Of a DNA stretch of 64,000 nucleotides, positions 1 to 64,000 are shown in pieces. The notes beneath the pieces are model-generated. The model was given only the letters and a program-made list of their open reading frames with translations, searched no databases and was not told the DNA's origin. Positions within the stretch are counted from its first letter, which is position 1. The number at the start of each line of letters is the position of its first letter. A program made the translations under genes and the position numbers. The stretch spans positions 3,634 to 67,633 of the forward strand of contig WJJZ01000001.1 of assembly GCA_014729395.1 (NCBI GenBank). Direction: 5' to 3'. Source of the DNA: Candidatus Magasanikiibacteriota bacterium (GTDB lineage: Bacteria > Patescibacteriota > Patescibacteriia > Magasanikbacterales > UBA922).

Positions 1-1208
1 TTGACCAACGGAAGACTGCTTTTCATCCCGGTTGAGTGAAGCATTGTCCCCCACTTCAAAAGCCCTATTGATGTCCCAAAAGACAAGTCCTTTACCTTAT
101 CAGCAGCCCCTTTTATATCGAGAGGATATCCCAAAGAAGCAGGCAAACCCATAATATCTTTTGAAAATTCAACCAAACCGCCGATTTTCGAACCGCCTCC
201 GGTAAAGAGAACACCTGCCGGTAATACTCCCGCTTTTTGCACTGAAGTTAATTCTTCATTTACTTTTTCTAAGATTTCCGCTACTCTTGCCCCAACAATC
301 TCAGCAACATATTTTTTTGAAACTTCTTCAAAAACTTCTGATCCGCAATCTTTTAAATTAATTTTTTCTTTTTTTAATATTTTATCGGCCTCACATTCAC
401 CAAAATAAATTTTAACTCTTTCAGCAACATCAATTGAACTTCTCAATCCTATCGCCACGTCGTTTGTTATGTGTTCTGACCCAACCGGAATTACAGCCGT
501 ATGAACAACATCACCATCTTCATAAACTACTAAACTGGTTGTGGATGATCCAATATTAACCACAACGACTCCTAATTCTTTTTGTCGCGGTGTTGTTACC
601 ACTTCACCATTGGCCAATATGGAAAGCACCAAATCATCTATATCAACTCCGGCTCTGTATACTGTTTTGGTAATATTTTTTATATGAGAGGATAATCCAT
701 AAATTATACGCGTATCCGCCTCTAGTCTTATTCCGGTCATACCCACAGGATCTTTTATTCCCGTTTGACCATCTACGGAAAAAGTCATTGGAATAACATG
801 CAATACTTCATAATTTAACGGAGCTGCCACAGTTCTCGCCGCCTCTACCGCTCTATCAACATCTTCGTCTTCGATTTCCCCATCGGTTTTGGCTACTGCA
901 ACCACACCTTTGCTCTCTTGAGAAATTATGTCGGTTCCTGATATGCCCACCCACAGATGCTCTATTGGGCAACCAATAGTTCTCTCTGTTTTTTCAAGCG
1001 CGTTTGATACGGAAGAAACACATTCTTCAATACTCGTAATAACACCCTTGTGAACACCTTCTGAGGGAACTTCAACCGCAGCTAAAATTTGAATATTTCT
1101 TTTATTTTTTTCATCCGGATCATATTGACCAACCACAACCCTAACAGCACTTGAGCCAATATCAATACCCGAAATTATTTCTAAATTTTGTTTCCTTTTG
1201 AATATCAT
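1..1208 (-). CDS. ftsA: cell division protein FtsA (actin-like ATPase); C-terminal end runs off the window edge
   Basis: Minus-strand translation from the ATG at 1206-1208 gives MIFKRKQNLEIISGIDIGSSAVRVV... Further in, the GSEHITNDVAIGL and VLFTGGGSKIGGL motifs are typical of FtsA. There is no stop before position 1, so it is missing from the ORF track as incomplete. Confidence 0.75.
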   Translation of the reverse strand, partial: MIFKRKQNLEIISGIDIGSSAVRVVVGQYDPDEKNKRNIQILAAVEVPSEGVHKGVITSIEECVSSVSNALEKTERTIGCPIEHLWVGISGTDIISQESKGVVAVAKTDGEIEDEDVDRAVEAARTVAAPLNYEVLHVIPMTFSVDGQTGIKDPVGMTGIRLEADTRIIYGLSSHIKNITKTVYRAGVDIDDLVLSILANGEVVTTPRQKELGVVVVNIGSSTTSLVVYEDGDVVHTAVIPVGSEHITNDVAIGLRSSIDVAERVKIYFGECEADKILKKEKINLKDCGSEVFEEVSKKYVAEIVGARVAEILEKVNEELTSVQKAGVLPAGVLFTGGGSKIGGLVEFSKDIMGLPASLGYPLDIKGAADKVKDLSFGTSIGLLKWGTMLHSTGMKSSLPLV

Positions 1209-1243
1209 AATCGCTTTTTTGCTGTAACATCTATAATAACATC

Positions 1244-1609
1244 TTACCAGATTATTTTAAATATATGGGGTAAAAAAATAAGTAAACCGACAATAAACGC
1301 TCCTGTCGAAGCGACAAAAACAGTGGCTGCCATAATATCCTTTATAAGCTTTACTTTATGATGGAGTCTGGGTTTTGTCACATCAACAAACAATTCAATA
1401 GCACTATTTATCAATTCCAAAATTAAGATTAATAAAATTAAAAGAATCAAAGCAATTCTTTCATAATCACCGATTGGAAAAATTATCATTCCCATGACAA
1501 CAATAAATGCTACAAAAATTTGAATTCTAAAATTTTGTTCATTTTTAAAAACGTAAACCAGTCCATGGATTGCGTTTTTAAAACCCTTAATTAATAATCT
1601 TATTTTCAT
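1244..1609 (-). CDS. dgkA: diacylglycerol kinase / undecaprenol kinase family membrane protein
   Basis: 121 aa with three hydrophobic helices and a DgkA-like N-terminus (GFKNAIHGL...NFRIQ). Sits in the conserved ybeY-dgkA neighbourhood. Confidence 0.65.
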   Translation of the reverse strand: MKIRLLIKGFKNAIHGLVYVFKNEQNFRIQIFVAFIVVMGMIIFPIGDYERIALILLILLILILELINSAIELFVDVTKPRLHHKVKLIKDIMAATVFVASTGAFIVGLLIFLPHIFKIIW

Positions 1610-2036
1610 AAATTTTTTTTACCATTTTTTCTTGTAGCGCAAACATTTTTTCCGCCTCTTTTTTATTTTGATGATCAAATCCAAGTAAATGCAAAAGTCC
1701 ATGAACAATTATTCTACTCAATTCCTGTTTGTACGGAACGGAAAATTTTTTGGCATTTTTTCTTACATATGGAACTGATATGAATATATCACCTATTTCT
1801 CCTGATCTTATTGGCATTTTATCACCCTCGTTCATTGTAAAAGCCAAAACGTCAGTATCTTTTTTTACTGCCCTAAACCGTTTATTTAATGACTTCATTT
1901 TATCCGAACCTACAAAATGAATACTGGTCTTACTTTGTGTTTTCTTTAAATTTTTAAATACCATTTCAACAATTTTTTGTATTTTTTTTTCAGACAATCC
2001 CGGTTTTGAAACTGTTGAATAAATATTTAATTCCAT
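1587..2036 (-). CDS. ybeY: rRNA maturation endoribonuclease YbeY
   Basis: 149 aa with the HGLLHLLGFDH zinc-binding motif diagnostic of YbeY. Confidence 0.85.
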   Translation of the reverse strand: MELNIYSTVSKPGLSEKKIQKIVEMVFKNLKKTQSKTSIHFVGSDKMKSLNKRFRAVKKDTDVLAFTMNEGDKMPIRSGEIGDIFISVPYVRKNAKKFSVPYKQELSRIIVHGLLHLLGFDHQNKKEAEKMFALQEKMVKKIYENKIIN

Positions 2037-2038
2037 AA

Positions 2039-3238
2039 TTATTGAGTACTAGTAGTCGTTGTGGTAACTTCAGGCTGCGGAATAATTTGAACTTGTTCCG
2101 GAATTTCTATATCTGTGTCTGACGGTCGAAAGCTTTGCATTATCATTTGCATTATATGTCGATAAGGAGCGGTAGCGGTAGTTCCGGGTTGATAAATAAT
2201 TACAAATACATAGTTGTCAGTTTCAAAATAAGCAACCAGATCATCATCGCGTCTATAGCCATCTTCCTGAAATCTATTTTCAAATTCAATCAAATCGCTA
2301 AAATTTTGTCCTTCCGCATTTCTACCAAACCATGCTCTAAAATTTTCTGTTGCTAATTTTTGAATTACACGAACCTCTACATAATCACCGGTAAAAGCAC
2401 TAAACAGAACTTGCTCATATTCATTATCAACCACACCGACTTGCCATACGGATGGATAATACAGTCTGTACTGCCATCTGGGATTTACATATTCTCTAAC
2501 CAATCCCGAATCAATTAACTTTGTCGGCGCAAAACCGATCGGACTGTATAAATTAAAGACTTCCTGTCCATCATAATACCCGTCTTCATCAGTATCCCAA
2601 ACAGATATTTCAGTATTAAAGACTTCCTCTTCCATGTCGGAAAGCGAATCTTCATCCGAGTCCGATGAATCAGTATAAGTCGACTGAGGGAAAGATAAAG
2701 CTTGAACCTCAAGTGATGGGGTTGTGGTAGGTACTTCCTCTGCTACACTTTGGGTAGAGGTCGCTTCTATAACCTCCTCCTCTTCTTCCTCTTCCGCTTC
2801 GGTTTCCTCCTCTGTTGTCTCTTCAACCGTTTCTGCAGGAGTAGTTTCAGTTTCCGTTTCTGATTGTCCACCGATAAAACCACTGCTATATAAATAATAT
2901 AAAACTATAGCCACTATACCAATAATTATTATAACCGCAAAAAGTAATACAAGTTTCAGATTGCTCTTTTTTCCGGGACCCGGTTTTGGAATTTTAGTCG
3001 TCTGGGGAGTAGGTGTCTGTTTTTTCTGTATTTGTTTTTCCTTTATGTTTTCGGTTGGTACTTTTTTTTCCAATGAAGCCGGTTCAGACTTTTTTTTCAA
3101 TTTTTTTTCCGCCACAGGAGATTTCTCATGATAAATTTCCGGATCAGCACCACCATAAAAAATATCCGGAATTGTCTTTATATTATAAGTATTCCCTTTA
3201 TTTTTATCATTTGATTCTGTTTTTTTACTGCCTAACAT
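2039..3238 (-). CDS. hypothetical single-pass membrane protein with Lys-rich N-terminus, E/T-rich acidic linker and C-terminal globular domain
   Basis: 399-aa ORF. TM segment LVLLFAVIIIIGIVAIVLYYLY. Acidic run ETETETTPAETVEETTEEETEAEEEEEEEV. Motif WDTDEDGYYDGQEV is related to the Ca-binding motif of the two upstream small proteins. Confidence 0.5.
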   Translation of the reverse strand: MLGSKKTESNDKNKGNTYNIKTIPDIFYGGADPEIYHEKSPVAEKKLKKKSEPASLEKKVPTENIKEKQIQKKQTPTPQTTKIPKPGPGKKSNLKLVLLFAVIIIIGIVAIVLYYLYSSGFIGGQSETETETTPAETVEETTEEETEAEEEEEEEVIEATSTQSVAEEVPTTTPSLEVQALSFPQSTYTDSSDSDEDSLSDMEEEVFNTEISVWDTDEDGYYDGQEVFNLYSPIGFAPTKLIDSGLVREYVNPRWQYRLYYPSVWQVGVVDNEYEQVLFSAFTGDYVEVRVIQKLATENFRAWFGRNAEGQNFSDLIEFENRFQEDGYRRDDDLVAYFETDNYVFVIIYQPGTTATAPYRHIMQMIMQSFRPSDTDIEIPEQVQIIPQPEVTTTTTSTQ

Positions 3239-3251
3239 ATTTTTTTATTTA

Positions 3252-4223
3252 TTATTGTTGGGTTGTTGTTGGTGGTTCAAACAATTTACCTTCTCCGGCC
3301 GGATTATAACCCGCTTTTATTTCTTCTCCGTCCAAATAACCATCACCATCTGAATCGGGATTCAAAGGATCAGTATTCCAAATTAAAACCTCGTCTCCAT
3401 CACTAACGCCATCATTATCCGTGTCTCTTTTATTGGGATCGGTTCCATAACTGGCCTCGCGATCATCATCCAATCTGTCGTTATCGGAATCAACCGGTTC
3501 GCCAAATAATAACTCATCATCTGCCATATCTTCTTCAACCTCATTTATTTGCTCAAGGTCTTCGGTATCAGTACTGCCGGTTGCCGGAATTACCGGTTCT
3601 TCAATCTCAAAACTCTCTTCTACTTGAGTGTTATCCGTTTCCATGTCTGTTTGTTCTTCCGTAGTAAAAATGTCGTCTTGCTCATCCACTTGAATAAACC
3701 TAACATAGACCAGCCAACCGCCACCGCCAATAATTAACAATACCACAACTGTGATAATAACTGCCATTAGTCCTTTACTCAAAACCGGTTCTTTCACAAC
3801 ATATGGTTGACTTTCTTCAGTACCGGCGGGTGTTTGCATACCGGCCCCGGGTGCTTGACCCGATCCTGAAGGTGCTGCAACAGACGGCGGAGAAGCAGGT
3901 GTCTGCGGAGGAGTCTGAATTTTTTGTTCTGGCATTTTCGGACTTGTATTAGTGCTCGGTGGCCGTGCTTTATTTGTATCAATCGGACTTGTTTCCGGAA
4001 CATCGTCCTTTGCTTTCATAACACCGGCTCCCAGAGCTGAAGGAACTTGTGCACTAGCTGAATTATCTTTATCACTTTGTTTTATATCCGGATTAGCCGG
4101 TTGATTTACGTTGTTTTGGGGAGCAGAATCATCTGTTCCGGAAAACATATCTTCAGGTTCACCCACAGGTAAATTACCGGGTACCTGGCCACCTGTATTT
4201 GGAATTGGTTTATCATCAAACAT
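3252..4223 (-). CDS. hypothetical Pro-rich single-pass membrane protein with thrombospondin-type-3-like Ca-binding repeats
   Basis: 323 aa. TM segment LMAVIITVVVLLIIGGGGWLV. C-terminal DTDNDGVSDGDEVLIWNTDPLNPDSDGDGYLDGEEIKAGYNPAG carries DxDxDG repeats. Confidence 0.55.
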   Translation of the reverse strand: MFDDKPIPNTGGQVPGNLPVGEPEDMFSGTDDSAPQNNVNQPANPDIKQSDKDNSASAQVPSALGAGVMKAKDDVPETSPIDTNKARPPSTNTSPKMPEQKIQTPPQTPASPPSVAAPSGSGQAPGAGMQTPAGTEESQPYVVKEPVLSKGLMAVIITVVVLLIIGGGGWLVYVRFIQVDEQDDIFTTEEQTDMETDNTQVEESFEIEEPVIPATGSTDTEDLEQINEVEEDMADDELLFGEPVDSDNDRLDDDREASYGTDPNKRDTDNDGVSDGDEVLIWNTDPLNPDSDGDGYLDGEEIKAGYNPAGEGKLFEPPTTTQQ

Positions 4224-4308
4224 AGTTTGGAATTTAAAATTTTGAATTTAGAATATAGAATCCAGACATTTTTCCAGATTCTAAATTCTATATTCCAGAT
4301 TCTAAATT
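4224..4308. repeat. AT-rich intergenic direct/inverted repeat cluster (AGATTCTAAATTCTATA units)
   Basis: GAATTTAGAATATAGAATCCAGA ... CCAGATTCTAAATTCTATATTCCAGATTCTAAATTCTATA. The unit is present twice directly, plus an inverted variant. Lies between two paralogous small genes. Confidence 0.5.
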
Positions 4309-4707
4309 CTATAAATCCCCTGCCCCTGCCGGGTTATATCCTTTTAAAACTTCCCAACCATCAGAGTAGCCATCACCGTCACTATCGACATTTTTGGGAT
4401 CTGTCTGCCAAACGTCTAACTCGGCCACATCACTCAAACCGTCACCATCTGAATCGTATTCCGTATCACTCGTACCCATAGCCGCCTCTTCTTCATCACT
4501 AATCCCATCTCTATCTTGATCACCGGGAGACAAATCAGGCTCCAAATTTTGCTGCTCCGGTTCTTGTGTTTCTTCTGTCTGAGTTTCGTCGACCGGCTGA
4601 TCCACCTTACTTCTCCGTATGAAAAAAGTCACAAAAAAAACCATTATTGCAGCTATTAGTATTAAACCTATTGTAATTAATATTTTTTTCATATTTATGG
4701 TGTACAA
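4309..4707 (-). CDS. small single-pass membrane protein with thrombospondin-type-3-like Ca-binding repeats (paralog of 3252-4223 C-terminus)
   Basis: 132 aa. TM segment ILITIGLILIAAIMVFFVTFFI. DSDGDGLSDVAELDVWQTDPKNVDSDGDGYSDGWEVLKGYNPAG is near-identical in motif to the 3252-4223 protein. An alternative start at the second Met (4692) would remove the overlap with the giant gene. Confidence 0.55.
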   Translation of the reverse strand: MYTINMKKILITIGLILIAAIMVFFVTFFIRRSKVDQPVDETQTEETQEPEQQNLEPDLSPGDQDRDGISDEEEAAMGTSDTEYDSDGDGLSDVAELDVWQTDPKNVDSDGDGYSDGWEVLKGYNPAGAGDL

Positions 4708-7700
4708 ATAGTATTGGGGGTATCATTTAAAACATCACAAAAACCGGTTTGAATTTGCTGAACAGGACTAATTCTCCAATCAAATTCCAAATTTTCCGAT
4801 TTCCATTCAAGATTGAATACATGCCAGTATCTTGCCGTTGGGTTGGATGATGACTGTGCACTCTTTATTGAAAAACTAGTAATCGGTTTGTAAACGGAGT
4901 GAGCTGGTACTTGTCCTTCGTGAAAAGTGTAAATATCCACAGTTAAATTGCTGTTTGTAAAATTGCTGATTGGTACCTCTCCCAAACTACCAATAGCTTC
5001 AACAAAAAACGCAATAGGTGGTCTCACTTCAAAAGTCCTGTTCAGATAATACCAACCATTGGTATCGATAGTCATGGCTTGAATAAACGTCTTGTCCAAA
5101 CTTTGAACCGGGTGTACAAAAAGCAATCTTGATTGATCACGTGTAAAATCATCACTTGGTCTGATAACTGTATATGGATTACATGCTGTTGGCCAGAAAT
5201 ATCTACCATGATTAAATTCTGTAGAATTATATTCAGCTTCTTCCTTATATGTAGTTTGCTCCATCTGATCGCAATACCATGGATCGGCGGGATTGGTGGT
5301 ATCGGAAATCGCTTCACTTAGATTCTTTATAAGAGCCTTTCTTTCTTCCAGATCTTCGGCGTTTTTGTCAAAAATCTGACTATACAAAACACCGTTAAAA
5401 ATTACATTACGATCATCTTCTTTATCTGTCCAACGCACAACCACCCTGAATACATTGTCAGGAACTGCCGGAGAAACGATATATTCGTGTTCAATCGGCC
5501 CTGTTTGTCCGCTAACCGGATAGCTGAAAAGGTCGCCGTAGTTTAATAATTGATCGCGATTATAGATATTTAGATTTACTGCGGGAGATTTTTTAATCTC
5601 AAGCGGTGAAAAATATAATTTATACTCATCAACACACAAAGCGTCGCTCTCAAGCCTAACCTTTTCACCGGATAAATTTTCACTACTACCTGAATTCCTA
5701 AGTGCTTCTTGAATTGTGTAGTCAAAATATATTGGAGTGCTGCCATTGCCGGTTGATCCCAATCTGCGCCAGCCAAAAGTATACCCGTCTTCAATACCAT
5801 CTCTGTCCGGGTCATACCAACGATACATCAAAACATGTTGGAGTCCGTCAAAATTTCTTTCCGGAAAAGCCCACCAATTTGTTCCTTCACCAAGAGTACT
5901 TTGCGGAACGCCACCACCTGTAATCGGATTTAGAAAGGCCATATTGGCAATGGTATTTATATTTTGATCCAAGCTGGCTGTACACTCAACGCAATTATTA
6001 TCCAATTTCTGACAACTTTCGCTACAGCTCACACTCCCCAAATCAGTACAGGTTAAGACATTGTTCTCATTACACAATGTATAGTTTGGTAAACATTCAC
6101 CATAAAATTGGACATCGTTTGTTATGTAATTCGATATATTATTACTATAATCCTCCTCTTTTAAGTCCAAGATCAAACCATCATCAGGAGCAAGGCAAGT
6201 TGTTTGGTCATTTGGGTCACAGATAATACTCGGATCCTCTGAACAGTGATAACCCAACATGTCTTCTAAATCCGCTTCTGAAGATAAATGGACAAGTGAC
6301 AGAACAAGCAGTTTGCAAGCAATCACTTTTGGATCGTCAAGATCTTCATCCAGCCAACTACAGATCGCATTCATATTATCTTCCGAATTTTCGAGCATTT
6401 CAGGATAGTACTGAACCCTAACCTTTCCATCGTTTAGTCTTCTGACAAAACTCGGGGCTACAGTCTGTGAACATACTTCGTCAGACACGATAATGTTTTC
6501 CCCAACAGTTTCACATTTTTCTCCATTTTCAGCTTGAACAATACCATCACCACAATAAGCGGTCGGTTCTCTAAACAATACATTTCTACAATCAGCCGAA
6601 CAATATGTACAATTTTGTCCATATTCAGGCTGACACGGAATACCATTCTGTGAGCCCAGATCACAAGCTTCCATTACCCCTTCGTTGTTTGGAGCCTGAA
6701 CCACATTATCACCACATGCACCGATATTTTCCGCTTCCACCCCTTGTTGAACAGGTCCTTCATATACACCCTCGCATTCTACCCTGTAACCATTGGAATT
6801 GGTAATATTTAGCTCAACACTGCATGAGTTATTACAATCATACCCACTACCATAACACCTGGTATAATAAACCAAAATATTAAATTCATCCAATTTACCG
6901 TATCGCTCCAAAACCTGATCACATGAAAGTCCATAACTGTGACAAATTTGATTACCGGTAATATTGCTTGTACATTCCGGGATAGCTTGACCCTCATAGT
7001 CCCCACTGGAACTGTCAAACACGTCGTAATTTCCTCTACTTATGTAAATATCGGTTGAATTATCTGCTGTAGAAGTTGTTAGATAAGGGCCTGCATTGTA
7101 ACAAGAATTATTCTCTCTTTCGCACTGCTCACTACAACCATCAAAATTATCTAGGTTGCCATCGTCACAGGTTTCATAATCAGGCTGGACTAAATTGTCT
7201 CCACAGTATCCACCATAACCTTGACAATCAATTGAGCAAGATTTTTCCATTTCAAAAGCATATTGCCCCCAAAGAGGTCTCATAGACCAATCACAAAACT
7301 CATATTCTTCTTGAAAAACTGTATCTCCGCAATAACCAAGTCCGGACAAAGCATTACAATCTTCACCACAATGACCATAAGAACCGTTTAATTCCCCATC
7401 ATCACACAACTCTCCTTGATCAACCACTCCGTTGCCGCAAATACCAACACCGGGGCATTCTGTTGGTTGCCAAGTGCACTGATCCGTACATATTCGACAA
7501 TTAGCCGCATCAACACGTCCGGGTGGATCACAGCTCTCACCTGCATTGACCACAGAATCACCGCACACCCCTCCTTCGGGAGTATGAGTTTGATTTGGCA
7601 CACAATATGGCTCTGTATCAAATCTACCCCTATTGATACCATATCTGTCTATTATAGAGTTATTTAAGCTTAAAAATTCAAGCGGGGCATGGAAAATATA

Positions 7701-10700
7701 ATTTTCATTTGATTCGTATTCATATTCATAGACGCTCATTTCTTGGGGGCATATATATTTTGATTGTTCTGCATTCCAGCATGTGTTCACCTCAACATTT
7801 GGATCAACAGCTTCACAACCGGTCCACTGATTGACCGGGTCAACCGCTACACCCTGTATATCCGAACCCAATCGATTACCCCAAGAAGGCCATTTTGATA
7901 CGGTATAACCGGGTATAAAAGTACCGGAAGATAAAAATGGATAGGTTCCGTTTTGACTTCGATATATATCCAAATTTCTTTGTGCGCCGGAAATATCCTC
8001 CAAACGATCCAAATCTCTTAAAAATTCAGTCCTGTCAGCATTACACTCCATATCAATCAAACCTGCATCCTGATCCTCGCATTGTGGTGGAACTGAATTA
8101 TCTTTTATACAACGGATATAACTACCATAATCCCCTTCAAGAGAAAGTCTATGTATCGTCGGAATATTTGAAACGAATTTTCTTACCCAATTACCCACCA
8201 AACTAGAACGTGAACTCCAATAAAAAGATATTGCCGGATTACCAAATAAACCACTTAAATCCGTAAAGCCGTTTGCAACAGCGTTAAAATTGGAAGCACC
8301 TCCGACTTTTAGTAATTCACCTTGATTGGTTCCTCTAAATCCAACGTCATCGGAACATAACTCACCCTCCGGACCCGGACCCAAGCCTTCACACATTCCC
8401 TCTTGTTCTTCTAATATTTTCCACTCTTCATCTGTCGGAATATGCCAGCCAACTGGACAAATCCCGCGACTTCCGGATATATTTGAATAATTCATTGACT
8501 CATCCCATCTGTACAATCCACCAAAATTGTTACAATTTGTTTCATTATTTTCCAAGCAATATTTTTCTATAATGTTGTTATCTGTCTGAGCTTGCGAAGA
8601 GTTAATCATGGTTCCAATATTAATATTTTCAGCCATCCAACATTGGCTTCCAATTTGGAGTGTACCGTACGATTGACCTTGATAATCAAGTTGATCACCG
8701 CAAGTAAATTCAGGAGGACATTCTATTGTTTGCTCCACCTCCATACTCGGACAATCGAAATCATTTAAACAAAACCCAGCCGGATCACCACCATCTACAG
8801 GTGTACAATAACGCAGGTCACTCATGTTTGTATTAAATTTCAAAGAATTAATCAATTGTTCAAACACCTGTCTTGTTTCTTGTGAAGCATTAATATTTAT
8901 ACTGAATAGATAAACATTTCTGTAAATAGTTGAATCTCCGGTTGCCTCCTCACCGGTCAAATTATATGCATTTATATAAAAGTTGTTATCATCAGCCAAA
9001 CCCTGGTAGCCGTCCACTTCAACTCGACGCATATTGTCAACATTTTCAAATCCTTTTGAACTGTACCATTCATTAATATTTAAAAAGTCCGGGTTGGAAA
9101 AAATTTGCACCCCGATAACATCATCATTTTTGTCATTGAAAAATAAAACTTGTTTTTGTGTATCCTCTGCCAATTCAATTTCTTGATCAATGTCAACAGG
9201 TCTGATAAAGGGCAAATCATCGAATGTCACACCGGATACCCCTGCATCCAAACAATAACTCATTGTGAAATAATAACCCTCCCTCTCAAAAACATCATAG
9301 GGACGCCACAGATCCCCCATCCTTTCCGGCCATGGTTTTTCACAAAACATAGCCGTCAAATCAAATAAGTCCGTAAATATAAGGCCGGTCTGATTATTTT
9401 GTGAATCAATATCAACAGTAATTTTCGCACTTAAAACTCCTGTTTCATACCCTTCAACCTCTCGAGATGCAATGTTCACAGTCTCCGCATTTGAATTATC
9501 ACCTTCTACAGGTATTGAAAAAACCCGGGAATCATTTGGTCCCCATGCCCATTCCCAATAATAGACACCGGGTATTCTAACGATTTCCTGTTCTATACCG
9601 GTTGGAGTTTCACTAATTGCCATAGCTATAAAATTGTATTCTTGTTGCGGAGCGTAAAATAAATGACTATCAGGCACAGCTTCAACCGCTTTAAGTTTAC
9701 AAATATCACTCCCGGTTCTAAATTGCCAAGCGTCGGAAATATTTGAATTTTCCGGATTTTTAATACCCACACCTCTTGTATCTCTTATTCCATCACCGCC
9801 GCCTGTAAGCAAAACCGCATAGGTTGTCTCGGGATCAAGTAAATCTTCTAAATATATCGAAACCGTACTGCTTCCAACCGTTCCGTCGGGCAAATAAGAA
9901 TAGCTAACTTCCGGTCTGGTACTAATAGCACCACTGCACCAAGTTTCGATTGCCGCATAGCTTTCATCACCGAAAAATTCTAAAAAGAAATTTTTAACTC
10001 GATGCCATAATCTAGCAAAAAAACTATCAGACTGATTATACGCCAAGGCTCCGTTTACAACACCTGTTACGTTTTGTTGGCCTTGTTCAGTACAATCAAA
10101 ATCTTGATCATCGGAACCACTTGCAATTATTAAATTTCCCGACAAGGTGTCATCGTCAATTTCACCATCAAAAGTAACACTGATCAAAGAGTTACGACAA
10201 ATAGAATTGGATCCGGACTCCGGATATTCATCAATCCTGGAAAGTCTCTCAAAACAACACGAATTTTCCGCCACACCATATATGTTATCGCTATTATCAG
10301 CGCAATCATTATACAAACCATCTCTTGGAGAATCATATTCGGTATAACCACATTGCAAATAATAATCAGCGTCTCCGACAACAGTGCCTGCCGGAAGATT
10401 TATTGGTGTAGTGGAAGTTCGCTGCATTACAGCTTCTGCTTCAATTTTTGCAAATTGCCTTAAAGTTTCTTCGTCTACCACACCTTCACCGATTGCCGTT
10501 GCCACCTGAATAGGATTTAAACCTGCCTGTAAATTTGCATCTAAAACTTCCAATTCACAATCGGAGCTTTCGCCTATTCCGACAACAGCATCACCACAAA
10601 GAGATGATTCCGAATAAGATACTGAGGATCCGGCCAAGGTGCATTCTTCCGTACAACCTTCAACTCCGGAATCACACTGACTAAACGGAGTGTCACATAC

Positions 10701-13700
10701 ATTAATAAATAAACAACGATCATTACAATTATTATCCGTTATTCCATTTATACCTATTTCGCACTGTTCCCCATCTTCAAGTACACCATTACCACAAACA
10801 CTGACTGCATTTAGACACTCAACACTACCTGAAAAAGCTGAATTACTACACCATGCTTGAGACAAAGGTGTACCCGTATGAAGACAAGAGTTTGAGCACC
10901 CATATTCACCGGTCAAAGACAGATCGCCGGCAAAAGAGGCATCATCCAAACTTATACCGATATCACAATCCTCACCTACTGTTACATCTCTGCTGCCGCA
11001 CCATGGTAAATCCAAATTTCCCTGGGGCTCCGCTGTACTGGATCCGCTCCAAGTACAATTATTATTACAAAACTCATTGAGTGCCGGATCACATTCTTCA
11101 CCCAAAGCGGTTTCTATTTCAGCATTTCCACAATTTTCACCTGTCGAACCCGGGCGCAAACAGTTTAGAGTACAGGACTTACCAACTTCTTCGCCTATTT
11201 TTGCTATGTCGCAATCTTCTCCGGGGTCAAGCACACCATTTCCGCACAAGAAAGGATCTCTTGTATAACTGTCTCTTTGTATATCCGATCCGGAAGGTAC
11301 GCAACCCAAATTACAAAATGAATTCGGATTCCCTTGAAGTGTAAAATCCGATAAATCGACAACCGATTCATCCAAACTGCGCCAATCCCAACCATAGTTC
11401 CAAGGGTTTAATTCTTGTCCATAGGGATTACAGGTATCCGGCGACCCATAAGAAAAAGCGCTATAGCGAGTTTTTTCTCCAATTACATTTGACACATGTG
11501 GATTGGGTTGTAGTCGAATATCGTTTATTTGACAATAGACATTGTCGGATTTTGTTCTAAATTTCCATGAAAAATCATCCGGCAAGGCTTTGCCGTCTCT
11601 TTGCTCGGGTTCAAACTGGCCAATCGATACAATCCCGGTTTGCCCTCCTCTTACCGTGACTTTATACCATGAATCTTTTTCCAAAACTTGGAGTGGTAAT
11701 AAATATGAATGCAGTTCGAAATAATTTTGATTATCAGCCGGAACATCCAAAGCTATCTCCGTCTCATCAACTTCGTTACACAACTCATCACTACATTTTT
11801 GCAAATAAATATTATTCTGGTATGTTTCCGGATTCATATGTCTACTGAACCGAACTCCGAAACCGGTATTTATACAGGCCTCTGCACAATCAGGCCAAAA
11901 ATCCACAACTTCAGGTTCTTGTAAATCAATTATCAATGTACTGGAAGCAATAATTTGATTCTCTACCAACACCCCTCCGGTAGTGGTGGAAATATCGGTC
12001 TGAGCTATAATTTGAACACTATCAGGTGCGGTATGAGCTTTTGCATCGCCTTTTGCTTTTGTGTCAGTATGATATTCATCAGACTCAACCTGAATTGTAG
12101 CAGCGGAATTATTATCCGTGGTCCAATCCCAACCGAGTCCATCCACGGGCAATACCGAACACTCTTGATTTCCTCGTCCCCATAAATAATAGTAAAAAGG
12201 AAGCTCGCCAAGAATTTCAGTAATATATTCCGGAGGGTTCATACCGGCTGCAGTTAAAGTACACAATTCACCACCGGTTTTAAAGTCAAAACAATAAGCC
12301 GTACCATCACCACAAGGTCTAGTTATCTGTAAAGGTTGTGACGGTACCTCGGCTACACCAAGGACGCTTTGTTGTGGTAGTGATCTGATCCCCTCAAGTA
12401 ATTCTACATGATACCAAGTATTAGGCTCCAGATTCTCGGTTGTCGACAATCTTATTACTTCCTCTTCATAATTTAAATTAATATCTTCAATCGCCACACT
12501 GTTTTCTTCGCAATCTATTTCTTCACCATTGCCACAACTGTATAGAAGCACATTATCCGTAAAAGAATTCTGATCCATAGGCAATGTGAACCTGACTGCA
12601 ATTTCTGAATTCAAACATGCTTGCCTACCTTTTCTCCATCTTTCCCAAGGTGTTGGTGACGGAAATTCCAATTGCAAGTCGGTATCAAACCAATCATCTT
12701 CTTCACAAGCTTCAACCACTTGAGGCACCTGAGGCATATAGCCTGTGGTAAAACGCCAAGTATATCCGGCAGATCGCACCTCACCCTTACAAGCGGTTCC
12801 AACCGGTCTCCATATTCCCGCATCTTCTCCGACCGTACAACATTTGTGAGTTTCTGAAATTGGTGAATCAGGATTTTCCCTACAATCTTCAACAGTATAT
12901 TGCACTCCATTACTTAAAATAGTTTGACCGTCTACTTCTATACCAACTCTGATCGGACCGGTCTCCATTGAATAATTATCATTTGTCTCCGGTATTAAAG
13001 TTATTATTTGATTATTTGAAGCGGAAATTAACCAATCACCGGGTGTCAAAGTTGAAAGCCAAGTATTGCTTACTTCTTGGACATTGGCATCTTTCCACCA
13101 AAAATATACAACCGGTGAAGTACCAAAGTTAATGCCGGTTATATCCAGACCTTCACTACCAACCGGCAAAGGCGCAGGACCGGTATTTGGACTGAGCCTA
13201 CATATACTTGGCAAAGCGGCACCATCTTCTACTGTTAGTGCCTCGACACCGTCAGTTTGTGCCAATACACCATCTACATTTACCGATAAATAATATGTTC
13301 CGACTGCGGTTTCTTCACCTATCTTTACCACTATTTGTTCATCACTCCAAGTATCACCGCAAACTGCCGGCAATATTGTTTCCGTGGGAATACAATTTTC
13401 ATCATTGCAAGCAATACCGGCTGTATCTGCCAAATGTACAGTTCCTGGATTTTGTCCCAAATTTCTTCCATATATGGTTAGATAACTGCCCGGTGTAATT
13501 ACCGTTGGACTTATGGATTCAACGACCGGTTCAGTGTCAGTGTCACCATCACCCAAAACTGTAAAAGGAATACCATTGCTTAAAACATCATTGACTGAAA
13601 CTTTTACAGCCACTTCTCCGGGGTTTAAACTTTCGGGAACAGAACTGTCAATGGAATTATCTGACCAAGCCGACACCTGTGATCTAAAATTTCCGAATTG

Positions 13701-15533
13701 GATAAAATTGTTTCCTTGATCACCCCCAAAAGCACTCCCCAAAGCCAATATTTCTGTCCCGGGCAAAGCAAAATCAACCGGCACTTCAGGAGATTGCACT
13801 TTTGTTTTAACACTACAAAGACCCGGTCTTGAAATGTCATTTTTTAAAAATAAACCATTTCTCGGACCATTGATCGGACCATTATTATTTATAGTTGTGT
13901 CAATCAATAAATCACCATTCATAGGAGCGCTTACCCGTATAGCGCTTTCAGACCCAAGCGGCAACCGATTGTCATCAGGAACCGCAACCACTATCCAATC
14001 GTTTGTCCACACTTGTGTATCACCGCAATCAGCCAAATTGGCTTCAACCCAATCATCACCAACAGAAAACTCAACCGTACCGATAACAGATCCAAAATTT
14101 CTACCCAAAACGGTAACAAAATTATTTGACGCCCCCTCCCACGGATCAACGTCAAGAATTACAGGTAAGTCCACACATTGATTGGTCTCAGGATCACAAA
14201 AACCTGATGCGCAATCCGAGTCATCAATACAATCATCACCACCCTGCCCCAAACATTCGTCCTCATATTCGGGTGATATTGGCCTACCGGAAGCGTCGCA
14301 ATGCTCACCCACAATCACAAAAGAACTCGTATCAACTGAAAAATTATGATCAATATCATAACCGACAGCTTCAACTATAAATCTCTGTCTCGCTTCTGTG
14401 GTAGTCGGAATCGTATATGAGTATTCAAAGCTGTATGAATCAGAGGAATCATCTGATAATCTCGGACCATCATATAGCGTTAAACCGTTGTCGGGTGTAG
14501 AATCTTCTTTGTAAATTTGAACTCTTATAAAAGAATTGCCAAAATTATCATTCATTTCCACTTCTATGGGGTAAGACCGACCTCTTCGCAAAACAACACC
14601 GTCATTGATATCATTATTGATCGAAATTTCTCCCATAACGGGATTATCGATATCTATATTATTGTCAGTATCAACTCCAAAAATCGCGGTCCTTGGATAA
14701 GTTCCGCAACTGGTATCAATTTCCAAAGGATTGCCCGATTCGTCGATGACATCTTGATTTACTTCAACTCTATAAGCACCGGAGCTAAAACAGGTTTCTT
14801 GTCTTTCAGCTGAACATAACTCATCAGTGTCATATGTCGCTTCGACAATGGATCTATTGCCGTCAACATAAACAGCATCAATAGCTTGAACATCTGTACC
14901 ATCCTTTAATACTTCAAAAACATCTGAAGCGGCAACGGTTCCATCTAATTCACGGCTGAAAATGACACGAACAGCAATATTATTCATTTCCAAAGAAGCT
15001 GTATTCGGAGTAATGCTTTTTACTACAAAATGTCTGTCTTCACAATTAGGAAAATCCCCTCCTCCACAAATATCCGGGTGTAAATTGTAAAAATTTGGAT
15101 CACTACATCTGGGATCTACTGTTTCTCCACCCGGTGTAGTTGTGAAACCGGTGGCATCAGATAATCTATTTAGAACGAACTGAGTAATAGCAAATGATGA
15201 TAAAATAATTGCCAAACCAATAGCACCATTAATTAAAATCTTTTTGGCAGTACTGATTTTCTCTTCATTACCCCCTGAAGTCATAAAAACAAAACCACCG
15301 TACAAAACGATCAAAACTGCAATAATCCCTAAAAATGTCAAAATAGCCCTGATAATTTTTGCAATTGTTATTCTAATGTCTTGTGATCCCAAAGCTATAT
15401 TCTCTTCAACTTCAGTTATTCCCAGTGTATCAGCTTGGGCATTTACCGTCTGAGCGACTGCAAAAAAACCGCCAAATATGACAAGCAATAAGAGAAAAAT
15501 AATAATATTTTTTTTCAATTTTTTTACGGTCAT
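4695..15533 (-). CDS. giant (3612 aa) secreted/membrane-anchored multidomain surface protein: N-terminal signal-anchor plus 2-TM module, about nine Myxococcus-type cysteine-rich repeats (CGNGxxxxGExCD), IPT/TIG-like and Ig-like domains, and a Fibrobacter-succinogenes-major-paralogous (FISUMP-like) domain
   Basis: Single uninterrupted ORF. Cys-rich repeats include CGNGVLDPGEDCD, CGNGVLEDGEQCE, CGDSVVNAGESCD, CGNGVVDQGELCDDGELN, CGDNLVQPDYETCDDGNLD, CGDNVVQAPNNEGVMEACD and CGDGIVQAENGEKCE. FISUMP-like segment is GGLYRWDESMNY...CPVGWHIPTDEEWKILE. TIG-like segments resemble ISPTVITPGSYLTIYGRNLG. Ig-like strands follow the IAVRFTLPMDQNSF pattern. Confidence 0.85.
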   Translation of the reverse strand: MTVKKLKKNIIIFLLLLVIFGGFFAVAQTVNAQADTLGITEVEENIALGSQDIRITIAKIIRAILTFLGIIAVLIVLYGGFVFMTSGGNEEKISTAKKILINGAIGLAIILSSFAITQFVLNRLSDATGFTTTPGGETVDPRCSDPNFYNLHPDICGGGDFPNCEDRHFVVKSITPNTASLEMNNIAVRVIFSRELDGTVAASDVFEVLKDGTDVQAIDAVYVDGNRSIVEATYDTDELCSAERQETCFSSGAYRVEVNQDVIDESGNPLEIDTSCGTYPRTAIFGVDTDNNIDIDNPVMGEISINNDINDGVVLRRGRSYPIEVEMNDNFGNSFIRVQIYKEDSTPDNGLTLYDGPRLSDDSSDSYSFEYSYTIPTTTEARQRFIVEAVGYDIDHNFSVDTSSFVIVGEHCDASGRPISPEYEDECLGQGGDDCIDDSDCASGFCDPETNQCVDLPVILDVDPWEGASNNFVTVLGRNFGSVIGTVEFSVGDDWVEANLADCGDTQVWTNDWIVVAVPDDNRLPLGSESAIRVSAPMNGDLLIDTTINNNGPINGPRNGLFLKNDISRPGLCSVKTKVQSPEVPVDFALPGTEILALGSAFGGDQGNNFIQFGNFRSQVSAWSDNSIDSSVPESLNPGEVAVKVSVNDVLSNGIPFTVLGDGDTDTEPVVESISPTVITPGSYLTIYGRNLGQNPGTVHLADTAGIACNDENCIPTETILPAVCGDTWSDEQIVVKIGEETAVGTYYLSVNVDGVLAQTDGVEALTVEDGAALPSICRLSPNTGPAPLPVGSEGLDITGINFGTSPVVYFWWKDANVQEVSNTWLSTLTPGDWLISASNNQIITLIPETNDNYSMETGPIRVGIEVDGQTILSNGVQYTVEDCRENPDSPISETHKCCTVGEDAGIWRPVGTACKGEVRSAGYTWRFTTGYMPQVPQVVEACEEDDWFDTDLQLEFPSPTPWERWRKGRQACLNSEIAVRFTLPMDQNSFTDNVLLYSCGNGEEIDCEENSVAIEDINLNYEEEVIRLSTTENLEPNTWYHVELLEGIRSLPQQSVLGVAEVPSQPLQITRPCGDGTAYCFDFKTGGELCTLTAAGMNPPEYITEILGELPFYYYLWGRGNQECSVLPVDGLGWDWTTDNNSAATIQVESDEYHTDTKAKGDAKAHTAPDSVQIIAQTDISTTTGGVLVENQIIASSTLIIDLQEPEVVDFWPDCAEACINTGFGVRFSRHMNPETYQNNIYLQKCSDELCNEVDETEIALDVPADNQNYFELHSYLLPLQVLEKDSWYKVTVRGGQTGIVSIGQFEPEQRDGKALPDDFSWKFRTKSDNVYCQINDIRLQPNPHVSNVIGEKTRYSAFSYGSPDTCNPYGQELNPWNYGWDWRSLDESVVDLSDFTLQGNPNSFCNLGCVPSGSDIQRDSYTRDPFLCGNGVLDPGEDCDIAKIGEEVGKSCTLNCLRPGSTGENCGNAEIETALGEECDPALNEFCNNNCTWSGSSTAEPQGNLDLPWCGSRDVTVGEDCDIGISLDDASFAGDLSLTGEYGCSNSCLHTGTPLSQAWCSNSAFSGSVECLNAVSVCGNGVLEDGEQCEIGINGITDNNCNDRCLFINVCDTPFSQCDSGVEGCTEECTLAGSSVSYSESSLCGDAVVGIGESSDCELEVLDANLQAGLNPIQVATAIGEGVVDEETLRQFAKIEAEAVMQRTSTTPINLPAGTVVGDADYYLQCGYTEYDSPRDGLYNDCADNSDNIYGVAENSCCFERLSRIDEYPESGSNSICRNSLISVTFDGEIDDDTLSGNLIIASGSDDQDFDCTEQGQQNVTGVVNGALAYNQSDSFFARLWHRVKNFFLEFFGDESYAAIETWCSGAISTRPEVSYSYLPDGTVGSSTVSIYLEDLLDPETTYAVLLTGGGDGIRDTRGVGIKNPENSNISDAWQFRTGSDICKLKAVEAVPDSHLFYAPQQEYNFIAMAISETPTGIEQEIVRIPGVYYWEWAWGPNDSRVFSIPVEGDNSNAETVNIASREVEGYETGVLSAKITVDIDSQNNQTGLIFTDLFDLTAMFCEKPWPERMGDLWRPYDVFEREGYYFTMSYCLDAGVSGVTFDDLPFIRPVDIDQEIELAEDTQKQVLFFNDKNDDVIGVQIFSNPDFLNINEWYSSKGFENVDNMRRVEVDGYQGLADDNNFYINAYNLTGEEATGDSTIYRNVYLFSININASQETRQVFEQLINSLKFNTNMSDLRYCTPVDGGDPAGFCLNDFDCPSMEVEQTIECPPEFTCGDQLDYQGQSYGTLQIGSQCWMAENINIGTMINSSQAQTDNNIIEKYCLENNETNCNNFGGLYRWDESMNYSNISGSRGICPVGWHIPTDEEWKILEEQEGMCEGLGPGPEGELCSDDVGFRGTNQGELLKVGGASNFNAVANGFTDLSGLFGNPAISFYWSSRSSLVGNWVRKFVSNIPTIHRLSLEGDYGSYIRCIKDNSVPPQCEDQDAGLIDMECNADRTEFLRDLDRLEDISGAQRNLDIYRSQNGTYPFLSSGTFIPGYTVSKWPSWGNRLGSDIQGVAVDPVNQWTGCEAVDPNVEVNTCWNAEQSKYICPQEMSVYEYEYESNENYIFHAPLEFLSLNNSIIDRYGINRGRFDTEPYCVPNQTHTPEGGVCGDSVVNAGESCDPPGRVDAANCRICTDQCTWQPTECPGVGICGNGVVDQGELCDDGELNGSYGHCGEDCNALSGLGYCGDTVFQEEYEFCDWSMRPLWGQYAFEMEKSCSIDCQGYGGYCGDNLVQPDYETCDDGNLDNFDGCSEQCERENNSCYNAGPYLTTSTADNSTDIYISRGNYDVFDSSSGDYEGQAIPECTSNITGNQICHSYGLSCDQVLERYGKLDEFNILVYYTRCYGSGYDCNNSCSVELNITNSNGYRVECEGVYEGPVQQGVEAENIGACGDNVVQAPNNEGVMEACDLGSQNGIPCQPEYGQNCTYCSADCRNVLFREPTAYCGDGIVQAENGEKCETVGENIIVSDEVCSQTVAPSFVRRLNDGKVRVQYYPEMLENSEDNMNAICSWLDEDLDDPKVIACKLLVLSLVHLSSEADLEDMLGYHCSEDPSIICDPNDQTTCLAPDDGLILDLKEEDYSNNISNYITNDVQFYGECLPNYTLCNENNVLTCTDLGSVSCSESCQKLDNNCVECTASLDQNINTIANMAFLNPITGGGVPQSTLGEGTNWWAFPERNFDGLQHVLMYRWYDPDRDGIEDGYTFGWRRLGSTGNGSTPIYFDYTIQEALRNSGSSENLSGEKVRLESDALCVDEYKLYFSPLEIKKSPAVNLNIYNRDQLLNYGDLFSYPVSGQTGPIEHEYIVSPAVPDNVFRVVVRWTDKEDDRNVIFNGVLYSQIFDKNAEDLEERKALIKNLSEAISDTTNPADPWYCDQMEQTTYKEEAEYNSTEFNHGRYFWPTACNPYTVIRPSDDFTRDQSRLLFVHPVQSLDKTFIQAMTIDTNGWYYLNRTFEVRPPIAFFVEAIGSLGEVPISNFTNSNLTVDIYTFHEGQVPAHSVYKPITSFSIKSAQSSSNPTARYWHVFNLEWKSENLEFDWRISPVQQIQTGFCDVLNDTPNTICTP

Positions 15534-15548
15534 CAGATTAATTAAAAT

Positions 15549-17585
15549 TTATGGCACTAAACTTCTAAGGTAGTCCAAACATTGTTCATTGTCAGGTACA
15601 ACACTTGCACCTTCATCCATAGTTTGAGCACAACCCGTATCATTTTCTTCGTCAAAACTGACATTTACACAATTTACAGTCTCAATAATATTCCCAAATT
15701 CATCTTCTACCACTTGACATTCGTTCATTTCGGCCGGTCCTCTTCCCGGGTATAGACATTGTTGGTTAAGAGATTTCACTGTACTCGGTATCGTTGGAAA
15801 ATAGAATAAATCCAAATTGTTGGCACCAAATTCACGGTGGGTTATATATAAATCACTTCCCCCGTCTTCTGTAATCTCCGTATAAGTGTGAAACCATATA
15901 TCATCCAAGCACTCATCCGGATCGTCCGGCAAACAGTAATTTGCCGGATATTCTTCTAAAACTACATCCGAAAACGTACTTGACCACATTTCTTTGTTAA
16001 AGTGAACAATAATAGGTGTATTAGCCGGTACGTTTTCTGCGTCAACCGGCGGAGTGATTTCACTAATGAATGGGATTGATCTATCTATGTTATTTTGGAC
16101 AATAAAACGCCAAAGATAATTATCCGCTTCTTGTTCTTCTCCGGATATTTCTCTATTATCGGGTACATTCGGCTTTCCATCGACCACACCATCAGCATTT
16201 CCGTCCAATGCATTTCCCGCCATATCCATAACTCCGGAAAAAGGTACGGCTTCGAACGAGTCCTCTGAATAGATTTGTGCAGTTCTAATTAAAGCCAAAT
16301 AAAAATTCAAGCATTCACTATCGTTTACAGCACAGTCAAATATAGGCAGACAATACATTGCATCTCCACAACTATTTGTACCGCACTGTTCTGCTGAAAC
16401 AAATTCAACTGTTTTATAACTATTGGTTAACGACCATTTACCTGCCGGAAGATCTTGGGAATTTTCAGCCGCATCCAATATTATATTTGTAAAATTTTCA
16501 GTTAAACCCTGAACCGCTGTAGGATCCATAGCTTCACTAAAATCAATTCTAATGATACTGTTTCTGGAAACAGTTCTTTCGTTTCTAGGATAAACCCGTG
16601 ATACTGTCGGAGGATCAAAATCAATGTTTGAACCTGTTTCAAATTCCCATAAATAGTGACCGCTTCTCTCATTTACAAAAGCACTTGTTTCTCCATCTTC
16701 AATTAAAATATTCTCAGTCAGATCCACACTATACCAAGTATCCGGTTCCAGCATTTCCAAAGGACGTAAAACAAAAGTATATGTACTGCTGGCATCTCCT
16801 TCATAAGAAGCCATAGCCGCGGCCGGCAATAATTCAACCGTTCCCGTGGTTGAACGATAAAGTCTGACAGCATTTTGATTTAATTGGTCACAATCAAGCG
16901 ACCAATCCAATATACCATCGTCCGGAACAATACAATCTCCAATAATTCCATTTTGATTGCTATCTTCAATTAAACTGCTGGCGTCAATCGCTTCTCTGAA
17001 TGTAAAAGCGATTTTGGTATTTCTTTTTACATCTGTTTGATTGCGTTCGGGATAATGATCTTTAACGATTCTACCGAGAGAACCACTACCGGAAAAAGTA
17101 TTAAAAGCAGGCCTGGTAATACCGCCTCCTCCTCCGGGAAAAGCTCCCGTAGCCCTCTGCAGACTGCTTAATACAAATTGAGTTATGGCAAAAGCCGACA
17201 AAATAATCGCAAGACCAATAGCACCGTTTATTAGTAATTTTTTACCACGCGCCACCTTTTCTTCATTTCCGGCCGAAGTCATTATTGTAAAACCCGCATA
17301 TATAACAATAATAAGAGCTATTATTCCCAAAAATCCTAAAACTGCTCTTATAATCCTGGCTATTATTATTCGAATATCACCTCCACCCAGGTTTAAACCG
17401 CTCTCGTCAACAATCTCCACCCCCAAAGCATCCCCTTCTGTCTGAGCGTTCACAATATCAAAATTTACAACAAAAAAAGTAAATATTAATAAAAAAATAC
17501 CTACTATCAAAACTATAGCAGTAATTTTCCTATTTTTATTAAATTGTCGAATCCGATAAGGTAGCATGGAAACCTCAGGACTCAT
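15549..17585 (-). CDS. large (678 aa) secreted/membrane-anchored protein with the same N-terminal signal-anchor plus 2-TM module as the giant protein, followed by bacterial Ig-like domains
   Basis: The N-terminal ~160 aa align with the giant protein N-terminus (DIRIIIARIIRAVLGFLGIIALIIVIYAGF...MTSAGNEEK...KKLLINGAIGLAIILSAFAITQFVL). Ig-like pattern IIRIDFSEAMDPTAV. Confidence 0.75.
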   Translation of the reverse strand: MSPEVSMLPYRIRQFNKNRKITAIVLIVGIFLLIFTFFVVNFDIVNAQTEGDALGVEIVDESGLNLGGGDIRIIIARIIRAVLGFLGIIALIIVIYAGFTIMTSAGNEEKVARGKKLLINGAIGLAIILSAFAITQFVLSSLQRATGAFPGGGGGITRPAFNTFSGSGSLGRIVKDHYPERNQTDVKRNTKIAFTFREAIDASSLIEDSNQNGIIGDCIVPDDGILDWSLDCDQLNQNAVRLYRSTTGTVELLPAAAMASYEGDASSTYTFVLRPLEMLEPDTWYSVDLTENILIEDGETSAFVNERSGHYLWEFETGSNIDFDPPTVSRVYPRNERTVSRNSIIRIDFSEAMDPTAVQGLTENFTNIILDAAENSQDLPAGKWSLTNSYKTVEFVSAEQCGTNSCGDAMYCLPIFDCAVNDSECLNFYLALIRTAQIYSEDSFEAVPFSGVMDMAGNALDGNADGVVDGKPNVPDNREISGEEQEADNYLWRFIVQNNIDRSIPFISEITPPVDAENVPANTPIIVHFNKEMWSSTFSDVVLEEYPANYCLPDDPDECLDDIWFHTYTEITEDGGSDLYITHREFGANNLDLFYFPTIPSTVKSLNQQCLYPGRGPAEMNECQVVEDEFGNIIETVNCVNVSFDEENDTGCAQTMDEGASVVPDNEQCLDYLRSLVP

Positions 17586-17622
17586 AAATTAAATGCGAAT
17601 TTTATTTGGTATAAAAAAACGC

Positions 17623-18072
17623 TTATTTGTTTTCTATTTTTTTCATTACAATCTCTCGAACAACAGATCCGTCAGCTGATGAACCAATCTTACTCATGAC
17701 CGCGCCCATTACCGGGCCCGGACTTAAGCTATCTTCACTTTTCATTTTTTCAATTTCTTCATCAACTATTTTTTCTATTTGCTCAGAACTTATCTGCTTA
17801 GGTAGATATTCTGACAAAAAATCAATTTCTTTTTCTGTTTTTGCAGCCAAATCAGCTCTGTCGCCTGATTTAAAATCAACAAGTGAATCTTTAAGTTGTT
17901 TCACTTGCTTTTTAGCTACTTTTTCCACATCTTTATCATCTAAAGATTCTTTCTTGTCAATCTCTTCATTTCTAATGGCCGACCAAAACATCCTTAAAGT
18001 GGATAACTTGTCATTATCCCCTTTCTTTAGGGCTGATTTAATATCAGCTTGTATTTTTTCTCTTAAAGTCAT
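17623..18072 (-). CDS. yqeY: GatB/YqeY domain protein
   Basis: 149 aa with YqeY-like sequence (REKIQADIKSALKKGD...LSTLRM...EYLPKQISSEQIEKIVDE...GPVMGAVMSKIGSSADG). Classic rpsU-yqeY pairing. Confidence 0.8.
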   Translation of the reverse strand: MTLREKIQADIKSALKKGDNDKLSTLRMFWSAIRNEEIDKKESLDDKDVEKVAKKQVKQLKDSLVDFKSGDRADLAAKTEKEIDFLSEYLPKQISSEQIEKIVDEEIEKMKSEDSLSPGPVMGAVMSKIGSSADGSVVREIVMKKIENK

Positions 18073-18075
18073 GGT

Positions 18076-18312
18076 TTATCTGGTAAATTTATCTTCTTCA
18101 GGAAGTTTACCAATTTTACGCAAATAATTGGTTTTACTAATTATCTGTCCTCTTTTTACCGCCTCTTTCTTCTTCATATTCTTACTTTTCTTTGGATCGT
18201 AAAATTGAATTTTCCTAGCTTGTAGTAACTTACCGGATTGAAGCCAGCGCTTTTTAACTCTACGCATAAAGACTTCAAAAGACTCTCCTTTTCTTCTTTT
18301 TACTTCTGACAC
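18076..18312 (-). CDS. rpsU: 30S ribosomal protein S21
   Basis: KRRKGESFEVFMRRVKKRW...KKEAVKR is typical of S21. Probable GTG start at 18312 preceded by AGGAGG. The ORF track extends to 18321. Confidence 0.8.
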   Translation of the reverse strand: MSEVKRRKGESFEVFMRRVKKRWLQSGKLLQARKIQFYDPKKSKNMKKKEAVKRGQIISKTNYLRKIGKLPEEDKFTR

Positions 18313-18415
18313 AAATTTCACCTCCTCGTGAAAAATTATTCGATTTATTAAAAATATTTCTGGTCTATTTGACCACCAAATATTGCCTAAATTATAAAAG
18401 ATTTTTTCGATTCAG

Positions 18416-19921
18416 TCAAATATTTTTACCATGTTTATCAAATATATCCGCAACCTTTTTCATCATCTGAGATTGATCTATAATTTCCTGTATTCCCGAA
18501 TCCATATCCCTTACTATTAAAGTTCCATCCTGAATCTCTTTTTGGCCTAAAATAAAGCAATATTTAACTCCGAATTTATTTGCCAACTCCAGTTGTGATT
18601 TCAGTGAATGTTTGGCCAGATTATGCTTTACCGCATAACCTTGTTTGCGCAACTCTTCAATCATCTTTAGGGCGCCTCTTCTTGCCAATTCACCCAATTG
18701 AGCAAAATATATCGGATTACTGACTTCTTTTTTTTCTTCATTTTCTTCTTTGTTCTCTTTTTTCTTCATAACCGAAACAATCCTCTCCAAACCCAGGGCA
18801 AATCCACATCCAGGAGTTTCCTGACCGCCAATCTGCTCAGACAATCCATTATACCTTCCTCCACCACCCAGAGCATTTTGCGATTTCTGTTCCTCGTCTT
18901 CTTCGTAAAACTCAAAAACCGTATCAGTATAATAATCCAAACCTCGAACCAAAGTTGATTGTAAAACATAAGGAACTTCCAACTCATCCAAATATTCCAA
19001 AACTTTCATAAAAAAATCTTTAGGCTTATCACTTAACCAATCGATTATTTGTGGTGCCTCTTCTATCACCGGCTGACATTGTTCTTGTTTGCAATCTAAA
19101 ACTCGTAAAGGGTTTTTATTGATTCTTCTTTTGCAATCATCACATAGATATCCACGTTTTGAACGCAAATACCCAACCAGTTCAATTATATAATTTTGAC
19201 GATCATCAAGTGTGCCAATACTATTAACATGGACTGTTGTATTAATACCCAAATCCTTTAAAAAATTATATGCGATAATAATCAGCTCTGCGTCGATTAC
19301 CGGATCATGTCCCCCTATTGACTCACACCCAAATTGATGAAATTGCCTGAACCTGCCGGCTTGTGGACGATCATGTCTGAACATTGGTCCCAAATACCAA
19401 ACCTTTACCGGTTGCGGAAGAGTCTGCATGCCATGACTGATATAAGACCTCATTACAGATGCGGTAGCCTCCGGTCTAAGGGCTATTTTTGTCTTATCTC
19501 TATCCTCAAATATATACATTTCTTTATCAACCACATCCGTTCCTCTGCCAATTGAACGCACAAAGAGACTGGCTTCCTCCATTATTGGTGTTTCGATTTT
19601 CCCATATCCATAAACATTGGATATACTCTCTGCTTCATGCCTCATTTTTAACCAATACTCCTCATCTTTTGGTAATAAATCTTTCATCCCTCTAAGAAGT
19701 GAAGGGGTTTTTGCTTTTTTATTAACTCTTATATCACCGGCAGTTTTCATTTTTTTAGTAGCGGCGGTTTTTTTTGCGGTCTTTTTCTTCTTTTTTGTTG
19801 TTGTCTTTCGCTTCGTCTTCTTTTTTGCCGGAGTTTTTTTCTTTGTGGTTTTTTTTCTGGCCGGCTTTCTTTTGGTGGTCTTTTTCTTTGTTGTTTTGGA
19901 TTTTGTTTTTTTTCTTGGCAT
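18416..19921 (-). CDS. hisS: histidyl-tRNA synthetase with ~75-aa Lys/Thr-rich N-terminal extension
   Basis: Class II aaRS motifs (LRGMKDLLP..., ALRPEATASVMRSY, GGGGRYNGL) and an anticodon-binding C-terminal domain. N-terminus is MPRKKTKSKTTKKKTTKRKPARKKTTKKK... Confidence 0.9.
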   Translation of the reverse strand: MPRKKTKSKTTKKKTTKRKPARKKTTKKKTPAKKKTKRKTTTKKKKKTAKKTAATKKMKTAGDIRVNKKAKTPSLLRGMKDLLPKDEEYWLKMRHEAESISNVYGYGKIETPIMEEASLFVRSIGRGTDVVDKEMYIFEDRDKTKIALRPEATASVMRSYISHGMQTLPQPVKVWYLGPMFRHDRPQAGRFRQFHQFGCESIGGHDPVIDAELIIIAYNFLKDLGINTTVHVNSIGTLDDRQNYIIELVGYLRSKRGYLCDDCKRRINKNPLRVLDCKQEQCQPVIEEAPQIIDWLSDKPKDFFMKVLEYLDELEVPYVLQSTLVRGLDYYTDTVFEFYEEDEEQKSQNALGGGGRYNGLSEQIGGQETPGCGFALGLERIVSVMKKKENKEENEEKKEVSNPIYFAQLGELARRGALKMIEELRKQGYAVKHNLAKHSLKSQLELANKFGVKYCFILGQKEIQDGTLIVRDMDSGIQEIIDQSQMMKKVADIFDKHGKNI

Positions 19922-19942
19922 AATAATTATAAAAATTGAAAA

Positions 19943-20599
19943 TTATAAATTGTAGTTGGGACTATCCAGAATATCAAACCTATTAAAGGGCCAACCTCGA
20001 AGCCAGGCTCTGCCCACTATTTCGTTTTTACTTACCGGGCCAAAACGTCTTGAGTCAAAACTGGCATCCCTATTATCACCCATCACAAAATATTGACCGG
20101 GCCCGAGAGCGATGGTGACTGAACCGGGAGTCACTTCTTCAAGATAAATTTCCTCAACAACAATACCCTGAGGGTGATCTTGGTTAAAAATTATTACCTT
20201 ATTATCTTCAACCTTGACTCTTTCACCCGGCAGTCCAATTATTCTTTTCAGATAATAATCTTTATCGCCGATTGGTGCCTTAAAGACAACCACTTCTCCA
20301 CGCATCGGTTCACGGAAACGATAACTTATTTCATCAATAATTAAATACTCTCTTTCAAAAAAATTAGGTTGCATTGATTCACCTTTGACATAAAAAGGTT
20401 TAAACAAAAAATATCGTACAAGGACTATGGTAATACCGGCCAGTATGACAATCTTTACCAATTCAAGGAAAAACAATCCAATCGTTGCCAGCACACCCTT
20501 TTCCACATCCGAGACTACTTTATTTTGTTCTGTCTCGTTTTTTATTTCAATTTCTTCAGTATCGATGTCATGCTCTTTTTTTTCTTCATTTTTTGGCAT
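19943..20599 (-). CDS. lepB: signal peptidase I
   Basis: SPase I boxes GESMQPNF, KRIIGLPGERV and VMGDNRDASFDSRRFGPV. N-terminal TM helix after an acidic lead. Confidence 0.85.
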   Translation of the reverse strand: MPKNEEKKEHDIDTEEIEIKNETEQNKVVSDVEKGVLATIGLFFLELVKIVILAGITIVLVRYFLFKPFYVKGESMQPNFFEREYLIIDEISYRFREPMRGEVVVFKAPIGDKDYYLKRIIGLPGERVKVEDNKVIIFNQDHPQGIVVEEIYLEEVTPGSVTIALGPGQYFVMGDNRDASFDSRRFGPVSKNEIVGRAWLRGWPFNRFDILDSPNYNL

Positions 20600-20693
20600 A
20601 AAGTAGGTAAATATAATACTATTTTACTGATAGATTATACACCAAAAATCAATAAAATGCAAATAAAAAAACCACTCGTAAAAAAGGGTTTTG

Positions 20694-20767
20694 TGGGCAA
20701 TCCAGGAATCGAACCTGGGACCTCAACATTATCAGTGTTGCGCTCTAACCAACTGAGCTAATTGCCC
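20694..20767 (-). tRNA. tRNA-Ile (anticodon GAT)
   Basis: Reverse complement GGGCAAT-TA-GCTC-AGTTGGTTA-GAGC-G-CAACA-CTGATAA-TGTTG-AGGTC-CCAGG-TTCGATT-CCTGG-ATTGCCC-A folds as a canonical cloverleaf. CCA is not encoded. Confidence 0.85.
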
Positions 20768-20798
20768 TTTTTTATAACTTTGTATTTTAATTGCCCAG

Positions 20799-20872
20799 TG
20801 GGTCTGAGCCGATTTGAACGGCTGACCTCTACGATGTCAACGTAGCGCTCTAACCAACTGAGCTACAGACCC
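20799..20872 (-). tRNA. tRNA-Val (anticodon GAC)
   Basis: Reverse complement GGGTCTG-TA-GCTC-AGTTGGTTAG-AGC-G-CTACG-TTGACAT-CGTAG-AGGTC-AGCCG-TTCAAAT-CGGCT-CAGACCC-A. CCA is not encoded. Confidence 0.85.
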
Positions 20873-21036
20873 CTTTTATTTCTAAAATCGGACTCTCAGC
20901 AACTGAAATATGCAATCAAACTTTTAAATAAACCGGGTGCTTGCCCGCCACAATGACACAAAAGCGGAAGCTATAGACCCTATTTATTGTCACTTAAACT
21001 GCTTAACATAATATACAAAAAAAACAAAAAAGTCAA

Positions 21037-21078
21037 GAAAAAAAACACCCCGTCAAAGACGGAGTGGTTTTGTTTTTT
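21037..21078. terminator. bidirectional rho-independent terminator after the rpsP-KH operon
   Basis: A-run, hairpin CACCCCGTC-AAA-GACGGAGTG, then GTTTTGTTTTTT. Lies just downstream (minus strand) of the KH gene stop. Confidence 0.55.
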
Positions 21079-21085
21079 GAAGTGT

Positions 21086-21400
21086 TTAGATCTGTAGATC
21101 ATCAACTGCACTTGTATCCACATCATCCATTGAAGAAGCTTTTGGACCACGACCACCTTCCGGTTCGTTGATCTTTAGATTAACGCGAGCGTTATTCTTT
21201 GCTCCAACAATTTTAAGCAATGTGCGAATAGCACGAGCAGTTTGACCTTGACGACCGATGACATATCCCATATCGCTTGGATTTACATCCAAAGTGATTA
21301 GAACGCCACGTTCATCAATCGTTCTTTCAGTCTTTACGTCATCCGGATTATTTACAATCGCTTTGACAACGTAATCAATAAATTCTTGATCTTTTTCCAT
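21086..21400 (-). CDS. KH-domain RNA-binding protein (KhpA/YlqC-like) with acidic C-terminal tail
   Basis: GXXG motif VIGRQGQTARAIRTLL. Conserved position downstream of rpsP. Confidence 0.75.
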   Translation of the reverse strand: MEKDQEFIDYVVKAIVNNPDDVKTERTIDERGVLITLDVNPSDMGYVIGRQGQTARAIRTLLKIVGAKNNARVNLKINEPEGGRGPKASSMDDVDTSAVDDLQI

Positions 21401-21556
21401 AATACATTAATTACAACTCAAACTGATTTTCTTATTTATAGACTGTCGACACTGTGAGATCTAAATCTCACCAGTTCTATGGTAGCAATATTATATCACA
21501 AAAAATGCCTATTGTCAATCCTTGAAAAAACCGCCCCTTGAAGGGACGGTTGCTCT

Positions 21557-22159
21557 TTATTTATCTTCACTTTTCTCTTGCTTTTCATCTTCACTTTTTT
21601 CATTGCTCTCATTTTTTTTCTGAACTTTTTTCTCTTCCGCTTCTTTATCGTTCTTTTCCGTTTCGTCTTTATTTTTTTCTTTTGATGGCTCAACTTTGTT
21701 ATTTTCAGATTCTTGGTTTTTCTCCTGGTTTGCCTCTTCTTTTACATCTTCCTTGACTTCTTGCTTCACGTCAGAGCCTTCCTCTGCTTTGACATCTTTT
21801 TTACTATCTTTCTTCTCTTCTTCCTTTGCGGATTCAGATTCTTCTTTTTCTTTTTTACTTTTTTCTTCTATTTTTGATCTCCTTTTGTCGGATATTGTCA
21901 CCGATTTCATTTTATCACCACTAATAATACCTTCTTTAATGAAAATATTGTTCACAGTGTTTGAAGGTTTTGCACCTTTCTCAATCCAATATTTTATTCT
22001 ATCCACTTTAAAATCAACTATTTTGGGAATAGCAACCGGATTATATAGACCTAGAATCTCCAAACTACCCGCCTGAGTGTCTTTTATTTTCTCAGATACT
22101 ATCAATCGATAATTTGGACTCTTTTTCTTCCCCATGCGTTGTAAACGAATTCGTAACAT
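21557..22159 (-). CDS. rpsP: 30S ribosomal protein S16 with ~120-aa K/E-rich C-terminal extension
   Basis: MLRIRLQRMGKKKSPNYRLIV...LGLYNP...RIKYWIEKGAKPS, then a low-complexity KEEEK tail. Confidence 0.85.
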   Translation of the reverse strand: MLRIRLQRMGKKKSPNYRLIVSEKIKDTQAGSLEILGLYNPVAIPKIVDFKVDRIKYWIEKGAKPSNTVNNIFIKEGIISGDKMKSVTISDKRRSKIEEKSKKEKEESESAKEEEKKDSKKDVKAEEGSDVKQEVKEDVKEEANQEKNQESENNKVEPSKEKNKDETEKNDKEAEEKKVQKKNESNEKSEDEKQEKSEDK

Positions 22160-22250
22160 AATTTAATTTATTAAGAGTTGTAAATTTTAGAGTTGTAGAT
22201 GTTATGTTTTTAAACTTACAACTTTATAACTTATTACTTACAACTGGTTA

Positions 22251-24326
22251 TTATTTCTTTCCCTCAATTATCTGCTGGGCTACATTTTGCGGAACTTCTT
22301 CATACTTCTCAAATTCCATGGAATAGTTGGCTCTACCCTGGGTCATGGAACGCAATGATGTAGCATACCCAAACATCTCTGCCAATGGTACCAAAGCATT
22401 GACAACTTTTGATTGTCCTCGCTCGGTCATCTCTTGAACTTGACCGCGCTTTGAACTCAAATCACCAATTACATCACCCATATATTCTTCCGGAGTAATG
22501 ACTTCCACCTTCATAATCGGCTCCAAAATTATTGGATTGGCTTTTTTAGCGGCAGCCTGGAAAGCCATACTACCGGCCATTTTAAAAGCCACTTCGGATG
22601 AATCAACTTCATGGTAACTACCGTCATAACAAGTAACCTTGACATCGACAACCGGATATCCGGCTGTTACACCTTTATCAATTGCTTCTTGTACTCCTTT
22701 TTGAATAGCAGGAATATACTCCTTTGGAATGATTCCACCTTTTATTTCATCCACAAACTCAAAACCTTCACCCCTATCAAGAGCTTCCAATCGCAACCAG
22801 CAATGTCCATATTGGCCTCGTCCACCCGATTGTTTGATATACTTTCCTTCAGCTTCTGCACTTTGTTTAACCGTTTCTTTATATGCAACTTGAGGAGCGC
22901 CGACATTTGCCTCAACTTTAAACTCTCGTTTCATTCTGTCAACAATAATGTCCAAATGCAGCTCGCCCATACCCTCAATAATCGTTTGTAATGTATCTTC
23001 ATCAGTATGAACTCTAAAAGTGGGATCCTCTTCTGCTAATTTTTGCAATGCAAGTGACATCTTTTCGGCATCCGCCTTGCTGTTTGGTTCAATTGCCACG
23101 GAAATAACCGGTTCAGGAAATGTGATATTCTCCAACATAACCGGACGTGACTCATCACAAAGCGTATCCCCGGTGGTTGTTCTTTTTAGTCCGATACCGG
23201 CTGCTATGTCTCCGGAGTACACCTCATCAACCTCTTCTCGACTATTGGCATGAAGCCTAACTATACGGCCTATACGCTCTTTGTCTCCGGTCGAAGTATT
23301 ATACACATAACTACCGGCCTTAAGTGTACCTGAATATACTCGAAAAAAAGTTAATTTACCTACAAATGGATCGGTGGCAATTTTAAAAGCCAAAGCTGTA
23401 AAAGCTTCGCTATCATCAACTTTAATAGGTATTTTTTTATCCGGGTCATTCGGATCAGTACCCTCTGCCGCCGGTACATCCAAAGGAGAAGGTAAAAAAC
23501 TTACAACCGCATCCAATACCGGTTGCACACCGATATTTTGTAAAGCCGTACCACACATAACCGGATACAAATCATCATTTAACACCATCTCACGGATACC
23601 TGCTTTTATATCTTCTATACTCAAATCAGAATTTTCCAAATATTTATTCATCAAATCCTCATTGGCTTCGGCAACTTTTTCCAGCATGTCCGCTCTGTAT
23701 TTTTCAACCTTATCTTTCATATCATCCGGTATGTCAATTTCAACTACGTTAATACCATAATCACCTTCAAATTTATATGCTTTCCTTTCAATTAAATCAA
23801 TAATTCCCGAAAAAGAAGCCTCGGCCCCAATCGGTAATTGAATAGCAAAAGCGTCAGGTGACAACCTTTCTTTAATCGAATCAAGACTCATATAAAAATC
23901 AGCACCTGTCTTGTCCATTTTATTTATAAAACAAATTCTTGGAACATGATATTTGTCTGCTTGTTTCCAAACTGTTTCTGATTGCGGCTCAACTCCCTGC
24001 GAACCATCAAAAACAGCAACCGCGCCGTCTAAAACACGTAAAGATCGTTCGACTTCAACTGTAAAATCTACGTGACCGGGTGTGTCAATTATATTTATTC
24101 TGTGATCTTTCCAAAAACAAGTGGTGGCGGCACTGGTTATGGTAATACCGCGTTCTTTTTCTTGTTCCATCCAGTCCATATCAGCTTGACCTTCATGAGT
24201 CTCACCTATTTTATGCTTTTTACCGGTATAATAAAGAATACGTTCAGTCACAGTTGTCTTCCCGGCGTCAATATGAGCCATGATGCCGATATTTCTAGTT
24301 TTTTCTAAAGTATATTCTCGAGCCAT
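22251..24326 (-). CDS. fusA: elongation factor G
   Basis: 691 aa with GTPase motifs [17 protein letters not shown] and NKMD, and EF-G domains. Confidence 0.95.
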
Positions 24327-24352
24327 AATAAAAAATTATTTGTATAAAATAA

Positions 24353-24832
24353 TTATCTTGCAAAACGTGCAAAATGAGCAAAAGCTTTATTAGCTTCGGC
24401 CATACGATGCACATCTTCTTTCTTTTTAGCAGCACCGCCAACACCTTCAACGGCATCTTCAAGTTCAAATGCCAATTTTTCCGTCATTGATTTACCTTTC
24501 CTGGCTTTTGCCGCTGCAATAATCCACCGAAAAGCCAGAGCATCCTGCCTTTTCCCACTTACCGGCATTGGTACTTGGTAGTTGGCACCACCAACTCGTC
24601 TTGATCTTACCTCTACCTGTGGTCTGATTGCTTCCAAAGCTTTTTCAAAAACTTTTAAAGGGTCTTTATCTTTATTTTTTTTAATAATATCAAAAGCTCC
24701 ATAAACAATTGATTGTGCTGTGGTCTTTTTTCCTCTTTCCATTATATAGTTAATGAATTTTGCAACCAATTCACTATTATATTTTGGATCAGGATCAATA
24801 GTTCTTTTTTGTGCGCTTTTTCCTCTTGCCAT
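24353..24832 (-). CDS. rpsG: 30S ribosomal protein S7
   Basis: [18 protein letters not shown]... matches S7 throughout. Follows the str operon order. Confidence 0.95.
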
Positions 24833-24924
24833 AATTTTAACTAATTAAATTATTTAGTTCGGAGTTAAAAGTTCTTAGTTTGGAGAAAAATACTGTGACT
24901 CCTATACCATGAACTCTAAAATGA

Positions 24925-25344
24925 TTATTTCTTGGGTTTCTTTGTTCCATATAGTGAACGACTCTTCTTTCTGCCTTCTACTCCCTGGGTATCATAAACA
25001 CCACGGACAACATGATATCTGACACCCGGCAAGTCTTTTACTCTCCCACCCCTTAGTAAAACTATAGAGTGTTCTTGCAAGTTATGCCCTTCTCCCGGAA
25101 TATATGCGATAACTTCTGAACCGTTTGATAATCTAACTTTGGCTACTTTACGCATAGCTGAGTTAGGCTTTTTTGGGGTAGTTGTATATACCTTTGTACA
25201 AACACCACGTTTAAATGGTGAACCTTTTCTTAAATATGTTTTCCTTCTGTGAAGACTGTCATATGTGAATTGCAAAGCAGGAGAAGCTGATTTCTCTTTC
25301 TTTGTTTTTCTTCCTTTTCGTAAAATTTGATTCATTGTTGGCAT
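24925..25344 (-). CDS. rpsL: 30S ribosomal protein S12
   Basis: [13 protein letters not shown]...PALQ...[14 protein letters not shown]. The ORF track start (25368) adds 8 aa encoded by a tandem repeat, so the start at the MPTMNQ Met is more likely. Confidence 0.9.
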
Positions 25345-25348
25345 AGAT

Positions 25349-25390
25349 TGACAATTAACAATTGACAATTAACAATTGACAATTTGTGTT
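25349..25390. repeat. 14-bp tandem repeat (CAATTGACAATTAA x3) carrying three TTGACA hexamers at the rpsL 5' end
   Basis: TTGACAATTAACAATTGACAATTAACAATTGACAATT read directly. Confidence 0.6.
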
Positions 25391-25567
25391 GATAATTATT
25401 TAAAAAATAAAATGTCCCCATTGGGGACGTTCGAAATTATTTCCCTATTTAGGCAAGGGTCGTATTCCGAACGTTAGTCCTGATTCAGTATCAGGATCAT
25501 CTTCACCCTATAAAAGGATTACTACGTTCAAATTTGTCTAATTTATAGTCAAAATCTGAGTATCAGA

Positions 25568-25596
25568 ATTATAGCAAATGGGTAAAAAACTGTCAA
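25568..25596 (-). promoter_or_regulatory. perfect sigma70-consensus promoter (TTGACA-N17-TATAAT) oriented toward rpsL-rpsG-fusA
   Basis: The minus-strand reading of 25596..25568 is TTGACAGTTTTTTACCCATTTGCTATAAT. It lies about 220 bp upstream of the rpsL start. Confidence 0.6.
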
Positions 25597-25610
25597 GTAT
25601 AATAATTCAG

Positions 25611-25770
25611 ATATGCGGATAATCCGAATCTACGGATCGTTTGGTCTATAGCCCGATAATTATATATTGTTATCCAATATCCGTAACAATAAAATTTTCG
25701 TATTTGGTAATAATATATTGGATTAAAATTATACTATCCGCAAATCTGGATTATCCGCATATCCGCATTA
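25611..25770. repeat. MITE-like intergenic element, copy 1 (~160 bp, terminal inverted repeats ATGCGGATAATCC...ACGGAT / GGATTATCCGCATATCCGCAT, DnaA-box-like TTATCCGCA 9-mers)
   Basis: Shares termini and internal blocks (GGATCGTTTGGTCTATAG ... ATTATACTATCCGCAAATCTGG) with the copies at 26847, 34756 and 50646. Copy 1 is inverted relative to copy 2. Confidence 0.6.
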
Positions 25771-25774
25771 TTAT

Positions 25775-26476
25775 TTAAAAGAAGCCAGCCCCTCCGGTAA
25801 ACAACAAATATAGATAGACTATGATTGGCGTTATCCACTGAAAAGCAAAAAATATAAAAAACAATAGTATAAAAAAGCCATATTGCTCCAAGTACATTCG
25901 AACTTTATACATGGAATCCGGCAAGATTGCGTATAAAATTTTGGAACCGTCAAGCGGTGGTATGGGAATCAAATTAAAGACCGCAAGAAGGACATTGGCA
26001 TAAATAATAATTGCAACAAGAGCATATAAAACGGCAAGAGGTGAGCCACTAGCTATATCTAATATATATTGAGGTTTACTGATAACAGCTAGTAATAAGT
26101 CAATCTTTATTTTATCCGACAACGGTAACACCCATGATACCAATGAAAACATCAGAGCGAGAATTATATTAGATGCTGGACCGGCTACTGCCACCAAAGC
26201 AGGTCCCCATTTTTGATCTTTTAAATTATATGGATTGAAAGGTACCGGTTTGGCATAAGCAAACAAAAATCTACCACCGGTTATGATAAATAAAATCAAT
26301 GGCATTAACAAAGTGCCCCACGGATCAATATGAACTTTGGGATTCAAAGATAATCGCCCTGCATATTTGGCGGTTGGGTCACCCAGCTGATTTGCCATCC
26401 AACCATGAGCATACTCATGCAAAATCGCTGAAGGTATTATTATAATAAAGAAAAATAATAATGGTATAATATCCAT
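25775..26476 (-). CDS. membrane zinc metalloprotease, peptidase M50 (site-2 protease) family
   Basis: HEYAHG (HExxH) followed by RLSLNPKVHIDPWGT and multiple TM helices. Confidence 0.7.
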   Translation of the reverse strand: MDIIPLLFFFIIIIPSAILHEYAHGWMANQLGDPTAKYAGRLSLNPKVHIDPWGTLLMPLILFIITGGRFLFAYAKPVPFNPYNLKDQKWGPALVAVAGPASNIILALMFSLVSWVLPLSDKIKIDLLLAVISKPQYILDIASGSPLAVLYALVAIIIYANVLLAVFNLIPIPPLDGSKILYAILPDSMYKVRMYLEQYGFFILLFFIFFAFQWITPIIVYLYLLFTGGAGFF

Positions 26477-26479
26477 ATA

Positions 26480-26508
26480 TTGACAAAATATTGCTTAAAG
26501 GCTATAAT
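26480..26508 (+). promoter_or_regulatory. perfect sigma70-consensus promoter upstream of rpmB
   Basis: TTGACA-AAATATTGCTTAAAGGC (17 nt)-TATAAT. Confidence 0.6.
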
Positions 26509-26642
26509 TTTTACGCTAGTTAAGTATACAATGCTAAAAGATCATAGTCAAAACCATACTAAAAGTTAATTGGAAATTGAAGATTAAGATTTATGATTTT
26601 TATTAAAGATTAGTAATTAAGTGAATTAATAATTTTAAATGT

Positions 26643-26807
26643 ATGTCCCGAACATGTGAAAAATGCGGAAAAGGACCAAAAAAAGCTGTTACAAGAAGTC
26701 ATTCAAAAATTAGAACTCTTAGAACACAAAAAGCTAATTTGCAAAAAATTAACGGAAAAAAACTCTGTACCGCTTGCATAAGAACAATGGTCAAAAAAAC
26801 CGCTTAA
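26643..26807 (+). CDS. rpmB: 50S ribosomal protein L28
   Basis: 54-aa ORF MSRTCEKCGKGPKKAVTRSHSKIRTLRTQKANLQKINGKKLCTACIRTMVKKTA with L28 Cys-pair zinc-ribbon pattern. Below the ORF-track size cut-off. Confidence 0.8.
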   Translation: MSRTCEKCGKGPKKAVTRSHSKIRTLRTQKANLQKINGKKLCTACIRTMVKKTA

Positions 26808-26813
26808 AAATAA

Positions 26814-26840
26814 CTCCCCTTTCGCGAGGGGATTTGTTAT
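26814..26840 (+). terminator. rho-independent terminator after rpmB
   Basis: CTCCCCT-TTCGCG-AGGGGAT hairpin followed by TTTGTT. Confidence 0.5.
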
Positions 26841-26846
26841 AATATG

Positions 26847-27007
26847 ATGCGGATATACGGATAATCCAGATTTACGGATAGTATGATTTTATCCCAATAT
26901 ATTATTTATAAATCCAAAGTTTCTATTGATGCGGATAGCAATATAAATTATTGGACTATAGATCAAACGATCCGAAAATCCGCATTATCCGTATATCCGT
27001 GTTATTA
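26847..27007. repeat. MITE-like intergenic element, copy 2
   Basis: Termini GCGGATATACGGATAATCCAGATTTACGGATAGTATGATT ... GATCCGAAAATCCGCATTATCCGTATATCCGTGTTATTA. Ends 5 bp before tRNA-Pro. Confidence 0.6.
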
Positions 27008-27011
27008 CAAA

Positions 27012-27088
27012 CGGGGTGTAGCTCAGTTGGCTAGAGCGCGCGCATGGGGTGCGTGAGGTCGCTGGTTCAAGTCCAGTCATCCCGACCA
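27012..27088 (+). tRNA. tRNA-Pro (anticodon GGG), CCA encoded
   Basis: CGGGGTG-TA-GCTC-AGTTGGCTAG-AGC-G-CGCGC-ATGGGGT-GCGTG-AGGTC-GCTGG-TTCAAGT-CCAGT-CATCCCG-A-CCA. Confidence 0.85.
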
Positions 27089-27089
27089 G

Positions 27090-27166
27090 CGGGATATGGC
27101 CTAATTGGCTAGGGCGCACGCTTCGGGTGCGTGAGGTTCCGGGTTCAAGTCCCGGTATCCCGACCA
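27090..27166 (+). tRNA. tRNA-Pro (anticodon CGG), CCA encoded
   Basis: CGGGATA-TG-GCCT-AATTGGCTA-GGGC-G-CACGC-TTCGGGT-GCGTG-AGGTT-CCGGG-TTCAAGT-CCCGG-TATCCCG-A-CCA. Starts 1 nt after the CCA of the preceding tRNA. Confidence 0.85.
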
Positions 27167-27367
27167 TTCGACTCGTCCCGACTCTGTCGGGACTCACTCA
27201 TGGTCTTCGACCTTATAATATAAATGAATTATTGCAAATAAAAAAGTCGAATACCCTGAGCGAACTAAAGGATTGGAAGATAACATTATGTTTATTTATC
27301 ATTATCTTCAAATCAAAATATATATTGCAAATCAACTTTTAATTTAAAAAATAGATTAAAGAACACA

Positions 27368-27396
27368 AAAAATACAAAAGCCCCTATAAAGGGGTT
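27368..27396 (+). terminator. rho-independent terminator downstream of the tRNA-Pro pair
   Basis: AAAAGCCCCT-ATAA-AGGGGTTTTTG. Confidence 0.55.
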
Positions 27397-27618
27397 TTTG
27401 TGTAACCTACATAAAAACGACATGATCGCCATCCCTAATGTACTAGGTGGGTAACCGCAATCTTAGCCCACGAGCCAAGATGATATAAGTTTCCCTATGA
27501 GACGATTTCGACGAATGAGATTATGCCGTTTTTTTGCTGTAGGTGATTTTATTATATATTTATAAAATCCTTGTGTCAAATCTTAAAAAAATTAATTGTT
27601 GTTAAGCTGTGAATTATT

Positions 27619-27657
27619 TAAAAAAAGCAGGCATGTAGAAAACACACCTGCTGGTTT
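27619..27657 (-). terminator. terminator after the ATP-grasp gene
   Basis: AAAAAAAGCAGG-loop-CCTGCTGGTTTTT. A-run and T-run flank the hairpin immediately past the gene stop at 27664. Confidence 0.45.
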
Positions 27658-27663
27658 TTACTA

Positions 27664-28941
27664 TCACACCAGACGAAGTTCCGCCTGATGAAACAGATCT
27701 ACGGCCTGATCAAATGTTGGGGCAATGGCAATCAAGCCGGCTTTACCAAGACCCAGTGAAATGAGCGGGGTGTGATACATGAGCACACCCGAAGTGGAAT
27801 TACCATGATAAAACAGATCATCCAGCAGGGCACGTGCCTCGCTGTAGTCTTTGATCGACTTTCTTACCGAGACATTAGCCATTGCGACTACCACACCGGA
27901 GTCAAAATTTTCGACCACTGACCGGTGAACACCGGCCGTGTACATAGAATTCGACGTCCGTGCGTTGCATTCCAACAGAAAAATGTCATCATACTCTGTT
28001 AGAAGCAAGTCTAGACCAATCTTACCACGATAACCTGAATTCTGTACTACGGACATAAGCGGCATTGTCAACTCAACCGCCCTTTTCACAATCAACCATG
28101 ATAACGGACCCAAGTCACTACCGAAAGAGCCGACAATATTACCGCGGTGAGGAATACCACGTTTTAAGTCTTCCATCTGAACCAATTCCCCCATCGGCAC
28201 ACCATCCAAGACTTGTAGAGAGAAGCAATGCAAATGAATATCCATATCACTGATTTCAAAAACCAAAGAAAATGGATAGTGCTCATAAGCCTCTTCTACA
28301 ATCAATCGACTCGAATTTAACTCAGAGAGATCTCTATTTGATAAATCCTCTCCGGGGCCCAAAAAAACCATACCTTCTGATGAAGCCGCATCCGGAACTT
28401 TTACCACGAAACCGTGCGCATTACAGCGTTTACGAAGAGCAGTTCCCAATTCACCGTTTCCCGAATTCACGACCCGATGCTCCGGAAACAAATGAGACAA
28501 ACCCTTGCTAGAGGAGACCTTTCGCAAGTAATCTTTTCTACCCCAAATGTCGGCTATTTCCCTCCGCGGTGTGCAGGTGGTATCCCAGTCGAGCTCGGCG
28601 TCTCGAATAAAATTTTCAGCAGCCGGAGAAGCGCAAAAAAGATCTATCTTCGAGCCCTTGGAAACCACTCCCCTTACCATTCTCAAACTTTTAGAATCAG
28701 ACAAGACCCCGCCGTAAAGACCGGTGCCATTTACCGGCACTTCCACAACTTTAACTTTGGAACTTTTTACACCTGCTTCTTCATAATCACGCAGAAGCAG
28801 GGAAAGTTCCTCGTCACCGGAAGGCACCACTACTGTTCTACCGCCCAACAAGAGAGCGCGATAGCAGTACCTCTCTATGCCATCCACACGCTGTAGGTGC
28901 GGAAAGTCACCCGCAACATCGTGTATCGTCACGTTTCCCAT
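27664..28941 (-). CDS. ATP-grasp fold ligase (carboxylate-amine/peptide ligase type), elevated GC
   Basis: VVKVPDAASSEGMVFL (ATP-grasp P-loop-like) and IGLDLLLTEYDDIFLLECNAR (E-x-N-x-R catalytic motif). GGAGG Shine-Dalgarno 5 nt before the ATG. GC is visibly higher than the flanks. Confidence 0.6.
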   Translation of the reverse strand: MGNVTIHDVAGDFPHLQRVDGIERYCYRALLLGGRTVVVPSGDEELSLLLRDYEEAGVKSSKVKVVEVPVNGTGLYGGVLSDSKSLRMVRGVVSKGSKIDLFCASPAAENFIRDAELDWDTTCTPRREIADIWGRKDYLRKVSSSKGLSHLFPEHRVVNSGNGELGTALRKRCNAHGFVVKVPDAASSEGMVFLGPGEDLSNRDLSELNSSRLIVEEAYEHYPFSLVFEISDMDIHLHCFSLQVLDGVPMGELVQMEDLKRGIPHRGNIVGSFGSDLGPLSWLIVKRAVELTMPLMSVVQNSGYRGKIGLDLLLTEYDDIFLLECNARTSNSMYTAGVHRSVVENFDSGVVVAMANVSVRKSIKDYSEARALLDDLFYHGNSTSGVLMYHTPLISLGLGKAGLIAIAPTFDQAVDLFHQAELRLV

Positions 28942-29041
28942 GATATCCTCCGTGATTTTTTCCTTAGTAACAAAGGACTGGTCATATTACCAATATAATC
29001 AATCCATTATTAATAATATTTGAATGAACTAAATTAAAAAA

Positions 29042-29824
29042 CTACGAAATTTGAATAGCTTTTTTCTGTTTAATTTTTTCTTTCTGTAATTGTTGCTCAC
29101 TAACATAATCTACAAATAGATGAAGAACTTTTGCCGCTTCAGGGGTGTCTTTAAAGTCTTCAAGCAGTTCTTCCATAGTTGTACCTTTGGGTACATAATT
29201 GGGAAATAATTTCAGTCTGGCTCTCATTCTTTCTTGATTTAATTCGGGATGAAACATCAAACCCCAGGCGGGTTTATTTTTTAATCGAAAAGCCTGACAC
29301 GATACTTTTTTCGTTTTTGCCAACTGTAGCAAATGCGAAGGTAAATTAATTGGAGTGGTTTTATGACCAAATTGTGCTAAAAAAGTCGACTTTAACCGAC
29401 TGAAAATCGGATCTTTTTCCGAGTCAGGCAGCAATTCAACTTGAAACGTTCCAACTTCTTGAAATTTTTCATCAGTACTAAGATCAGCGCCTTGATGAAA
29501 TGATAATAAATGCCCACCATAACAAACACCCATTAATGGAATATTTTTTTCAAGTATAGAATCAATAAAACGAAGAGTATTTCTTATCCATTCATTATTT
29601 TTTACCTCTTCGGTACTCAAATAAAATTGTCCACTGCCACCCATTATAACACCGGCTACATCTTCCGGAATAAATTCGGGCAGCTCGCCTTTCGCTGCGT
29701 TTACATAAAACAGATCATATCCACAAGCTTTTAATTCTTCATTATAACAATCCTGCTCTTGGGGCTCGGATGCGTCTGTGCGAAACTGCACAATATAAAT
29801 CTTCTTTAAAATTTCATCGGGCAT
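29042..29824 (-). CDS. class I glutamine amidotransferase domain protein (GuaA-like GATase1)
   Basis: MGVCYGGHLL catalytic Cys motif and LMFHPE His-Glu motif. Confidence 0.7.
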   Translation of the reverse strand: MPDEILKKIYIVQFRTDASEPQEQDCYNEELKACGYDLFYVNAAKGELPEFIPEDVAGVIMGGSGQFYLSTEEVKNNEWIRNTLRFIDSILEKNIPLMGVCYGGHLLSFHQGADLSTDEKFQEVGTFQVELLPDSEKDPIFSRLKSTFLAQFGHKTTPINLPSHLLQLAKTKKVSCQAFRLKNKPAWGLMFHPELNQERMRARLKLFPNYVPKGTTMEELLEDFKDTPEAAKVLHLFVDYVSEQQLQKEKIKQKKAIQIS

Positions 29825-30047
29825 AATTTTTCTATTATTGATTAAAATTAATTTAATTTTAAACCGCCTATTCTTTAGGCGGCAGTGTTTCCAAGTATTT
29901 TTTGTTTTTTCTAAATACGCAAATCACTGCCCCCGGGAACTAGGAGTATAATATAAATAAATACAATCCATTGTGGCATGTGATTTTGCATATTAAAATT
30001 ATTATACTAATTTCTTGATTCACTTTCAATACTTGATTGTGGATATA

Positions 30048-30068
30048 GTTTTAGTGTGGTAAAACACT
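30048..30068. repeat. 21-bp palindromic direct repeat, left copy (GTTTTAGTGTGGTAAAACACT)
   Basis: 20/21 identical to 30654-30674. Internal inverted arms AGTGT/ACACT and GTTTTA/TAAAAC. Confidence 0.6.
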
Positions 30069-30151
30069 CTTCCGCTTCACCTGCTCACAATAATTTTATG
30101 AACAAATTGCGCGGACCCTTCAGACTTGGCCGCGCCATACTGAAGGGCCGT

Positions 30152-30364
30152 TTAACCAGGCCGGACTGTATTATTCTGCATGGAATAATCCAACCCGACG
30201 ATCACTCGATCCCAACTGTCCAATTGGGCCTCGAGTACTCTAGCCTCCTTTGTGTCCTCTCTTTCCCAGGCACTCAAAAGTGCCTCTTCAACCCTCCTCA
30301 TTTCCTCACCTACTTCTTTTAGCTGTTGGGCATAAAAGTGATAGGCTTTTCCATATTTAGTCAT
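30152..30364 (-). CDS. small hypothetical protein (70 aa), elevated GC, own promoter and strong SD
   Basis: MTKYGKAYHFYAQQLKEVGEEMRRVEEALLSAWEREDTKEARVLEAQLDSWDRVIVGLDYSMQNNTVRPG. AAGGAGG 6 nt upstream of the ATG. An overlapping plus-strand ORF (30056..30322) cannot be excluded. Confidence 0.35.
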   Translation of the reverse strand: MTKYGKAYHFYAQQLKEVGEEMRRVEEALLSAWEREDTKEARVLEAQLDSWDRVIVGLDYSMQNNTVRPG

Positions 30365-30500
30365 GTTGCACCTCCTTGTTTTTTCGAACGATTATCCGTT
30401 CGTGAAAACCCTCCCGGCTTTCACGAAAAGATAATTCGCCTCAAATTAAAACCATCCTGGTCTTCTCAGGATGGTTTACTTATAATTTTTTTATGCTCTT

Positions 30501-30529
30501 TATATATACGCATACTTTGCTTTTGTCAA
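30501..30529 (-). promoter_or_regulatory. near-consensus sigma70 promoter (TTGACA-N17-TATATA) for the small high-GC ORF
   Basis: The minus-strand reading is TTGACAAAAGCAAAGTATGCGTATATATA. Confidence 0.45.
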
Positions 30530-30653
30530 GTAAACCATCCTCGATGCCGGAATTAGGTTAATCACAATATTCATCACAAAATATGCCTTCCAGCTGAGGT
30601 TGCCTGCATAAAAGCGAATTGTATGAGTAAAATTATTCATAATTTTTTCTTCA

Positions 30654-30674
30654 TGTTTTAGTGTAGTAAAACAC
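30654..30674. repeat. 21-bp palindromic direct repeat, right copy (GTTTTAGTGTAGTAAAACACT)
   Basis: See 30048-30068. The two copies flank ~600 bp of higher-GC DNA. Confidence 0.6.
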
Positions 30675-30739
30675 TAACAGATTGTCAACAGATTTATCCA
30701 CAACTACACAGTAACAAAACAACCTAACGCCTTCAATAA

Positions 30740-31219
30740 TTACTCCCTTTCATCCTCCATGTAAACATGAAGGTACTCGGTTTTATCGTAATCAAATATT
30801 TCTTCTTCTTTAAAAAATCTTGGGACTTCTTGTTTAGCGGTATCAACCGAATCCGAGCAATGGACTACATTGCACATACCCATTGCTAAATCCCCTCTAA
30901 TGGTACCACCATCGGCTTCACCTGCATTTGTAACGCCGGCTATCAAACGTACGGCTGCGACTGCATTTTTACCCTCGGCACAAACCACTACCACAGGAGA
31001 AGATTTCATAAATTCTTCCAATCCCGGATAAAAAGGTTTTTCAACATGATGAGCATAATGTTCACGAAGTTTTTCTGTATCCAAAATCATCATTTTTAAA
31101 CCCACAACTTTCAATCCTTTCATCTCCAATCTTTTAAGAATCTCACCAACTAAGCTGCGTTGTACAGCATCCGGTTTTAAAATAAGAAGAGTTTTTTCAT
31201 AAATGCCTTCAAAATTCAT
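30740..31219 (-). CDS. ndk: nucleoside diphosphate kinase
   Basis: LKPDAVQR, GTIRGD and NVVHCSDS (active-site His) motifs. Confidence 0.9.
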   Translation of the reverse strand: MNFEGIYEKTLLILKPDAVQRSLVGEILKRLEMKGLKVVGLKMMILDTEKLREHYAHHVEKPFYPGLEEFMKSSPVVVVCAEGKNAVAAVRLIAGVTNAGEADGGTIRGDLAMGMCNVVHCSDSVDTAKQEVPRFFKEEEIFDYDKTEYLHVYMEDERE

Positions 31220-31423
31220 ATAATTTGCTTTAATTTGTTAAAAAGTTTGGGTAATTATAGCGAAAAAGAGGGTGTTTGTCAAGGAAATCATGTCAAAGTC
31301 TATTTTTATCAAAAACCCCGCACGGACGAACCAATGCGGGGGTTTGGGGGTTGTGGCCAAAAATTGCAGCGAGGCGTCCCGATTTAGTCGGGACCAAAGA
31401 TCAATTTCAAGGACACCAAGCAA

Positions 31424-31912
31424 CTACTTGCGACGGAGAACCCGATCGTAGACGCCCCAGACGTCGTCGAGCCAGTACCAGTCCCGAACCCACTCCTCGA
31501 CGTTGTTCCAGTAAACGCGACCGGCGTGCTCGGGATGGTCGGGAAGACGCCAGTCCTGGATCACGAAGACGAACTTGCGGAACTCGGACGGGATGTCCTG
31601 CCGGTTTTTGAACAGGTACCGGCCTTCGTCCTCTCCGCAAGGGTGTCCAGTCATCGCGTCCGTTCGCTTGATCATCGTGTGACCGACGACCGAGATCTCG
31701 CCGTCCCGCAGGAAGGCGTGTACCTCGTACGAACGGTTCTCGGGACCGATGTTCTCCATCGTGAGGATGTCAGGCTTGCCACTCTTGAGAGCGGCACGCA
31801 GAACGGTCGCCAGCCGTCCCTGATCCTCGATAAAGGTTTGTTTCTCGCTGGTTGTAAGATCGTCAGGCAGTTGCCTGATGACCGATGCGACGAACTCTCT
31901 GTCCTGATTCAT
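31424..31912 (-). CDS. hypothetical protein encoded by a ~60% GC segment (probable horizontal acquisition)
   Basis: Continuous ORF. Start assigned to the internal Met (MNQDREFVAS...) because AAGGAG lies 7 nt upstream. The ORF track extends it to 31981 into low-GC DNA. No confident family assignment. Confidence 0.5.
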   Translation of the reverse strand: MNQDREFVASVIRQLPDDLTTSEKQTFIEDQGRLATVLRAALKSGKPDILTMENIGPENRSYEVHAFLRDGEISVVGHTMIKRTDAMTGHPCGEDEGRYLFKNRQDIPSEFRKFVFVIQDWRLPDHPEHAGRVYWNNVEEWVRDWYWLDDVWGVYDRVLRRK

Positions 31913-32178
31913 TTTCTTTCTCCTTGGGCTTACCCCTTTGGGCTTACCCTGCTTTGGTCGAGAGAAATCCCCAACCTTCATTTGAATAACAATATTTTGT
32001 TAGTCAAAAGAAAGCAAGGAAAATCTATAACTAAAGAACAAATTTAACGCTTAATTATGGCATAAAAGTGCTAATTTGTCAAGCTACTTTATAATAATCA
32101 AAAATAAAAAATAGCTAAATTTAGCCATTTTTAATAACCAATCAGAATAAAATCCTGCGAACTGATCACTGTGAACTG

Positions 32179-34191
32179 TTAAAGTTCATCAATGCCTTTC
32201 AAAAAACTGGTTCTTAGACCACCTTCGTCCATCGGCTCGTAGACAATATCATCAACGTCGTCACTGGGGTCAAGAAAGGCAGTGCTTTCTCCCAAAGACG
32301 AACCGGAAACCAGATCATTATCAAGTTCTTCCAAAAACAAACTGGGGCCTTGCAAATAACTGGTAATCCCTCCAACAATCGGATATGTTATGTGTAAATA
32401 TTTTTTAGCTCTGGTAACCGCTACATAAAATAAGCGTCTTTCTTCTTCCAAACCATCCTCAATCCTTGATCTCTCATTTGGGAACTGACCGGCAGCCAGA
32501 TTTATCACAAAAACAGCCTCCCATTCCAATCCTTTGGCCTGATGAATAGTGGATAAAACTATTTTTTCATCGTCAAATTCCGTTATGTCCCCCACCTGAC
32601 TACTGGCGTAACTCTCTTGCAAACTGGCTTCGGCCAAAAATCTATTTAAGTCACTTGCTCTCTCGGCAAATAAAGCCAACTGCTCAATATCTTGTATTCT
32701 CTCTCTATAGTCCGGATGTTCTGCTTCTAAATACTCAACATATTTTGATTTTAAAATTGCCCGGATCAAGTCAGTCGGTTTTTTTTCTTTTTCCTTTTCA
32801 AGTTCTTTCCAAATGGACAAAAAATCATTCCAGCCGATTATGGCCCTTGCCGGTAAAGAATTGGTTATCATACCCAAACCGGTTCCGCTTCTAACATCTT
32901 GGATTATCTTCTGTGCCGTGGCCGGACCAATACCGACTTGCATATTCAAAACTCTACTCCAAGCGATTGCGTCTTCAATATTATTTATGATTTTTAAATA
33001 AGCCAAAACATCTTTGATATGAGCCCTCTCAAAAAACCTAATTCCACCACGATAATCATAAGGTATGTCACGTTTGGCAAGTTCCATTTCCAAAGCTTGC
33101 GAATGAAAAGCGGCCCGAAATAAAACCGCAATTTTATTCAGTTCAACTCCTTCGTCACGCAATTCTAAAATTCTCTCAGCCACAAATTCCGCCTCTTCTT
33201 GGCTGTCGGCAAAAGCCTGCACTTCGGGCTTGGTAAATGCACCTAAAATACTTTTCAAATTTTTCTCGTATTGATTTTTGTTTCCGGCGATAATATTATT
33301 GGCAAGATCAAGTATATCCGGAGTGGATCTGTAATTTGTCTCCAAACGATAGACATGTGCATTTGGATATGTACGTTCAAAATCCAATATATTTTGAATA
33401 TTGGCCGCCCTAAAAGAATAAATACTTTGAGCATCGTCCCCCACAACCAATAAATTTTTGTGGTATGAAGCAAATAATTTTATTATGGAAGCCTGAATTT
33501 TATTTGTATCTTGATATTCATCCACCAAAACATATTCAAATTGTTCACTATATTTTTTTCTAACTCGCTCTGATTTTATGAGAAGCAAATATAAATTTAC
33601 AAGCAAATCATCAAAGTCCATTGCATTGGCCTGTTTTTTCCTTTTGCTGTATTCTTCGGCAATCCTAGCTATGGTATCCGACAAATCAATCCACTTTGGA
33701 TGTTTTAACTCCAGCACATCATGAATACTAATCTCGGCATTTCTGGCATAGCTGATGATAGACTGGATTACCTTTGCTGAAGGAAATCTTCTTTGTTTCC
33801 TGTTCACTCCTTCCAATTTTAAACAAATTTTTAATAAATCACGACTGTCCTCAGAATCTAAAATGGTAAAATTATTTTTATATCCCAAAAGCGGAGCATA
33901 GCGACGTAAAATTCTATACCCAACATGATGAAAAGTCCCGGACCAGGGCAATTTTATTTTACCGCCCGTGAGCTCTTGAACCCGCGACATCATCTCGCGG
34001 GCGGCTTTATTGGTAAAAGTAACCAATAATATATTATCCGGGCTAATTCCCTGCTCCAACAAATAGGCAACTCTAAAAGTAATTGTTCTTGTTTTGCCAC
34101 TTCCGGCCCCAGCCAAAACCAAACACGGACCATCGCCTTGGACCACCACTTTATATTGTTCTTTGTTTAAATCTTTTTTAAAATCAATCAT
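32179..34191 (-). CDS. UvrD/PcrA/Rep family ATP-dependent DNA helicase
   Basis: Walker A GAGSGKTRTITFRVAYLL, VDEYQDTN and SF1 motifs throughout the 670 aa. Confidence 0.85.
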   Translation of the reverse strand: MIDFKKDLNKEQYKVVVQGDGPCLVLAGAGSGKTRTITFRVAYLLEQGISPDNILLVTFTNKAAREMMSRVQELTGGKIKLPWSGTFHHVGYRILRRYAPLLGYKNNFTILDSEDSRDLLKICLKLEGVNRKQRRFPSAKVIQSIISYARNAEISIHDVLELKHPKWIDLSDTIARIAEEYSKRKKQANAMDFDDLLVNLYLLLIKSERVRKKYSEQFEYVLVDEYQDTNKIQASIIKLFASYHKNLLVVGDDAQSIYSFRAANIQNILDFERTYPNAHVYRLETNYRSTPDILDLANNIIAGNKNQYEKNLKSILGAFTKPEVQAFADSQEEAEFVAERILELRDEGVELNKIAVLFRAAFHSQALEMELAKRDIPYDYRGGIRFFERAHIKDVLAYLKIINNIEDAIAWSRVLNMQVGIGPATAQKIIQDVRSGTGLGMITNSLPARAIIGWNDFLSIWKELEKEKEKKPTDLIRAILKSKYVEYLEAEHPDYRERIQDIEQLALFAERASDLNRFLAEASLQESYASSQVGDITEFDDEKIVLSTIHQAKGLEWEAVFVINLAAGQFPNERSRIEDGLEEERRLFYVAVTRAKKYLHITYPIVGGITSYLQGPSLFLEELDNDLVSGSSLGESTAFLDPSDDVDDIVYEPMDEGGLRTSFLKGIDEL

Positions 34192-34193
34192 AA

Positions 34194-34544
34194 CTATTCT
34201 ATTTTGGCAAAACCATCAAAATGTATGGTTTCATCATTTTTTTTAAATACCTCCTCTACCCTATATTTACCACTTGTATAAATTTCATCGTCTAAAATAA
34301 AATGCCTAGCTTCCAGAATCACAATACTTGCCAGTGGGCGTGACAATTCCTGATTACCTTTGGTTTCCAATAAGGGAATTTCTCCCTCAAGCCAATAATT
34401 TCTCTGACCCTTCTTCAAAAAATTATAAACCTGTCCAACCACCAACTCATCCGAAATACATTCTTCTGCTTTTCTATTGCCATTTTTGAATTCAAAATAA
34501 TTTCTTAGAGCCAAATCCGGATTAAATTCTACTTGGATACCCAT
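34194..34544 (-). CDS. hypothetical small protein, translationally adjacent to the helicase
   Basis: 116-aa ORF ending 2 nt before the helicase start. Possible small nucleic-acid-binding beta-barrel (ASCH/PUA-like), weak. Confidence 0.35.
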   Translation of the reverse strand: MGIQVEFNPDLALRNYFEFKNGNRKAEECISDELVVGQVYNFLKKGQRNYWLEGEIPLLETKGNQELSRPLASIVILEARHFILDDEIYTSGKYRVEEVFKKNDETIHFDGFAKIE

Positions 34545-34615
34545 AAATAAAAATTATTATAATCAACTAATTAAACAAAAAGTAGGAATACAGACTCATC
34601 ACACAACAACGCTTT

Positions 34616-34641
34616 GTCATTCCCGCGAAGGCGGGAATGAC
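34616..34641. repeat. REP-like perfect palindrome GTCATTCCCGCGAAGGCGGGAATGAC
   Basis: 11-bp arms around a GAAG loop. The same unit is present twice, inverted, at 62672-62743. Confidence 0.6.
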
Positions 34642-34755
34642 ATGGCAACACTAAAATTTATCCAGTGAATCCGGAGCTAGAAAAAAGACTTTAAATCAAT
34701 CATAGTTAACTTAGTGTATCTAATATTGAAAAAATTAGCAAAAAAGGGTATTATA

Positions 34756-36125
<1,370 letters not shown>

Positions 36126-36130
36126 TGGGA

Positions 36131-36159
36131 TTGACAAAATCATCTAAATTTAGTAATTT
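36131..36159 (+). promoter_or_regulatory. near-consensus sigma70 promoter (TTGACA-N17-TAATTT)
   Basis: TTGACAAAATCATCTAAATTTAGTAATTT, directly after the tgt stop and upstream of two SD-preceded small ORFs. Confidence 0.45.
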
Positions 36160-36192
36160 TCAACTATCTTCAAATCACAGAAGGAGGGTGAC

Positions 36193-36306
36193 ATGTGGCT
36201 TTACAACAAAACAAGAGAAGTTATATTCAATATCATGATTTCTCTTATCGACCGTATGGGCGGAAGCGACCTTCTCTTCTTCGTCAGCAAAACACCAAAA
36301 CCATAA
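36193..36306 (+). CDS. small ORF (37 aa) with strong Shine-Dalgarno
   Basis: AAGGAGGGTGAC-ATG. MWLYNKTREVIFNIMISLIDRMGGSDLLFFVSKTPKP. Confidence 0.35.
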   Translation: MWLYNKTREVIFNIMISLIDRMGGSDLLFFVSKTPKP

Positions 36307-36321
36307 TCATAAGGAGATAAG

Positions 36322-36423
36322 ATGGAATTCATCTTACAAGTTCTTTTCTGGTTTTTTTTAGAGTATCAAACCGTATCATTTCATTCATACTCTAAAACGA
36401 GGGCTGGATATAATGGTATATGA
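36322..36423 (+). CDS. small hydrophobic ORF (33 aa) with strong Shine-Dalgarno
   Basis: TAAGGAGATAAG-ATG. MEFILQVLFWFFLEYQTVSFHSYSKTRAGYNGI. The stop overlaps the terminator hairpin. Confidence 0.35.
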   Translation: MEFILQVLFWFFLEYQTVSFHSYSKTRAGYNGI

Positions 36424-36458
36424 AAAACCCCATCTCAAAAGAGACGGGGTCTTTTTTA
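36423..36458. terminator. bidirectional rho-independent terminator (convergent tgt/small-ORF unit and adk)
   Basis: AAAAA-CCCCATCTC-AAAA-GAGACGGGG-TCTTTTTT. Confidence 0.6.
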
Positions 36459-36468
36459 TCATCTAAAA

Positions 36469-37128
36469 CTATTTTAACACCTGATCTATTTCTTTCTCCA
36501 CCTCTTCTATACTCTTCTCACCATCCACCTCTCTTAACAATCCCATATCTCTATAATAATCCAAAATCGGTTTTAAAGTCTTGTTACCCTGATCTTCAAT
36601 CCTCTTTTTTATAACTTCGGGCTTATCATCCTCTCTCACTTCCAAAGCCCCGCCGCATTCCGGACACTTGGTCATAGCTTCATTTTCCGGTGAGTATGGC
36701 AAAATATAACTACATTCAGCGCAAACCCTACGCTTGGTTAGCCTATTCCAACTGGATTCGTCGCTTATTTTCACTTCGATAACAATTATTTCATTTTTCA
36801 AGCCTTTCTCTTTAAAAAAATCATAATATTTTTTGGCTTGATCTAAATTACGAATTGCACCATCCAAAACCACGCCTTTATCTTGAGATAAATATTTTTC
36901 AATTTCTTTAAAAGCCAACTTGTAAATAAGTTCATCAGCCACGAGTCTCCCGGCTTTCATGTCTTCAAGCATTTTCTTATCCCCCGGATCCGCATTCTCG
37001 TCTTCTGCCAAAGCTCGCAATAAATCACCGGTTGAAATATGACCATAATTATATTTTTCAGAAATTTTTTTAGCTTGAGTACCCTTACCACTACCGGGGG
37101 CACCCATGAGTATTATTATTTTTTTCAT
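36469..37128 (-). CDS. adk: adenylate kinase (zinc-lid type)
   Basis: GAPGSGKGTQ P-loop. Lid CAECSYILPYSPENEAMTKCPECGG with four Cys. Confidence 0.9.
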   Translation of the reverse strand: MKKIIILMGAPGSGKGTQAKKISEKYNYGHISTGDLLRALAEDENADPGDKKMLEDMKAGRLVADELIYKLAFKEIEKYLSQDKGVVLDGAIRNLDQAKKYYDFFKEKGLKNEIIVIEVKISDESSWNRLTKRRVCAECSYILPYSPENEAMTKCPECGGALEVREDDKPEVIKKRIEDQGNKTLKPILDYYRDMGLLREVDGEKSIEEVEKEIDQVLK

Positions 37129-37173
37129 ATAATTTATAGTTGTAAGTAATGACTAAGAAACCAACTTACAGCT

Positions 37174-37518
37174 CTACAACTTACTATAATATTTTACAAA
37201 CACACTCATTAAATTGCCTTTATCAATCTTGCTGATTTTATTCTGTTTTTTTAATCGTGTTAGAACCTCATCAATTTGACGCAAAGAAATGCGGCCATCA
37301 CCACGGCGACGCTCAATTATCGCCTTTTCGACTAAAGTTTCTTCCAAGTGATTCAATGTCTTGACTTTTGTTTGCGAAACCAATTCCTTGATTTTATCAA
37401 TACTAAGCTGTTTTTCAGTTTGAGGATATTTTGAGGAAGAGCCAAATAATAAACTTAAAATGGACATAATGTTTTGATTTTGCCTAAATATATTAGCATA
37501 ATAAAAGCCTACTAACAA
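37174..37518 (-). CDS. hypothetical protein between secY and adk
   Basis: 114-aa ORF. The true start may be the internal Met (MSILSLLFGSS). No recognised family. Confidence 0.4.
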   Translation of the reverse strand: MLVGFYYANIFRQNQNIMSILSLLFGSSSKYPQTEKQLSIDKIKELVSQTKVKTLNHLEETLVEKAIIERRRGDGRISLRQIDEVLTRLKKQNKISKIDKGNLMSVFVKYYSKL

Positions 37519-37581
37519 ACAGTAGGATGTATATTTTTTTCAAATAGATAAACACGATACACGATATACTATAATATCGTA

Positions 37582-38853
37582 TTAGACACGATCATATTCG
37601 TGCATAGTGATTTGAGCATCAATTTGTTTGGCACTTTCAATCGCAACACTAACTACGATAAGCAAGCTGGTACCACCAATGACAAGTGATTGAGACTGAG
37701 TCACGGTTTGGAGCAATAGAGGTAAAACTGCGATTAAACCCAAAAATAACGCACCAACAAACACCAAGCGAGTCATAGTTTTTTGTAAGTATTCTTCAGT
37801 TTGCCTACCGGGTCGAATTCCAGGTATAAAAGCACCTTGTCTTTGTAAATTTTCAGCAATTTTCTGCGGATGGAAAATAACAGCTGTATAAAAATAAGTA
37901 AAACCAAACACCAGCAAAAAATATAAAGCTCCATAAAAAAACTGATTTGCAAAAAGATTCACAACCCCATTAGCCAATGAACCAACCCACCCGGGGTAAG
38001 TAATAAAAAACTGAGCAATCATTGAAGGAAAAATTATTATCGAAATGGCAAATATGATAGGAATTACTCCGGCCATATTCACTCTTAGCGGTAAATGACT
38101 CTTTGCACCACCACCAATTCTACTGCCTCTGATTTGTTTTGCATAACTAATAGGTATATTCCTTTGTCCCTCACTAATAATAACCACCGCTACCACCGTT
38201 ATTACGGCAACGGCAATGAATAATACATATGTAAATAAATCCGCGGGATTGTAATTTACAATCGCATTCTGAACAGCACCCGGTAATGCAGCAATTATGC
38301 CGGCAAAAATTAATAACGAAATCCCATTACCAACACCCTTTTCACTTATCAACTCGCCTATCCACATTAAAAATATAGTACCCGCAGTAATGGTAATTAT
38401 GATCGAAGCAATTTTAAAAGTATTCAAATCACCTAAAATATCATACTGAGACTGGCTCAACAATTTAATCATTGCAAAAGCTTGTAACACCGCCAGTGGC
38501 ACTGTCGATAATCTGGTATACATACTGATTTTCTGCTGACCTGACTCACCCTCTTTTTGCATTTCTTCCAATTTGGGTATAACCATTGTCAATAGTTGAA
38601 AAATAATCGAAGCGGTAATATATGGTGCTACCCCAAGCATTACAATCGAAAAATTTTCCATAGTACCACCTGAAAAAATATTCAAAAGACCCAATATTTG
38701 ATTACCCTCCAAAAAACTACGCAGGTTCTCAACATTTACTCCGGGGATCGGTACGTGTGCAGCAGCTCTAAAAATAACAAGCATCCCTAAAACAAAAAGG
38801 ATGCGGTTTCGCAAATCTTTAATTTTCCAAATACGTTGAAACTTTTCCCACAT
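37582..38853 (-). CDS. secY: preprotein translocase subunit SecY
   Basis: 423 aa, 10 TM helices, typical SecY sequence. Confidence 0.95.
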   Translation of the reverse strand: MWEKFQRIWKIKDLRNRILFVLGMLVIFRAAAHVPIPGVNVENLRSFLEGNQILGLLNIFSGGTMENFSIVMLGVAPYITASIIFQLLTMVIPKLEEMQKEGESGQQKISMYTRLSTVPLAVLQAFAMIKLLSQSQYDILGDLNTFKIASIIITITAGTIFLMWIGELISEKGVGNGISLLIFAGIIAALPGAVQNAIVNYNPADLFTYVLFIAVAVITVVAVVIISEGQRNIPISYAKQIRGSRIGGGAKSHLPLRVNMAGVIPIIFAISIIIFPSMIAQFFITYPGWVGSLANGVVNLFANQFFYGALYFLLVFGFTYFYTAVIFHPQKIAENLQRQGAFIPGIRPGRQTEEYLQKTMTRLVFVGALFLGLIAVLPLLLQTVTQSQSLVIGGTSLLIVVSVAIESAKQIDAQITMHEYDRV

Positions 38854-38863
38854 ATTGTTACAG

Positions 38864-38941
38864 ATTACGGATGAAACTAATTTACTGATTTACGAATCTT
38901 TAAAATGTATCCGTAAATCAGTTTCATCAGTAATCCGTAAT
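38864..38941. repeat. intergenic inverted repeat (ATTACGGATGAAACTAATTTACTGATTTACG / ATCCGTAAATCAGTTTCATCAGTAATCCGTAAT) between rplO and secY
   Basis: Two ~30-bp arms that are near-exact reverse complements, separated by AATCTTTAAAATGT. A related ...CAGTAATCCGT... motif lies at 41552-41576. Confidence 0.55.
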
Positions 38942-38954
38942 TTTTAATCCGTAA

Positions 38955-39395
38955 TTAAAAAATAATCTTACTTCCGCTCTTCTCTATTAATTCTATCGCT
39001 TTTTTGGTGGCAAGACAACCCTTGATTATAATTTTCTTCTTCAAATCACCATTAGCCAATATTTTTACTCCATTTTTGGGTCGGCTTATTAAACCTTTAC
39101 TCTTTAAAGAATAAGGTGTTACCAATTCACCATCTTTAAAATTTTTATCCAAGTCAGACAAAGATACGGTTTCCTTTTTTGGTTGACGACTATTAAACCC
39201 CCTCACTTTGGGAATTTTTTGCAGTGACTGTTTAAAACCACGCATCTTTGTACCGCTTTTTCCTCCGGATCTCGCTCTCTGTCCTTTCAAACCACGACCT
39301 GAATAAGTCCCTTTGCCTGAAGAATTTCCTCTACCGACCCTTTTCTTTGTTTTTTTTGAGTCAGTTGATTTAATTTTATGTAATTCTATTGCCAT
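38955..39395 (-). CDS. rplO: 50S ribosomal protein L15
   Basis: KRVGRGNSSGKGTYSGRGLKGQ... is typical of L15. Confidence 0.9.
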   Translation of the reverse strand: MAIELHKIKSTDSKKTKKRVGRGNSSGKGTYSGRGLKGQRARSGGKSGTKMRGFKQSLQKIPKVRGFNSRQPKKETVSLSDLDKNFKDGELVTPYSLKSKGLISRPKNGVKILANGDLKKKIIIKGCLATKKAIELIEKSGSKIIF

Positions 39396-39427
39396 AGTCT
39401 TAATTTATCTTATCAATTACAGAAATA

Positions 39428-40009
39428 TTACTTTTTTTCTTGTTTCTCTTTTTTTTCATCTTTTTTAATTTTTTTCTCTGTCTGATTCTTTTTTTGCTTT
39501 TTTACTTTATTTTTCGTTATAGTTTCCTTCGCTTTTGGCAAAAATGATTCCAAACAAACAAAAGTAGCTTTAATATTATTTATTTTATTATTGGTTTTAC
39601 CAAGAATTTTAGCAGAAGCATTCGGTACACCGGCCAATTCCAAAACAACCCTCACTGAGCTACCGGCTATTACACCGCTACCGCGAGGAGCCGGTTTTAG
39701 CATGACTTTGGCTGCGCTGTATTTTCCATCTACGCGGTGTGGAATACTATCATTCACTATTGGTACTCTTATCATGTTTTTCTTTGCTTTGTTCACCGCT
39801 TTTTCAACAGCAATTTGTACATCTTTGCCTTTGTCCACTCCATACCCAACTCTGCCTTTATGATCACCAATTACCACACAGGCTCTAAAACTTAGTTGTT
39901 TACCACCTTTTGTTACCCTGGTAACGCGCGCCAAATCAACGATTTGTTGGTCAAATTCTGGTTTTTCTCTTTTTCTTCTTCGTTTTCCTTTACCTTTATG
40001 GAACGCCAT
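39428..40009 (-). CDS. rpsE: 30S ribosomal protein S5 with K-rich C-terminal tail
   Basis: S5 dsRBD and core (VTRVTKGGKQLSFRACVVIGDHKGRVGYG). Directly followed 32 bp later by rplO, with no L30 gene. Confidence 0.9.
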   Translation of the reverse strand: MAFHKGKGKRRRKREKPEFDQQIVDLARVTRVTKGGKQLSFRACVVIGDHKGRVGYGVDKGKDVQIAVEKAVNKAKKNMIRVPIVNDSIPHRVDGKYSAAKVMLKPAPRGSGVIAGSSVRVVLELAGVPNASAKILGKTNNKINNIKATFVCLESFLPKAKETITKNKVKKQKKNQTEKKIKKDEKKEKQEKK

Positions 40010-40035
40010 AAACTATTATTATATTACTAATTTTT

Positions 40036-40416
40036 TTAAAAAATTAAGCCACCGTCTCTAGCTCCATCAGCTGCCGCTTTAACTCTCCCGTGATATCTGT
40101 TCCCGGATCTATCAAAGACGATTTTTTCAATACCAATTTTTTTTGCCTTCTCAGCTATTGCTTTGCCAAGCAAATATGCTTGTGCAACTTTGGTCGTTTT
40201 ACCCTCCACTTTGGCATTTTTCTTTATATCTTTTTTGGAGTTAACACTAGCTAAAGTCTTCATTTTTTCATCATCTATCAACTGAATATACATACCTTGC
40301 AAAGTCCTGGAAACTGCCATTCTTGGAATATCTGAAGTACCGGATATTTCAGCTCTAATCCTCTTTTTTCTACTTATCTTTTTATCTCTTTTTTCTTCAA
40401 TTCTTTTATTTTTCAT
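40036..40416 (-). CDS. rplR: 50S ribosomal protein L18
   Basis: L18 sequence. spc operon position. Confidence 0.9.
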   Translation of the reverse strand: MKNKRIEEKRDKKISRKKRIRAEISGTSDIPRMAVSRTLQGMYIQLIDDEKMKTLASVNSKKDIKKNAKVEGKTTKVAQAYLLGKAIAEKAKKIGIEKIVFDRSGNRYHGRVKAAADGARDGGLIF

Positions 40417-40428
40417 ATAATTATTTTA

Positions 40429-40974
40429 CTATTCAGCTGTCTTAGCCGCTTTACCGGCTTTTCTCCTGATTATTTCATCCATATACTTAATGCCCTTTCC
40501 TTTGTATGGTTCCGGTTTTCTAATTGATCTGATTTCGGCTACAGCCCTACCCAATGCTTCTTTGTCCGGACTTTCCAAAGTAATTACATTTTTTTCTACA
40601 GACGCTGATACTTTTTCATCTAACTTATATAATACCGGATGGGAATAACCAACTTCCAATTTCAAATCCTTACCCTGCATTGCCACTTTATAACCCACAC
40701 CATTAACTTCCAGTTGCTTTTTAAAGCCTTCAGTGACACCCTCAATCATATTTTTTATATGAGAAGCATAAGTACCCCAAAGTGATCTTTCCTTTTTATT
40801 CTCTTCATTCTCAACTCTTACCTTGACCTCATTATCTTCAACACTGATTTTTACCAAATCATTTAAATCTCTTTCAAGTTCGCCTTTCGGTCCTTTTACC
40901 ACAATTCGGCCGTCTTTTATATCAACGGTTACACCATTTGGTATTTCAATTTTCTGTTTGCCTATTCTAGACAT
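40429..40974 (-). CDS. rplF: 50S ribosomal protein L6
   Basis: MSRIGKQKIEIPNGVTV... Start placed at the internal Met. The ORF track extends to 41016. Confidence 0.9.
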   Translation of the reverse strand: MSRIGKQKIEIPNGVTVDIKDGRIVVKGPKGELERDLNDLVKISVEDNEVKVRVENEENKKERSLWGTYASHIKNMIEGVTEGFKKQLEVNGVGYKVAMQGKDLKLEVGYSHPVLYKLDEKVSASVEKNVITLESPDKEALGRAVAEIRSIRKPEPYKGKGIKYMDEIIRRKAGKAAKTAE

Positions 40975-41063
40975 ATTTTCATTATTACTGTTTTTTACAC
41001 AAATTACACTGAGCAAATGATTATTAAATCAATAATCCTACCTAATCAGTATAATCTGTGTTA

Positions 41064-41453
41064 TTAATAAACTGAACAAATAACCTCACCGCCGACTTTT
41101 TTACTACGAGCTTCTTTGTCTGTCATCAAACCGAAAGAGGTAGATATCACAGCCGTACCATAACCGTTTAGTATGTATGGTATCTCATCTGACTTTTTAT
41201 ATACTCTATGTCCGGGTTTGCTTACTCTTTGCAAATCACTAATATAAGGTTTCTTGTCTTTATATTTTAATCCGATTTTAATTATTTTTCTCGATTCACC
41301 CAACACTTCTACAGAATCCAGGTAACCCTCTCTACTCAAAATTTCAGCGATATTTTTCTTTAAATTCGAAAAAGGAATTTCAACAAAAGACTTATGCACC
41401 ATTTGTGCATTCCTTATGCGTGTTAACATGTCAGCAATTGGATCGGTCATCAT
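41064..41453 (-). CDS. rpsH: 30S ribosomal protein S8
   Basis: MMTDPIADMLTRIRNAQ... is typical of S8. Confidence 0.9.
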   Translation of the reverse strand: MMTDPIADMLTRIRNAQMVHKSFVEIPFSNLKKNIAEILSREGYLDSVEVLGESRKIIKIGLKYKDKKPYISDLQRVSKPGHRVYKKSDEIPYILNGYGTAVISTSFGLMTDKEARSKKVGGEVICSVY

Positions 41454-41579
41454 AATAGTTTATTTTAGTTGATAGTTTTAATTAATTAATTACAAATTAC
41501 TGATAATACTGATTTACACCCGCCTGCATATACAGGAATAGTTGAATCTACGGTAAAACAGTTTGATCAGTAATCCGTC

Positions 41580-41765
41580 TTACCAGCTTGACTTTCGTAC
41601 TCCCGGTAACTTTCCATCATTGGCCAATTCTCTAAAACAAATACGACATAGGCCAAATTTTCTCATATAAGCTCTTTTTCTACCACACTTCCAACATCTC
41701 CTCACTATTCTGGTGCTGAATTTGGGTTTCTTATTAGATTTTGCTATTTGTGCTTTGGTAGCCAT
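41580..41765 (-). CDS. rpsN: 30S ribosomal protein S14 (zinc-binding type Z)
   Basis: 61 aa with the [23 protein letters not shown] Cys4 motif. Confidence 0.9.
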
Positions 41766-41778
41766 AATTATTATTTTT

Positions 41779-42324
41779 TTATTTTTTCTTAAACGGAAAA
41801 CCTAACTTTTCCAGCAACGTTTTGGCTTCTTTTTTATTTTCAGCGCTTGTACACACAACCACTTCCAAACCATGGATATTATCCACCGCATCAGTATCAA
41901 TCTCCGGGAAAGCGATATTCTCTTTAAAGCCGATTGTATAATTTCCTTGTTCATCAAAACTTTTTGGGTTGATTCCTCTAAAATCACGAACGCGAGGTAA
42001 TGTTACACTAACCAATTTATCAACAAAATCATACATTTTTTTACCACGCAAAGTAACAGACGCACCCACATTCATTCCCTCTCTTATTTTAAAATTGGAA
42101 ATCGATTTTTTTGCTTTATTATGAATAGGTTTTTGTCCGGTTATAAGTTTAATTGTTTCCTCGACATTATCAACATAAGCTTTATCTTTCACATGCCTGC
42201 CATAACCAACATTTACCACAACCTTTTCCAATTTTGGCACTTCCATTGCATTTTTATAACCATACTCCTTTATGAGAGCCGGTACAATATTTTTTTTGTA
42301 TTCTTTATATAATCTAGAACTCAT
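41779..42324 (-). CDS. rplE: 50S ribosomal protein L5
   Basis: L5 sequence and position. Confidence 0.9.
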
Positions 42325-42329
42325 AACAA

Positions 42330-42653
42330 TTAATCTAAAAATTCACCGCTTTTTTTACTAACCCTTTTCATTTCTTTACCTTCTTTTTTAAAACCAACTC
42401 TGGTTGCCTTATTAATTTTAGGGTCAATCAACATGACATTACTAATATGCAAAGGAGCGGATAACTCAATAATTTGACCCTTCTCAGATCTCTGACTGGG
42501 TCTCATGTGTTTTTTTAATTTATTAATTCCTTCCACCACAACATAAACCTGATTGGTTTTTTTATTTTTCATAACCTGAATAACCTTGCCGGTTTTTCCG
42601 CGATCTTTTCCACTCAATACTTTTACATTGTCACCTGTTTTTATTTTCATCAT
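42330..42653 (-). CDS. rplX: 50S ribosomal protein L24
   Basis: KIKTGDNVKVLSGKDRGKTGKV KOW motif. Confidence 0.9.
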   Translation of the reverse strand: MMKIKTGDNVKVLSGKDRGKTGKVIQVMKNKKTNQVYVVVEGINKLKKHMRPSQRSEKGQIIELSAPLHISNVMLIDPKINKATRVGFKKEGKEMKRVSKKSGEFLD

Positions 42654-42674
42654 ACTAATATTGTCTGATTCATT

Positions 42675-43046
42675 TTATAAAACCTCCGGTGCCAGAGACA
42701 CAATTTTTCTGAATCCTTTTGTTCTTAATTCTCTGGCAACAGGACCGAATATTCTGGTAGCTTTCGGCTCTTTTGTTTCTTTGTCTATAACAACAGCTGC
42801 ATTTTCATCAAATCTGATATAAGTCCCGTCTTTACGTCTGCTTTCTTTTTTTGTTCTCACAATAACAGCATGGACCACTTCTCCCTTTTTTACAGTTCCT
42901 CTGGGTGCGGCTTCTTTTACAGAACAAGTTACAACATCGCCTATTTTAGCATATCTTTTCCTATATCCTCCCAATACCCTAATACACATAAGCTTTTTAG
43001 CTCCGCTATTGTCTGCAACTTTTAGAATCGATCTATGCTGAATCAT
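42675..43046 (-). CDS. rplN: 50S ribosomal protein L14
   Basis: [18 protein letters not shown]... is typical of L14. Confidence 0.95.
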
Positions 43047-43057
43047 ATCTTACAAAA

Positions 43058-43327
43058 TTATTTATTTTTTTTAACAATTTTAATTAATCTCCACCTCTTT
43101 GTCTTACTAATCGGTCTGCATTCTTCAAATAATACAATATCACCGACACCGGCCTCTTGTTTTTCATCATGTACGGGATATTTATCATCAACTCTGTACT
43201 GTTTTTCGTATTTGCTATGCCATTTTTTCTTGCTCACCAAAACATTGATTGTTTTGTTTCCCTTTGTTGAAACAACCTCGCCCTGATGCTGTCTTTTAAT
43301 TATTTTTTTGTCGTCGTCTTTTGTCAT
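43058..43327 (-). CDS. rpsQ: 30S ribosomal protein S17
   Basis: S17 OB-fold sequence and position after rpmC. Confidence 0.9.
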   Translation of the reverse strand: MTKDDDKKIIKRQHQGEVVSTKGNKTINVLVSKKKWHSKYEKQYRVDDKYPVHDEKQEAGVGDIVLFEECRPISKTKRWRLIKIVKKNK

Positions 43328-43329
43328 AA

Positions 43330-43581
43330 TTATTTTTTATCTTTTTCATTATTTTCTTTGTTGGTTTCAATCACTTTTTTCTGTTTTTGCTCTCCTCTTT
43401 GTCTCATTTTCAGCATTGTTAAAATTCTTGCAACTGTTTTTTTTGCCTGTTTTATCTTTGACGGATCTTTCAACTGCCTTTCACTGGCTTTGAAGTATAA
43501 CTCACGCACCAGTTCTCTTTTCTCGTGTAGTAAATCCCGTAATTCTTTTTCAGTTTTATATTGTAAATCTTCAAATTCCAT
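43330..43581 (-). CDS. rpmC: 50S ribosomal protein L29 with K-rich C-terminal tail
   Basis: L29 helix-rich N-terminal 60 aa, then a KKVIETNKENNEKDKK tail. Confidence 0.85.
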   Translation of the reverse strand: MEFEDLQYKTEKELRDLLHEKRELVRELYFKASERQLKDPSKIKQAKKTVARILTMLKMRQRGEQKQKKVIETNKENNEKDKK

Positions 43582-43583
43582 AT

Positions 43584-43997
43584 TTATTGTCTAGTAACAA
43601 ATTTTACTTTAACCGGAAGCTTATGTCCTGCAAGCGTCATAGCTTCTCTGGCTTTTTCTTCGGGAATTCCGCCCATTTCAAACATAACTGTCCCCGGTTT
43701 TACGGTGCAGACATATCTATCAGGCGCGCCTTTACCACCGCCCATAGGTAACTCATTACCCTTTTTTGTAACCGGACGATCGGGAAAAATTCTTATCCAA
43801 ATTTTACCACCTCTTCTAACGTATCTTGTCATTACACGCCTGGCAGCTTCAATTTGCCTGGAACTGACCCATGCATGGCCTAATGATTTTAAGCCATAAG
43901 ATCCGAAAGATACGGTGTTGGTTCTACTGGCTACACCTTTATTTCTTCTTCTCAATTTATGCCATTTTCTATGTTTTACTTTTTTTGGTATCAACAT
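43584..43997 (-). CDS. rplP: 50S ribosomal protein L16
   Basis: [14 protein letters not shown]... is typical of L16. Confidence 0.95.
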
Positions 43998-44001
43998 ATC
44001 A

Positions 44002-44739
44002 TTACTTTCTATTCTGCTTATTTATTTTTTTATTACTCTTTTGTTTGTTTTCTTCAGAATCACTGAATTTATCTTTTCTGCCAAACACTTCCCCATGACA
44101 TATCCAAACTTTAATTCCAATCTTTCCATAAATCGTATGTGCCTCAACAAAAGAATAATCAACATCGCTTCTTAGAGTTATTAGCGGTACCGTTCCGGCT
44201 GATAAAACTTCTGTACGAGCTATTTCCACACCATTCAACCGACCGGACATCATAATTTTAACACCCTTGGCTCCTGCTTTCATTACTCTATCTATTCCCT
44301 GTTTCATTACTCTTCTAAAAGGAATACGTCTTTCTATTTCACTGGCCATACTCTGAGCCATTACAGAAGATGATAAAGCCGGTGATCTAACCTCTTTTAT
44401 ATTCAATTTCACTTTTAAAGACATTTGCAAAAATTTCCTTTCGATATGTTTACGAACCATCTCCAAGCCTTGCCCACCGCGTCCAATTATGAAACCGGGT
44501 TTAGCAGCAAATATGGTTATTTTCATATTTTTGGGACCTCGTTCAATTCCAATCGAATCAATATGCGCATCCTTGAATTTTTTCATCAAAAATTCACGGA
44601 TACGAATATCCTGCTCGGAATACTTGGCATATTTATCTTTGCTATACCACTTTGAATCCCATGTATATATTACCTGGGTTCTGTGTATTTTTGGATGCAC
44701 TTTATGTCCCATAAATATTTTATCTTTCTTTAGTACCAC
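44002..44739 (-). CDS. rpsC: 30S ribosomal protein S3
   Basis: KH plus S3-C domains. C-terminal K-rich tail. Confidence 0.95.
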
Positions 44740-44757
44740 TGTACTAGATAGAATTAA

Positions 44758-45237
44758 TTAATTATTTTTTTCTTTGTTATTCTCTTTACTCTCTTTATTC
44801 ACTTTTTTATCTTTCTTCTTATCGCTCTTTTTTTCTTGTTTCTCTTTTTTTTCATCTTTCTTTACATCTTTTTTATCTTTTTTTGATTTTTTTTCTTCAG
44901 CATCTCCCTCTAACACGATTGTTATGTGAGATGTTCTCTTTCTGATAGGGGTCGCTCTACCCATTGCTCTTGGCATCCATCTTTTCAATACCGGCCCACC
45001 ATCGACAAAAGCTTTTTTTATTACTAATGTATCTTTTTTCATTTCATGATTGTGTTCTGCATTTGCAATTGCACTGTTTAAAAGTTTTAAAAGCGGCTTT
45101 GCAGCATCCTTTTTTGAAAACATCAGTTGCTCTATCGCTTTTTCCACTTTCATGCCACGTATAAGATCGGCCAATAGTCTTACTTTTCTTGGTCCTATTC
45201 TTAAAAATCTTAATTTTGCTTGTGTTTGCATTTTCAT
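44758..45237 (-). CDS. rplV: 50S ribosomal protein L22 with K-rich C-terminal tail
   Basis: L22 core through ITIVLEG, then a KKSKKDKKDVKKDEKKEKQ tail. Confidence 0.9.
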   Translation of the reverse strand: MKMQTQAKLRFLRIGPRKVRLLADLIRGMKVEKAIEQLMFSKKDAAKPLLKLLNSAIANAEHNHEMKKDTLVIKKAFVDGGPVLKRWMPRAMGRATPIRKRTSHITIVLEGDAEEKKSKKDKKDVKKDEKKEKQEKKSDKKKDKKVNKESKENNKEKNN

Positions 45238-45239
45238 AA

Positions 45240-45530
45240 TTATTGCATTGGTTTACCCTGCTCTTTTGCCATTTTACCACCATGAACAACAAACTTTCTT
45301 GTTGGGGCAAATTCACCTAATTTATGTCCGACCATGTTTTCTTCTATAAATACATTTAAAAAATCCTTACCATTGTGAACCAAAAAAGTCATACCAACCA
45401 TTTCAGGTGTAATTGTGCTTGCTCTGGCCCATGTTTTAATGGGTTTTCGATCACCTGAATTTTTTGCCTTCTCCACCTTTTTCATCAATTTTTCATCTAC
45501 AAAAGGTCCTTTTTTTAAACTTCTTGACAT
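45240..45530 (-). CDS. rpsS: 30S ribosomal protein S19
   Basis: [19 protein letters not shown]... is typical of S19. Confidence 0.95.
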
Positions 45531-45614
45531 ATTAACATTGATTTATACAGAGTATCGTTGATTACACGGATTTATGTGGATCATTTCAAACCCTGAACTT
45601 GTTTAATCCACACA

Positions 45615-45656
45615 AATCTGTGTAATCTGTGATTTAATCTGTGTAATCTGTGATTT
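45615..45656. repeat. 21-bp tandem repeat x2 (AATCTGTGTAATCTGTGATTT) in the rplB-rpsS spacer, next to a TGTGGAT...ATCCACA inverted repeat
   Basis: Read directly. The 124-bp gap inside the S10 operon is unusual. Confidence 0.55.
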
Positions 45657-46503
45657 ATTTTTTTCTTTTCTTCTTTCTGGGGGATAGAATAAATTTATTG
45701 CTCCATTTTTTCTTATTTCTACTTTTAACACCAAGAGCTTTCTTTCCCCACTTTGTTTTTGGTCCACCACGTAACCCAATCGGAGAATGGCCTTCACCAC
45801 CGCCATGGGGATGATCAACCGGATTCATATTCTTACCCTTAACTGTCGGTCTCCAACCTAATTTTCTTTTTCTACCCGCTTTACCAAGCCTCACCAGCTT
45901 GTGATCGGGATTACTTACTTTGCCCACTGTGGCCATACATTCCTTACTTATCAGTCTAACCTCTCCGGAAGGTAATTTCAACTGTGCGTACTTACCCTCT
46001 ACAACTTGCAACTGAGCTCCATTTCCCGCTCCTCGAACAATTTGTCCGCCGTTTCCGGGGTTTAATTCCACATTATATACAAACATACCAACCGGTATAT
46101 GCTTTAAAGGCATTCTTACACCCAATTCTGCTTCAATCTTTTTTTCTGAACTAATAACTTTGTTCCCAACCTTCATCCCTTCAGCTGCTAAAATATAACT
46201 CTTATTTCCATTTTCATATTTTATCAGGGCAATTCTTGCACCCCTGTTTGGGTCATACTCAATCGACTCAACTATTGCCGGAATATCAAAAATATTACGT
46301 TTAAAATCAATTTTACGATATAATCTTTTTACACCACCACCACGATGCCTAACGGTAATTTTACCCATATTATTTCTTCCGGCCTTTTTCTTTATCGGCG
46401 CAACCAGGGACTTATCCGGTCTTTTTTTTGTTATATCAGAAAAATCCTCAACACTTGCTTTACGTCGTCCGGGTGTGGTTGGTTTGTATTTCTTTACTGC
46501 CAT
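45655..46503 (-). CDS. rplB: 50S ribosomal protein L2
   Basis: L2 sequence (GRNNMGKITVRHRGGG..., HPHGGGEG). Confidence 0.95.
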   Translation of the reverse strand: MAVKKYKPTTPGRRKASVEDFSDITKKRPDKSLVAPIKKKAGRNNMGKITVRHRGGGVKRLYRKIDFKRNIFDIPAIVESIEYDPNRGARIALIKYENGNKSYILAAEGMKVGNKVISSEKKIEAELGVRMPLKHIPVGMFVYNVELNPGNGGQIVRGAGNGAQLQVVEGKYAQLKLPSGEVRLISKECMATVGKVSNPDHKLVRLGKAGRKRKLGWRPTVKGKNMNPVDHPHGGGEGHSPIGLRGGPKTKWGKKALGVKSRNKKKWSNKFILSPRKKKRKK

Positions 46504-46521
46504 ATTATATTAAACAATACT

Positions 46522-47004
46522 TTATACACCTTCATGAATATTTATGCTTTGTCCTTCAGCTAATGTTATAATAGCTTTTTTCCAATCACTTCTTTTTCCG
46601 GAATATCTTCCAAATCTAACCGTCTTTCCTTCCATATTCATTACTCTTACTTTCTTGGGGGTTATTCCGTATATTTGTTCGATTGCTCTTTTAATATCAA
46701 ACTTGTTAGCTGTTCTATGGACTACAAAAGTATAAACACCTTTTGATTCCAAACCGGCGGCCTTTTCGCTTATTACAGGTCTAATCAAAATTTTATAGGC
46801 GTTTCCTTTTTTGGATTTCTTTACGGTTTTTTTCTTCGCTGTTTTTTTGCTTTTTTTCTGATCAGTCGGCTTACTAGACTTTGTCTTTGTGTGTTCTTTT
46901 TTCTTAGAGGCAACTTTTTTCTCAACCTCTTTTTTAGAACCGTCTTCAACTTCCTCCAACTGTCTTTTTTTTAATTTCTTTGTCCACTTATTTAAAAAAC
47001 TCAT
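46522..47004 (-). CDS. rplW: 50S ribosomal protein L23 with ~65-aa K-rich N-terminal extension
   Basis: L23 core (YKILIRPVISEKA...) preceded by a low-complexity KKEVEKKVASKKKEHTKTK lead. Confidence 0.9.
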   Translation of the reverse strand: MSFLNKWTKKLKKRQLEEVEDGSKKEVEKKVASKKKEHTKTKSSKPTDQKKSKKTAKKKTVKKSKKGNAYKILIRPVISEKAAGLESKGVYTFVVHRTANKFDIKRAIEQIYGITPKKVRVMNMEGKTVRFGRYSGKRSDWKKAIITLAEGQSINIHEGV

Positions 47005-47006
47005 AC

Positions 47007-47648
47007 TTACTTATTATTTTTTTCTGAAAATCTTTCCTCTAAAACTTTTACAGCTTTTTTGTCCAAAATTAAATATTGATGATGCAATAAATCAATTATA
47101 TTTACATCCTGAACTCTTTTTACTTCAATATTCGGGATATTTCTTACAGATCTTATTAATTTTTCATCCTTTTTATCAACTAAAATCGCAGTCTTTTTTC
47201 CGACAGAAGGTAACTTATTCAGTACATCAGCTACAGTCTTTGTCTTTCCGTCAAATTTAATCTGTTCCATTATAATCAATTTATCATTCGACACTTTATC
47301 TGACAGACACATCCTGGTAGCAATACTTTTTAATTTTCTATTTATTTTTTTCTTAAAATTTCTGGCTTTTAACGGACCAAAAGTCACACCACCACCAGAC
47401 CACAAAGGAGACCTGATTGAACCATGTCTGGCTCTACCGGTACCTTTTTGCCTCCACGGTTTTCTACCACCACCACGCACTTCAGACCTATCTTTGGCGT
47501 GAGCTAATTTTTGACGTCTATTTGACATGGCTGCAGAATAAACCTGATGTACTACCAACTCTTTTACTTTCTGACCAAAAACAAAATCGCTAAGCTTAAC
47601 ACTTCCTTTTTCATTTCCCTCTAGATTGTAAATCTTAACTTCTGCCAT
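47007..47648 (-). CDS. rplD: 50S ribosomal protein L4
   Basis: L4 sequence and position. Confidence 0.9.
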   Translation of the reverse strand: MAEVKIYNLEGNEKGSVKLSDFVFGQKVKELVVHQVYSAAMSNRRQKLAHAKDRSEVRGGGRKPWRQKGTGRARHGSIRSPLWSGGGVTFGPLKARNFKKKINRKLKSIATRMCLSDKVSNDKLIIMEQIKFDGKTKTVADVLNKLPSVGKKTAILVDKKDEKLIRSVRNIPNIEVKRVQDVNIIDLLHHQYLILDKKAVKVLEERFSEKNNK

Positions 47649-47657
47649 AACATTTAT

Positions 47658-48578
47658 TTATTTGTCTTGTTTTTGTTCAGATGTACTTTCATTCTTCTTA
47701 TCACCTTTATCTTTGTTGGCTGTTTCATCTTTTTTATCGTTTTTTTCTTCTTTTTTATCAGTATTACCCTCTTTTGGTTTTATTTCTTTTTCTTTTTTTG
47801 AGCCATCATCCTCTTTTTTATTTTCTTTACTGTCTTTACTATCTTTGGCTTCTTTTTTATTATTGTCTTGACTTTCATCATTGCTTTTATCTATATCCTT
47901 TTTTTCTTTGGAACTTGTCGCTTTTTCTTCCTCTTTTTGTATTTCAATCTCACCTTCACCGGTACTGATTACCAATAAAGAACCGCGAGCACCGGGCAAA
48001 GCTCCTTTTATCATCAACTCATCTTCTTCCGGATGAACTTCTATAATTTCCAAGTTTTTAACGGTCACTCTATTATCTCCCATGTGTCCAGGCATCCTTT
48101 TTCCTTTGAAGACTCTCGCAGGATCTGTTGCACCAATACTACCCGGCATCCTTAATTGATCTTTATGACCATGACTGGCCGGTGAACCGGCAAAACGATG
48201 TCTTTTAACCACACCTTGGAAACCATGTCCTTTTGCATACCCCATTACAGCCACTTTTTCACCCGGACTAAAAATTCCTACACCAAACTTATCACCCACC
48301 TTTAGCTTGTTTTCGGCATCAACCGTAAAATCTTTCAGATACCTCACAGTTTTATCGCCTTTACTGACTGCCTTAAGATGATTTTTTTGAGACTTGTTTA
48401 ATCTAAATACTTTTTGTTCGCCAAACCCAACTTGAACGGCATTCTTTGCGTCTTTTTCTTTACTTTTTACCTGTGTAATCACACAAGGTCCGGCTTTTAC
48501 TCGAGTAACAGGAACAACATTCCCGTCATCTTTGAAAACCTGAGTCATTTCCATTTTTTTTCCCAAAATAAATTTCAT
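47658..48578 (-). CDS. rplC: 50S ribosomal protein L3 with ~100-aa K/E/D-rich C-terminal extension
   Basis: L3 core for ~200 aa, then a low-complexity tail to 306 aa. Confidence 0.9.
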   Translation of the reverse strand: MKFILGKKMEMTQVFKDDGNVVPVTRVKAGPCVITQVKSKEKDAKNAVQVGFGEQKVFRLNKSQKNHLKAVSKGDKTVRYLKDFTVDAENKLKVGDKFGVGIFSPGEKVAVMGYAKGHGFQGVVKRHRFAGSPASHGHKDQLRMPGSIGATDPARVFKGKRMPGHMGDNRVTVKNLEIIEVHPEEDELMIKGALPGARGSLLVISTGEGEIEIQKEEEKATSSKEKKDIDKSNDESQDNNKKEAKDSKDSKENKKEDDGSKKEKEIKPKEGNTDKKEEKNDKKDETANKDKGDKKNESTSEQKQDK

Positions 48579-48600
48579 ATAAATCTAGTTTGTTAGATTC

Positions 48601-48669
48601 AAAAAACTAGAAGGAAGTACTAATAAATATCTAATAATCCATTAGAATTTCCTTCTAGCCTTTTTCTGC
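48601..48669. promoter_or_regulatory. strong hairpin (10-bp stem CTAGAAGGAA/TTCCTTCTAG, 32-nt loop) flanked by A-run and T-run, 25 bp upstream of the rplC start
   Basis: Read directly. Lies inside an unusual 260-bp spacer between rpsJ and rplC. Candidate attenuator or leader structure. Confidence 0.5.
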
Positions 48670-48838
48670 TTTCCGCAGTAGGCTGTATATTGTGTAAAAT
48701 TTTTACAAATTATCACCTCTTGATTATTCGTCAAATGCGGCAGATGTTTTCTCTAATTTTAGAGATCTTATCTGCTTTAAATGCGAATAATATAACGGGC
48801 TTATTTTAATGCAATTTGAAAATTATGTCAAGAGCTAA

Positions 48839-49222
48839 TTAAGACATTTTTATCTCTACATCCACACCACTTGGCAAATTTAGATTCATTAGCGCATCGA
48901 TTGCCTTTGGGTTGGGATTCAAAATATCGATTAACCTCTTATGCGTTCTCATCTCATACTGTTCGGATGAAGTTTTATGCACAAAAGTTGACCGATTTAC
49001 ACTGAATTTATTTTTCTCGGTTGGCAATGGAACAGGCCCTACCACCTTGGCATTATTTCTTTCTGCCGTTTCGATAATTGTTTTCGTAGCTTGATCAATT
49101 ATTTTATGATCATAAGCTCTGATTTTTATACGAATCTTTTGTCCGATTTCCGGTTTCTTTGCCGTTGTTTGTGTGTCTGCTTTTTTTGTATCAGTTTTTT
49201 TGCTCTTTGTTGTCGTTGTCAT
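48839..49222 (-). CDS. rpsJ: 30S ribosomal protein S10 with ~25-aa K/T-rich N-terminal extension
   Basis: S10 core ([16 protein letters not shown]...) after the [25 protein letters not shown] lead. Confidence 0.9.
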
Positions 49223-49234
49223 AATTTATAATCC

Positions 49235-49279
49235 CTTTAAAGAACAACCCCGCCTCTCTCAAGAGACGGGGTCTGTTTA
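49235..49279 (-). terminator. terminator/attenuator hairpin between tuf and rpsJ
   Basis: CCCCGCCTCTC-TCAA-GAGACGGGG with T-rich minus-strand tail. Only 61 bp between the genes. Confidence 0.5.
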
Positions 49280-49283
49280 AATT

Positions 49284-50474
49284 TTAATTAATAATTTTTG
49301 TAACCACACCTGCACCAACAGTTCTTCCGCCTTCACGAATAGCGAATCTCATTTTTTCTTCCATTGCAACAGGTACGATTAACTTAATCTTGATGTTTAC
49401 AGTGTCACCAGGCATGACCATTTCAGTACCTTCCGGTAGTGTGACTTCTCCGGTTACATCTGTAGTTCTGATATAAAACTGAGGTTTATATCCATTAAAA
49501 AATGGTTTGTGTCTACCACCTTCTTCTTTGGTAAGAGCATATACTTCTGCTTCAAATTCAGTATGCGGAGTAATAGTACCCGGTTTAGCAAGAACCTGAC
49601 CTCTTTCAACATCATCCTTTTTGGTACCTCTTAAGAGAATACCGGCATTATCTCCGGCCTGACCTTGGTCAAGACTCTTGTTAAACATTTCCACTCCGGT
49701 GACAGTGGTCTTGGTAGTATCTCTTCCCATTCCAACAATCTCTATTTCTTCCCCAACTTTTACAACACCTCTGTCTATACGACCAGTGACAACAGTACCT
49801 CTACCTTCAATAGAAAAGACATCTTCAATAGGCATCAAGAAATCTTTGTCCAGATCTCTTTCCGGTTCAGGAATATATTCATCCAATTTATTTAGCAATT
49901 CCATAATTGGTTTACTTGCCTCTTCATCTCCCGGATTTTCCAAGGCTTTCAGGGCTGAACCGCGAATTATCGGGGTAGTATCCCCAGGGAATTCGTATTT
50001 CTTTAATAGATCTTTGATCTCTTCTTCAACCAAATCTATTAATTCCGGGTCACTAACCTGATCGACTTTATTTAAAAATACCACAATATAAGGAACACCA
50101 ACTTGTCTGGCAAGCAGGATATGTTCTCTGGTTTGAGGCATAGGACCATCGGCGGCAGAGACCACCATAATCGCACCGTCCATTTGTGCTGCACCTGTAA
50201 TCATGTTTTTTACGTAGTCCGCATGTCCGGGACAGTCTACGTGAGCATAGTGACGTTTTTCAGTTTCATACTCAACATGAGCGGTAGCAATTGTAATGCC
50301 ACGCTCTTTTTCCTCCGGAGCGGCATCGATCTCATCAACTCCTTTTGTTTGAGCTGATAAACCATGCGCTTCTGCAACTTTTAAAATTGCAGCCGTAAGA
50401 GTCGTTTTACCATGGTCAACGTGACCAATAGTACCAACGTTAACGTGTGGCTTTGTTCTTTGAAAATCTGCCAT
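49284..50474 (-). CDS. tuf: elongation factor Tu
   Basis: 396 aa with [18 protein letters not shown] and NKVD motifs. Confidence 0.97.
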
Positions 50475-50645
50475 ACTATTAACTTATGTCCGCACTATTT
50501 CCGAGTGGTCGGAATAGATTTGTAACCCAGCGGTAATAATTTATTTAAATTTAGTAAATTTATTACATTTATGTAATAAAAATAGACGCTTTTAAAGCGC
50601 CTTGATTATATACTAATTCAAAAAATTCGTCAAGGGATAGCCTTT

Positions 50646-50853
50646 GGATAACCTGCGGATAAATACGACACGGATTTTCGTATAAATTCAGATTTACGGA
50701 TCGTTGAATTATGAACCAATGGAATATTTAGATATACTTTAATATAAAAAAATAATCCTTTGTTTGTTAATGATATACTGGACTAATACCAATCTATCCG
50801 AAAATCCGCACCTGCCTGCCGGCAGGCAGGTTATCCGTATATCCGCATTATTA
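50646..50853. repeat. MITE-like intergenic element, copy 4 (with embedded CCTGCCTGCCGGCAGGCAGG palindrome)
   Basis: GGATAACCTGCGGATAAATACG...CAGATTTACGGATCGTTG ... CTATCCGAAAATCCGCACCTGCCTGCCGGCAGGCAGGTTATCCGTATATCCGCATTATTA. Lies between the tuf 5' region and the 50851 gene. Confidence 0.6.
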
Positions 50854-51318
50854 AATAGGTTCCTCTAAAAAAACCGGATCCTCATCAGGTAAAGGTTCTT
50901 CTTCCCATTCATCAACCGGACCTTGGTCTGATTTATTTTCAATATCATCATAGTGAATGTCCTGATCACCAACACTCTGATCCGCTTGATCGACTGATTT
51001 ATAAAGCTCTGATTCATCGCCGGATGGTAAATCGCTGAAATTTTCAAAAACATTTTCATCACCTTGACTTTCCATTTCAGGTATATCGTATTTATCTCCA
51101 AGAACATCACCCGCTCGATGCCAGTCATCATCAGAATCTAAATCATAGTCATTTTCAAATCCTTCAAACAAAAAATCGTTATCATAAGATTGAACCATGG
51201 CTTCATAATCATCAAAATCCATAATTACAAAACCTGTATCATTTTGTGAATCATGAATTATTAACCTGTCACCGGTTTTTTTTATTAAATTTATGTATCT
51301 GTCTATATTATTATTCAT
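50851..51318 (-). CDS. hypothetical protein: YefM/Phd-antitoxin-like N-terminal segment fused to a ~110-aa highly acidic tail
   Basis: Start placed at the internal Met (MNNNIDRYINLIKKTGDRLIIHDSQNDTGFVIMDFDDYEAMV), resembling the YefM beta-alpha N-terminus. The remainder is D/E-rich. The ORF-track extension to 51423 is hydrophobic low-complexity read through AT-rich DNA. Confidence 0.45.
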   Translation of the reverse strand: MNNNIDRYINLIKKTGDRLIIHDSQNDTGFVIMDFDDYEAMVQSYDNDFLFEGFENDYDLDSDDDWHRAGDVLGDKYDIPEMESQGDENVFENFSDLPSGDESELYKSVDQADQSVGDQDIHYDDIENKSDQGPVDEWEEEPLPDEDPVFLEEPI

Positions 51319-51440
51319 AAAAAATATATTAATTATTATAGCATTATACCTATATATCATTGCACAAGTCAATATCGATAAAATATGAAAAATATAAAAA
51401 AAATATAAAAAAACGAATATCAAAAATAAATATTTATATC

Positions 51441-51470
51441 AAAAAAACCGCTATATAGCGGTTTTCCATT
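51441..51470. terminator. bidirectional rho-independent terminator ~220 nt downstream of the 16S 3' end
   Basis: AAAAAAA-CCGCTATATAGCGG-TTTT, a perfect 14-bp palindrome. Confidence 0.6.
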
Positions 51471-51526
51471 AAATCAAAATCTAATCCTCCTCCACCCTCA
51501 CTTAGTTCGGGTTTCGGCGGACATGT

Positions 51527-51610
51527 AAAAACTTCACATCAAAAACGTGACCCGCCTTCGTCCTTTGGACTTCGGCGAGGCAGGCAAAAACTTCACATCA
51601 AAAACGTGAC
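51527..51610. repeat. two identical 25-bp direct repeats (AAAAACTTCACATCAAAAACGTGAC) in the 16S 3' trailer
   Basis: Copies at 51527-51551 and 51586-51610, separated by a GC-rich 34-bp segment. Confidence 0.6.
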
Positions 51611-51687
51611 AAAAACCAGGTCTATTCCCTCTATATAAAAATATAGAGTCAACGGAAATATCTGCCTTCCGACAGAATAACTCCAGA

Positions 51688-53175
51688 AAGGAGGTGATCC
51701 ATCCACAGCTTCCGCTACGGATGCCTTGTTACGACTTCACCCTGATCACTGATCCTGCCTTCGTCCCAAAATTGAGCCTTCGGGCATTACCAGCTTTCGT
51801 GGTGTGACGGGCGGTGAGTACAAGACCCGAGAACGTATTCAACGCGCCGTGGCTGATGCGCGTTTACTAGCGATTCCAACTTCATGAAGGCGAATTGCAG
51901 CCTTCAATCCGAACTGAGACCGGTTTTGTGGGATTAGCTCCACCTTGCGGCTTGGCTGCCCATTGTACCGGCCATTGTATCATGTGTGTAGCCCTGGACG
52001 TAAGAGCCATGCTGATTTGACGTCGTCCCCACCTTCCTCCTCGTTGCCAAGGCAGTCTCCTGTGTACATTTAACACAGAATGGGGGTTGCGCTCGTTACC
52101 CGACTTAACGGTACACCTCACGGCACGAGCTGACGGCAACCATGCAGCACCTGTGTAGCACCCTCGAAGGCGGCCTCTATTTCTAGAGGCTTGCAGCTAC
52201 ATGTCAAGTCCAGGTAAGGTTCGCCGCGTATCATCGAATTAAACCACATGATCCACCGCTTGTGCGGGTCCCCGTCTATTCCTTTGAGTTTTAATCTTGC
52301 GATCGTACTCCCCAGGCGGCGCACTTAACGCGTTAGCTTTTTTTAAGCGGCACTGAGAGGGTCGATACTCTCAATACCTAGTGCGCATCGTTTACAGCGT
52401 GGACTACTGGGGTATCTAATCCCATTCGCTACCCACGCTTTCGTCCATGAGTGTCAGGCACGTTCTAGCAAGCTGCCTTCGCCTTTGGTGTTCCTATCGA
52501 TATCAGCGCTTATTACGACTACACCGATAGTTCCGCTTGCCTCTTCCGGCCTCTAGCCTACCAGTATTAATGGCAGTCTCGGAGTTAAGCCCCGAGATTT
52601 GACCATTAACTTATGTAGGCCACCTGCGGACCCTTTACGCCCAATAAATCCGGACAACGTTTGGGGTCTCTGTATTACCGAGGCTTCTGGCACAGAGTTA
52701 GCCACCCCTTATTCCTCAGGTACCGTCACGAATTCTTCCCTGAGAAAAGCAGTTTACACCCCGAAGGGCGTCTTCCTGCACGCGGCGTCGCTCCATCACC
52801 CTTTCGGGCATTGTGGAATATTCTTGACTGCAGCCTCCCGTAGGAGTCTGGGCAGTGTCTCAGTCCCAGTGAGGCAGGTCACGCTCTCACGCCTGCTACT
52901 GATCATTGCCTTGGTAGGCCATTACCCTACCAACAAGCTAATCAGACATAGGCCCCTCTTTGAGCCCCGGAGGATTTATTCTATTCTCTTGAGAAAATAG
53001 AAACTATCGGGTATTAATCCCTGTTTCCAAGGGCTATCCCCGTCTCAAAGGTAGGTTACCAGTGTGTTACTCACCCGTTTGCCGGTCCGTATCCCAACCG
53101 AAGCTGGGCCGATCCCTCGACTTGCATGCCTTAGACACGCCGCCAACGTTCGTCCTGAGCCAGGATCAAACTCTC
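51688..53175 (-). rRNA. rrs: 16S ribosomal RNA (complete, ~1.49 kb, no insertions), not linked to 23S/5S in this window
   Basis: Minus-strand 5' end GAGAGTTTGATCCTGGCTCAGGACGAACG (rc of 53147-53175). 3' end ...GTCGTAACAAGGCATCCGTAGCGGAAGCTGTGGATGGATCACCTCCTTT (rc of 51688-51735). Internal conserved blocks such as GGATTAGATACCCCAGTAGTCC are present. Confidence 0.92.
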
Positions 53176-53601
53176 AATTAAGATGAGCTAAGCGAGTCTT
53201 AATTGACCCTGAGCGAGTTCCGACGAAGTCGGAACGAGCCGAAGGGTTTTAATATTCGCTAAGCTCAATGATGTTAAAACTGTTTAAAACAATTTTAACA
53301 TGAGAATTTTATCCCTTTAATTAAAAAGGTTTATTTTAAGTACTTTTTTTTGAAATAGACTCTGGATGTTTTTGTCACATTTCTAATGTGAACCTTACTT
53401 ATGTATTGCATATTTCAATTTGATTGGTTTTTATGCAATTGTATATTGGTTGCTAAATTGTAAAGAATTGATTCCTTCCAAGAAAAAAAGAGGAACCTGC
53501 TTTACTTCCTGAAAACTATCAAGAAATAAATTTGGTTACTCTTTTCCTAGTATCCCATTTTGGGGACTGGGGAAAACATAAATTGTTGCATTAGTAAAAA
53601 G

Positions 53602-53630
53602 ATTATATACATAAATATATAATATGTCAA
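53602..53630 (-). promoter_or_regulatory. perfect sigma70-consensus promoter ~430 bp upstream of the 16S 5' end
   Basis: The minus-strand reading is TTGACATATTATATATTTATGTATATAAT (TTGACA-N17-TATAAT). Confidence 0.55.
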
Positions 53631-53739
53631 GAGGATAATATGGGGAAGATATGGGGATAAAAAAATGTCTAATATCTATTTCATCCAATAACCAATAAAA
53701 ATCTAATGACTAAAATTAAACATTTTTAAATTAGATATT

Positions 53740-54468
53740 TTAAAACTGTTTTTTCCGCCACTCTTCTACCCGCCTATGATCTCCCGAAAGCAAAACGTCC
53801 GGTACTTTCCAACCCTTAAAATTTGCCGGTTTGGTGTATTGCGAATATTCTTTTTGCGTCTCGGATTGCTGCTTGCTGCTTGCTACTGGCTGCCGAAGTC
53901 CAAACGTCTCTTCATCCAGTGAGGCCGGATTACCAAGCATCCCCGGAACTAAACGGGACACAGCTTCAATAATTACCAGAGCTCCAAGTTCTCCACCGGC
54001 TAAAACGTAAGGTCCGATTGAAATTTCTTCGTCCACCATATGGTCAACCACGCGCTGATCAACTCCCTCATAACGACCGGATACGAAAGTTATTTCATCA
54101 AGCTTGGAAAATTTTTCCGCCATTTCTTGATTAAATTGTTTGCCGCGAGGAGATAACAAAAATGTTCTTTTTTTCTTTTTCAAACTACCATTAAATACTT
54201 TTTTTATTTTTGTAAGCCCATCTACTTTTCTAAAAGGGATTGCATCAATGCTTTTTAAAGCTTTATAAATTGGCTCCGGCTTCATTACCATGCCCGGACC
54301 ACCACCATAAGGTGTATCATCAACGCTTTTATGCTTATCTTCTGTAAAGTCACGCAGATTGATCGAATTAATTTCGATCAATTTATTTTCTTGGGCACGC
54401 TTAAGAATACTCTCGCTGCAGTATTGAGTTATTAAATCGGGAAAAATTGTGATTATGTTGAATTTCAT
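53740..54468 (-). CDS. trmD: tRNA (guanine37-N1)-methyltransferase
   Basis: MKFNIITIFPDL...DDTPYGGGPGMVMKPEP... is the TrmD SPOUT fold. C-terminal extension. Confidence 0.9.
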   Translation of the reverse strand: MKFNIITIFPDLITQYCSESILKRAQENKLIEINSINLRDFTEDKHKSVDDTPYGGGPGMVMKPEPIYKALKSIDAIPFRKVDGLTKIKKVFNGSLKKKKRTFLLSPRGKQFNQEMAEKFSKLDEITFVSGRYEGVDQRVVDHMVDEEISIGPYVLAGGELGALVIIEAVSRLVPGMLGNPASLDEETFGLRQPVASSKQQSETQKEYSQYTKPANFKGWKVPDVLLSGDHRRVEEWRKKQF

Positions 54469-54477
54469 ATTTTAACA

Positions 54478-54527
54478 GTTCTTCCCGCCCTTCGCGAAGG
54501 GCGAGATTGGCTGTGAACTGTTCACTA
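54478..54527. repeat. nested palindrome ACAGTTC-TTCCCGCCCTTCGCGAAGGGCGAGATTGG-CTGTGAACTGT between the methyltransferase gene and trmD
   Basis: Inner perfect 18-bp palindrome CGCCCTTCGCGAAGGGCG. Outer 7-bp arms. Likely terminator or REP-like element. Confidence 0.5.
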
Positions 54528-54536
54528 CTTACTGTT

Positions 54537-55487
54537 TTACTTCTCAAACAAAAACTGCCCAACTCCATTACATTCTTTAGCGATAAATTTAAAATTTCTC
54601 TCCTCAAAAAAATTAACCAAACCGTCAGCATCATAAACCCTAATGGTAATAAGATCAACAATTGTACCGGGCAATAAGGTTACGGTTCTACCATCAAAAC
54701 AAACCACTGTCTTTTTTAAAATCTTAAAGCGAAAAATAAACTTTAAATCATTTAAATTTTCTTCTTTAATCATAGAAAGAAACATCTCCCCATTTTCATA
54801 AGGTATACCAATCTCTTTCAAAGGGCGGAAATAAAAATCACGTCTTACATCTTGATCCAGATACTTCAAGTATCTTTCGAACAATAACATATCACCTTTT
54901 TCATTAATTTCACTTCTAACAGCCACTTCCATCCACAGTTTGTCTCCTTTTTCCAGCATATCGTACAAAATATCAGCCATATAGTCTTGCTCCACATTAC
55001 CAAAAGTACAGCCCAAAAAAGCATAAACCTTTACATCAAAGTCAGCCAATTCATGCTTTAATTTTTTTATAAAATCCTCTTTGCTGAAATCCGCACACAA
55101 TAATTTATAATCAAATTTACTTTCAGACAAATTCTTTTCAGCTAATTCAATCATACCTTCAGAAGAGTCCACCCCAAATAATTTAAAATTAAAACCGTCT
55201 TTATAAAATCTTCCAAATATATCTTTTTCCTTTCCGGCATTTCCACAACCTAAACTTATTACAGCAACTTTTTTATCCTTGTTTTTGCAGCAATTTCTTC
55301 TTAAAAACGGATAATACTTTTCCTTTAGCGCCAAAAGGTGGGGTTTTTTTGCAGGAGAAAGATCATAATACATACAAGCACCTTTATCCACATAAAAAGC
55401 CGTTTGCTTAAAAACTTTAAATTCCTTGAAATGCTTGTAAATTTCTTTTTTCAATTCCTGCTCAGAATTGAATTTGCTTATTTTCAT
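54537..55487 (-). CDS. SAM-dependent methyltransferase, EgtD-like (Methyltransf_33-type) by motif
   Basis: KVAVISLGCGNAGKE (motif I) and VYAFLGCTFGNVEQD resemble the histidine-Nalpha-methyltransferase family. Assignment is tentative. Confidence 0.4.
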   Translation of the reverse strand: MKISKFNSEQELKKEIYKHFKEFKVFKQTAFYVDKGACMYYDLSPAKKPHLLALKEKYYPFLRRNCCKNKDKKVAVISLGCGNAGKEKDIFGRFYKDGFNFKLFGVDSSEGMIELAEKNLSESKFDYKLLCADFSKEDFIKKLKHELADFDVKVYAFLGCTFGNVEQDYMADILYDMLEKGDKLWMEVAVRSEINEKGDMLLFERYLKYLDQDVRRDFYFRPLKEIGIPYENGEMFLSMIKEENLNDLKFIFRFKILKKTVVCFDGRTVTLLPGTIVDLITIRVYDADGLVNFFEERNFKFIAKECNGVGQFLFEK

Positions 55488-55574
55488 AATATTTGCAATT
55501 AATAAATTTTGTTAATTGGGTGATCAGGCAATTGGATAACTTGAATAGAAAAACCCAATTATCTAATCATCCAA

Positions 55575-56468
55575 TTATTGACCCTCATAAGAGGATATCC
55601 CAAGTTTTACATTGTCAATCACTACACCTTGTTTAAATTGAAAAGCAGCATTAAACCAATCTCTATTTCCCGAAATAGATAAAAAACGGATCTTGCCTTG
55701 CAATGAATCCGTTTCACAAATTTTTTTAAATGTATCAAAATCTGAAATTTTCCAGATAATATTGGCCGTATCACCGTAAATTAGACCGAACATACCTTCA
55801 CTAAAGGTTTCAAACGACTCATTAATTAAAGCTCGCTTTGCCTGTTGGGGAGATTGTAAATTATTCTTTTTAATATATTTCTCATATAAATTTTGCGCTT
55901 TCTTTACTGAAACACTCTCATCATACTTAAGTATTCTACGCAAAGGTCTGTATATTGCTTGTGTCTCAAAGGCCATTCTTACCTGTTTTTTGTGTTTAAG
56001 GTAATTAATCGTTTTCAAATTATTTTCCCTGTCAGCTATTTTTAAAAGTAAAACCCGGACGTCTTTTCTTCCCGCCCAAAGCAAACGCTCCACCTTACTT
56101 TCAAAAATTTTGTCCGGATATTCAAAAAAATCAATTAACCTTTTGGTATTTGCGTCAACAATAAAACCAGCTTCCCTGCCAAATTTATTATAAATATCTT
56201 CTCGTGATACTTCCTCACAATCTTCCACCACATCATGAAGTAAAGCCGCTACTGTCAACTGAATATCATTGTATTTGTTATGAAGCTTTATCGCAATCGC
56301 TATCGGGTGAACAATATAGGGATCACCGGATTTACGAAATTGACAATCATGCGACGAAATAGCAAAATCAAAAGCTTGTTTTATTTTTTCAGCTTTTTCC
56401 ACAGACAATTGACTGATTATATCCTTTAGCTTTTTCTCATTCAGATTGTATAAGTCTTTTTTGTCCAT
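55575..56468 (-). CDS. HD-domain protein of the RelA/SpoT hydrolase type (small alarmone hydrolase-like)
   Basis: HPIAIAIKLHNKYNDIQLTVAALLHDVVEDC is the (p)ppGpp hydrolase HD motif. No synthetase domain. Confidence 0.65.
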   Translation of the reverse strand: MDKKDLYNLNEKKLKDIISQLSVEKAEKIKQAFDFAISSHDCQFRKSGDPYIVHPIAIAIKLHNKYNDIQLTVAALLHDVVEDCEEVSREDIYNKFGREAGFIVDANTKRLIDFFEYPDKIFESKVERLLWAGRKDVRVLLLKIADRENNLKTINYLKHKKQVRMAFETQAIYRPLRRILKYDESVSVKKAQNLYEKYIKKNNLQSPQQAKRALINESFETFSEGMFGLIYGDTANIIWKISDFDTFKKICETDSLQGKIRFLSISGNRDWFNAAFQFKQGVVIDNVKLGISSYEGQ

Positions 56469-56509
56469 AAATATCCCAATTAAGATATTTAATACTATAA
56501 TAGAAAAAT

Positions 56510-57586
56510 TTAATTATGTAAAGCCAAATTTAATGCTATTTTAGCTAAATTTTCCAAATCGCTAACCTTGAGCTCTTCTTCCATACTATGAGAATATTTG
56601 GACCCATCAGCTAAATTCAGTATTTTTATGCCTTTATCATAAAAAATATTAGCATCAAAGCAGCCATAAACTTTCATAGTTTTTGACGAAATGTTCATCT
56701 CATCCATAATTTTTTTTGCCCTGACAACCAGTTCATCATTTTCACCGAATATGAAACCGGGATTTTCTTGTAATGTTTTATATTCAATATTACCGCCAAA
56801 TAATTTTGCTTTTAAATCAAATATATCTATGATTTTATCAGTATTTGACCTGGCTTTTTCTTCATAAAAACTTCTCACCTCACCTTTTAAAACCAACTCA
56901 CCCGGAATAGTATTTCTAACATGACCGCCCTCCAGTGTTCCAATATTGCAAATCGTATCATTATCAACCCTTCCTAATGTAATTTCTTTAAGCGCTTCAT
57001 GAAATATATTCAGTGCATTTACCGCTTTTTCAGGTACACTGGCGTGATTGGCACGTCCCAATATTTTTATATCAAAACGATAATAAAAAGGTGATCCGAT
57101 AATTATTCCACCAATGGGATTACTGGAATCAAAAGAAAAACCGCTTTTTGCTCTTAACATTGAATAATCTAAATTCACAGCCCCCCAATTGGCGGTTTCT
57201 TCACTCAAGGTAAAGACTAAATCCAAAGGTTTGGCAATCAAATTATTTTCTTTGATAACTTGTAAAATTTCCAAAACAGCGGCTACAGCATTCTTGTTGT
57301 CCGCTCCCAAAATTGTTTTACCACGACTTTTGATAAGACCGTTTTCAACAATCGGTTCAATTCCTCTTCCGGGCTCCACTGTATCCAAATGTACTGCCAG
57401 AACAATAGGCTCTCCATCTCCATCCGTATGAGCGATTACATTACCAAAACTATCTTTTTCATATTTAATATTCAAATCGTCCAGGCGTTTTATAATATCG
57501 ACTACCATCTCCCCTTCTTCACCGGAGGGGCTATCAATCCGAACAATCTCCAAAAATGTATTAACCAGTCTTTCTGTGTTTATCAT
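56510..57586 (-). CDS. M20 family metallopeptidase (PepT-like)
   Basis: HLDTV and GADNKNAVA motifs. 358 aa. Confidence 0.6.
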   Translation of the reverse strand: MINTERLVNTFLEIVRIDSPSGEEGEMVVDIIKRLDDLNIKYEKDSFGNVIAHTDGDGEPIVLAVHLDTVEPGRGIEPIVENGLIKSRGKTILGADNKNAVAAVLEILQVIKENNLIAKPLDLVFTLSEETANWGAVNLDYSMLRAKSGFSFDSSNPIGGIIIGSPFYYRFDIKILGRANHASVPEKAVNALNIFHEALKEITLGRVDNDTICNIGTLEGGHVRNTIPGELVLKGEVRSFYEEKARSNTDKIIDIFDLKAKLFGGNIEYKTLQENPGFIFGENDELVVRAKKIMDEMNISSKTMKVYGCFDANIFYDKGIKILNLADGSKYSHSMEEELKVSDLENLAKIALNLALHN

Positions 57587-57670
57587 AAAAAATATTATTA
57601 ATTATGTTAATGATTATATAAATTTTTAGGCCGGCCGGCAATATTTCTATTACCGACCGACCCTGAAATC

Positions 57671-58264
57671 CTAATGAAACAAAGGCCAGCGAACCTGAGT
57701 TACACAAGGACCTTCCAAATTATGTTCCAAGCGACAAGAATTATCGCCACATTGATCAAAACAGCTTGCTTCATAACAAAGCGGAACTCTAACAGTATGC
57801 GGCAAATCGACATAAGAAAGGGTTACAAAGCCGAGCACGTTCGCGATATGAACAACCTTTGGGTTTTTTGTGGTATGAACCAGCACACCCGTAGGGTGTA
57901 ATACCGAAATCGCTCTATAAATCTCAAAACCCAATTTCCTATCCCGATATTCCGGTGGCACAAAAACCGAGCCTAGCTCCCACCACTGTAAACCGTCGTT
58001 TTGACCGGATTCATAAGTGGTGGCAAAACCACATGGATTTTGATTATGACCCAAAAGCAAAGCACAGAGTCCCAACCGAAGTTGATTGAAGACCCGTTCT
58101 TGTTCTTGAATCAAGAGCGGCTCCCCTCTTTCAACCGCTTCTCTTGTCCAATTTGAAATCAAATTAGACAAATACTCCAAACGGTTTTGCAGCACAGGCT
58201 CGTTACCCCTGTATGCGCTAACTTGAAACGGAACACACGAAACCATGTTTGCGCTGATCATCAT
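57671..58264 (-). CDS. GNAT family acetyltransferase with Cys-rich C-terminal tail, elevated GC
   Basis: VFVPPEYRDRKLGFEIYRAI is GNAT motif A. AAAGGAGG precedes the start. GC is noticeably above the flanks. Confidence 0.5.
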   Translation of the reverse strand: MMISANMVSCVPFQVSAYRGNEPVLQNRLEYLSNLISNWTREAVERGEPLLIQEQERVFNQLRLGLCALLLGHNQNPCGFATTYESGQNDGLQWWELGSVFVPPEYRDRKLGFEIYRAISVLHPTGVLVHTTKNPKVVHIANVLGFVTLSYVDLPHTVRVPLCYEASCFDQCGDNSCRLEHNLEGPCVTQVRWPLFH

Positions 58265-58470
58265 ACCTCCTTTTTCAGCTAAATTTTGGTCTCATCTAAA
58301 AAAATCTTAAATCAGACCAAAATTAAAAAATCCCGCCTCTGCGGGACGATTTTATTTTTAAAAACAAAAACTATCCCGCGGGCAGGATCTTCTTCTTTGT
58401 GTCTTTTAAACTTAAAATCAAATTCATATAAAATAATTTTAGCAAAACCAAAACGCTTTGTAAAGTTTAA

Positions 58471-61400
58471 TCAAGGACTGATTTTCTCTGCTTCGTCCAC
58501 TTTTACACTCAAAAGTTTGCTTATGCCATCATTACCCATTGTCACACCATATAAAATATCGGCTGCATGCATAGTAGCTCTATTGTGAGTAATAATAATA
58601 AATTGAGATTGCTCTGCCAACTCACGTAAAATTTTTGTAAAACGCAAACTGTTGGCTTCATCAAGAGCAGCTTCAACTTCATCAAGAACTACAAAAGGAG
58701 ACGGATTAGTGTGCAGTATTGCACACACCAAGGCAATCGATGTCATTGTCCTCTCTCCCCCGGAAAGTGCTTGGATATTTTTAATTTTTTTACCGGGCGG
58801 ACAGGCTGTTATATCTATACCTTGTAAAATTTTCTTTTCCTGTCCTTTTTCTTTTTTAATATTTTTTTCTTCTTCCTCGGACTCATCTTCTTCATCATCT
58901 TTTTCTTCTCCGTATAATTCAATTATATCAGCACTACCCCCTTCAAATAATAATTCAAAATATCTTTTGAATTCAATTCTTATCTGCTTAAAAGCTTTAT
59001 CCCTTTTTTTCTTCATCAACAAATCCAATTCGCTTATTAATTCGCGGGTATCTTTCATAGCTTTTTCCAAATCTTTCAACTGATCATTTAATTCATCATG
59101 ACGTTCTTTGGTCTCTCCATATTCGGAAACAACCTCCTCATCTATACCACCTATCAAAGATAACTTATATTTTAATTTTTGTATTTTTTCTTCAAATTTT
59201 CGCGCTTCATCAACAGAAACAATATTAATATTCTTTTCCACAATGGAATCAATTGAAATTTTCATCTCTGCATAAACTTCATTGCTTAAATTCTCCTGCC
59301 TTGTTTCCAGTTTTGCCAGATCAACCCTGGCTTCATTTCTTTTATCAACCACTTCATTCAATTGTGTCTGCTCAGCCTGCATGGCATCCTGTAAGGCGAA
59401 TATTCTTTCTTTTTTTTCTTCTTCCTCTTTATTAAAATGATTAATTTTATTCTGTATATCCTTCAACTGATTGTCAATTTTTTTGATTTCTCTATCCAAA
59501 TCTTCTTTTTCTTGAGAAACTTTATTCATTGCAACATTAAAATCATCCTTGCTTAATGAGTGCAAGGAAGATTCTTGTTCCAAAGACGCCAATTCTTTGC
59601 TCAGTTTATTTTTCTGAGCTTCAAGAATTTCCTCTTTACTACTTATTGCGCTAAATTTTGACTGCATTTCATACAATTTTTTTTGCTCAGCCTCTTCAGT
59701 TTCTTCCAGTTTATTCAATTTAACTTGCAAACTTTTCTTTTTCTCTTCCAACTCATCAGCTTTATTTCTTGTTAAATAAGGAGAAGAACCTTGGCCAAAA
59801 CTAAGTCCTTTTTGTTTTTTTCTGCGATGCCCACCTTTCATACTGCCGCTTAATTCCATTACATCACCATCAAGAGTAACCATGCGGACTGTACCTATCC
59901 CAATTTTCCGCGCAATGTCCATATCTTCCACTATCAAAGTATTTCCAAATACATATGAAAAAATATCACTAAACTTATCGTCATAATCTGCCAAATCCAC
60001 TGCCAGGCCATGTACCCCTTCCACTCCCAAAAAATCTTCTATATTTTGAGAAATCGGTCTTGGTTTAATTTTGTTTAGAGGTAAAAAAGTAGCATAACCC
60101 TGTTTCTCAACTCTTAAATATTCAATTGCTTTTTGAGCGGTCTTGTCATTATCAACCACTAGAGAAGCTACAGATCCGCCTGTGGCAACATCCATTGCCA
60201 GTTGATATTTTTCATCTACATCGGCCAACTGCGCAACCGCGCCATATACTGTGCCGAACTGGTGTCTTTCTTCTAAAATTACTTGAACCGCTCTAATATT
60301 GGTAAACTGACTGACGGTTTTTTCATACCTGGCTTCAGTTATATCTTGATCCAAACCGATAATGGCGTTTTTTATTTCGGTTTTTTCCGATGATATTTCT
60401 TCCAATTTATTTTTAATTTCCTGAACATTGTTTAAAAATTCCTGTTTCTCTTTTTTTATCTTTTTCAAATCATTCAAACCGGAATATTCCTCCTGTTTTA
60501 AAGATTCTATCTTGTTCGTCAACCAACCCAAGTTTTGTTTTCCGGCTCTGGAATATTCTATCTGCAATTTTCCCTGTAAAACCGCCTTTTCACGTTCCAT
60601 TTCATTTTTTCTTTTCAAAATAGTTTGATAATCTTGCTGTAAAGTCTCAAATATTACTTGTCTGGTTTCTGCCTTGGCCAAAGCTGCCAACTCTTTTTGA
60701 ATGGCGGTTAAGTTTTCCTTACTTTGAGTAAATTCACTATCTACACCTTTTAAAACTTGCTTCAAATTATTAATTTTTTCCTGGTTTGATGTCCAAAGAC
60801 TACTATAATATATCTCTTGAGTTTCTCTTAGTTCCATATCAACCGCTTGTCTTTGTTCCAATTTTTTTACCTGTCTTGATAAACTTTTTAATCTGGGAGT
60901 GATTTCATTCAACAAAATACCGGCTTGTTCAGTATTATCTTTTGTTCTTTGTAATTTTAAAATCGCCTGGTGCCTTTTTATCTGAAATTCTTTGATACCG
61001 GAGGCTTCGTCAAAAAACTGTTTTCTCTCTTGAGGTGTTTGCAATAAAAGCCTATCAATCATACCCTGCCCGATAACACTATAAGAACCCTGACCAAATT
61101 GACATTTTGCCAAAAGTAATTGCAGATCAAGCAAACGAACTCTTTTCGCATTAATATAGTATTCATTTTCTCCGGATCGATATAATTTTCTGGTAATAAC
61201 CAATTCTTCCATTTCAATCGGAGCTTTTTTATCACTGTTATCGAGGGTCATAGTTACGGAACTAGCCCCCATTTTTCCCTTGGATTCAGAACCGGAAAAA
61301 ATTATATCCTGACTTTTTTTGCCTCGCAGAGCTTTTAGACTTGTCTCACCCATTACCCACCGGATTGCATCCGATATATTACTTTTTCCCGCGCCGTTTG

Positions 61401-61512
61401 GCCCTACAATCGCTGTAACACTTTCTCTACCGTCCTTATTTCCTTTGAATTCTAAAACAGTCTTTTGGGCAAAAGACTTAAATCCATTTAGTTCTAGAGA
61501 TTTCAAATACAT
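58471..61512 (-). CDS. smc: chromosome segregation protein SMC
   Basis: N-terminal Walker A (GPNGAGKSN), long coiled coils, hinge, and C-terminal LSGGERT / D-loop. Start placed at MYLKSLELNGF. The ORF track extends to 61560. Confidence 0.9.
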   Translation of the reverse strand: MYLKSLELNGFKSFAQKTVLEFKGNKDGRESVTAIVGPNGAGKSNISDAIRWVMGETSLKALRGKKSQDIIFSGSESKGKMGASSVTMTLDNSDKKAPIEMEELVITRKLYRSGENEYYINAKRVRLLDLQLLLAKCQFGQGSYSVIGQGMIDRLLLQTPQERKQFFDEASGIKEFQIKRHQAILKLQRTKDNTEQAGILLNEITPRLKSLSRQVKKLEQRQAVDMELRETQEIYYSSLWTSNQEKINNLKQVLKGVDSEFTQSKENLTAIQKELAALAKAETRQVIFETLQQDYQTILKRKNEMEREKAVLQGKLQIEYSRAGKQNLGWLTNKIESLKQEEYSGLNDLKKIKKEKQEFLNNVQEIKNKLEEISSEKTEIKNAIIGLDQDITEARYEKTVSQFTNIRAVQVILEERHQFGTVYGAVAQLADVDEKYQLAMDVATGGSVASLVVDNDKTAQKAIEYLRVEKQGYATFLPLNKIKPRPISQNIEDFLGVEGVHGLAVDLADYDDKFSDIFSYVFGNTLIVEDMDIARKIGIGTVRMVTLDGDVMELSGSMKGGHRRKKQKGLSFGQGSSPYLTRNKADELEEKKKSLQVKLNKLEETEEAEQKKLYEMQSKFSAISSKEEILEAQKNKLSKELASLEQESSLHSLSKDDFNVAMNKVSQEKEDLDREIKKIDNQLKDIQNKINHFNKEEEEKKERIFALQDAMQAEQTQLNEVVDKRNEARVDLAKLETRQENLSNEVYAEMKISIDSIVEKNINIVSVDEARKFEEKIQKLKYKLSLIGGIDEEVVSEYGETKERHDELNDQLKDLEKAMKDTRELISELDLLMKKKRDKAFKQIRIEFKRYFELLFEGGSADIIELYGEEKDDEEDESEEEEKNIKKEKGQEKKILQGIDITACPPGKKIKNIQALSGGERTMTSIALVCAILHTNPSPFVVLDEVEAALDEANSLRFTKILRELAEQSQFIIITHNRATMHAADILYGVTMGNDGISKLLSVKVDEAEKISP

Positions 61513-61592
61513 AAACAAGAAAACTTGCCCTATTATACCACGCTTGACATACGGCAACAAGTTGGATATAATTATCTGCTAAAACAAATATT

Positions 61593-62564
61593 ATGTTTCG
61601 TACAGCCAAATTAATAGACAATTCAATCAAAGAATCCAAACACATCTTGCTTGTACCCCACCAAAACCCTGACGGAGACGCCCTTGGGTCTGTTACGGCT
61701 ATGATTAGATATTTTGATAAAAATAAAAAAAAGTATTCCACTTATTGCAAAACCGATATACCGGAAAGATTCGACTATTTGCCTCACAGTCATGAAATTG
61801 GAAACGAAGATTCAGTCTGGAATAATAGCGATATTGATCTGATAATTATACTTGACTCCGGTGATCTAAAATATGCCGGAATCGATGATTACATTAAAAA
61901 AATAAAAAATAAACCAAAAATAATTAATATAGATCATCACGCCACCAATGAATTTTATGGCGATCACAATTTAGTTTTACCCCATGCTTCCTCCACCGCC
62001 GAGGTTCTTTTTAACTATTTTCGTTATAATAGAATTCAAATCTGCAAAAAAATGGCTACTTCTTTGCTTACAGGAATAATTACCGATACTGATAATTTTA
62101 CCAATGCCGCTACTACTGTAACTTCGCTTTCCGCTGCCAGTTATTTGATAAAATCCGGTGGTGACCTTTCTCAAATAAAAGAATCGATATTAAAAGATAG
62201 ATCTCTGGCTTCATTAAAGTTATGGGGTGTGGTTTTGTCCAGATTGACAATGCACGAAAAAACTGAAATCGCCCATACTTATCTTAGTCAAAAAGATTTA
62301 AAAAAACATAAAGTAAACGAAGAAGAAGCCGAAGGTATTGCCAATTTTTTAAATAATCTAAGTGACGGTAAAGCGAGTTTAATTCTAAAAGAAGCTAGTG
62401 ACAATAAAATCAAAGGCAGTCTTCGTACGACAAGAGATGATATTGATGTGTCTGAAATTGCGAAAAAATTTGGAGGAGGAGGACACAAAAAAGCGGCTGG
62501 ATTTACTGTTGATGGACCAATGGATAAAGCAGTGAGCCAAGTATTTAGAGAAATCGGGGAATAA
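61593..62564 (+). CDS. DHH/DHHA1 phosphoesterase (NrnA-like oligoribonuclease / pAp phosphatase)
   Basis: DHH motifs (HQNPDGDALGS, ILDSGD, IDHHATN) and DHHA1 GGGGHKKAAGF. Confidence 0.75.
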   Translation: MFRTAKLIDNSIKESKHILLVPHQNPDGDALGSVTAMIRYFDKNKKKYSTYCKTDIPERFDYLPHSHEIGNEDSVWNNSDIDLIIILDSGDLKYAGIDDYIKKIKNKPKIINIDHHATNEFYGDHNLVLPHASSTAEVLFNYFRYNRIQICKKMATSLLTGIITDTDNFTNAATTVTSLSAASYLIKSGGDLSQIKESILKDRSLASLKLWGVVLSRLTMHEKTEIAHTYLSQKDLKKHKVNEEEAEGIANFLNNLSDGKASLILKEASDNKIKGSLRTTRDDIDVSEIAKKFGGGGHKKAAGFTVDGPMDKAVSQVFREIGE

Positions 62565-62671
62565 GTCACAGTGGTTGTGTGGTCGTAAAAATTGGTGACT
62601 AGCCACGCAAACCTTGAACAAGCACTAAAACCTGCTATACTAATTAAATAATATACTTATATTAACATCGT

Positions 62672-62743
62672 GTCATTCCCGCGAAGGCGGGAATCCAGTA
62701 TGCGGAGTCCGTTCTCCTGGATTCCCGCCTTCGCGGGAATGAC
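62672..62743. repeat. REP-like element: two inverted copies of the GTCATTCCCGCGAAGGCGGGAAT(CCAG) unit around an 18-bp centre
   Basis: GTCATTCCCGCGAAGGCGGGAATCCAG-TATGCGGAGTCCGTTCTC-CTGGATTCCCGCCTTCGCGGGAATGAC. Same unit as 34616-34641. Confidence 0.6.
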
Positions 62744-62836
62744 ATTACAAAAAAATTAATTGACACTAATACTCTATTTTATCTTCTTTTAGAGAAAAAC
62801 AGATATTAACTTAATACCAATTCAAGCAAAAAATTT

Positions 62837-63460
62837 ATGACAACTACAAACACAAAATCCGAATATCCAATCGATATTAAATCACAGCATTTAATTCCAA
62901 CTGTAATTGAAAAAACCAGTCACGGTGAGAGAGCCTATGATATTTATTCCCGTCTGTTAAAGGACAGAATTATTTTTCTTGGCAGCCAAATTAATGATGT
63001 GGTCGCCAATACTGTCATCGCTCAAATGTTATTCTTGGAAAACCAAGATCCTGACAAAGATATAAAACTATATATAAATTCCCCCGGCGGTTCGGTTACA
63101 GCCGGTATGGCCATATATGACACCATGCAGTATTTAAAAGCTGATGTTTCAACCATTTGTATAGGCATGGCCGCCAGCATGGCATCGGTTTTACTTGCAG
63201 CCGGAGCCAAGGATAAGCGATTTTGTCTGCCAAACAGCGAGGTTATGATTCACCAAGTTATGGGTGGAATGGAAGGACAAGCCAGTGATATCAAAATTCA
63301 TGCTGAGAGAATCCTGAAAATTAAGGAAAATCTTAATAAAATATTAGCTAAACACACCGGAAAAGACCTTAAAACCATAGAAAAAGACTCGGACAGAGAT
63401 TATTTTATGAGTGCGGAAGAAGCCACAAAATACGGACTTGTTGACAAGGTGATTGAATAA
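62837..63460 (+). CDS. clpP: ATP-dependent Clp protease proteolytic subunit
   Basis: ClpP catalytic triad context (GMAASMAS Ser, MIHQ His) and overall sequence. Confidence 0.92.
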
Positions 63461-63484
63461 AGAGTTGTAAAGTAGTAAGTTGTA

Positions 63485-63512
63485 AAAAACCGTCGTTTCA
63501 GGCGGTTTTTTA
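63485..63512 (+). terminator. putative rho-independent terminator after clpP
   Basis: AAAAAACCG-TCGTTTCAGG-CGGTTTTTT. Confidence 0.4.
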
Positions 63513-63687
63513 ATATAATAAAAATTTGCCTTATTTTAGTAAAATTATGTCGATTTAACCTTGACAAAAGGCCTTTTTTGTGATATAATAATTTGTATTT
63601 TTGTGCCTAATCCTAGCTCTATTTTAGGTCTATTTATAGGCTTGAGATAGGGTTACGAAACAAAAACGTTCTTTACAGGAGGTATGT

Positions 63688-64000
63688 ATGAAAACGCGCA
63701 TAACCATTCTTTCTCTTTTTCTTGTATTCCTAACAGGTATTTTGATCGGTTCATTTCTAGGTGCTGAGAAAAAAGATATAGAGCATCAAAATCTAAGAAC
63801 CAAGAAAATGCAGGATAAGAACCCGGTAGTCATGTTCCCGAGCTTAGATCCCGATGGTGACAACTGGTTTTCTCAGGGGGACCAAAGTACCCGGCCCGAA
63901 GCCTTGTGCGAAGGATGGCCGGAATGCGAGATCGCCATGCGTTCCAGCGGACTACTCGGTGGTGGTGACTGTGACAATTTTTCATTTGATGACCCAAAGT
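63688..64000 (+). CDS. secreted hypothetical protein, N-terminal part only (runs off window), elevated GC
   Basis: GGAGG 5 nt before the ATG. MKTRITILSLFLVFLTGILIGSFLGA signal-peptide-like N-terminus. No stop before the window end. Confidence 0.45.
   Translation, partial: MKTRITILSLFLVFLTGILIGSFLGAEKKDIEHQNLRTKKMQDKNPVVMFPSLDPDGDNWFSQGDQSTRPEALCEGWPECEIAMRSSGLLGGGDCDNFSFDDPK

Follow-up and report, generated by a model that had tools for sequence, protein, structure and literature searches.

We found that two adjacent genes of a Candidatus Magasanikiibacteriota bacterium, which code for a GATase-fold protein and an ATP-grasp ligase, are preceded by an attenuator layout of a promoter, an Ile/Leu-rich leader ORF and a terminator. 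This layout is the key feature of the locus and was missed in a preliminary description of the same window (the whole stretch of 64 kb that was analysed). With moderate confidence, we read the locus as one minus-strand transcription unit (promoter, leader ORF, attenuator terminator, GATase, ATP-grasp ligase and terminator), that is, as an operon pairing an amide ligase with an amidohydrolase. It would be induced by Ile/Leu starvation and would be an old, lineage-specific feature of Magasanikbacteria-type CPR bacteria. The features of the locus are given in Table 1.

Table 1. Features of the putative attenuator-controlled operon, in order of transcription (positions are those of the window).
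Feature	Positions	Strand	Details
Sigma-70-type promoter	30001..30029	-	TTGAAA-17 nt-TATAAT; 11 of 12 positions matching
Leader ORF, 26 codons, MQNHMPQWIVFIYIILLVPGGSDLRI (putative translation)	29911..29991	-	Ile, Leu, Val, Phe and Tyr run at codons 9-18
Antiterminator strand (region 2), CGGGGGCAGUGAUUUGCG	29918..29935	-	Within the final 8 codons of the leader ORF
Attenuator terminator	29863..29893	-	Stem GCCGCCU/AGGCGGU at 29883..29863; hairpin of 8 pairs
Stand-alone class I GATase-fold protein, 260 aa	29042..29824	-	Triad Cys101, His192, Glu194; host-like composition, no SD
GGAGG Shine-Dalgarno of the ATP-grasp gene	28947..28951	-	5 nt ahead of the ATG at 28941
ATP-grasp carboxylate-amine ligase (predicted), 425 aa, PGM1/BesA/LdmS structural type	27664..28941	-	GC 0.475, GC3 0.465
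Operon-ending intrinsic terminator	27626..27652	-	11-pair stem, then TTTTTTT

Layout of the probable operon

Both ORFs of the preliminary description were present at the coordinates reported for them. Since both lie on the minus strand, their order is the reverse of the one described (ATP-grasp, then GATase): the GATase is transcribed first and the ATP-grasp gene second. Canonical SD sites had also been attributed to the pair, which was correct for the ATP-grasp gene but not for the GATase, where no SD is present (aatagaaaaattATG). Judging from the sequence, the two adjacent genes are probably co-transcribed, and a minus-strand scan of the 100-nt spacer between them found no promoter-like or terminator-like site. 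Neither the region nor the related loci had an Rfam match to a T-box, a riboswitch or any other known RNA, and PADLOC gave no defence-system match. An sRNA-like element downstream of the ligase gene was discarded, as it was not conserved in the fetched loci. A GC peak near 52.6 kb corresponds to the 16S rRNA gene and is irrelevant to the operon.

Putative leader-peptide attenuator

The -10 box of the promoter ends 9 nt ahead of the leader ATG, leaving a 5' UTR that is very short or absent, and the identical 9-nt spacing was observed in three related loci (L006, L007 and L009). Nine out of the ten residues of the leader run are Ile, Leu, Val or Phe, a proportion reached by 0.6% of the 355 small ATG ORFs of the window. 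No SD precedes the leader ORFs, whose translation is putative. The 5' flank of the terminator (29893..29884) is common to the antiterminator pairing, in which region 2 forms a duplex with 29893..29877 of -21.1 kcal/mol, compared to -8.0 ± 2.5 kcal/mol for shuffled sequences (z = -5.3). In naked RNA, the 5' end of the leader ORF is the pairing partner of region 2. The U-tract of the attenuator is weak in the window (UUUAAAAUU to 29855); thus, a generic scan missed this terminator, and a relaxed blind scan recovered it.

A leader ORF and a terminator hairpin were found before the ATP-grasp gene in 12 out of 12 related loci, in one case with a homologue that is just 23% identical. All 12 loci had antiterminator duplexes between -14.9 and -28.7 kcal/mol that were more stable than those of shuffled sequences (z = -2.8 to -9.4; p <= 0.012 in every locus). 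In the cross-locus comparison, cognate duplexes had a mean of -20.6 kcal/mol and non-cognate duplexes a mean of -12.0 kcal/mol (permutation p < 1e-5); the cognate strand was the best partner for 9 of the 12 terminators, and the pair of the window was the best of the 12. The pairing between the terminator 5' arm and the leader 3' end co-varies between loci. We also scanned 136 terminator-like sites blindly and obtained 14 distinct candidate sites (16 ORF calls, because two sites carry an alternative frame), 11 of which were located ahead of ATP-grasp genes. Within the literature searched, we found no paper that joins leader peptide, attenuation and Patescibacteria.

The ATP-grasp ligase

Profile searches and a structure model identified the 425-aa protein as an ATP-grasp carboxylate-amine ligase that has the predicted three-domain fold of PGM1, BesA and LdmS. 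The ATP-grasp label given earlier thus held at the level of profile and structure model, on which the assignment rests, and fell below threshold in single-sequence searches. In particular, the single sequence recovered only 2 homologues in a word-indexed database and no match among PDB sequences; the Pfam ATP-grasp matches were sub-threshold (E = 0.03-0.1; 12-14 bits against cut-offs of 23-31), and the NCBIfam cut-offs were likewise not reached. The family comprised 221 cluster representatives at E <= 1e-3, and 15 out of 48 homologues matched PF02655 at E <= 0.01.

The AF2 model built with 48 homologues had a pLDDT of 95.7 and a pTM of 0.94; an earlier model from 3 sequences was unusable (pLDDT 49). 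Foldseek retrieved 684 PDB matches at E <= 0.001 with this model, and the best 50 were all ATP-grasp enzymes, led by 8ynd, 8yi6 (BesA), 7r8q and 3wvq (PGM1), with E values of 1e-17 to 1e-22 and TM scores of about 0.62-0.72. The protein of 7r8q is SAOUHSC_02373, which was identified as LdmS (PMC9486568). The profile matched the PDB sequences of 8ynd (2e-21), PGM1 (2e-16) and BesA (3.5e-9), and 8ynd, BesA, LdmS and PGM1 outranked PurK, PurT, PurD and Ddl in structure and profile similarity.

K136, R140, D311, E324, N326 and R328 were invariant among the 48 homologues, and K181 was invariant among 9 sequences. The Mg/ATP residues D311, E324, N326, R328 and K181 are all retained in the 425-aa protein, and its E-x-N-x-R motif aligns with those of 8ynd and PGM1. 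The PreAtp-grasp (PF18604) and PGM1_C (PF18105) domains had no match in the window protein and were each weakly matched by 1 of the 48 family members. We also considered a housekeeping D-Ala-D-Ala ligase paralogue. Ddl covers only profile positions ~137-320 (E >= 2e-6), with no full-length similarity, which does not support that reading.

The GATase and the operon partners of the ligase

The stand-alone GATase1 of the preliminary description was confirmed as a class I GATase by PF00117 (E = 2.7e-11; 43.9 bits against a cut-off of 22.8) and by NCBIfam PRK09065 (E = 2e-35), with the triad C101, H192 and E194 invariant in 8 sequences. The match to PF07722 (peptidase C26/gamma-glutamyl hydrolases) stayed below the cut-off (16.7 against 20.5 bits), and the similarity to a gamma-glutamyl-CDP-amidate hydrolase model (E = 5.8e-8) was far under its cut-off. 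The amide-ligation chemistry proposed earlier is supported by an ATP-grasp ligase with conserved Mg/ATP residues encoded beside a GATase fold with an intact triad.

In the window, L001, L008 and L011, the ligase shares its operon with a GATase; in L002, L006, L009 and L010 its partner is an M20 deacylase, and no GATase was seen there. Elsewhere the ligase is accompanied by YbdK-like ligase and M20 genes, both of which are absent from the 64-kb window.

The recurrent GATase-ligase pairing could reflect a two-subunit amidoligase, in which ammonia released from glutamine by the GATase would be passed to the acyl phosphate of the ATP-grasp subunit, as in carbamoyl-phosphate synthetase (CPS), to give an amide such as an amidated amino acid or dipeptide. 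CPS combines the same two protein superfamilies (a GATase small subunit and an ATP-grasp large subunit), its large-subunit ATP-grasp cores are among the profile matches (5e-8), and here the triad is intact and the genes are adjacent and probably co-transcribed. However, only the ATP-grasp core matches CPS, and the closest solved structures of the GATase are TM1158 and the GuaA subunit A, not the CPS small subunit. The M20 deacylase that takes the place of the GATase in four of the relatives argues that an ammonia donor is not a general requirement of the ligase, and L001 has three GATase paralogues around a single ligase. A metagenome scan with the GATase alignment also yielded 80 loci of more distant GATase homologues (<= 35% identity), none with such a ligase nearby, a result that is uninformative on close relatives. 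We thus consider a joint amidoligase unlikely.

Composition and origin of the ligase gene

The pair had been described as compositionally atypical and as resembling a laterally acquired module. We compared both genes with 48 host-like ORFs of the window (GC 0.364 ± 0.036, GC3 0.297 ± 0.040): the ATP-grasp gene was indeed atypical (z = 3.1 for GC and 4.2 for GC3), whereas the GATase was host-like (GC 0.360, GC3 0.272; z = -0.1 and -0.6). The ligase gene was GC-richer than its neighbours in 12 out of 12 loci, with a GC3 excess of up to 0.45, among copies that are 23-45% identical. GC-richness is thus a trait of the ligase family and, as it occurs in every locus despite such low identity, it is not a sign of recent arrival. 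The ligase proteins have less Ile, Lys and Asn and more Ala, Arg and Gly; the Ile depletion is part of a general GC-type shift and is no specific sign of Ile avoidance.

In relatives whose proteins are 31-39% identical, the ligase gene lies in the same UvrD/NDK ... M50/S12 neighbourhood, with the same slot occupied in L002, L010 and L011; two of them bear the name Candidatus Magasanikbacteria. The neighbourhood thus recurs in at least part of the lineage, which counts, in weakened form, as the evidence against acquisition that the preliminary description had named (a neighbourhood universal in the lineage).

Another possibility is a recently acquired foreign cassette beside tRNA-Pro genes, made of the ATP-grasp gene alone or together with the GATase and small high-GC ORFs. 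Besides the GC3 of the ligase gene, this is favoured by the two tRNA-Pro genes ~500 nt past its 3' end, by the gene order, which is swapped relative to L011, and by two further high-GC ORFans nearby, of 70 aa (30364..30152) and 185 aa (31981..31424, GC3 0.74). The preliminary description had placed a small high-GC ORF downstream. In transcription order, however, both ORFs are upstream, in separate units, and we did not retain them as parts of the module, as neither had a homologue in any related locus or a Pfam match above cut-off; the 185-aa ORF also had no PDB match. Against a foreign cassette stand the shared UvrD/NDK-M50/S12 slot, the leader-attenuator at all 12 loci, the GC excess of the ligase gene everywhere and the lack of an integrase-like ORF among those annotated in the region (M50, NDK, UvrD, GATase and ligase). 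Recent lateral acquisition was thus not supported, and we regard the cassette as quite unlikely. The ligase gene may nevertheless have been swapped for a copy from another CPR lineage, since none of its homologues exceeds 39% identity while those of the GATase reach 65%, a difference that also fits the cassette.

Residue runs and alternative roles of the leader ORFs

The pooled leaders were rich in Ile (16%), Leu (14.4%), Phe (7%) and Val (5.8%), and poor in Asp (1.9%) and Glu (1.6%). They share composition between loci, not sequence. Within each locus, the 3' part of the leader co-varies with the terminator arm, showing a constraint at the RNA level. Other runs were FYFFYF and YAFFFSF before YbdK-like ligase genes, FFFFF before the L007 GATase and FFFF before the L012 ligase.

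Hydrophobic leader peptides are also known in antibiotic-sensing attenuators. Instead of amino-acid supply, the leader could accordingly sense antibiotics that target the ribosome, or some other stress on translation, in the manner of erm or ABC-F leaders, and the operon would then have a stress or resistance function. The leaders are indeed hydrophobic and Ile/Phe/Val-rich, like some drug-sensing leader peptides, and the regulated genes are not biosynthetic. However, the leaders of neighbouring genes bear different single-class runs (see above), which is the pattern of amino-acid-specific attenuators, and drug or stress sensing is therefore very unlikely.

Highly improbable, finally, is a RiPP-type system, in which the conserved small ORF immediately upstream would be a precursor, either extended at its N terminus by the PGM1-like ligase or cross-linked in the graspetide style of the preliminary description: PGM1, one of the nearest relatives in structure, couples an amino-acid derivative to ribosomal peptides, and graspetide clusters were reported from CPR bacteria (PMC8939145), but the small ORFs are alike in composition and not in sequence, their 3' half is dictated by the RNA pairing, and the gene lists of the loci contain no protease or exporter. 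Microviridin-type graspetide maturases belong to the same ATP-grasp superfamily, yet none was present among the best 60 of 83 profile matches or the best 50 fold matches. A search for precursor ORFs with a Thr/Ser/Asp/Glu-rich core found none; the only conserved small ORF was the Ile/Leu-rich leader.

Comparison with known systems

Transcription attenuators with leader peptides control the ilv, leu, pheA and trp operons of Proteobacteria. The present attenuators resemble them in having a short ORF with a run of the sensed codons, the 3' part of which can pair with the terminator 5' arm. They differ in that a ligase/hydrolase operon would be controlled rather than a biosynthetic one, and in having nearly no 5' UTR and no SD.

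The best profile and fold matches of the ligase over all three domains were PGM1 (the pheganomycin peptide ligase, 3wvq) and the Streptomyces ATP-grasp peptide ligase 8ynd, with which it would share ATP-grasp chemistry through an acyl phosphate. Identity to these enzymes is only 13-16%, and the Pfam PGM1 domains are unmatched by the window protein. The CPR locus has no natural-product cluster and no peptide substrate gene, and it would be under attenuator control.

The second-best fold match was BesA (8yi6; E = 1.3e-21, TM 0.71), the ligase that forms gamma-L-glutamyl-L-propargylglycine by coupling a free amino acid to the gamma-carboxylate of Glu (bioRxiv 10.1101/2025.10.10.681649). Identity to BesA is 18%, and no Bes pathway genes occur here. 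By analogy, chemistry of the BesA type would fit a partner of the gamma-glutamyl hydrolase type, and the present ligase may use a gamma-glutamyl donor.

The hmrA-ldmS operon of S. aureus likewise combines a structurally related ATP-grasp ligase (L-Asp-L-Met ligase, 7r8p/7r8q) with an amide hydrolase (M20D peptidase), and CodY, CymR or S-box sites are predicted to switch it on when amino acids are limiting (PMC9486568). In our locus, which belongs to another phylum, the hydrolase is GATase-fold (the M20 enzymes of the relatives are of the ArgE/DapE type), and a leader peptide would take the place of the protein and riboswitch regulators. It is an odd logic that an amino-acid-consuming ligase should be induced under amino-acid scarcity; the same paradox was noted for LdmS (PMC9486568).

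Proposed mechanism and implications

In the Ile/Leu-responsive operon that we favour, ample Ile/Leu-tRNA would allow the ribosome to reach the leader stop codon and cover region 2, so that the terminator can fold and end transcription. Under a shortage of Ile/Leu-tRNA, the ribosome would stall in the codon run and leave region 2 free to sequester the terminator arm, and RNA polymerase would continue into the GATase and ligase genes. The ligase is predicted to convert a carboxylate into an acyl phosphate (ATP to ADP + Pi) and couple this to an amino acid through its amino group; the product would be of a dipeptide type, with an alpha or gamma linkage. A thiol amidohydrolase activity on glutamine or a gamma-glutamyl amide is predicted for the GATase-fold enzyme, whose place in the operon is occupied by an M20 deacylase in related loci. 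The pair would thus serve amino-acid homeostasis or salvage, by analogy with hmrA-ldmS of Staphylococcus.

Most amino-acid biosynthesis is, as far as is known, missing from CPR bacteria of the Magasanikbacteria type. A more speculative extension, which we put forward as doubtful, is that a small regulon of amino-acid-specific attenuators (Ile/Leu for the ATP-grasp ligase, Phe/Tyr for the YbdK-like carboxylate-amine ligase, other runs for small ORFs and a GNAT gene) controls ligases together with GATase-fold or M20 hydrolases, and that these would form a gamma-glutamyl or dipeptide conjugation-and-release cycle that captures host-derived amino acids. Both ligase genes (ATP-grasp and YbdK-like) are persistently GC-rich, which means rare codons in AT-rich genomes; under this extension, the GC-richness would reflect selection for codons of tRNA isoacceptors that stay charged in starvation.

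As this locus shows, an excess of GC confined to one gene can be a conserved trait of its family rather than a sign of recent transfer, and composition-based calls of lateral transfer should be made with caution. A dependence on hosts for amino acids is assumed for CPR/Patescibacteria, and to our knowledge almost nothing is known of how they sense and respond to amino-acid shortage. The attenuator would point to a module with a part in that response, made up of a PGM1/BesA/LdmS-like ligase, a hydrolase (GATase-fold or M20) and, in many cases, a YbdK-like ligase, and a conserved, co-varying attenuator would directly report which amino acids limit these organisms.

Operon layout

The window has a low GC content (37.6%) and abundant housekeeping genes, including those for EF-G, S7, S12, an M50 peptidase, NDK, a UvrD-type helicase and 16S rRNA, together with what look like ribosomal-protein operons. 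One ORF of 3,612 aa, amid apparent translation and transcription genes, may represent a fusion of the RNA polymerase beta and beta' genes. The operon contains the genes of a class I amidotransferase-fold protein (GATase) and of a 425-aa ATP-grasp protein (the ligase), the latter a 100% match to the hypothetical protein GF349_00145 of a Candidatus Magasanikbacteria MAG. The preliminary description had the GATase following the ligase, but transcription from the minus strand places the GATase first. Neither a promoter-like nor a terminator-like site was found on the minus strand of the 100-nt spacer between both genes. GGAGG lies 5 nt before the ligase ATG and the GATase gene has no SD; thus, the canonical SD sites proposed for the pair apply to the ligase gene only.

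Between the ligase and tRNA-Pro genes we observed a perfect sigma-70-type promoter (TTGACA-17-TATAAT), followed by ~140 nt of highly structured RNA (MFE -57.2 kcal/mol, z = -5.6) and a terminator. This element showed no convincing ORF, Rfam match or conservation among the fetched loci, and is a possible small RNA candidate. The tRNA genes found near ligase loci are mostly those with a wobble G or C, which read GC-ending codons (i.e. Pro-GGG and Pro-CGG, two Gly-CCC, Pro-GGG, Leu-GAG), which may be a mere synteny effect.

Ligase and GATase proteins

Searched as a single sequence, the 425-aa protein gave ATP-grasp matches only below threshold and no PDB match. A profile search against 1.84 billion cluster representatives recovered 221 relatives, of which 32, mostly of 400-500 aa, reached E <= 1e-30. 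K136, R140, D311, E324, N326 and R328 were invariant across an alignment of 48 relatives, and the ligase keeps its catalytic residues. The profile of these 48 sequences matched the Streptomyces ATP-grasp peptide ligase 8ynd (2e-21), PGM1 (2e-16) and BesA (3.5e-9) in the PDB, while matches to PurD, the CPS large subunit and Ddl were limited to the ATP-grasp core. The AF2 model built from the same alignment (pLDDT 95.7, pTM 0.94) was closest in fold to 8ynd, BesA (8yi6), 7r8p/7r8q and PGM1 (TM ~0.62-0.72), with PurK, PurT and PurD ranking lower. The 7r8p/7r8q structures correspond to SAOUHSC_02373, that is LdmS, which produces L-Asp-L-Met (PMC9486568); BesA produces gamma-Glu-propargylglycine (bioRxiv 10.1101/2025.10.10.681649), and PGM1 extends ribosomal peptides. 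Relatives of this type link a carboxylate to an amino acid or peptide through the latter's amino group. The modelled fold agrees with the amide-ligation chemistry initially suggested, and the ligase product is probably an amino-acid or gamma-glutamyl-amino-acid conjugate. Graspetide maturases were absent from the listed profile and fold matches, which speaks against the graspetide-like system suggested alongside, and the core-only match of Ddl argues against a housekeeping Ddl-like paralogue, named at the outset as a possible refutation.

The GATase scored above the Pfam cut-off and resembles stand-alone GuaA-type GATases and TM1158. Its triad (Cys101, His192, Glu194) is kept in the window protein and in seven homologues from related loci.

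Gene neighbourhoods in related loci

We compared eleven distinct loci besides the window, all with ligase homologues (L numbers in the table). As its immediate 3' partner in these relatives, the ligase gene has a GATase in some loci and an M20 enzyme in others; tblastn found neither M20 nor YbdK-like genes in the 64-kb window. Because GATase and M20 interchange downstream of the ligase, a hydrolase role would suit the GATase better than that of an obligatory ammonia donor, and it probably acts as an amidohydrolase. A CPS-like arrangement, in which the GATase serves an ATP-grasp amidoligase, is unlikely, given that M20 substitutes for it as ligase partner in relatives.

Comparison of gene orders showed that the genomic slot of the ligase is conserved. 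The window (UvrD-x-NDK-x-GATase-ligase-(tRNA-Pro)-small ORF-M50-S12-S7) resembles L011, a Magasanikbacteria MAG (UvrD-NDK-x-ligase-GATase-ligase2 ... L28-M50-x-S12-S7), and its small ORF stands where L011 has L28. The order in L010 is ligase-x-M20-UvrD-x-NDK, the ligase-M20 pair of L002 adjoins the S12 gene, and M50 is close by in L001 and L008. Ligase2 of L011 is a divergent ATP-grasp paralogue (396 aa, ~24% identical), and an unrelated 429-aa protein without family match is encoded between the ligase and M20 genes of L010. The record of the L001/L004 locus (GCA_964344485.1, CAYFNF010000001.1) is labelled 'uncultured Gammaproteobacteria', yet the locus shares the ligase module, attenuator and NDK/M50 surroundings with Magasanikbacteria MAGs; that label may be wrong.

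Base composition

The GC and GC3 of the ligase gene (0.475 and 0.465) were much higher than those of 48 host-like ORFs (0.364 ± 0.036 and 0.297 ± 0.040; z = 3.1 and 4.2), whereas the GATase gene was ordinary (0.360 and 0.272), so the atypical composition attributed to the pair holds for the ligase gene only. The ligase gene exceeded the rest of its locus in GC in 12/12 loci (window, L001, L002, L005-L012, L014), with GC3 of 0.72 vs 0.24-0.30 in L007, 0.82 vs ~0.44 in L001 and 0.37 vs 0.22-0.35 in L011. YbdK-like genes were likewise GC-rich (both families 0.36-0.88 in GC3 vs 0.22-0.57 for neighbours, in every locus), while GATase and M20 genes were host-like. Several unrelated ORFans of the 12 loci were also very GC-rich. 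Codon use in the window ligase shifts from TTA, AGA and CAA to CTG/CTC, CGN and CAG, and the amino-acid composition shift of the ligase proteins is of a generic GC type.

Since the ligase copies are diverged (23-45% identical among loci), their slot is conserved and their attenuator is common to them, the GC excess is a long-lived trait of ligase and YbdK-like genes and not the trace of a recent import. A recent date for the lateral acquisition first proposed is therefore quite improbable, although the best ligase homologue reaches at most 39% identity and the neighbouring GATase has homologues at 65%, which would favour some replacement of the window ligase gene. Selection for codons of isoacceptors still charged during starvation, GC-biased gene conversion and repeated exchange among CPR lineages are ideas that could explain the excess. 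Finally, a 185-aa ORF between the UvrD and NDK genes (GC 0.577, GC3 0.737, z = 10.9), followed by a terminator-like hairpin, had no match in Pfam, NCBIfam, PADLOC or PDB and no homologue in related loci; it is the window's best candidate for truly foreign DNA.

Probable leader-peptide attenuators

The window GATase gene is preceded by a promoter, a leader ORF and a hairpin terminator, overlooked in the preliminary description. All 11 other loci had a promoter, a 15-31-codon ORF with a hydrophobic run (e.g. MKNSLKHIVVLALIILCNQGEYLLFQR) and a terminator ahead of the ligase gene. The antiterminator duplex was much stronger than shuffled controls in each locus (z = -2.8 to -9.4, p <= 0.012). Terminator sequences vary by locus and the ORF segment varies in step: cognate duplexes averaged -20.6 kcal/mol vs -12.0 ± 3.4 for non-cognate ones (permutation p < 1e-5), and the cognate ORF strand was the best partner of 12 for 9/12 terminators. 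A blind scan that covered 136 terminator-like sites of the window and the other loci returned 14 distinct candidates (16 ORF calls), 11 of which precede ligase genes. The pooled leader peptides contained 16% Ile, 14.4% Leu, 7% Phe and 5.8% Val.

In the predicted fold of the naked window RNA, region 2 (the antiterminator strand) pairs with the ORF 5' end and the terminator stands, which gives the classical 1:2 / 2:3 / 3:4 scheme. Region 2 starts at codon 19, and Ile codons 9, 12, 14 and 15 precede it by 4-10 codons. A ribosome stalled at the earlier Ile codons would leave region 2 free, while one at the leader stop codon would cover it. We conclude from these sequence features that the window element is a leader-peptide transcription attenuator, which should open upon Ile/Leu-tRNA shortage; we infer both the sign of the regulation and the sensed amino acid. 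In several relatives, long near-perfect hairpins follow the attenuator terminator and precede the ligase start codon; the window has none. L009 has tandem leader-terminator units ahead of a single ligase gene, the first leader being MTYMHTCQTIITNIILRNWSGRLAS.

Leaders of YbdK-like genes have aromatic runs (MNIIHNHSAFYFFYFASQRSGALCHAK in L006, ...SWYAFFFSFERQKVDV in L001), thus differing in amino-acid class from the ATP-grasp leaders. In L007, the leader ahead of the GATase/YbdK-like gene pair reads ...NNYFFFFFYTF..., and that of the L012 ligase reads ...KQFFFFTLL.... Antiterminator complementarity of the aromatic leaders was seen by eye in L001 and L006 and scored in L007 (dG -14.1, z ~ -4). 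The window has two further candidate attenuators. The first precedes a 70-aa GC-rich ORFan with an AAGGAGG SD, and its leader segment AGGAUGGUUUAC is complementary to the terminator 5' arm (dG -22.2, z = -7.2); the other precedes the gene of a 197-aa GNAT-family acetyltransferase, whose GC3 (0.41) is at the top of the host-like ORFs. Because single-class runs differ between genes, amino-acid-specific sensing is favoured and a drug-sensing leader is very unlikely. That the small upstream ORF encodes a RiPP precursor is hardly credible, as its 3' segment co-varies with the terminator arm of its own locus and the listed ligase matches include no graspetide maturase.

Coordinates of features in the window and in related loci (L numbers)
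Feature	Locus	Position	Strand	Remarks
GATase gene, 260 aa	window	29824..29042	-	first in transcription order
Ligase gene, 425 aa	window	28941..27664	-	second in transcription order
Strong terminator	window	27652..27626	-	3' of ligase gene
Promoter TTGAAA-17-TATAAT	window	30029..30001	-	
Leader ORF, 26 codons, MQNHMPQWIVFIYIILLVPGGSDLRI	window	29991..29911	-	starts 9 nt past promoter
Region 2	window	29935..29918	-	complementary to 29893..29877, terminator 5' arm included
Hairpin terminator GCCGCCU/AGGCGGU	window	29883..29863	-	tail UUUAAAAUU
Second candidate attenuator	window	30688..30449	-	ahead of 70-aa ORF
Its promoter	window	30688..30660	-	
Its 46-codon leader, MNNFTHTIRFYAGNLSWKAYFVMNIVINLIPASRMVYLTKAKYAYI	window	30640..30500	-	
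Its terminator, AAACCAUCCUgagaagaccAGGAUGGUUU	window	30477..30449	-	
70-aa ORF	window	30364..30152	-	
Third candidate attenuator	window	58371-58427	-	leader MNLILSLKDTKKKILPAG, terminator GUCCCGCagagGCGGGAU, U run; ahead of GNAT gene
GNAT gene	window	58264..57671	-	
tRNA-Pro genes (GGG, CGG)	window	27012-27166	opposite to operon	beyond operon terminator
Other tRNA genes near ligase	L001; L008; L010; L005	14316; 5430; 8974; 9632		
Sigma-70-type promoter	window	27579..27551	-	
Structured RNA element	window	27365-27579	-	terminator 27394..27381
Small ORF	window	26643..26807		
185-aa ORF	window	31424-31981	-	
3,612-aa ORF	window	4695-15533	-	
Aromatic-run leaders, each with terminator	L001; L006; L007	2592-2760; 6367-6510; 2234-2340		YAFFFSF; FYFFYF; YFFFFFY
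Long near-perfect hairpins	L001; L007; L008; L009	9740-10000; 5080-5400; 2640-2800; 1250-1520		
Tandem leader-terminator units	L009	782-859; 1070-1147		
Ligase2	L011	8464-9654		after GATase
429-aa protein gene	L010	2410-3699		
Same-family GATase near ligase	window; L001; L007; L008; L011			three copies in L001, two in L008
ArgE/DapE-type M20 deacylase near ligase	L001; L002; L006; L009; L010			
Distant YbdK-family carboxylate-amine ligase near ATP-grasp ligase	L001; L006; L007; L008; L010			

Functional context

The closest functional parallel is the hmrA-ldmS operon of S. aureus, which combines an M20 peptidase with a ligase related to that of the window and bears amino-acid-limitation regulatory sites (PMC9486568). 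Judged from its sequence, the region is a lineage-conserved ligase/amidohydrolase operon under attenuator control, with a conserved gene-specific GC excess, and shortage of Ile/Leu would induce it.

Follow-up and report, generated by a model that had tools for sequence, protein, structure and literature searches.

The closest described counterparts of the sites analyzed here are the operators of HisR, the protein known as YerC in B. subtilis, which are 20-bp palindromes with the consensus cacTTTAnnnnnnTAAAgtg, are often located upstream of the hisR gene itself and include one site that has been validated in vitro (PMC9413887). These operators, in which the flanking bases of the consensus are lineage-specific, have been studied in Firmicutes, Actinobacteria and Synergistetes; the Patescibacteria are outside the scope of that study (PMC9413887). 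The operator of E. coli TrpR, which belongs to the same protein family as YerC, is palindromic and overlaps the promoter, as does the right-hand site described below, but differs in sequence (TGTAcTnGTnnACnAgTACA; quoted in PMC9413887).

A second group of counterparts consists of leader elements. The locus described here shares with the trpL, hisL and ilvL attenuators, and with the leaderless polycysteine short ORFs of mycobacteria (bioRxiv 10.1101/834739), a short ORF that lies immediately after the promoter, with little or no leader, and a predicted alternative RNA pairing that involves the ORF. The mycobacterial ORFs control the translation of the next gene (bioRxiv 10.1101/834739). In most of the relatives of the organism analyzed here, although not in its own copy, consecutive Cys codons are also found towards the 3' end of the corresponding small ORF. 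The design, however, is different, with three segments that include an intrinsic terminator, as opposed to the control of next-gene translation in the mycobacterial system (bioRxiv 10.1101/834739). Unlike both the trpL/hisL/ilvL-type and the mycobacterial comparators, the genes downstream of the small ORF vary between species.

The repeat pair and the promoter downstream of ndk

The repeats are located in a 64-kb stretch of DNA (hereafter, the window) from the genome of an uncultured Candidatus Magasanikbacteria organism that was assembled from a metagenome. All genes around the segment are encoded on the minus strand: uvrD (34191-32179), a GC-rich 185-aa ORF (31981-31424) and ndk (31219-30740) precede it, and a class-I glutamine amidotransferase-like gene (29042-29824) and an ATP-grasp-like gene (28941-27664) follow. 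No recombinase or transposase is found among these neighbours. Relatives were collected through an NDK search, which yielded about 49 Magasanikbacteria species, and the uvrD-ndk pair is syntenic in most of them; the NDK of the closest species (L001) is 87% identical to that of the window. A search with the amidotransferase protein for still closer relatives returned none above 65% identity. In two other loci, L089 and L090, the context differs.

The repeat, GTTTTAGTGT(G/A)GTAAAACACT, is real and non-random. The two copies are identical in 20 of the 21 positions and are found at 30048-30068 and 30655-30675, which shifts the start of the right copy by 1 nt from the position (30654) given in the initial annotation. 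No third copy is present in the window even when three mismatches are allowed (0.01 matches expected by chance); a site at 53272, with two mismatches, turned out to be a different palindrome located in the 16S leader. The 21-mer has no matches in 80 related loci or in viral contigs either. A search of metagenomes for other copies had been suggested in the initial annotation. When metagenome contigs were scanned with a degenerate form of the 21-mer, six hits were obtained, of which three, all adjacent to yerC genes (L083, L085 and L088), are informative, whereas the remaining three (L084, L086 and L087) lie in unrelated contexts and were treated as chance matches or unrelated palindromes.

Each copy had been described as internally palindromic, but the symmetry is only partial, with arms of 6-7 bp (TGTTTTA and TAAAACA) separated by a 6-nt spacer and with an overlapping AGTGT/ACACT pair. 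The core of the right copy is a 20-bp palindrome, TGTTTTA-CTACAC-TAAAACA on the minus strand, without mismatches to TGTTTTA-N6-TAAAACA, whereas the left copy is a slightly weaker palindrome with one mismatch: one base of its outer half-site is off the consensus, and its centre reads CACA as opposed to TACA. The two features, to which no strand is assigned, span 30654-30675 and 30047-30068, respectively.

The right palindrome covers the -10 element of a predicted promoter, P1 (TTGACA-17-TACACT; 30660-30688, minus strand; 10 of 12 matches in the promoter scan), with the -35 at 30688-30683 and the -10 at 30665-30660, after the ndk stop codon. The position of P1 downstream of ndk is conserved in most Magasanikbacteria. 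The palindrome over the -10 is shared by L001, L007, L010 and L030, and these four are the only promoter-positioned palindromes with at most one mismatch in 500 kb of related sequence; L046 and L022 carry near variants of it. The near-consensus promoter proposed in the initial annotation (TTGACA-17-TATATA; 30501-30529, minus strand) is a weaker match. This site fails the -10 rule of the scan, lies within the 3' end of the 46-aa ORF described below and is not conserved in L001; moreover, it is doubtful as a promoter because transcripts originating there would lack the putative antiterminator segment of that ORF (segment A, see below) and would run into the terminator. The conserved promoter of the segment is P1.

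Five nucleotides upstream of the P1 -35 there is a perfect DnaA-box-like 9-mer, TGTGGATAA (30694-30702, minus strand), that is, TTATCCACA, the DnaA-box consensus. In approximately 31 Magasanikbacteria loci, this box is found, in either orientation, 4-8 nt upstream of the -35, and in the 500 kb of related sequence 45 exact boxes were observed compared with 5.7 expected. It is not a general feature of the promoters in the window, given that among 20 TTGACn-17-TAnnnT sites a box is present only at the two units considered here; the other exact box, at 55384, is within a coding sequence. Promoters that bear DnaA boxes are known from the autoregulation of dnaA and from sda of B. subtilis. P1 has in common with these a perfect TTATCCACA adjacent to a promoter of the sigma-70 type that serves a very small gene; unlike in those promoters, there is a single putative box here, which can be in either orientation at 4-8 nt from the -35, and the same box is also present at yerC promoters of the candidate phyla radiation (CPR).

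A small ORF, its terminator and the 70-aa gene

With its box next to the -35, P1 would drive, with little or no leader, a 46-aa small ORF (30500-30640, minus strand) that has no Shine-Dalgarno (SD) sequence. This ORF belongs to a family that is conserved downstream of ndk, with homologues in L001 (45 aa), L081 (partial) and altogether at least 25 species, and the characteristic G-V/M-x-Y motif of the family is represented by RMVY in the window. In the species that lack the putative operator, only 8-12 nt separate the -10 from the start codon of the small ORF, which makes the mRNA in effect leaderless.

The strong hairpin noted in the initial annotation is indeed present and represents an intrinsic terminator, AAACCATCCTG-AGAAGAC-CAGGATGGTTT followed by a T-rich tail (30449-30479, minus strand), that begins 22 nt past the stop codon of the 46-aa ORF. 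The terminator is retained in L001, L081 and about 20 other species, although the sequence of its stem has changed. Altogether, 23 species have a strong intrinsic terminator that begins 13-26 nt past the stop codon of the small ORF. Within the ORF, at the G-V/M-x-Y motif, there is a segment that nearly matches the 3' arm of this terminator and therefore can pair with the 5' arm. In the window, the corresponding segment A (GAGGATGGTTTAC; 30530-30542, minus strand) is complementary to the 5' arm and identical to the 3' arm in 10 of 11 positions. Covariation supports this pairing, which is specific to each species: the mean duplex energy is -15.1 kcal/mol when the segment and the arm come from the same species compared with -11.0 kcal/mol for the ORFs of other species (permutation p < 1e-4). 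Furthermore, the minimum-free-energy fold of the window leader, which is unusually stable (z = -5.7), pairs 30542-30530 with 30479-30467, suggesting that the antiterminator is favoured.

Judging from these pairings, the 46-aa ORF and the terminator look like an attenuator-like element. We propose that pairing of the in-ORF segment with the 5' arm of the terminator would make the attenuator sensitive to translation and would gate read-through into the 70-aa gene, which has its own SD sequence. In the simplest version, translation through segment A would let the terminator form, and lack of translation would permit read-through. In 16 relatives, the last 16 codons of the small ORF include 3-6 Cys and form a tail rich in Cys and Gly, whereas a run of regulatory codons or Cys codons is absent from the small ORFs of the window, L001 and L081. 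Because the Cys codons are located downstream of the antiterminator segment, between this segment and the terminator, and because some species encode a Cys-rich small ORF without the antiterminator segment, it is possible that the Cys-rich peptide is itself functional. In other species, most of the ORFs that follow the small ORF look spurious and lack conservation.

The 70-aa ORF (GF349_00155; 30152-30364, minus strand) and the AAGGAGG in front of it (30377-30371), both reported in the initial annotation, are present as described, and the two together occupy 30152-30377; the AAGGAGG is a strong SD sequence that ends 6 nt before the ATG. The 5' UTR of this ORF contains a second hairpin (30391-30435, minus strand), and the ORF is followed by a conserved 3' hairpin (30113-30149, minus strand; z = -6.7), with compensatory changes in L081 and L001, and then by a conserved CCGCGCAATTTG.

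Across three lineages, the 70-aa protein keeps a length of 69-70 aa and shares 15 invariant residues. Apart from the protein itself, no homologue was retrieved among 5.8 billion clustered proteins, and the only one among 1.84 billion representatives is a 48%-identical protein (L081/L082). A profile search of the related loci identified homologues in L001 and L081/82 only, and none in the other approximately 46 species. Neither the 70-aa nor the 46-aa ORF has a match in Pfam, PHROGs, NCBIfam or PADLOC. The predicted fold is a plain two-helix hairpin (pLDDT 80.7), for which there is no match in the PDB below E = 1. The 70-aa protein is a clade-restricted predicted helical hairpin. Its possible identity as a toxin, an antitoxin or a DNA-binding regulator of the palindrome, which had been raised at the outset, gains no support from a two-helix hairpin without PDB matches; in addition, the palindrome is present in species without the protein, as discussed below.

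Probable operators of the YerC/HisR type and a second unit in tandem

The palindrome is associated with yerC and his genes. In L083 and L085, it is preceded by a TTGACA-17-TATACT promoter and followed by the start codon of a gene for a 94-aa YerC/YecD protein (TrpR family, PF01371), with hisS as the next gene. In L088, the palindrome is found within the promoter that comes after another yerC gene, 40 nt past the stop codon of that gene. YerC homologues are common in Patescibacteria, Magasanikbacteria included, and in the contigs examined the yerC genes of the CPR head the operon yerC-hisS-hisG-hisD-hisC-hisB-hisH. Such yerC-his operons contain (T/C)GTTTTA-nTACnn-TAAAACA between the -10 and the yerC start codon in four lineages: L083, L091 (Magasanikbacteria), L095-97 and L102 (Uhrbacteria). 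The P1 palindrome of L001 and the yerC site of L083 are identical in all 20 positions. At a more distant yerC gene (L099), this position is taken by another palindrome, as coevolution of a regulator with its site would predict.

The sites in the window and the HisR operators are 20-bp palindromes with the same TTTA-N6-TAAA core, and both types of sites lie in the promoter or in the early transcribed region (PMC9413887). It is on the basis of this shared core and geometry that we read both 21-mers as operators of the YerC/HisR type. The flanks differ, being tGT...ACa in the window compared with cac...gtg in the HisR consensus, but this is a weak criterion because the HisR consensus sequences are lineage-specific (PMC9413887). 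Taken together, the sequence comparisons make it probable that the two 21-mers are YerC/HisR-type operators next to two tandem units, each consisting of a promoter, a small ORF and a terminator. Operator sites had been mentioned in the initial annotation as one option, and this option is supported by the presence of the palindrome at yerC promoters and over the P1 -10 in relatives.

Under the operator reading, a dimeric TrpR-family repressor of the YerC/YecD (HisR) type, presumably responding to histidine, would bind both 21-mers, and when bound to the right copy, which overlaps the P1 -10, would block RNA polymerase. Against this scenario, besides the differing flanks, there is no yerC gene within the 64-kb window, and the targets have no evident link to histidine: none of the genes next to the sites (the small ORFs, the gene for the 70-aa protein and the class-I amidotransferase-like gene) is involved in histidine metabolism or transport, in contrast to the HisR targets, which function in histidine biosynthesis or transport (PMC9413887).

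Of the two copies, the right one is ancestral and the left one is found in this lineage only. The latter lies 1 nt from a box-like sequence, ATATCCACA (30038-30046, minus strand; 8 of 9 matches to the box), itself 8 nt upstream of the -35 of another predicted promoter, P3 (TTGAAA-17-TATAAT; 30001-30029, minus strand; 11 of 12 matches). A putative coding 26-codon ORF, MQNHMPQWIVFIYIILLVPGGSDLRI (29911-29991, minus strand), starts 9 nt after the P3 -10 and accordingly looks leaderless. Within this ORF, GGGGGCAGTG (29934-29925) is complementary to CACTGCCGCC (29887-29878), which overlaps the 5' arm of a terminator-like hairpin, GCCGCCTA-AAGAA-TAGGCGGT plus TTTAAAATT (29883-29863 for the hairpin proper and 29863-29887, minus strand, with the overlapping antiterminator target), located ahead of the amidotransferase-like gene, the downstream gene of this second unit. 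By virtue of this complementarity, the second unit shares the design of the first. With the left copy adjacent to the second box and to a second unit, located ahead of the amidotransferase and ATP-grasp genes, both units could be subject to the same repressor. The centre of the left palindrome is approximately 62 nt upstream of the predicted P3 start site, and a location upstream of the -35 is not the classic position for repression; a repressor bound there could act by excluding whatever factor binds the adjacent box rather than by blocking the polymerase directly.

The alternative that survives best, although we consider it unlikely, is that the right copy is nothing more than a conserved promoter core and the left copy is a functionless 21-nt local duplication or the product of gene conversion. 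The near-perfect identity of the copies fits a recent duplication that need not be functional: it extends over the 6-nt spacer and the flanks, beyond what a shared binding site would need, and L001 and L081/82 lack the left copy. Besides, the single difference between the copies falls in the -10 hexamer of the right copy (TACACT, replaced by CACACT in the left copy), and there is no -35 upstream of the left copy. Nevertheless, the palindrome in yerC promoters is located downstream of the -10 and therefore is more than the context of a -10 element. Part of the spacer identity is explained by the centre nTACAn, which operator sites of different species have in common. Furthermore, the left copy is found immediately next to the second box and promoter, not in a random place.

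Less probable still are operators for a DNA-binding protein other than YerC/HisR, be it another palindrome-binding regulator or the unit's own product. Such an assignment would agree with the lack of yerC in the window and with downstream genes that are not histidine genes, and the contig L087, from an unrelated high-GC organism, carries a similar palindrome upstream of an AbrB/MazE-like gene, indicating that similar palindromes can serve other proteins. It is, however, at odds with the full identity between the promoter site of L001 and a site upstream of yerC, and with the occurrence of the palindrome adjacent to yerC in two independent contexts. As for the unit's own product, L007, L010, L030 and L046 retain the palindrome but encode no homologue of the 70-aa protein; hence this protein, for which no DNA-binding fold is predicted, is not the cognate binder of the palindrome.

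The 21-mers could also be considered as RNA hairpins, for example, processing or termination signals, since a stem of 5-7 bp is possible in each copy and the 3' region of the 70-aa ORF transcript includes the left copy. This possibility appears very improbable because the predicted hairpins are weak (-3.9 and -6.6 kcal/mol, z about -1.7, not significant), the right copy is upstream of the predicted P1 transcription start and both ORFs are already flanked by strong dedicated hairpins. No known RNA family was detected in the segment in Rfam searches of the whole window at gathering thresholds and of 29800-30800 at E <= 10.

Conservation of the segment at its site and implications

The comparison of the site between the window and its relatives bears directly on the origin of the segment. 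In L001, the region from ndk to the orthologous amidotransferase gene contains the same promoter, the 45-aa ORF homologous to the 46-aa ORF of the window, the terminator hairpin, the AAGGAGG, the 69-aa homologue of the 70-aa ORF and the conserved 3' hairpin. The contigs L081 and L082 show the same order of elements, with the amidotransferase gene directly after. Relative to L001 and L081/82, the window contains about 200 extra base pairs that begin with the left 21-mer and extend to the left of it. Given that the enclosed unit is retained in relatives without the left repeat, the repeats do not bracket any insertion or deletion difference. Judging from this comparison, the DNA between the repeats is an old resident of the site and not an inserted cassette. 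The GC content between the repeats, which had been described as higher, does exceed that of the window as a whole (41.8% vs 37.6%), but the increase is modest and stems from the 70-aa coding sequence (46%) and the GC-rich hairpins, with only 32-38% in 30400-30700.

Least tenable of all is the mobile mini-cassette of the initial annotation, with the repeats as att-like sites or target-site duplications: although the repeats, in direct orientation and 607 bp apart, flank an ORF with hardly any homologues, in DNA of slightly raised GC, no empty site was found among the relatives, the segment is conserved in place across the lineage (an outcome that the initial annotation had itself named as speaking against an insert), the right repeat belongs to a promoter that is conserved in species without the 70-aa ORF, no recombinase is encoded in the flanks and viral contigs contain no match to the motif. 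Integron cassettes, MITE-like elements and att-flanked islands resemble this locus in having short dyad-symmetric direct repeats around a small gene; the differences here are the lack of a recombinase, of an empty site and of other copies, and a content that is conserved in place.

Returning to the reading of the 21-mers as YerC/HisR-type operators, one can ask whether the elements downstream of ndk belong together. As a tentative suggestion, in which we place little confidence, they could represent a composite control module of Magasanikbacteria that has not been described before, with a single perfect DnaA-box-like 9-mer beside the -35, in some lineages a YerC/HisR operator over the -10, and a nearly leaderless small ORF, in most cases with a poly-Cys/Gly tail, the translation of which would select either the antiterminator or the terminator; the window would contain two of these modules in tandem. 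Such a module would combine replication-initiator, amino-acid-repressor and translation signals, and would gate lineage-variable small cargo genes, such as that for the 70-aa protein.

Next to nothing is known about transcriptional regulation in the CPR because no CPR lineage has been cultured on its own. The present analysis removes a false lead: the segment is no mobile cassette, nor is it regulated by the 70-aa protein. If the operator reading is correct, it would provide a concrete repressor-operator pair, YerC/HisR, for the CPR and would extend the YerC/HisR regulon beyond histidine genes; the associated small ORFs would add a conserved attenuator with a strikingly conserved DnaA-box-like promoter element. 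These would be known kinds of regulation in a new form, in a phylum in which regulation is essentially unstudied.

A DnaA-box-like motif at promoters downstream of ndk and upstream of yerC

A perfect match to the DnaA-box consensus, TTATCCACA, is located at 30694-30702 of the window, upstream of the -35 element of the promoter that follows ndk. The same perfect 9-mer, in either orientation, is found 4-8 nt 5' of the -35 element of the ndk-downstream promoter in approximately 31 species, and in the Magasanikbacteria ndk loci (L001-L048 and L065) the box is positioned ~10-230 nt past the ndk stop codon. Altogether, 45 exact boxes were observed against 5.7 expected in 500 kb. The yerC-his promoters of CPR bacteria (L083, L091, L095, L099 and L102) also carry the box, either perfect or with 1-2 bases off, ~8 nt 5' of the -35 element.

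Extended perfect palindromes that share their core with the 21-bp repeats of the window are present in two unrelated metagenome contigs, namely CAGTGTTTTACT-AC-AGTAAAACACTG in L084 (4026-4046) and ATGTTTTACT-AC-AGTAAAACAT in L087 (322-342). The latter palindrome, from a high-GC organism, lies directly 5' of an AbrB/MazE-like gene.

Small ORFs and a structured RNA downstream of ndk

The small ORFs encoded downstream of ndk in the relatives (L004-L065; e.g., L005 2745-2927 and L015 6776-6949) comprise a family of 42-70 codons each. Their predicted products are hydrophobic in the N-terminal part, contain a G-V/M-x-Y motif and have a tail rich in Cys, Gly and acidic residues, e.g., CCGGGGCGCGGKGNC. 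This tail is suggestive of either metallothionein or a poly-Cys leader peptide. The mRNAs of this family are near-leaderless, and a terminator follows every ORF. The 46-aa ORF of the window is a member of the family that lacks the tail. It is preceded by a five-codon mini-ORF (ATG AAG AAA AAA TTA TGA, 30637-30654) which starts ~6 nt past the -10 element of P1, the promoter of the 46-aa ORF, and the TGA of which overlaps the ATG of that ORF (ATGA). This mini-ORF may represent a leaderless start coupled to the 46-aa ORF or may be a coincidence.

In four relatives (L008, ~6560-6780, and likewise L016, L025 and L040), ndk is followed by a promoter and then by a ~180-nt structured RNA located upstream of tRNA genes. 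This RNA has a long closing stem, GATCCTGCCAGACAGCAC...GTGCTGTCTGG..GCAGGATC, and is similar in shape to 6S RNA; in the comparison with Rfam, no family reached the threshold.

Gene content around ndk

Further downstream of ndk, the amidotransferase-like gene shows a weak peptidase C26/gamma-glutamyl hydrolase signal. Its downstream neighbor in L001, the closest species, is a gene for a GCS2/YbdK/EgtA-like carboxylate-amine ligase (8130-9413) and, in the window, a gene for an ATP-grasp-like protein (27664-28941; 47.5% GC). The amidotransferase-like gene and its neighbor may constitute a gamma-glutamyl ligase/hydrolase pair, with one ligase replaced by another. In many of the relatives among loci L003-L048, the tRNA-Pro(GGG) and tRNA-Pro(CGG) genes are found on the same strand as ndk, 1-2 kb downstream, whereas in the window (27012-27166) these genes have the opposite orientation and are located past the genes for the amidotransferase and the ATP-grasp protein, suggestive of local rearrangement.

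On the other side of ndk, a 185-aa ORF (31424-31981) lies between uvrD and ndk, genes that are separated by 60-100 nt in most relatives. Its GC content is 57.7%, compared to 37.6% for the window, and a search for a family match returned none. On either side of this island is a copy of a 32-nt direct repeat (31252-31283 and 32052-32083; 75% identical), and both copies represent a TTGACA-17-TATAAT-type promoter. The island looks like an acquired gene, with the ndk promoter apparently duplicated by the acquisition.
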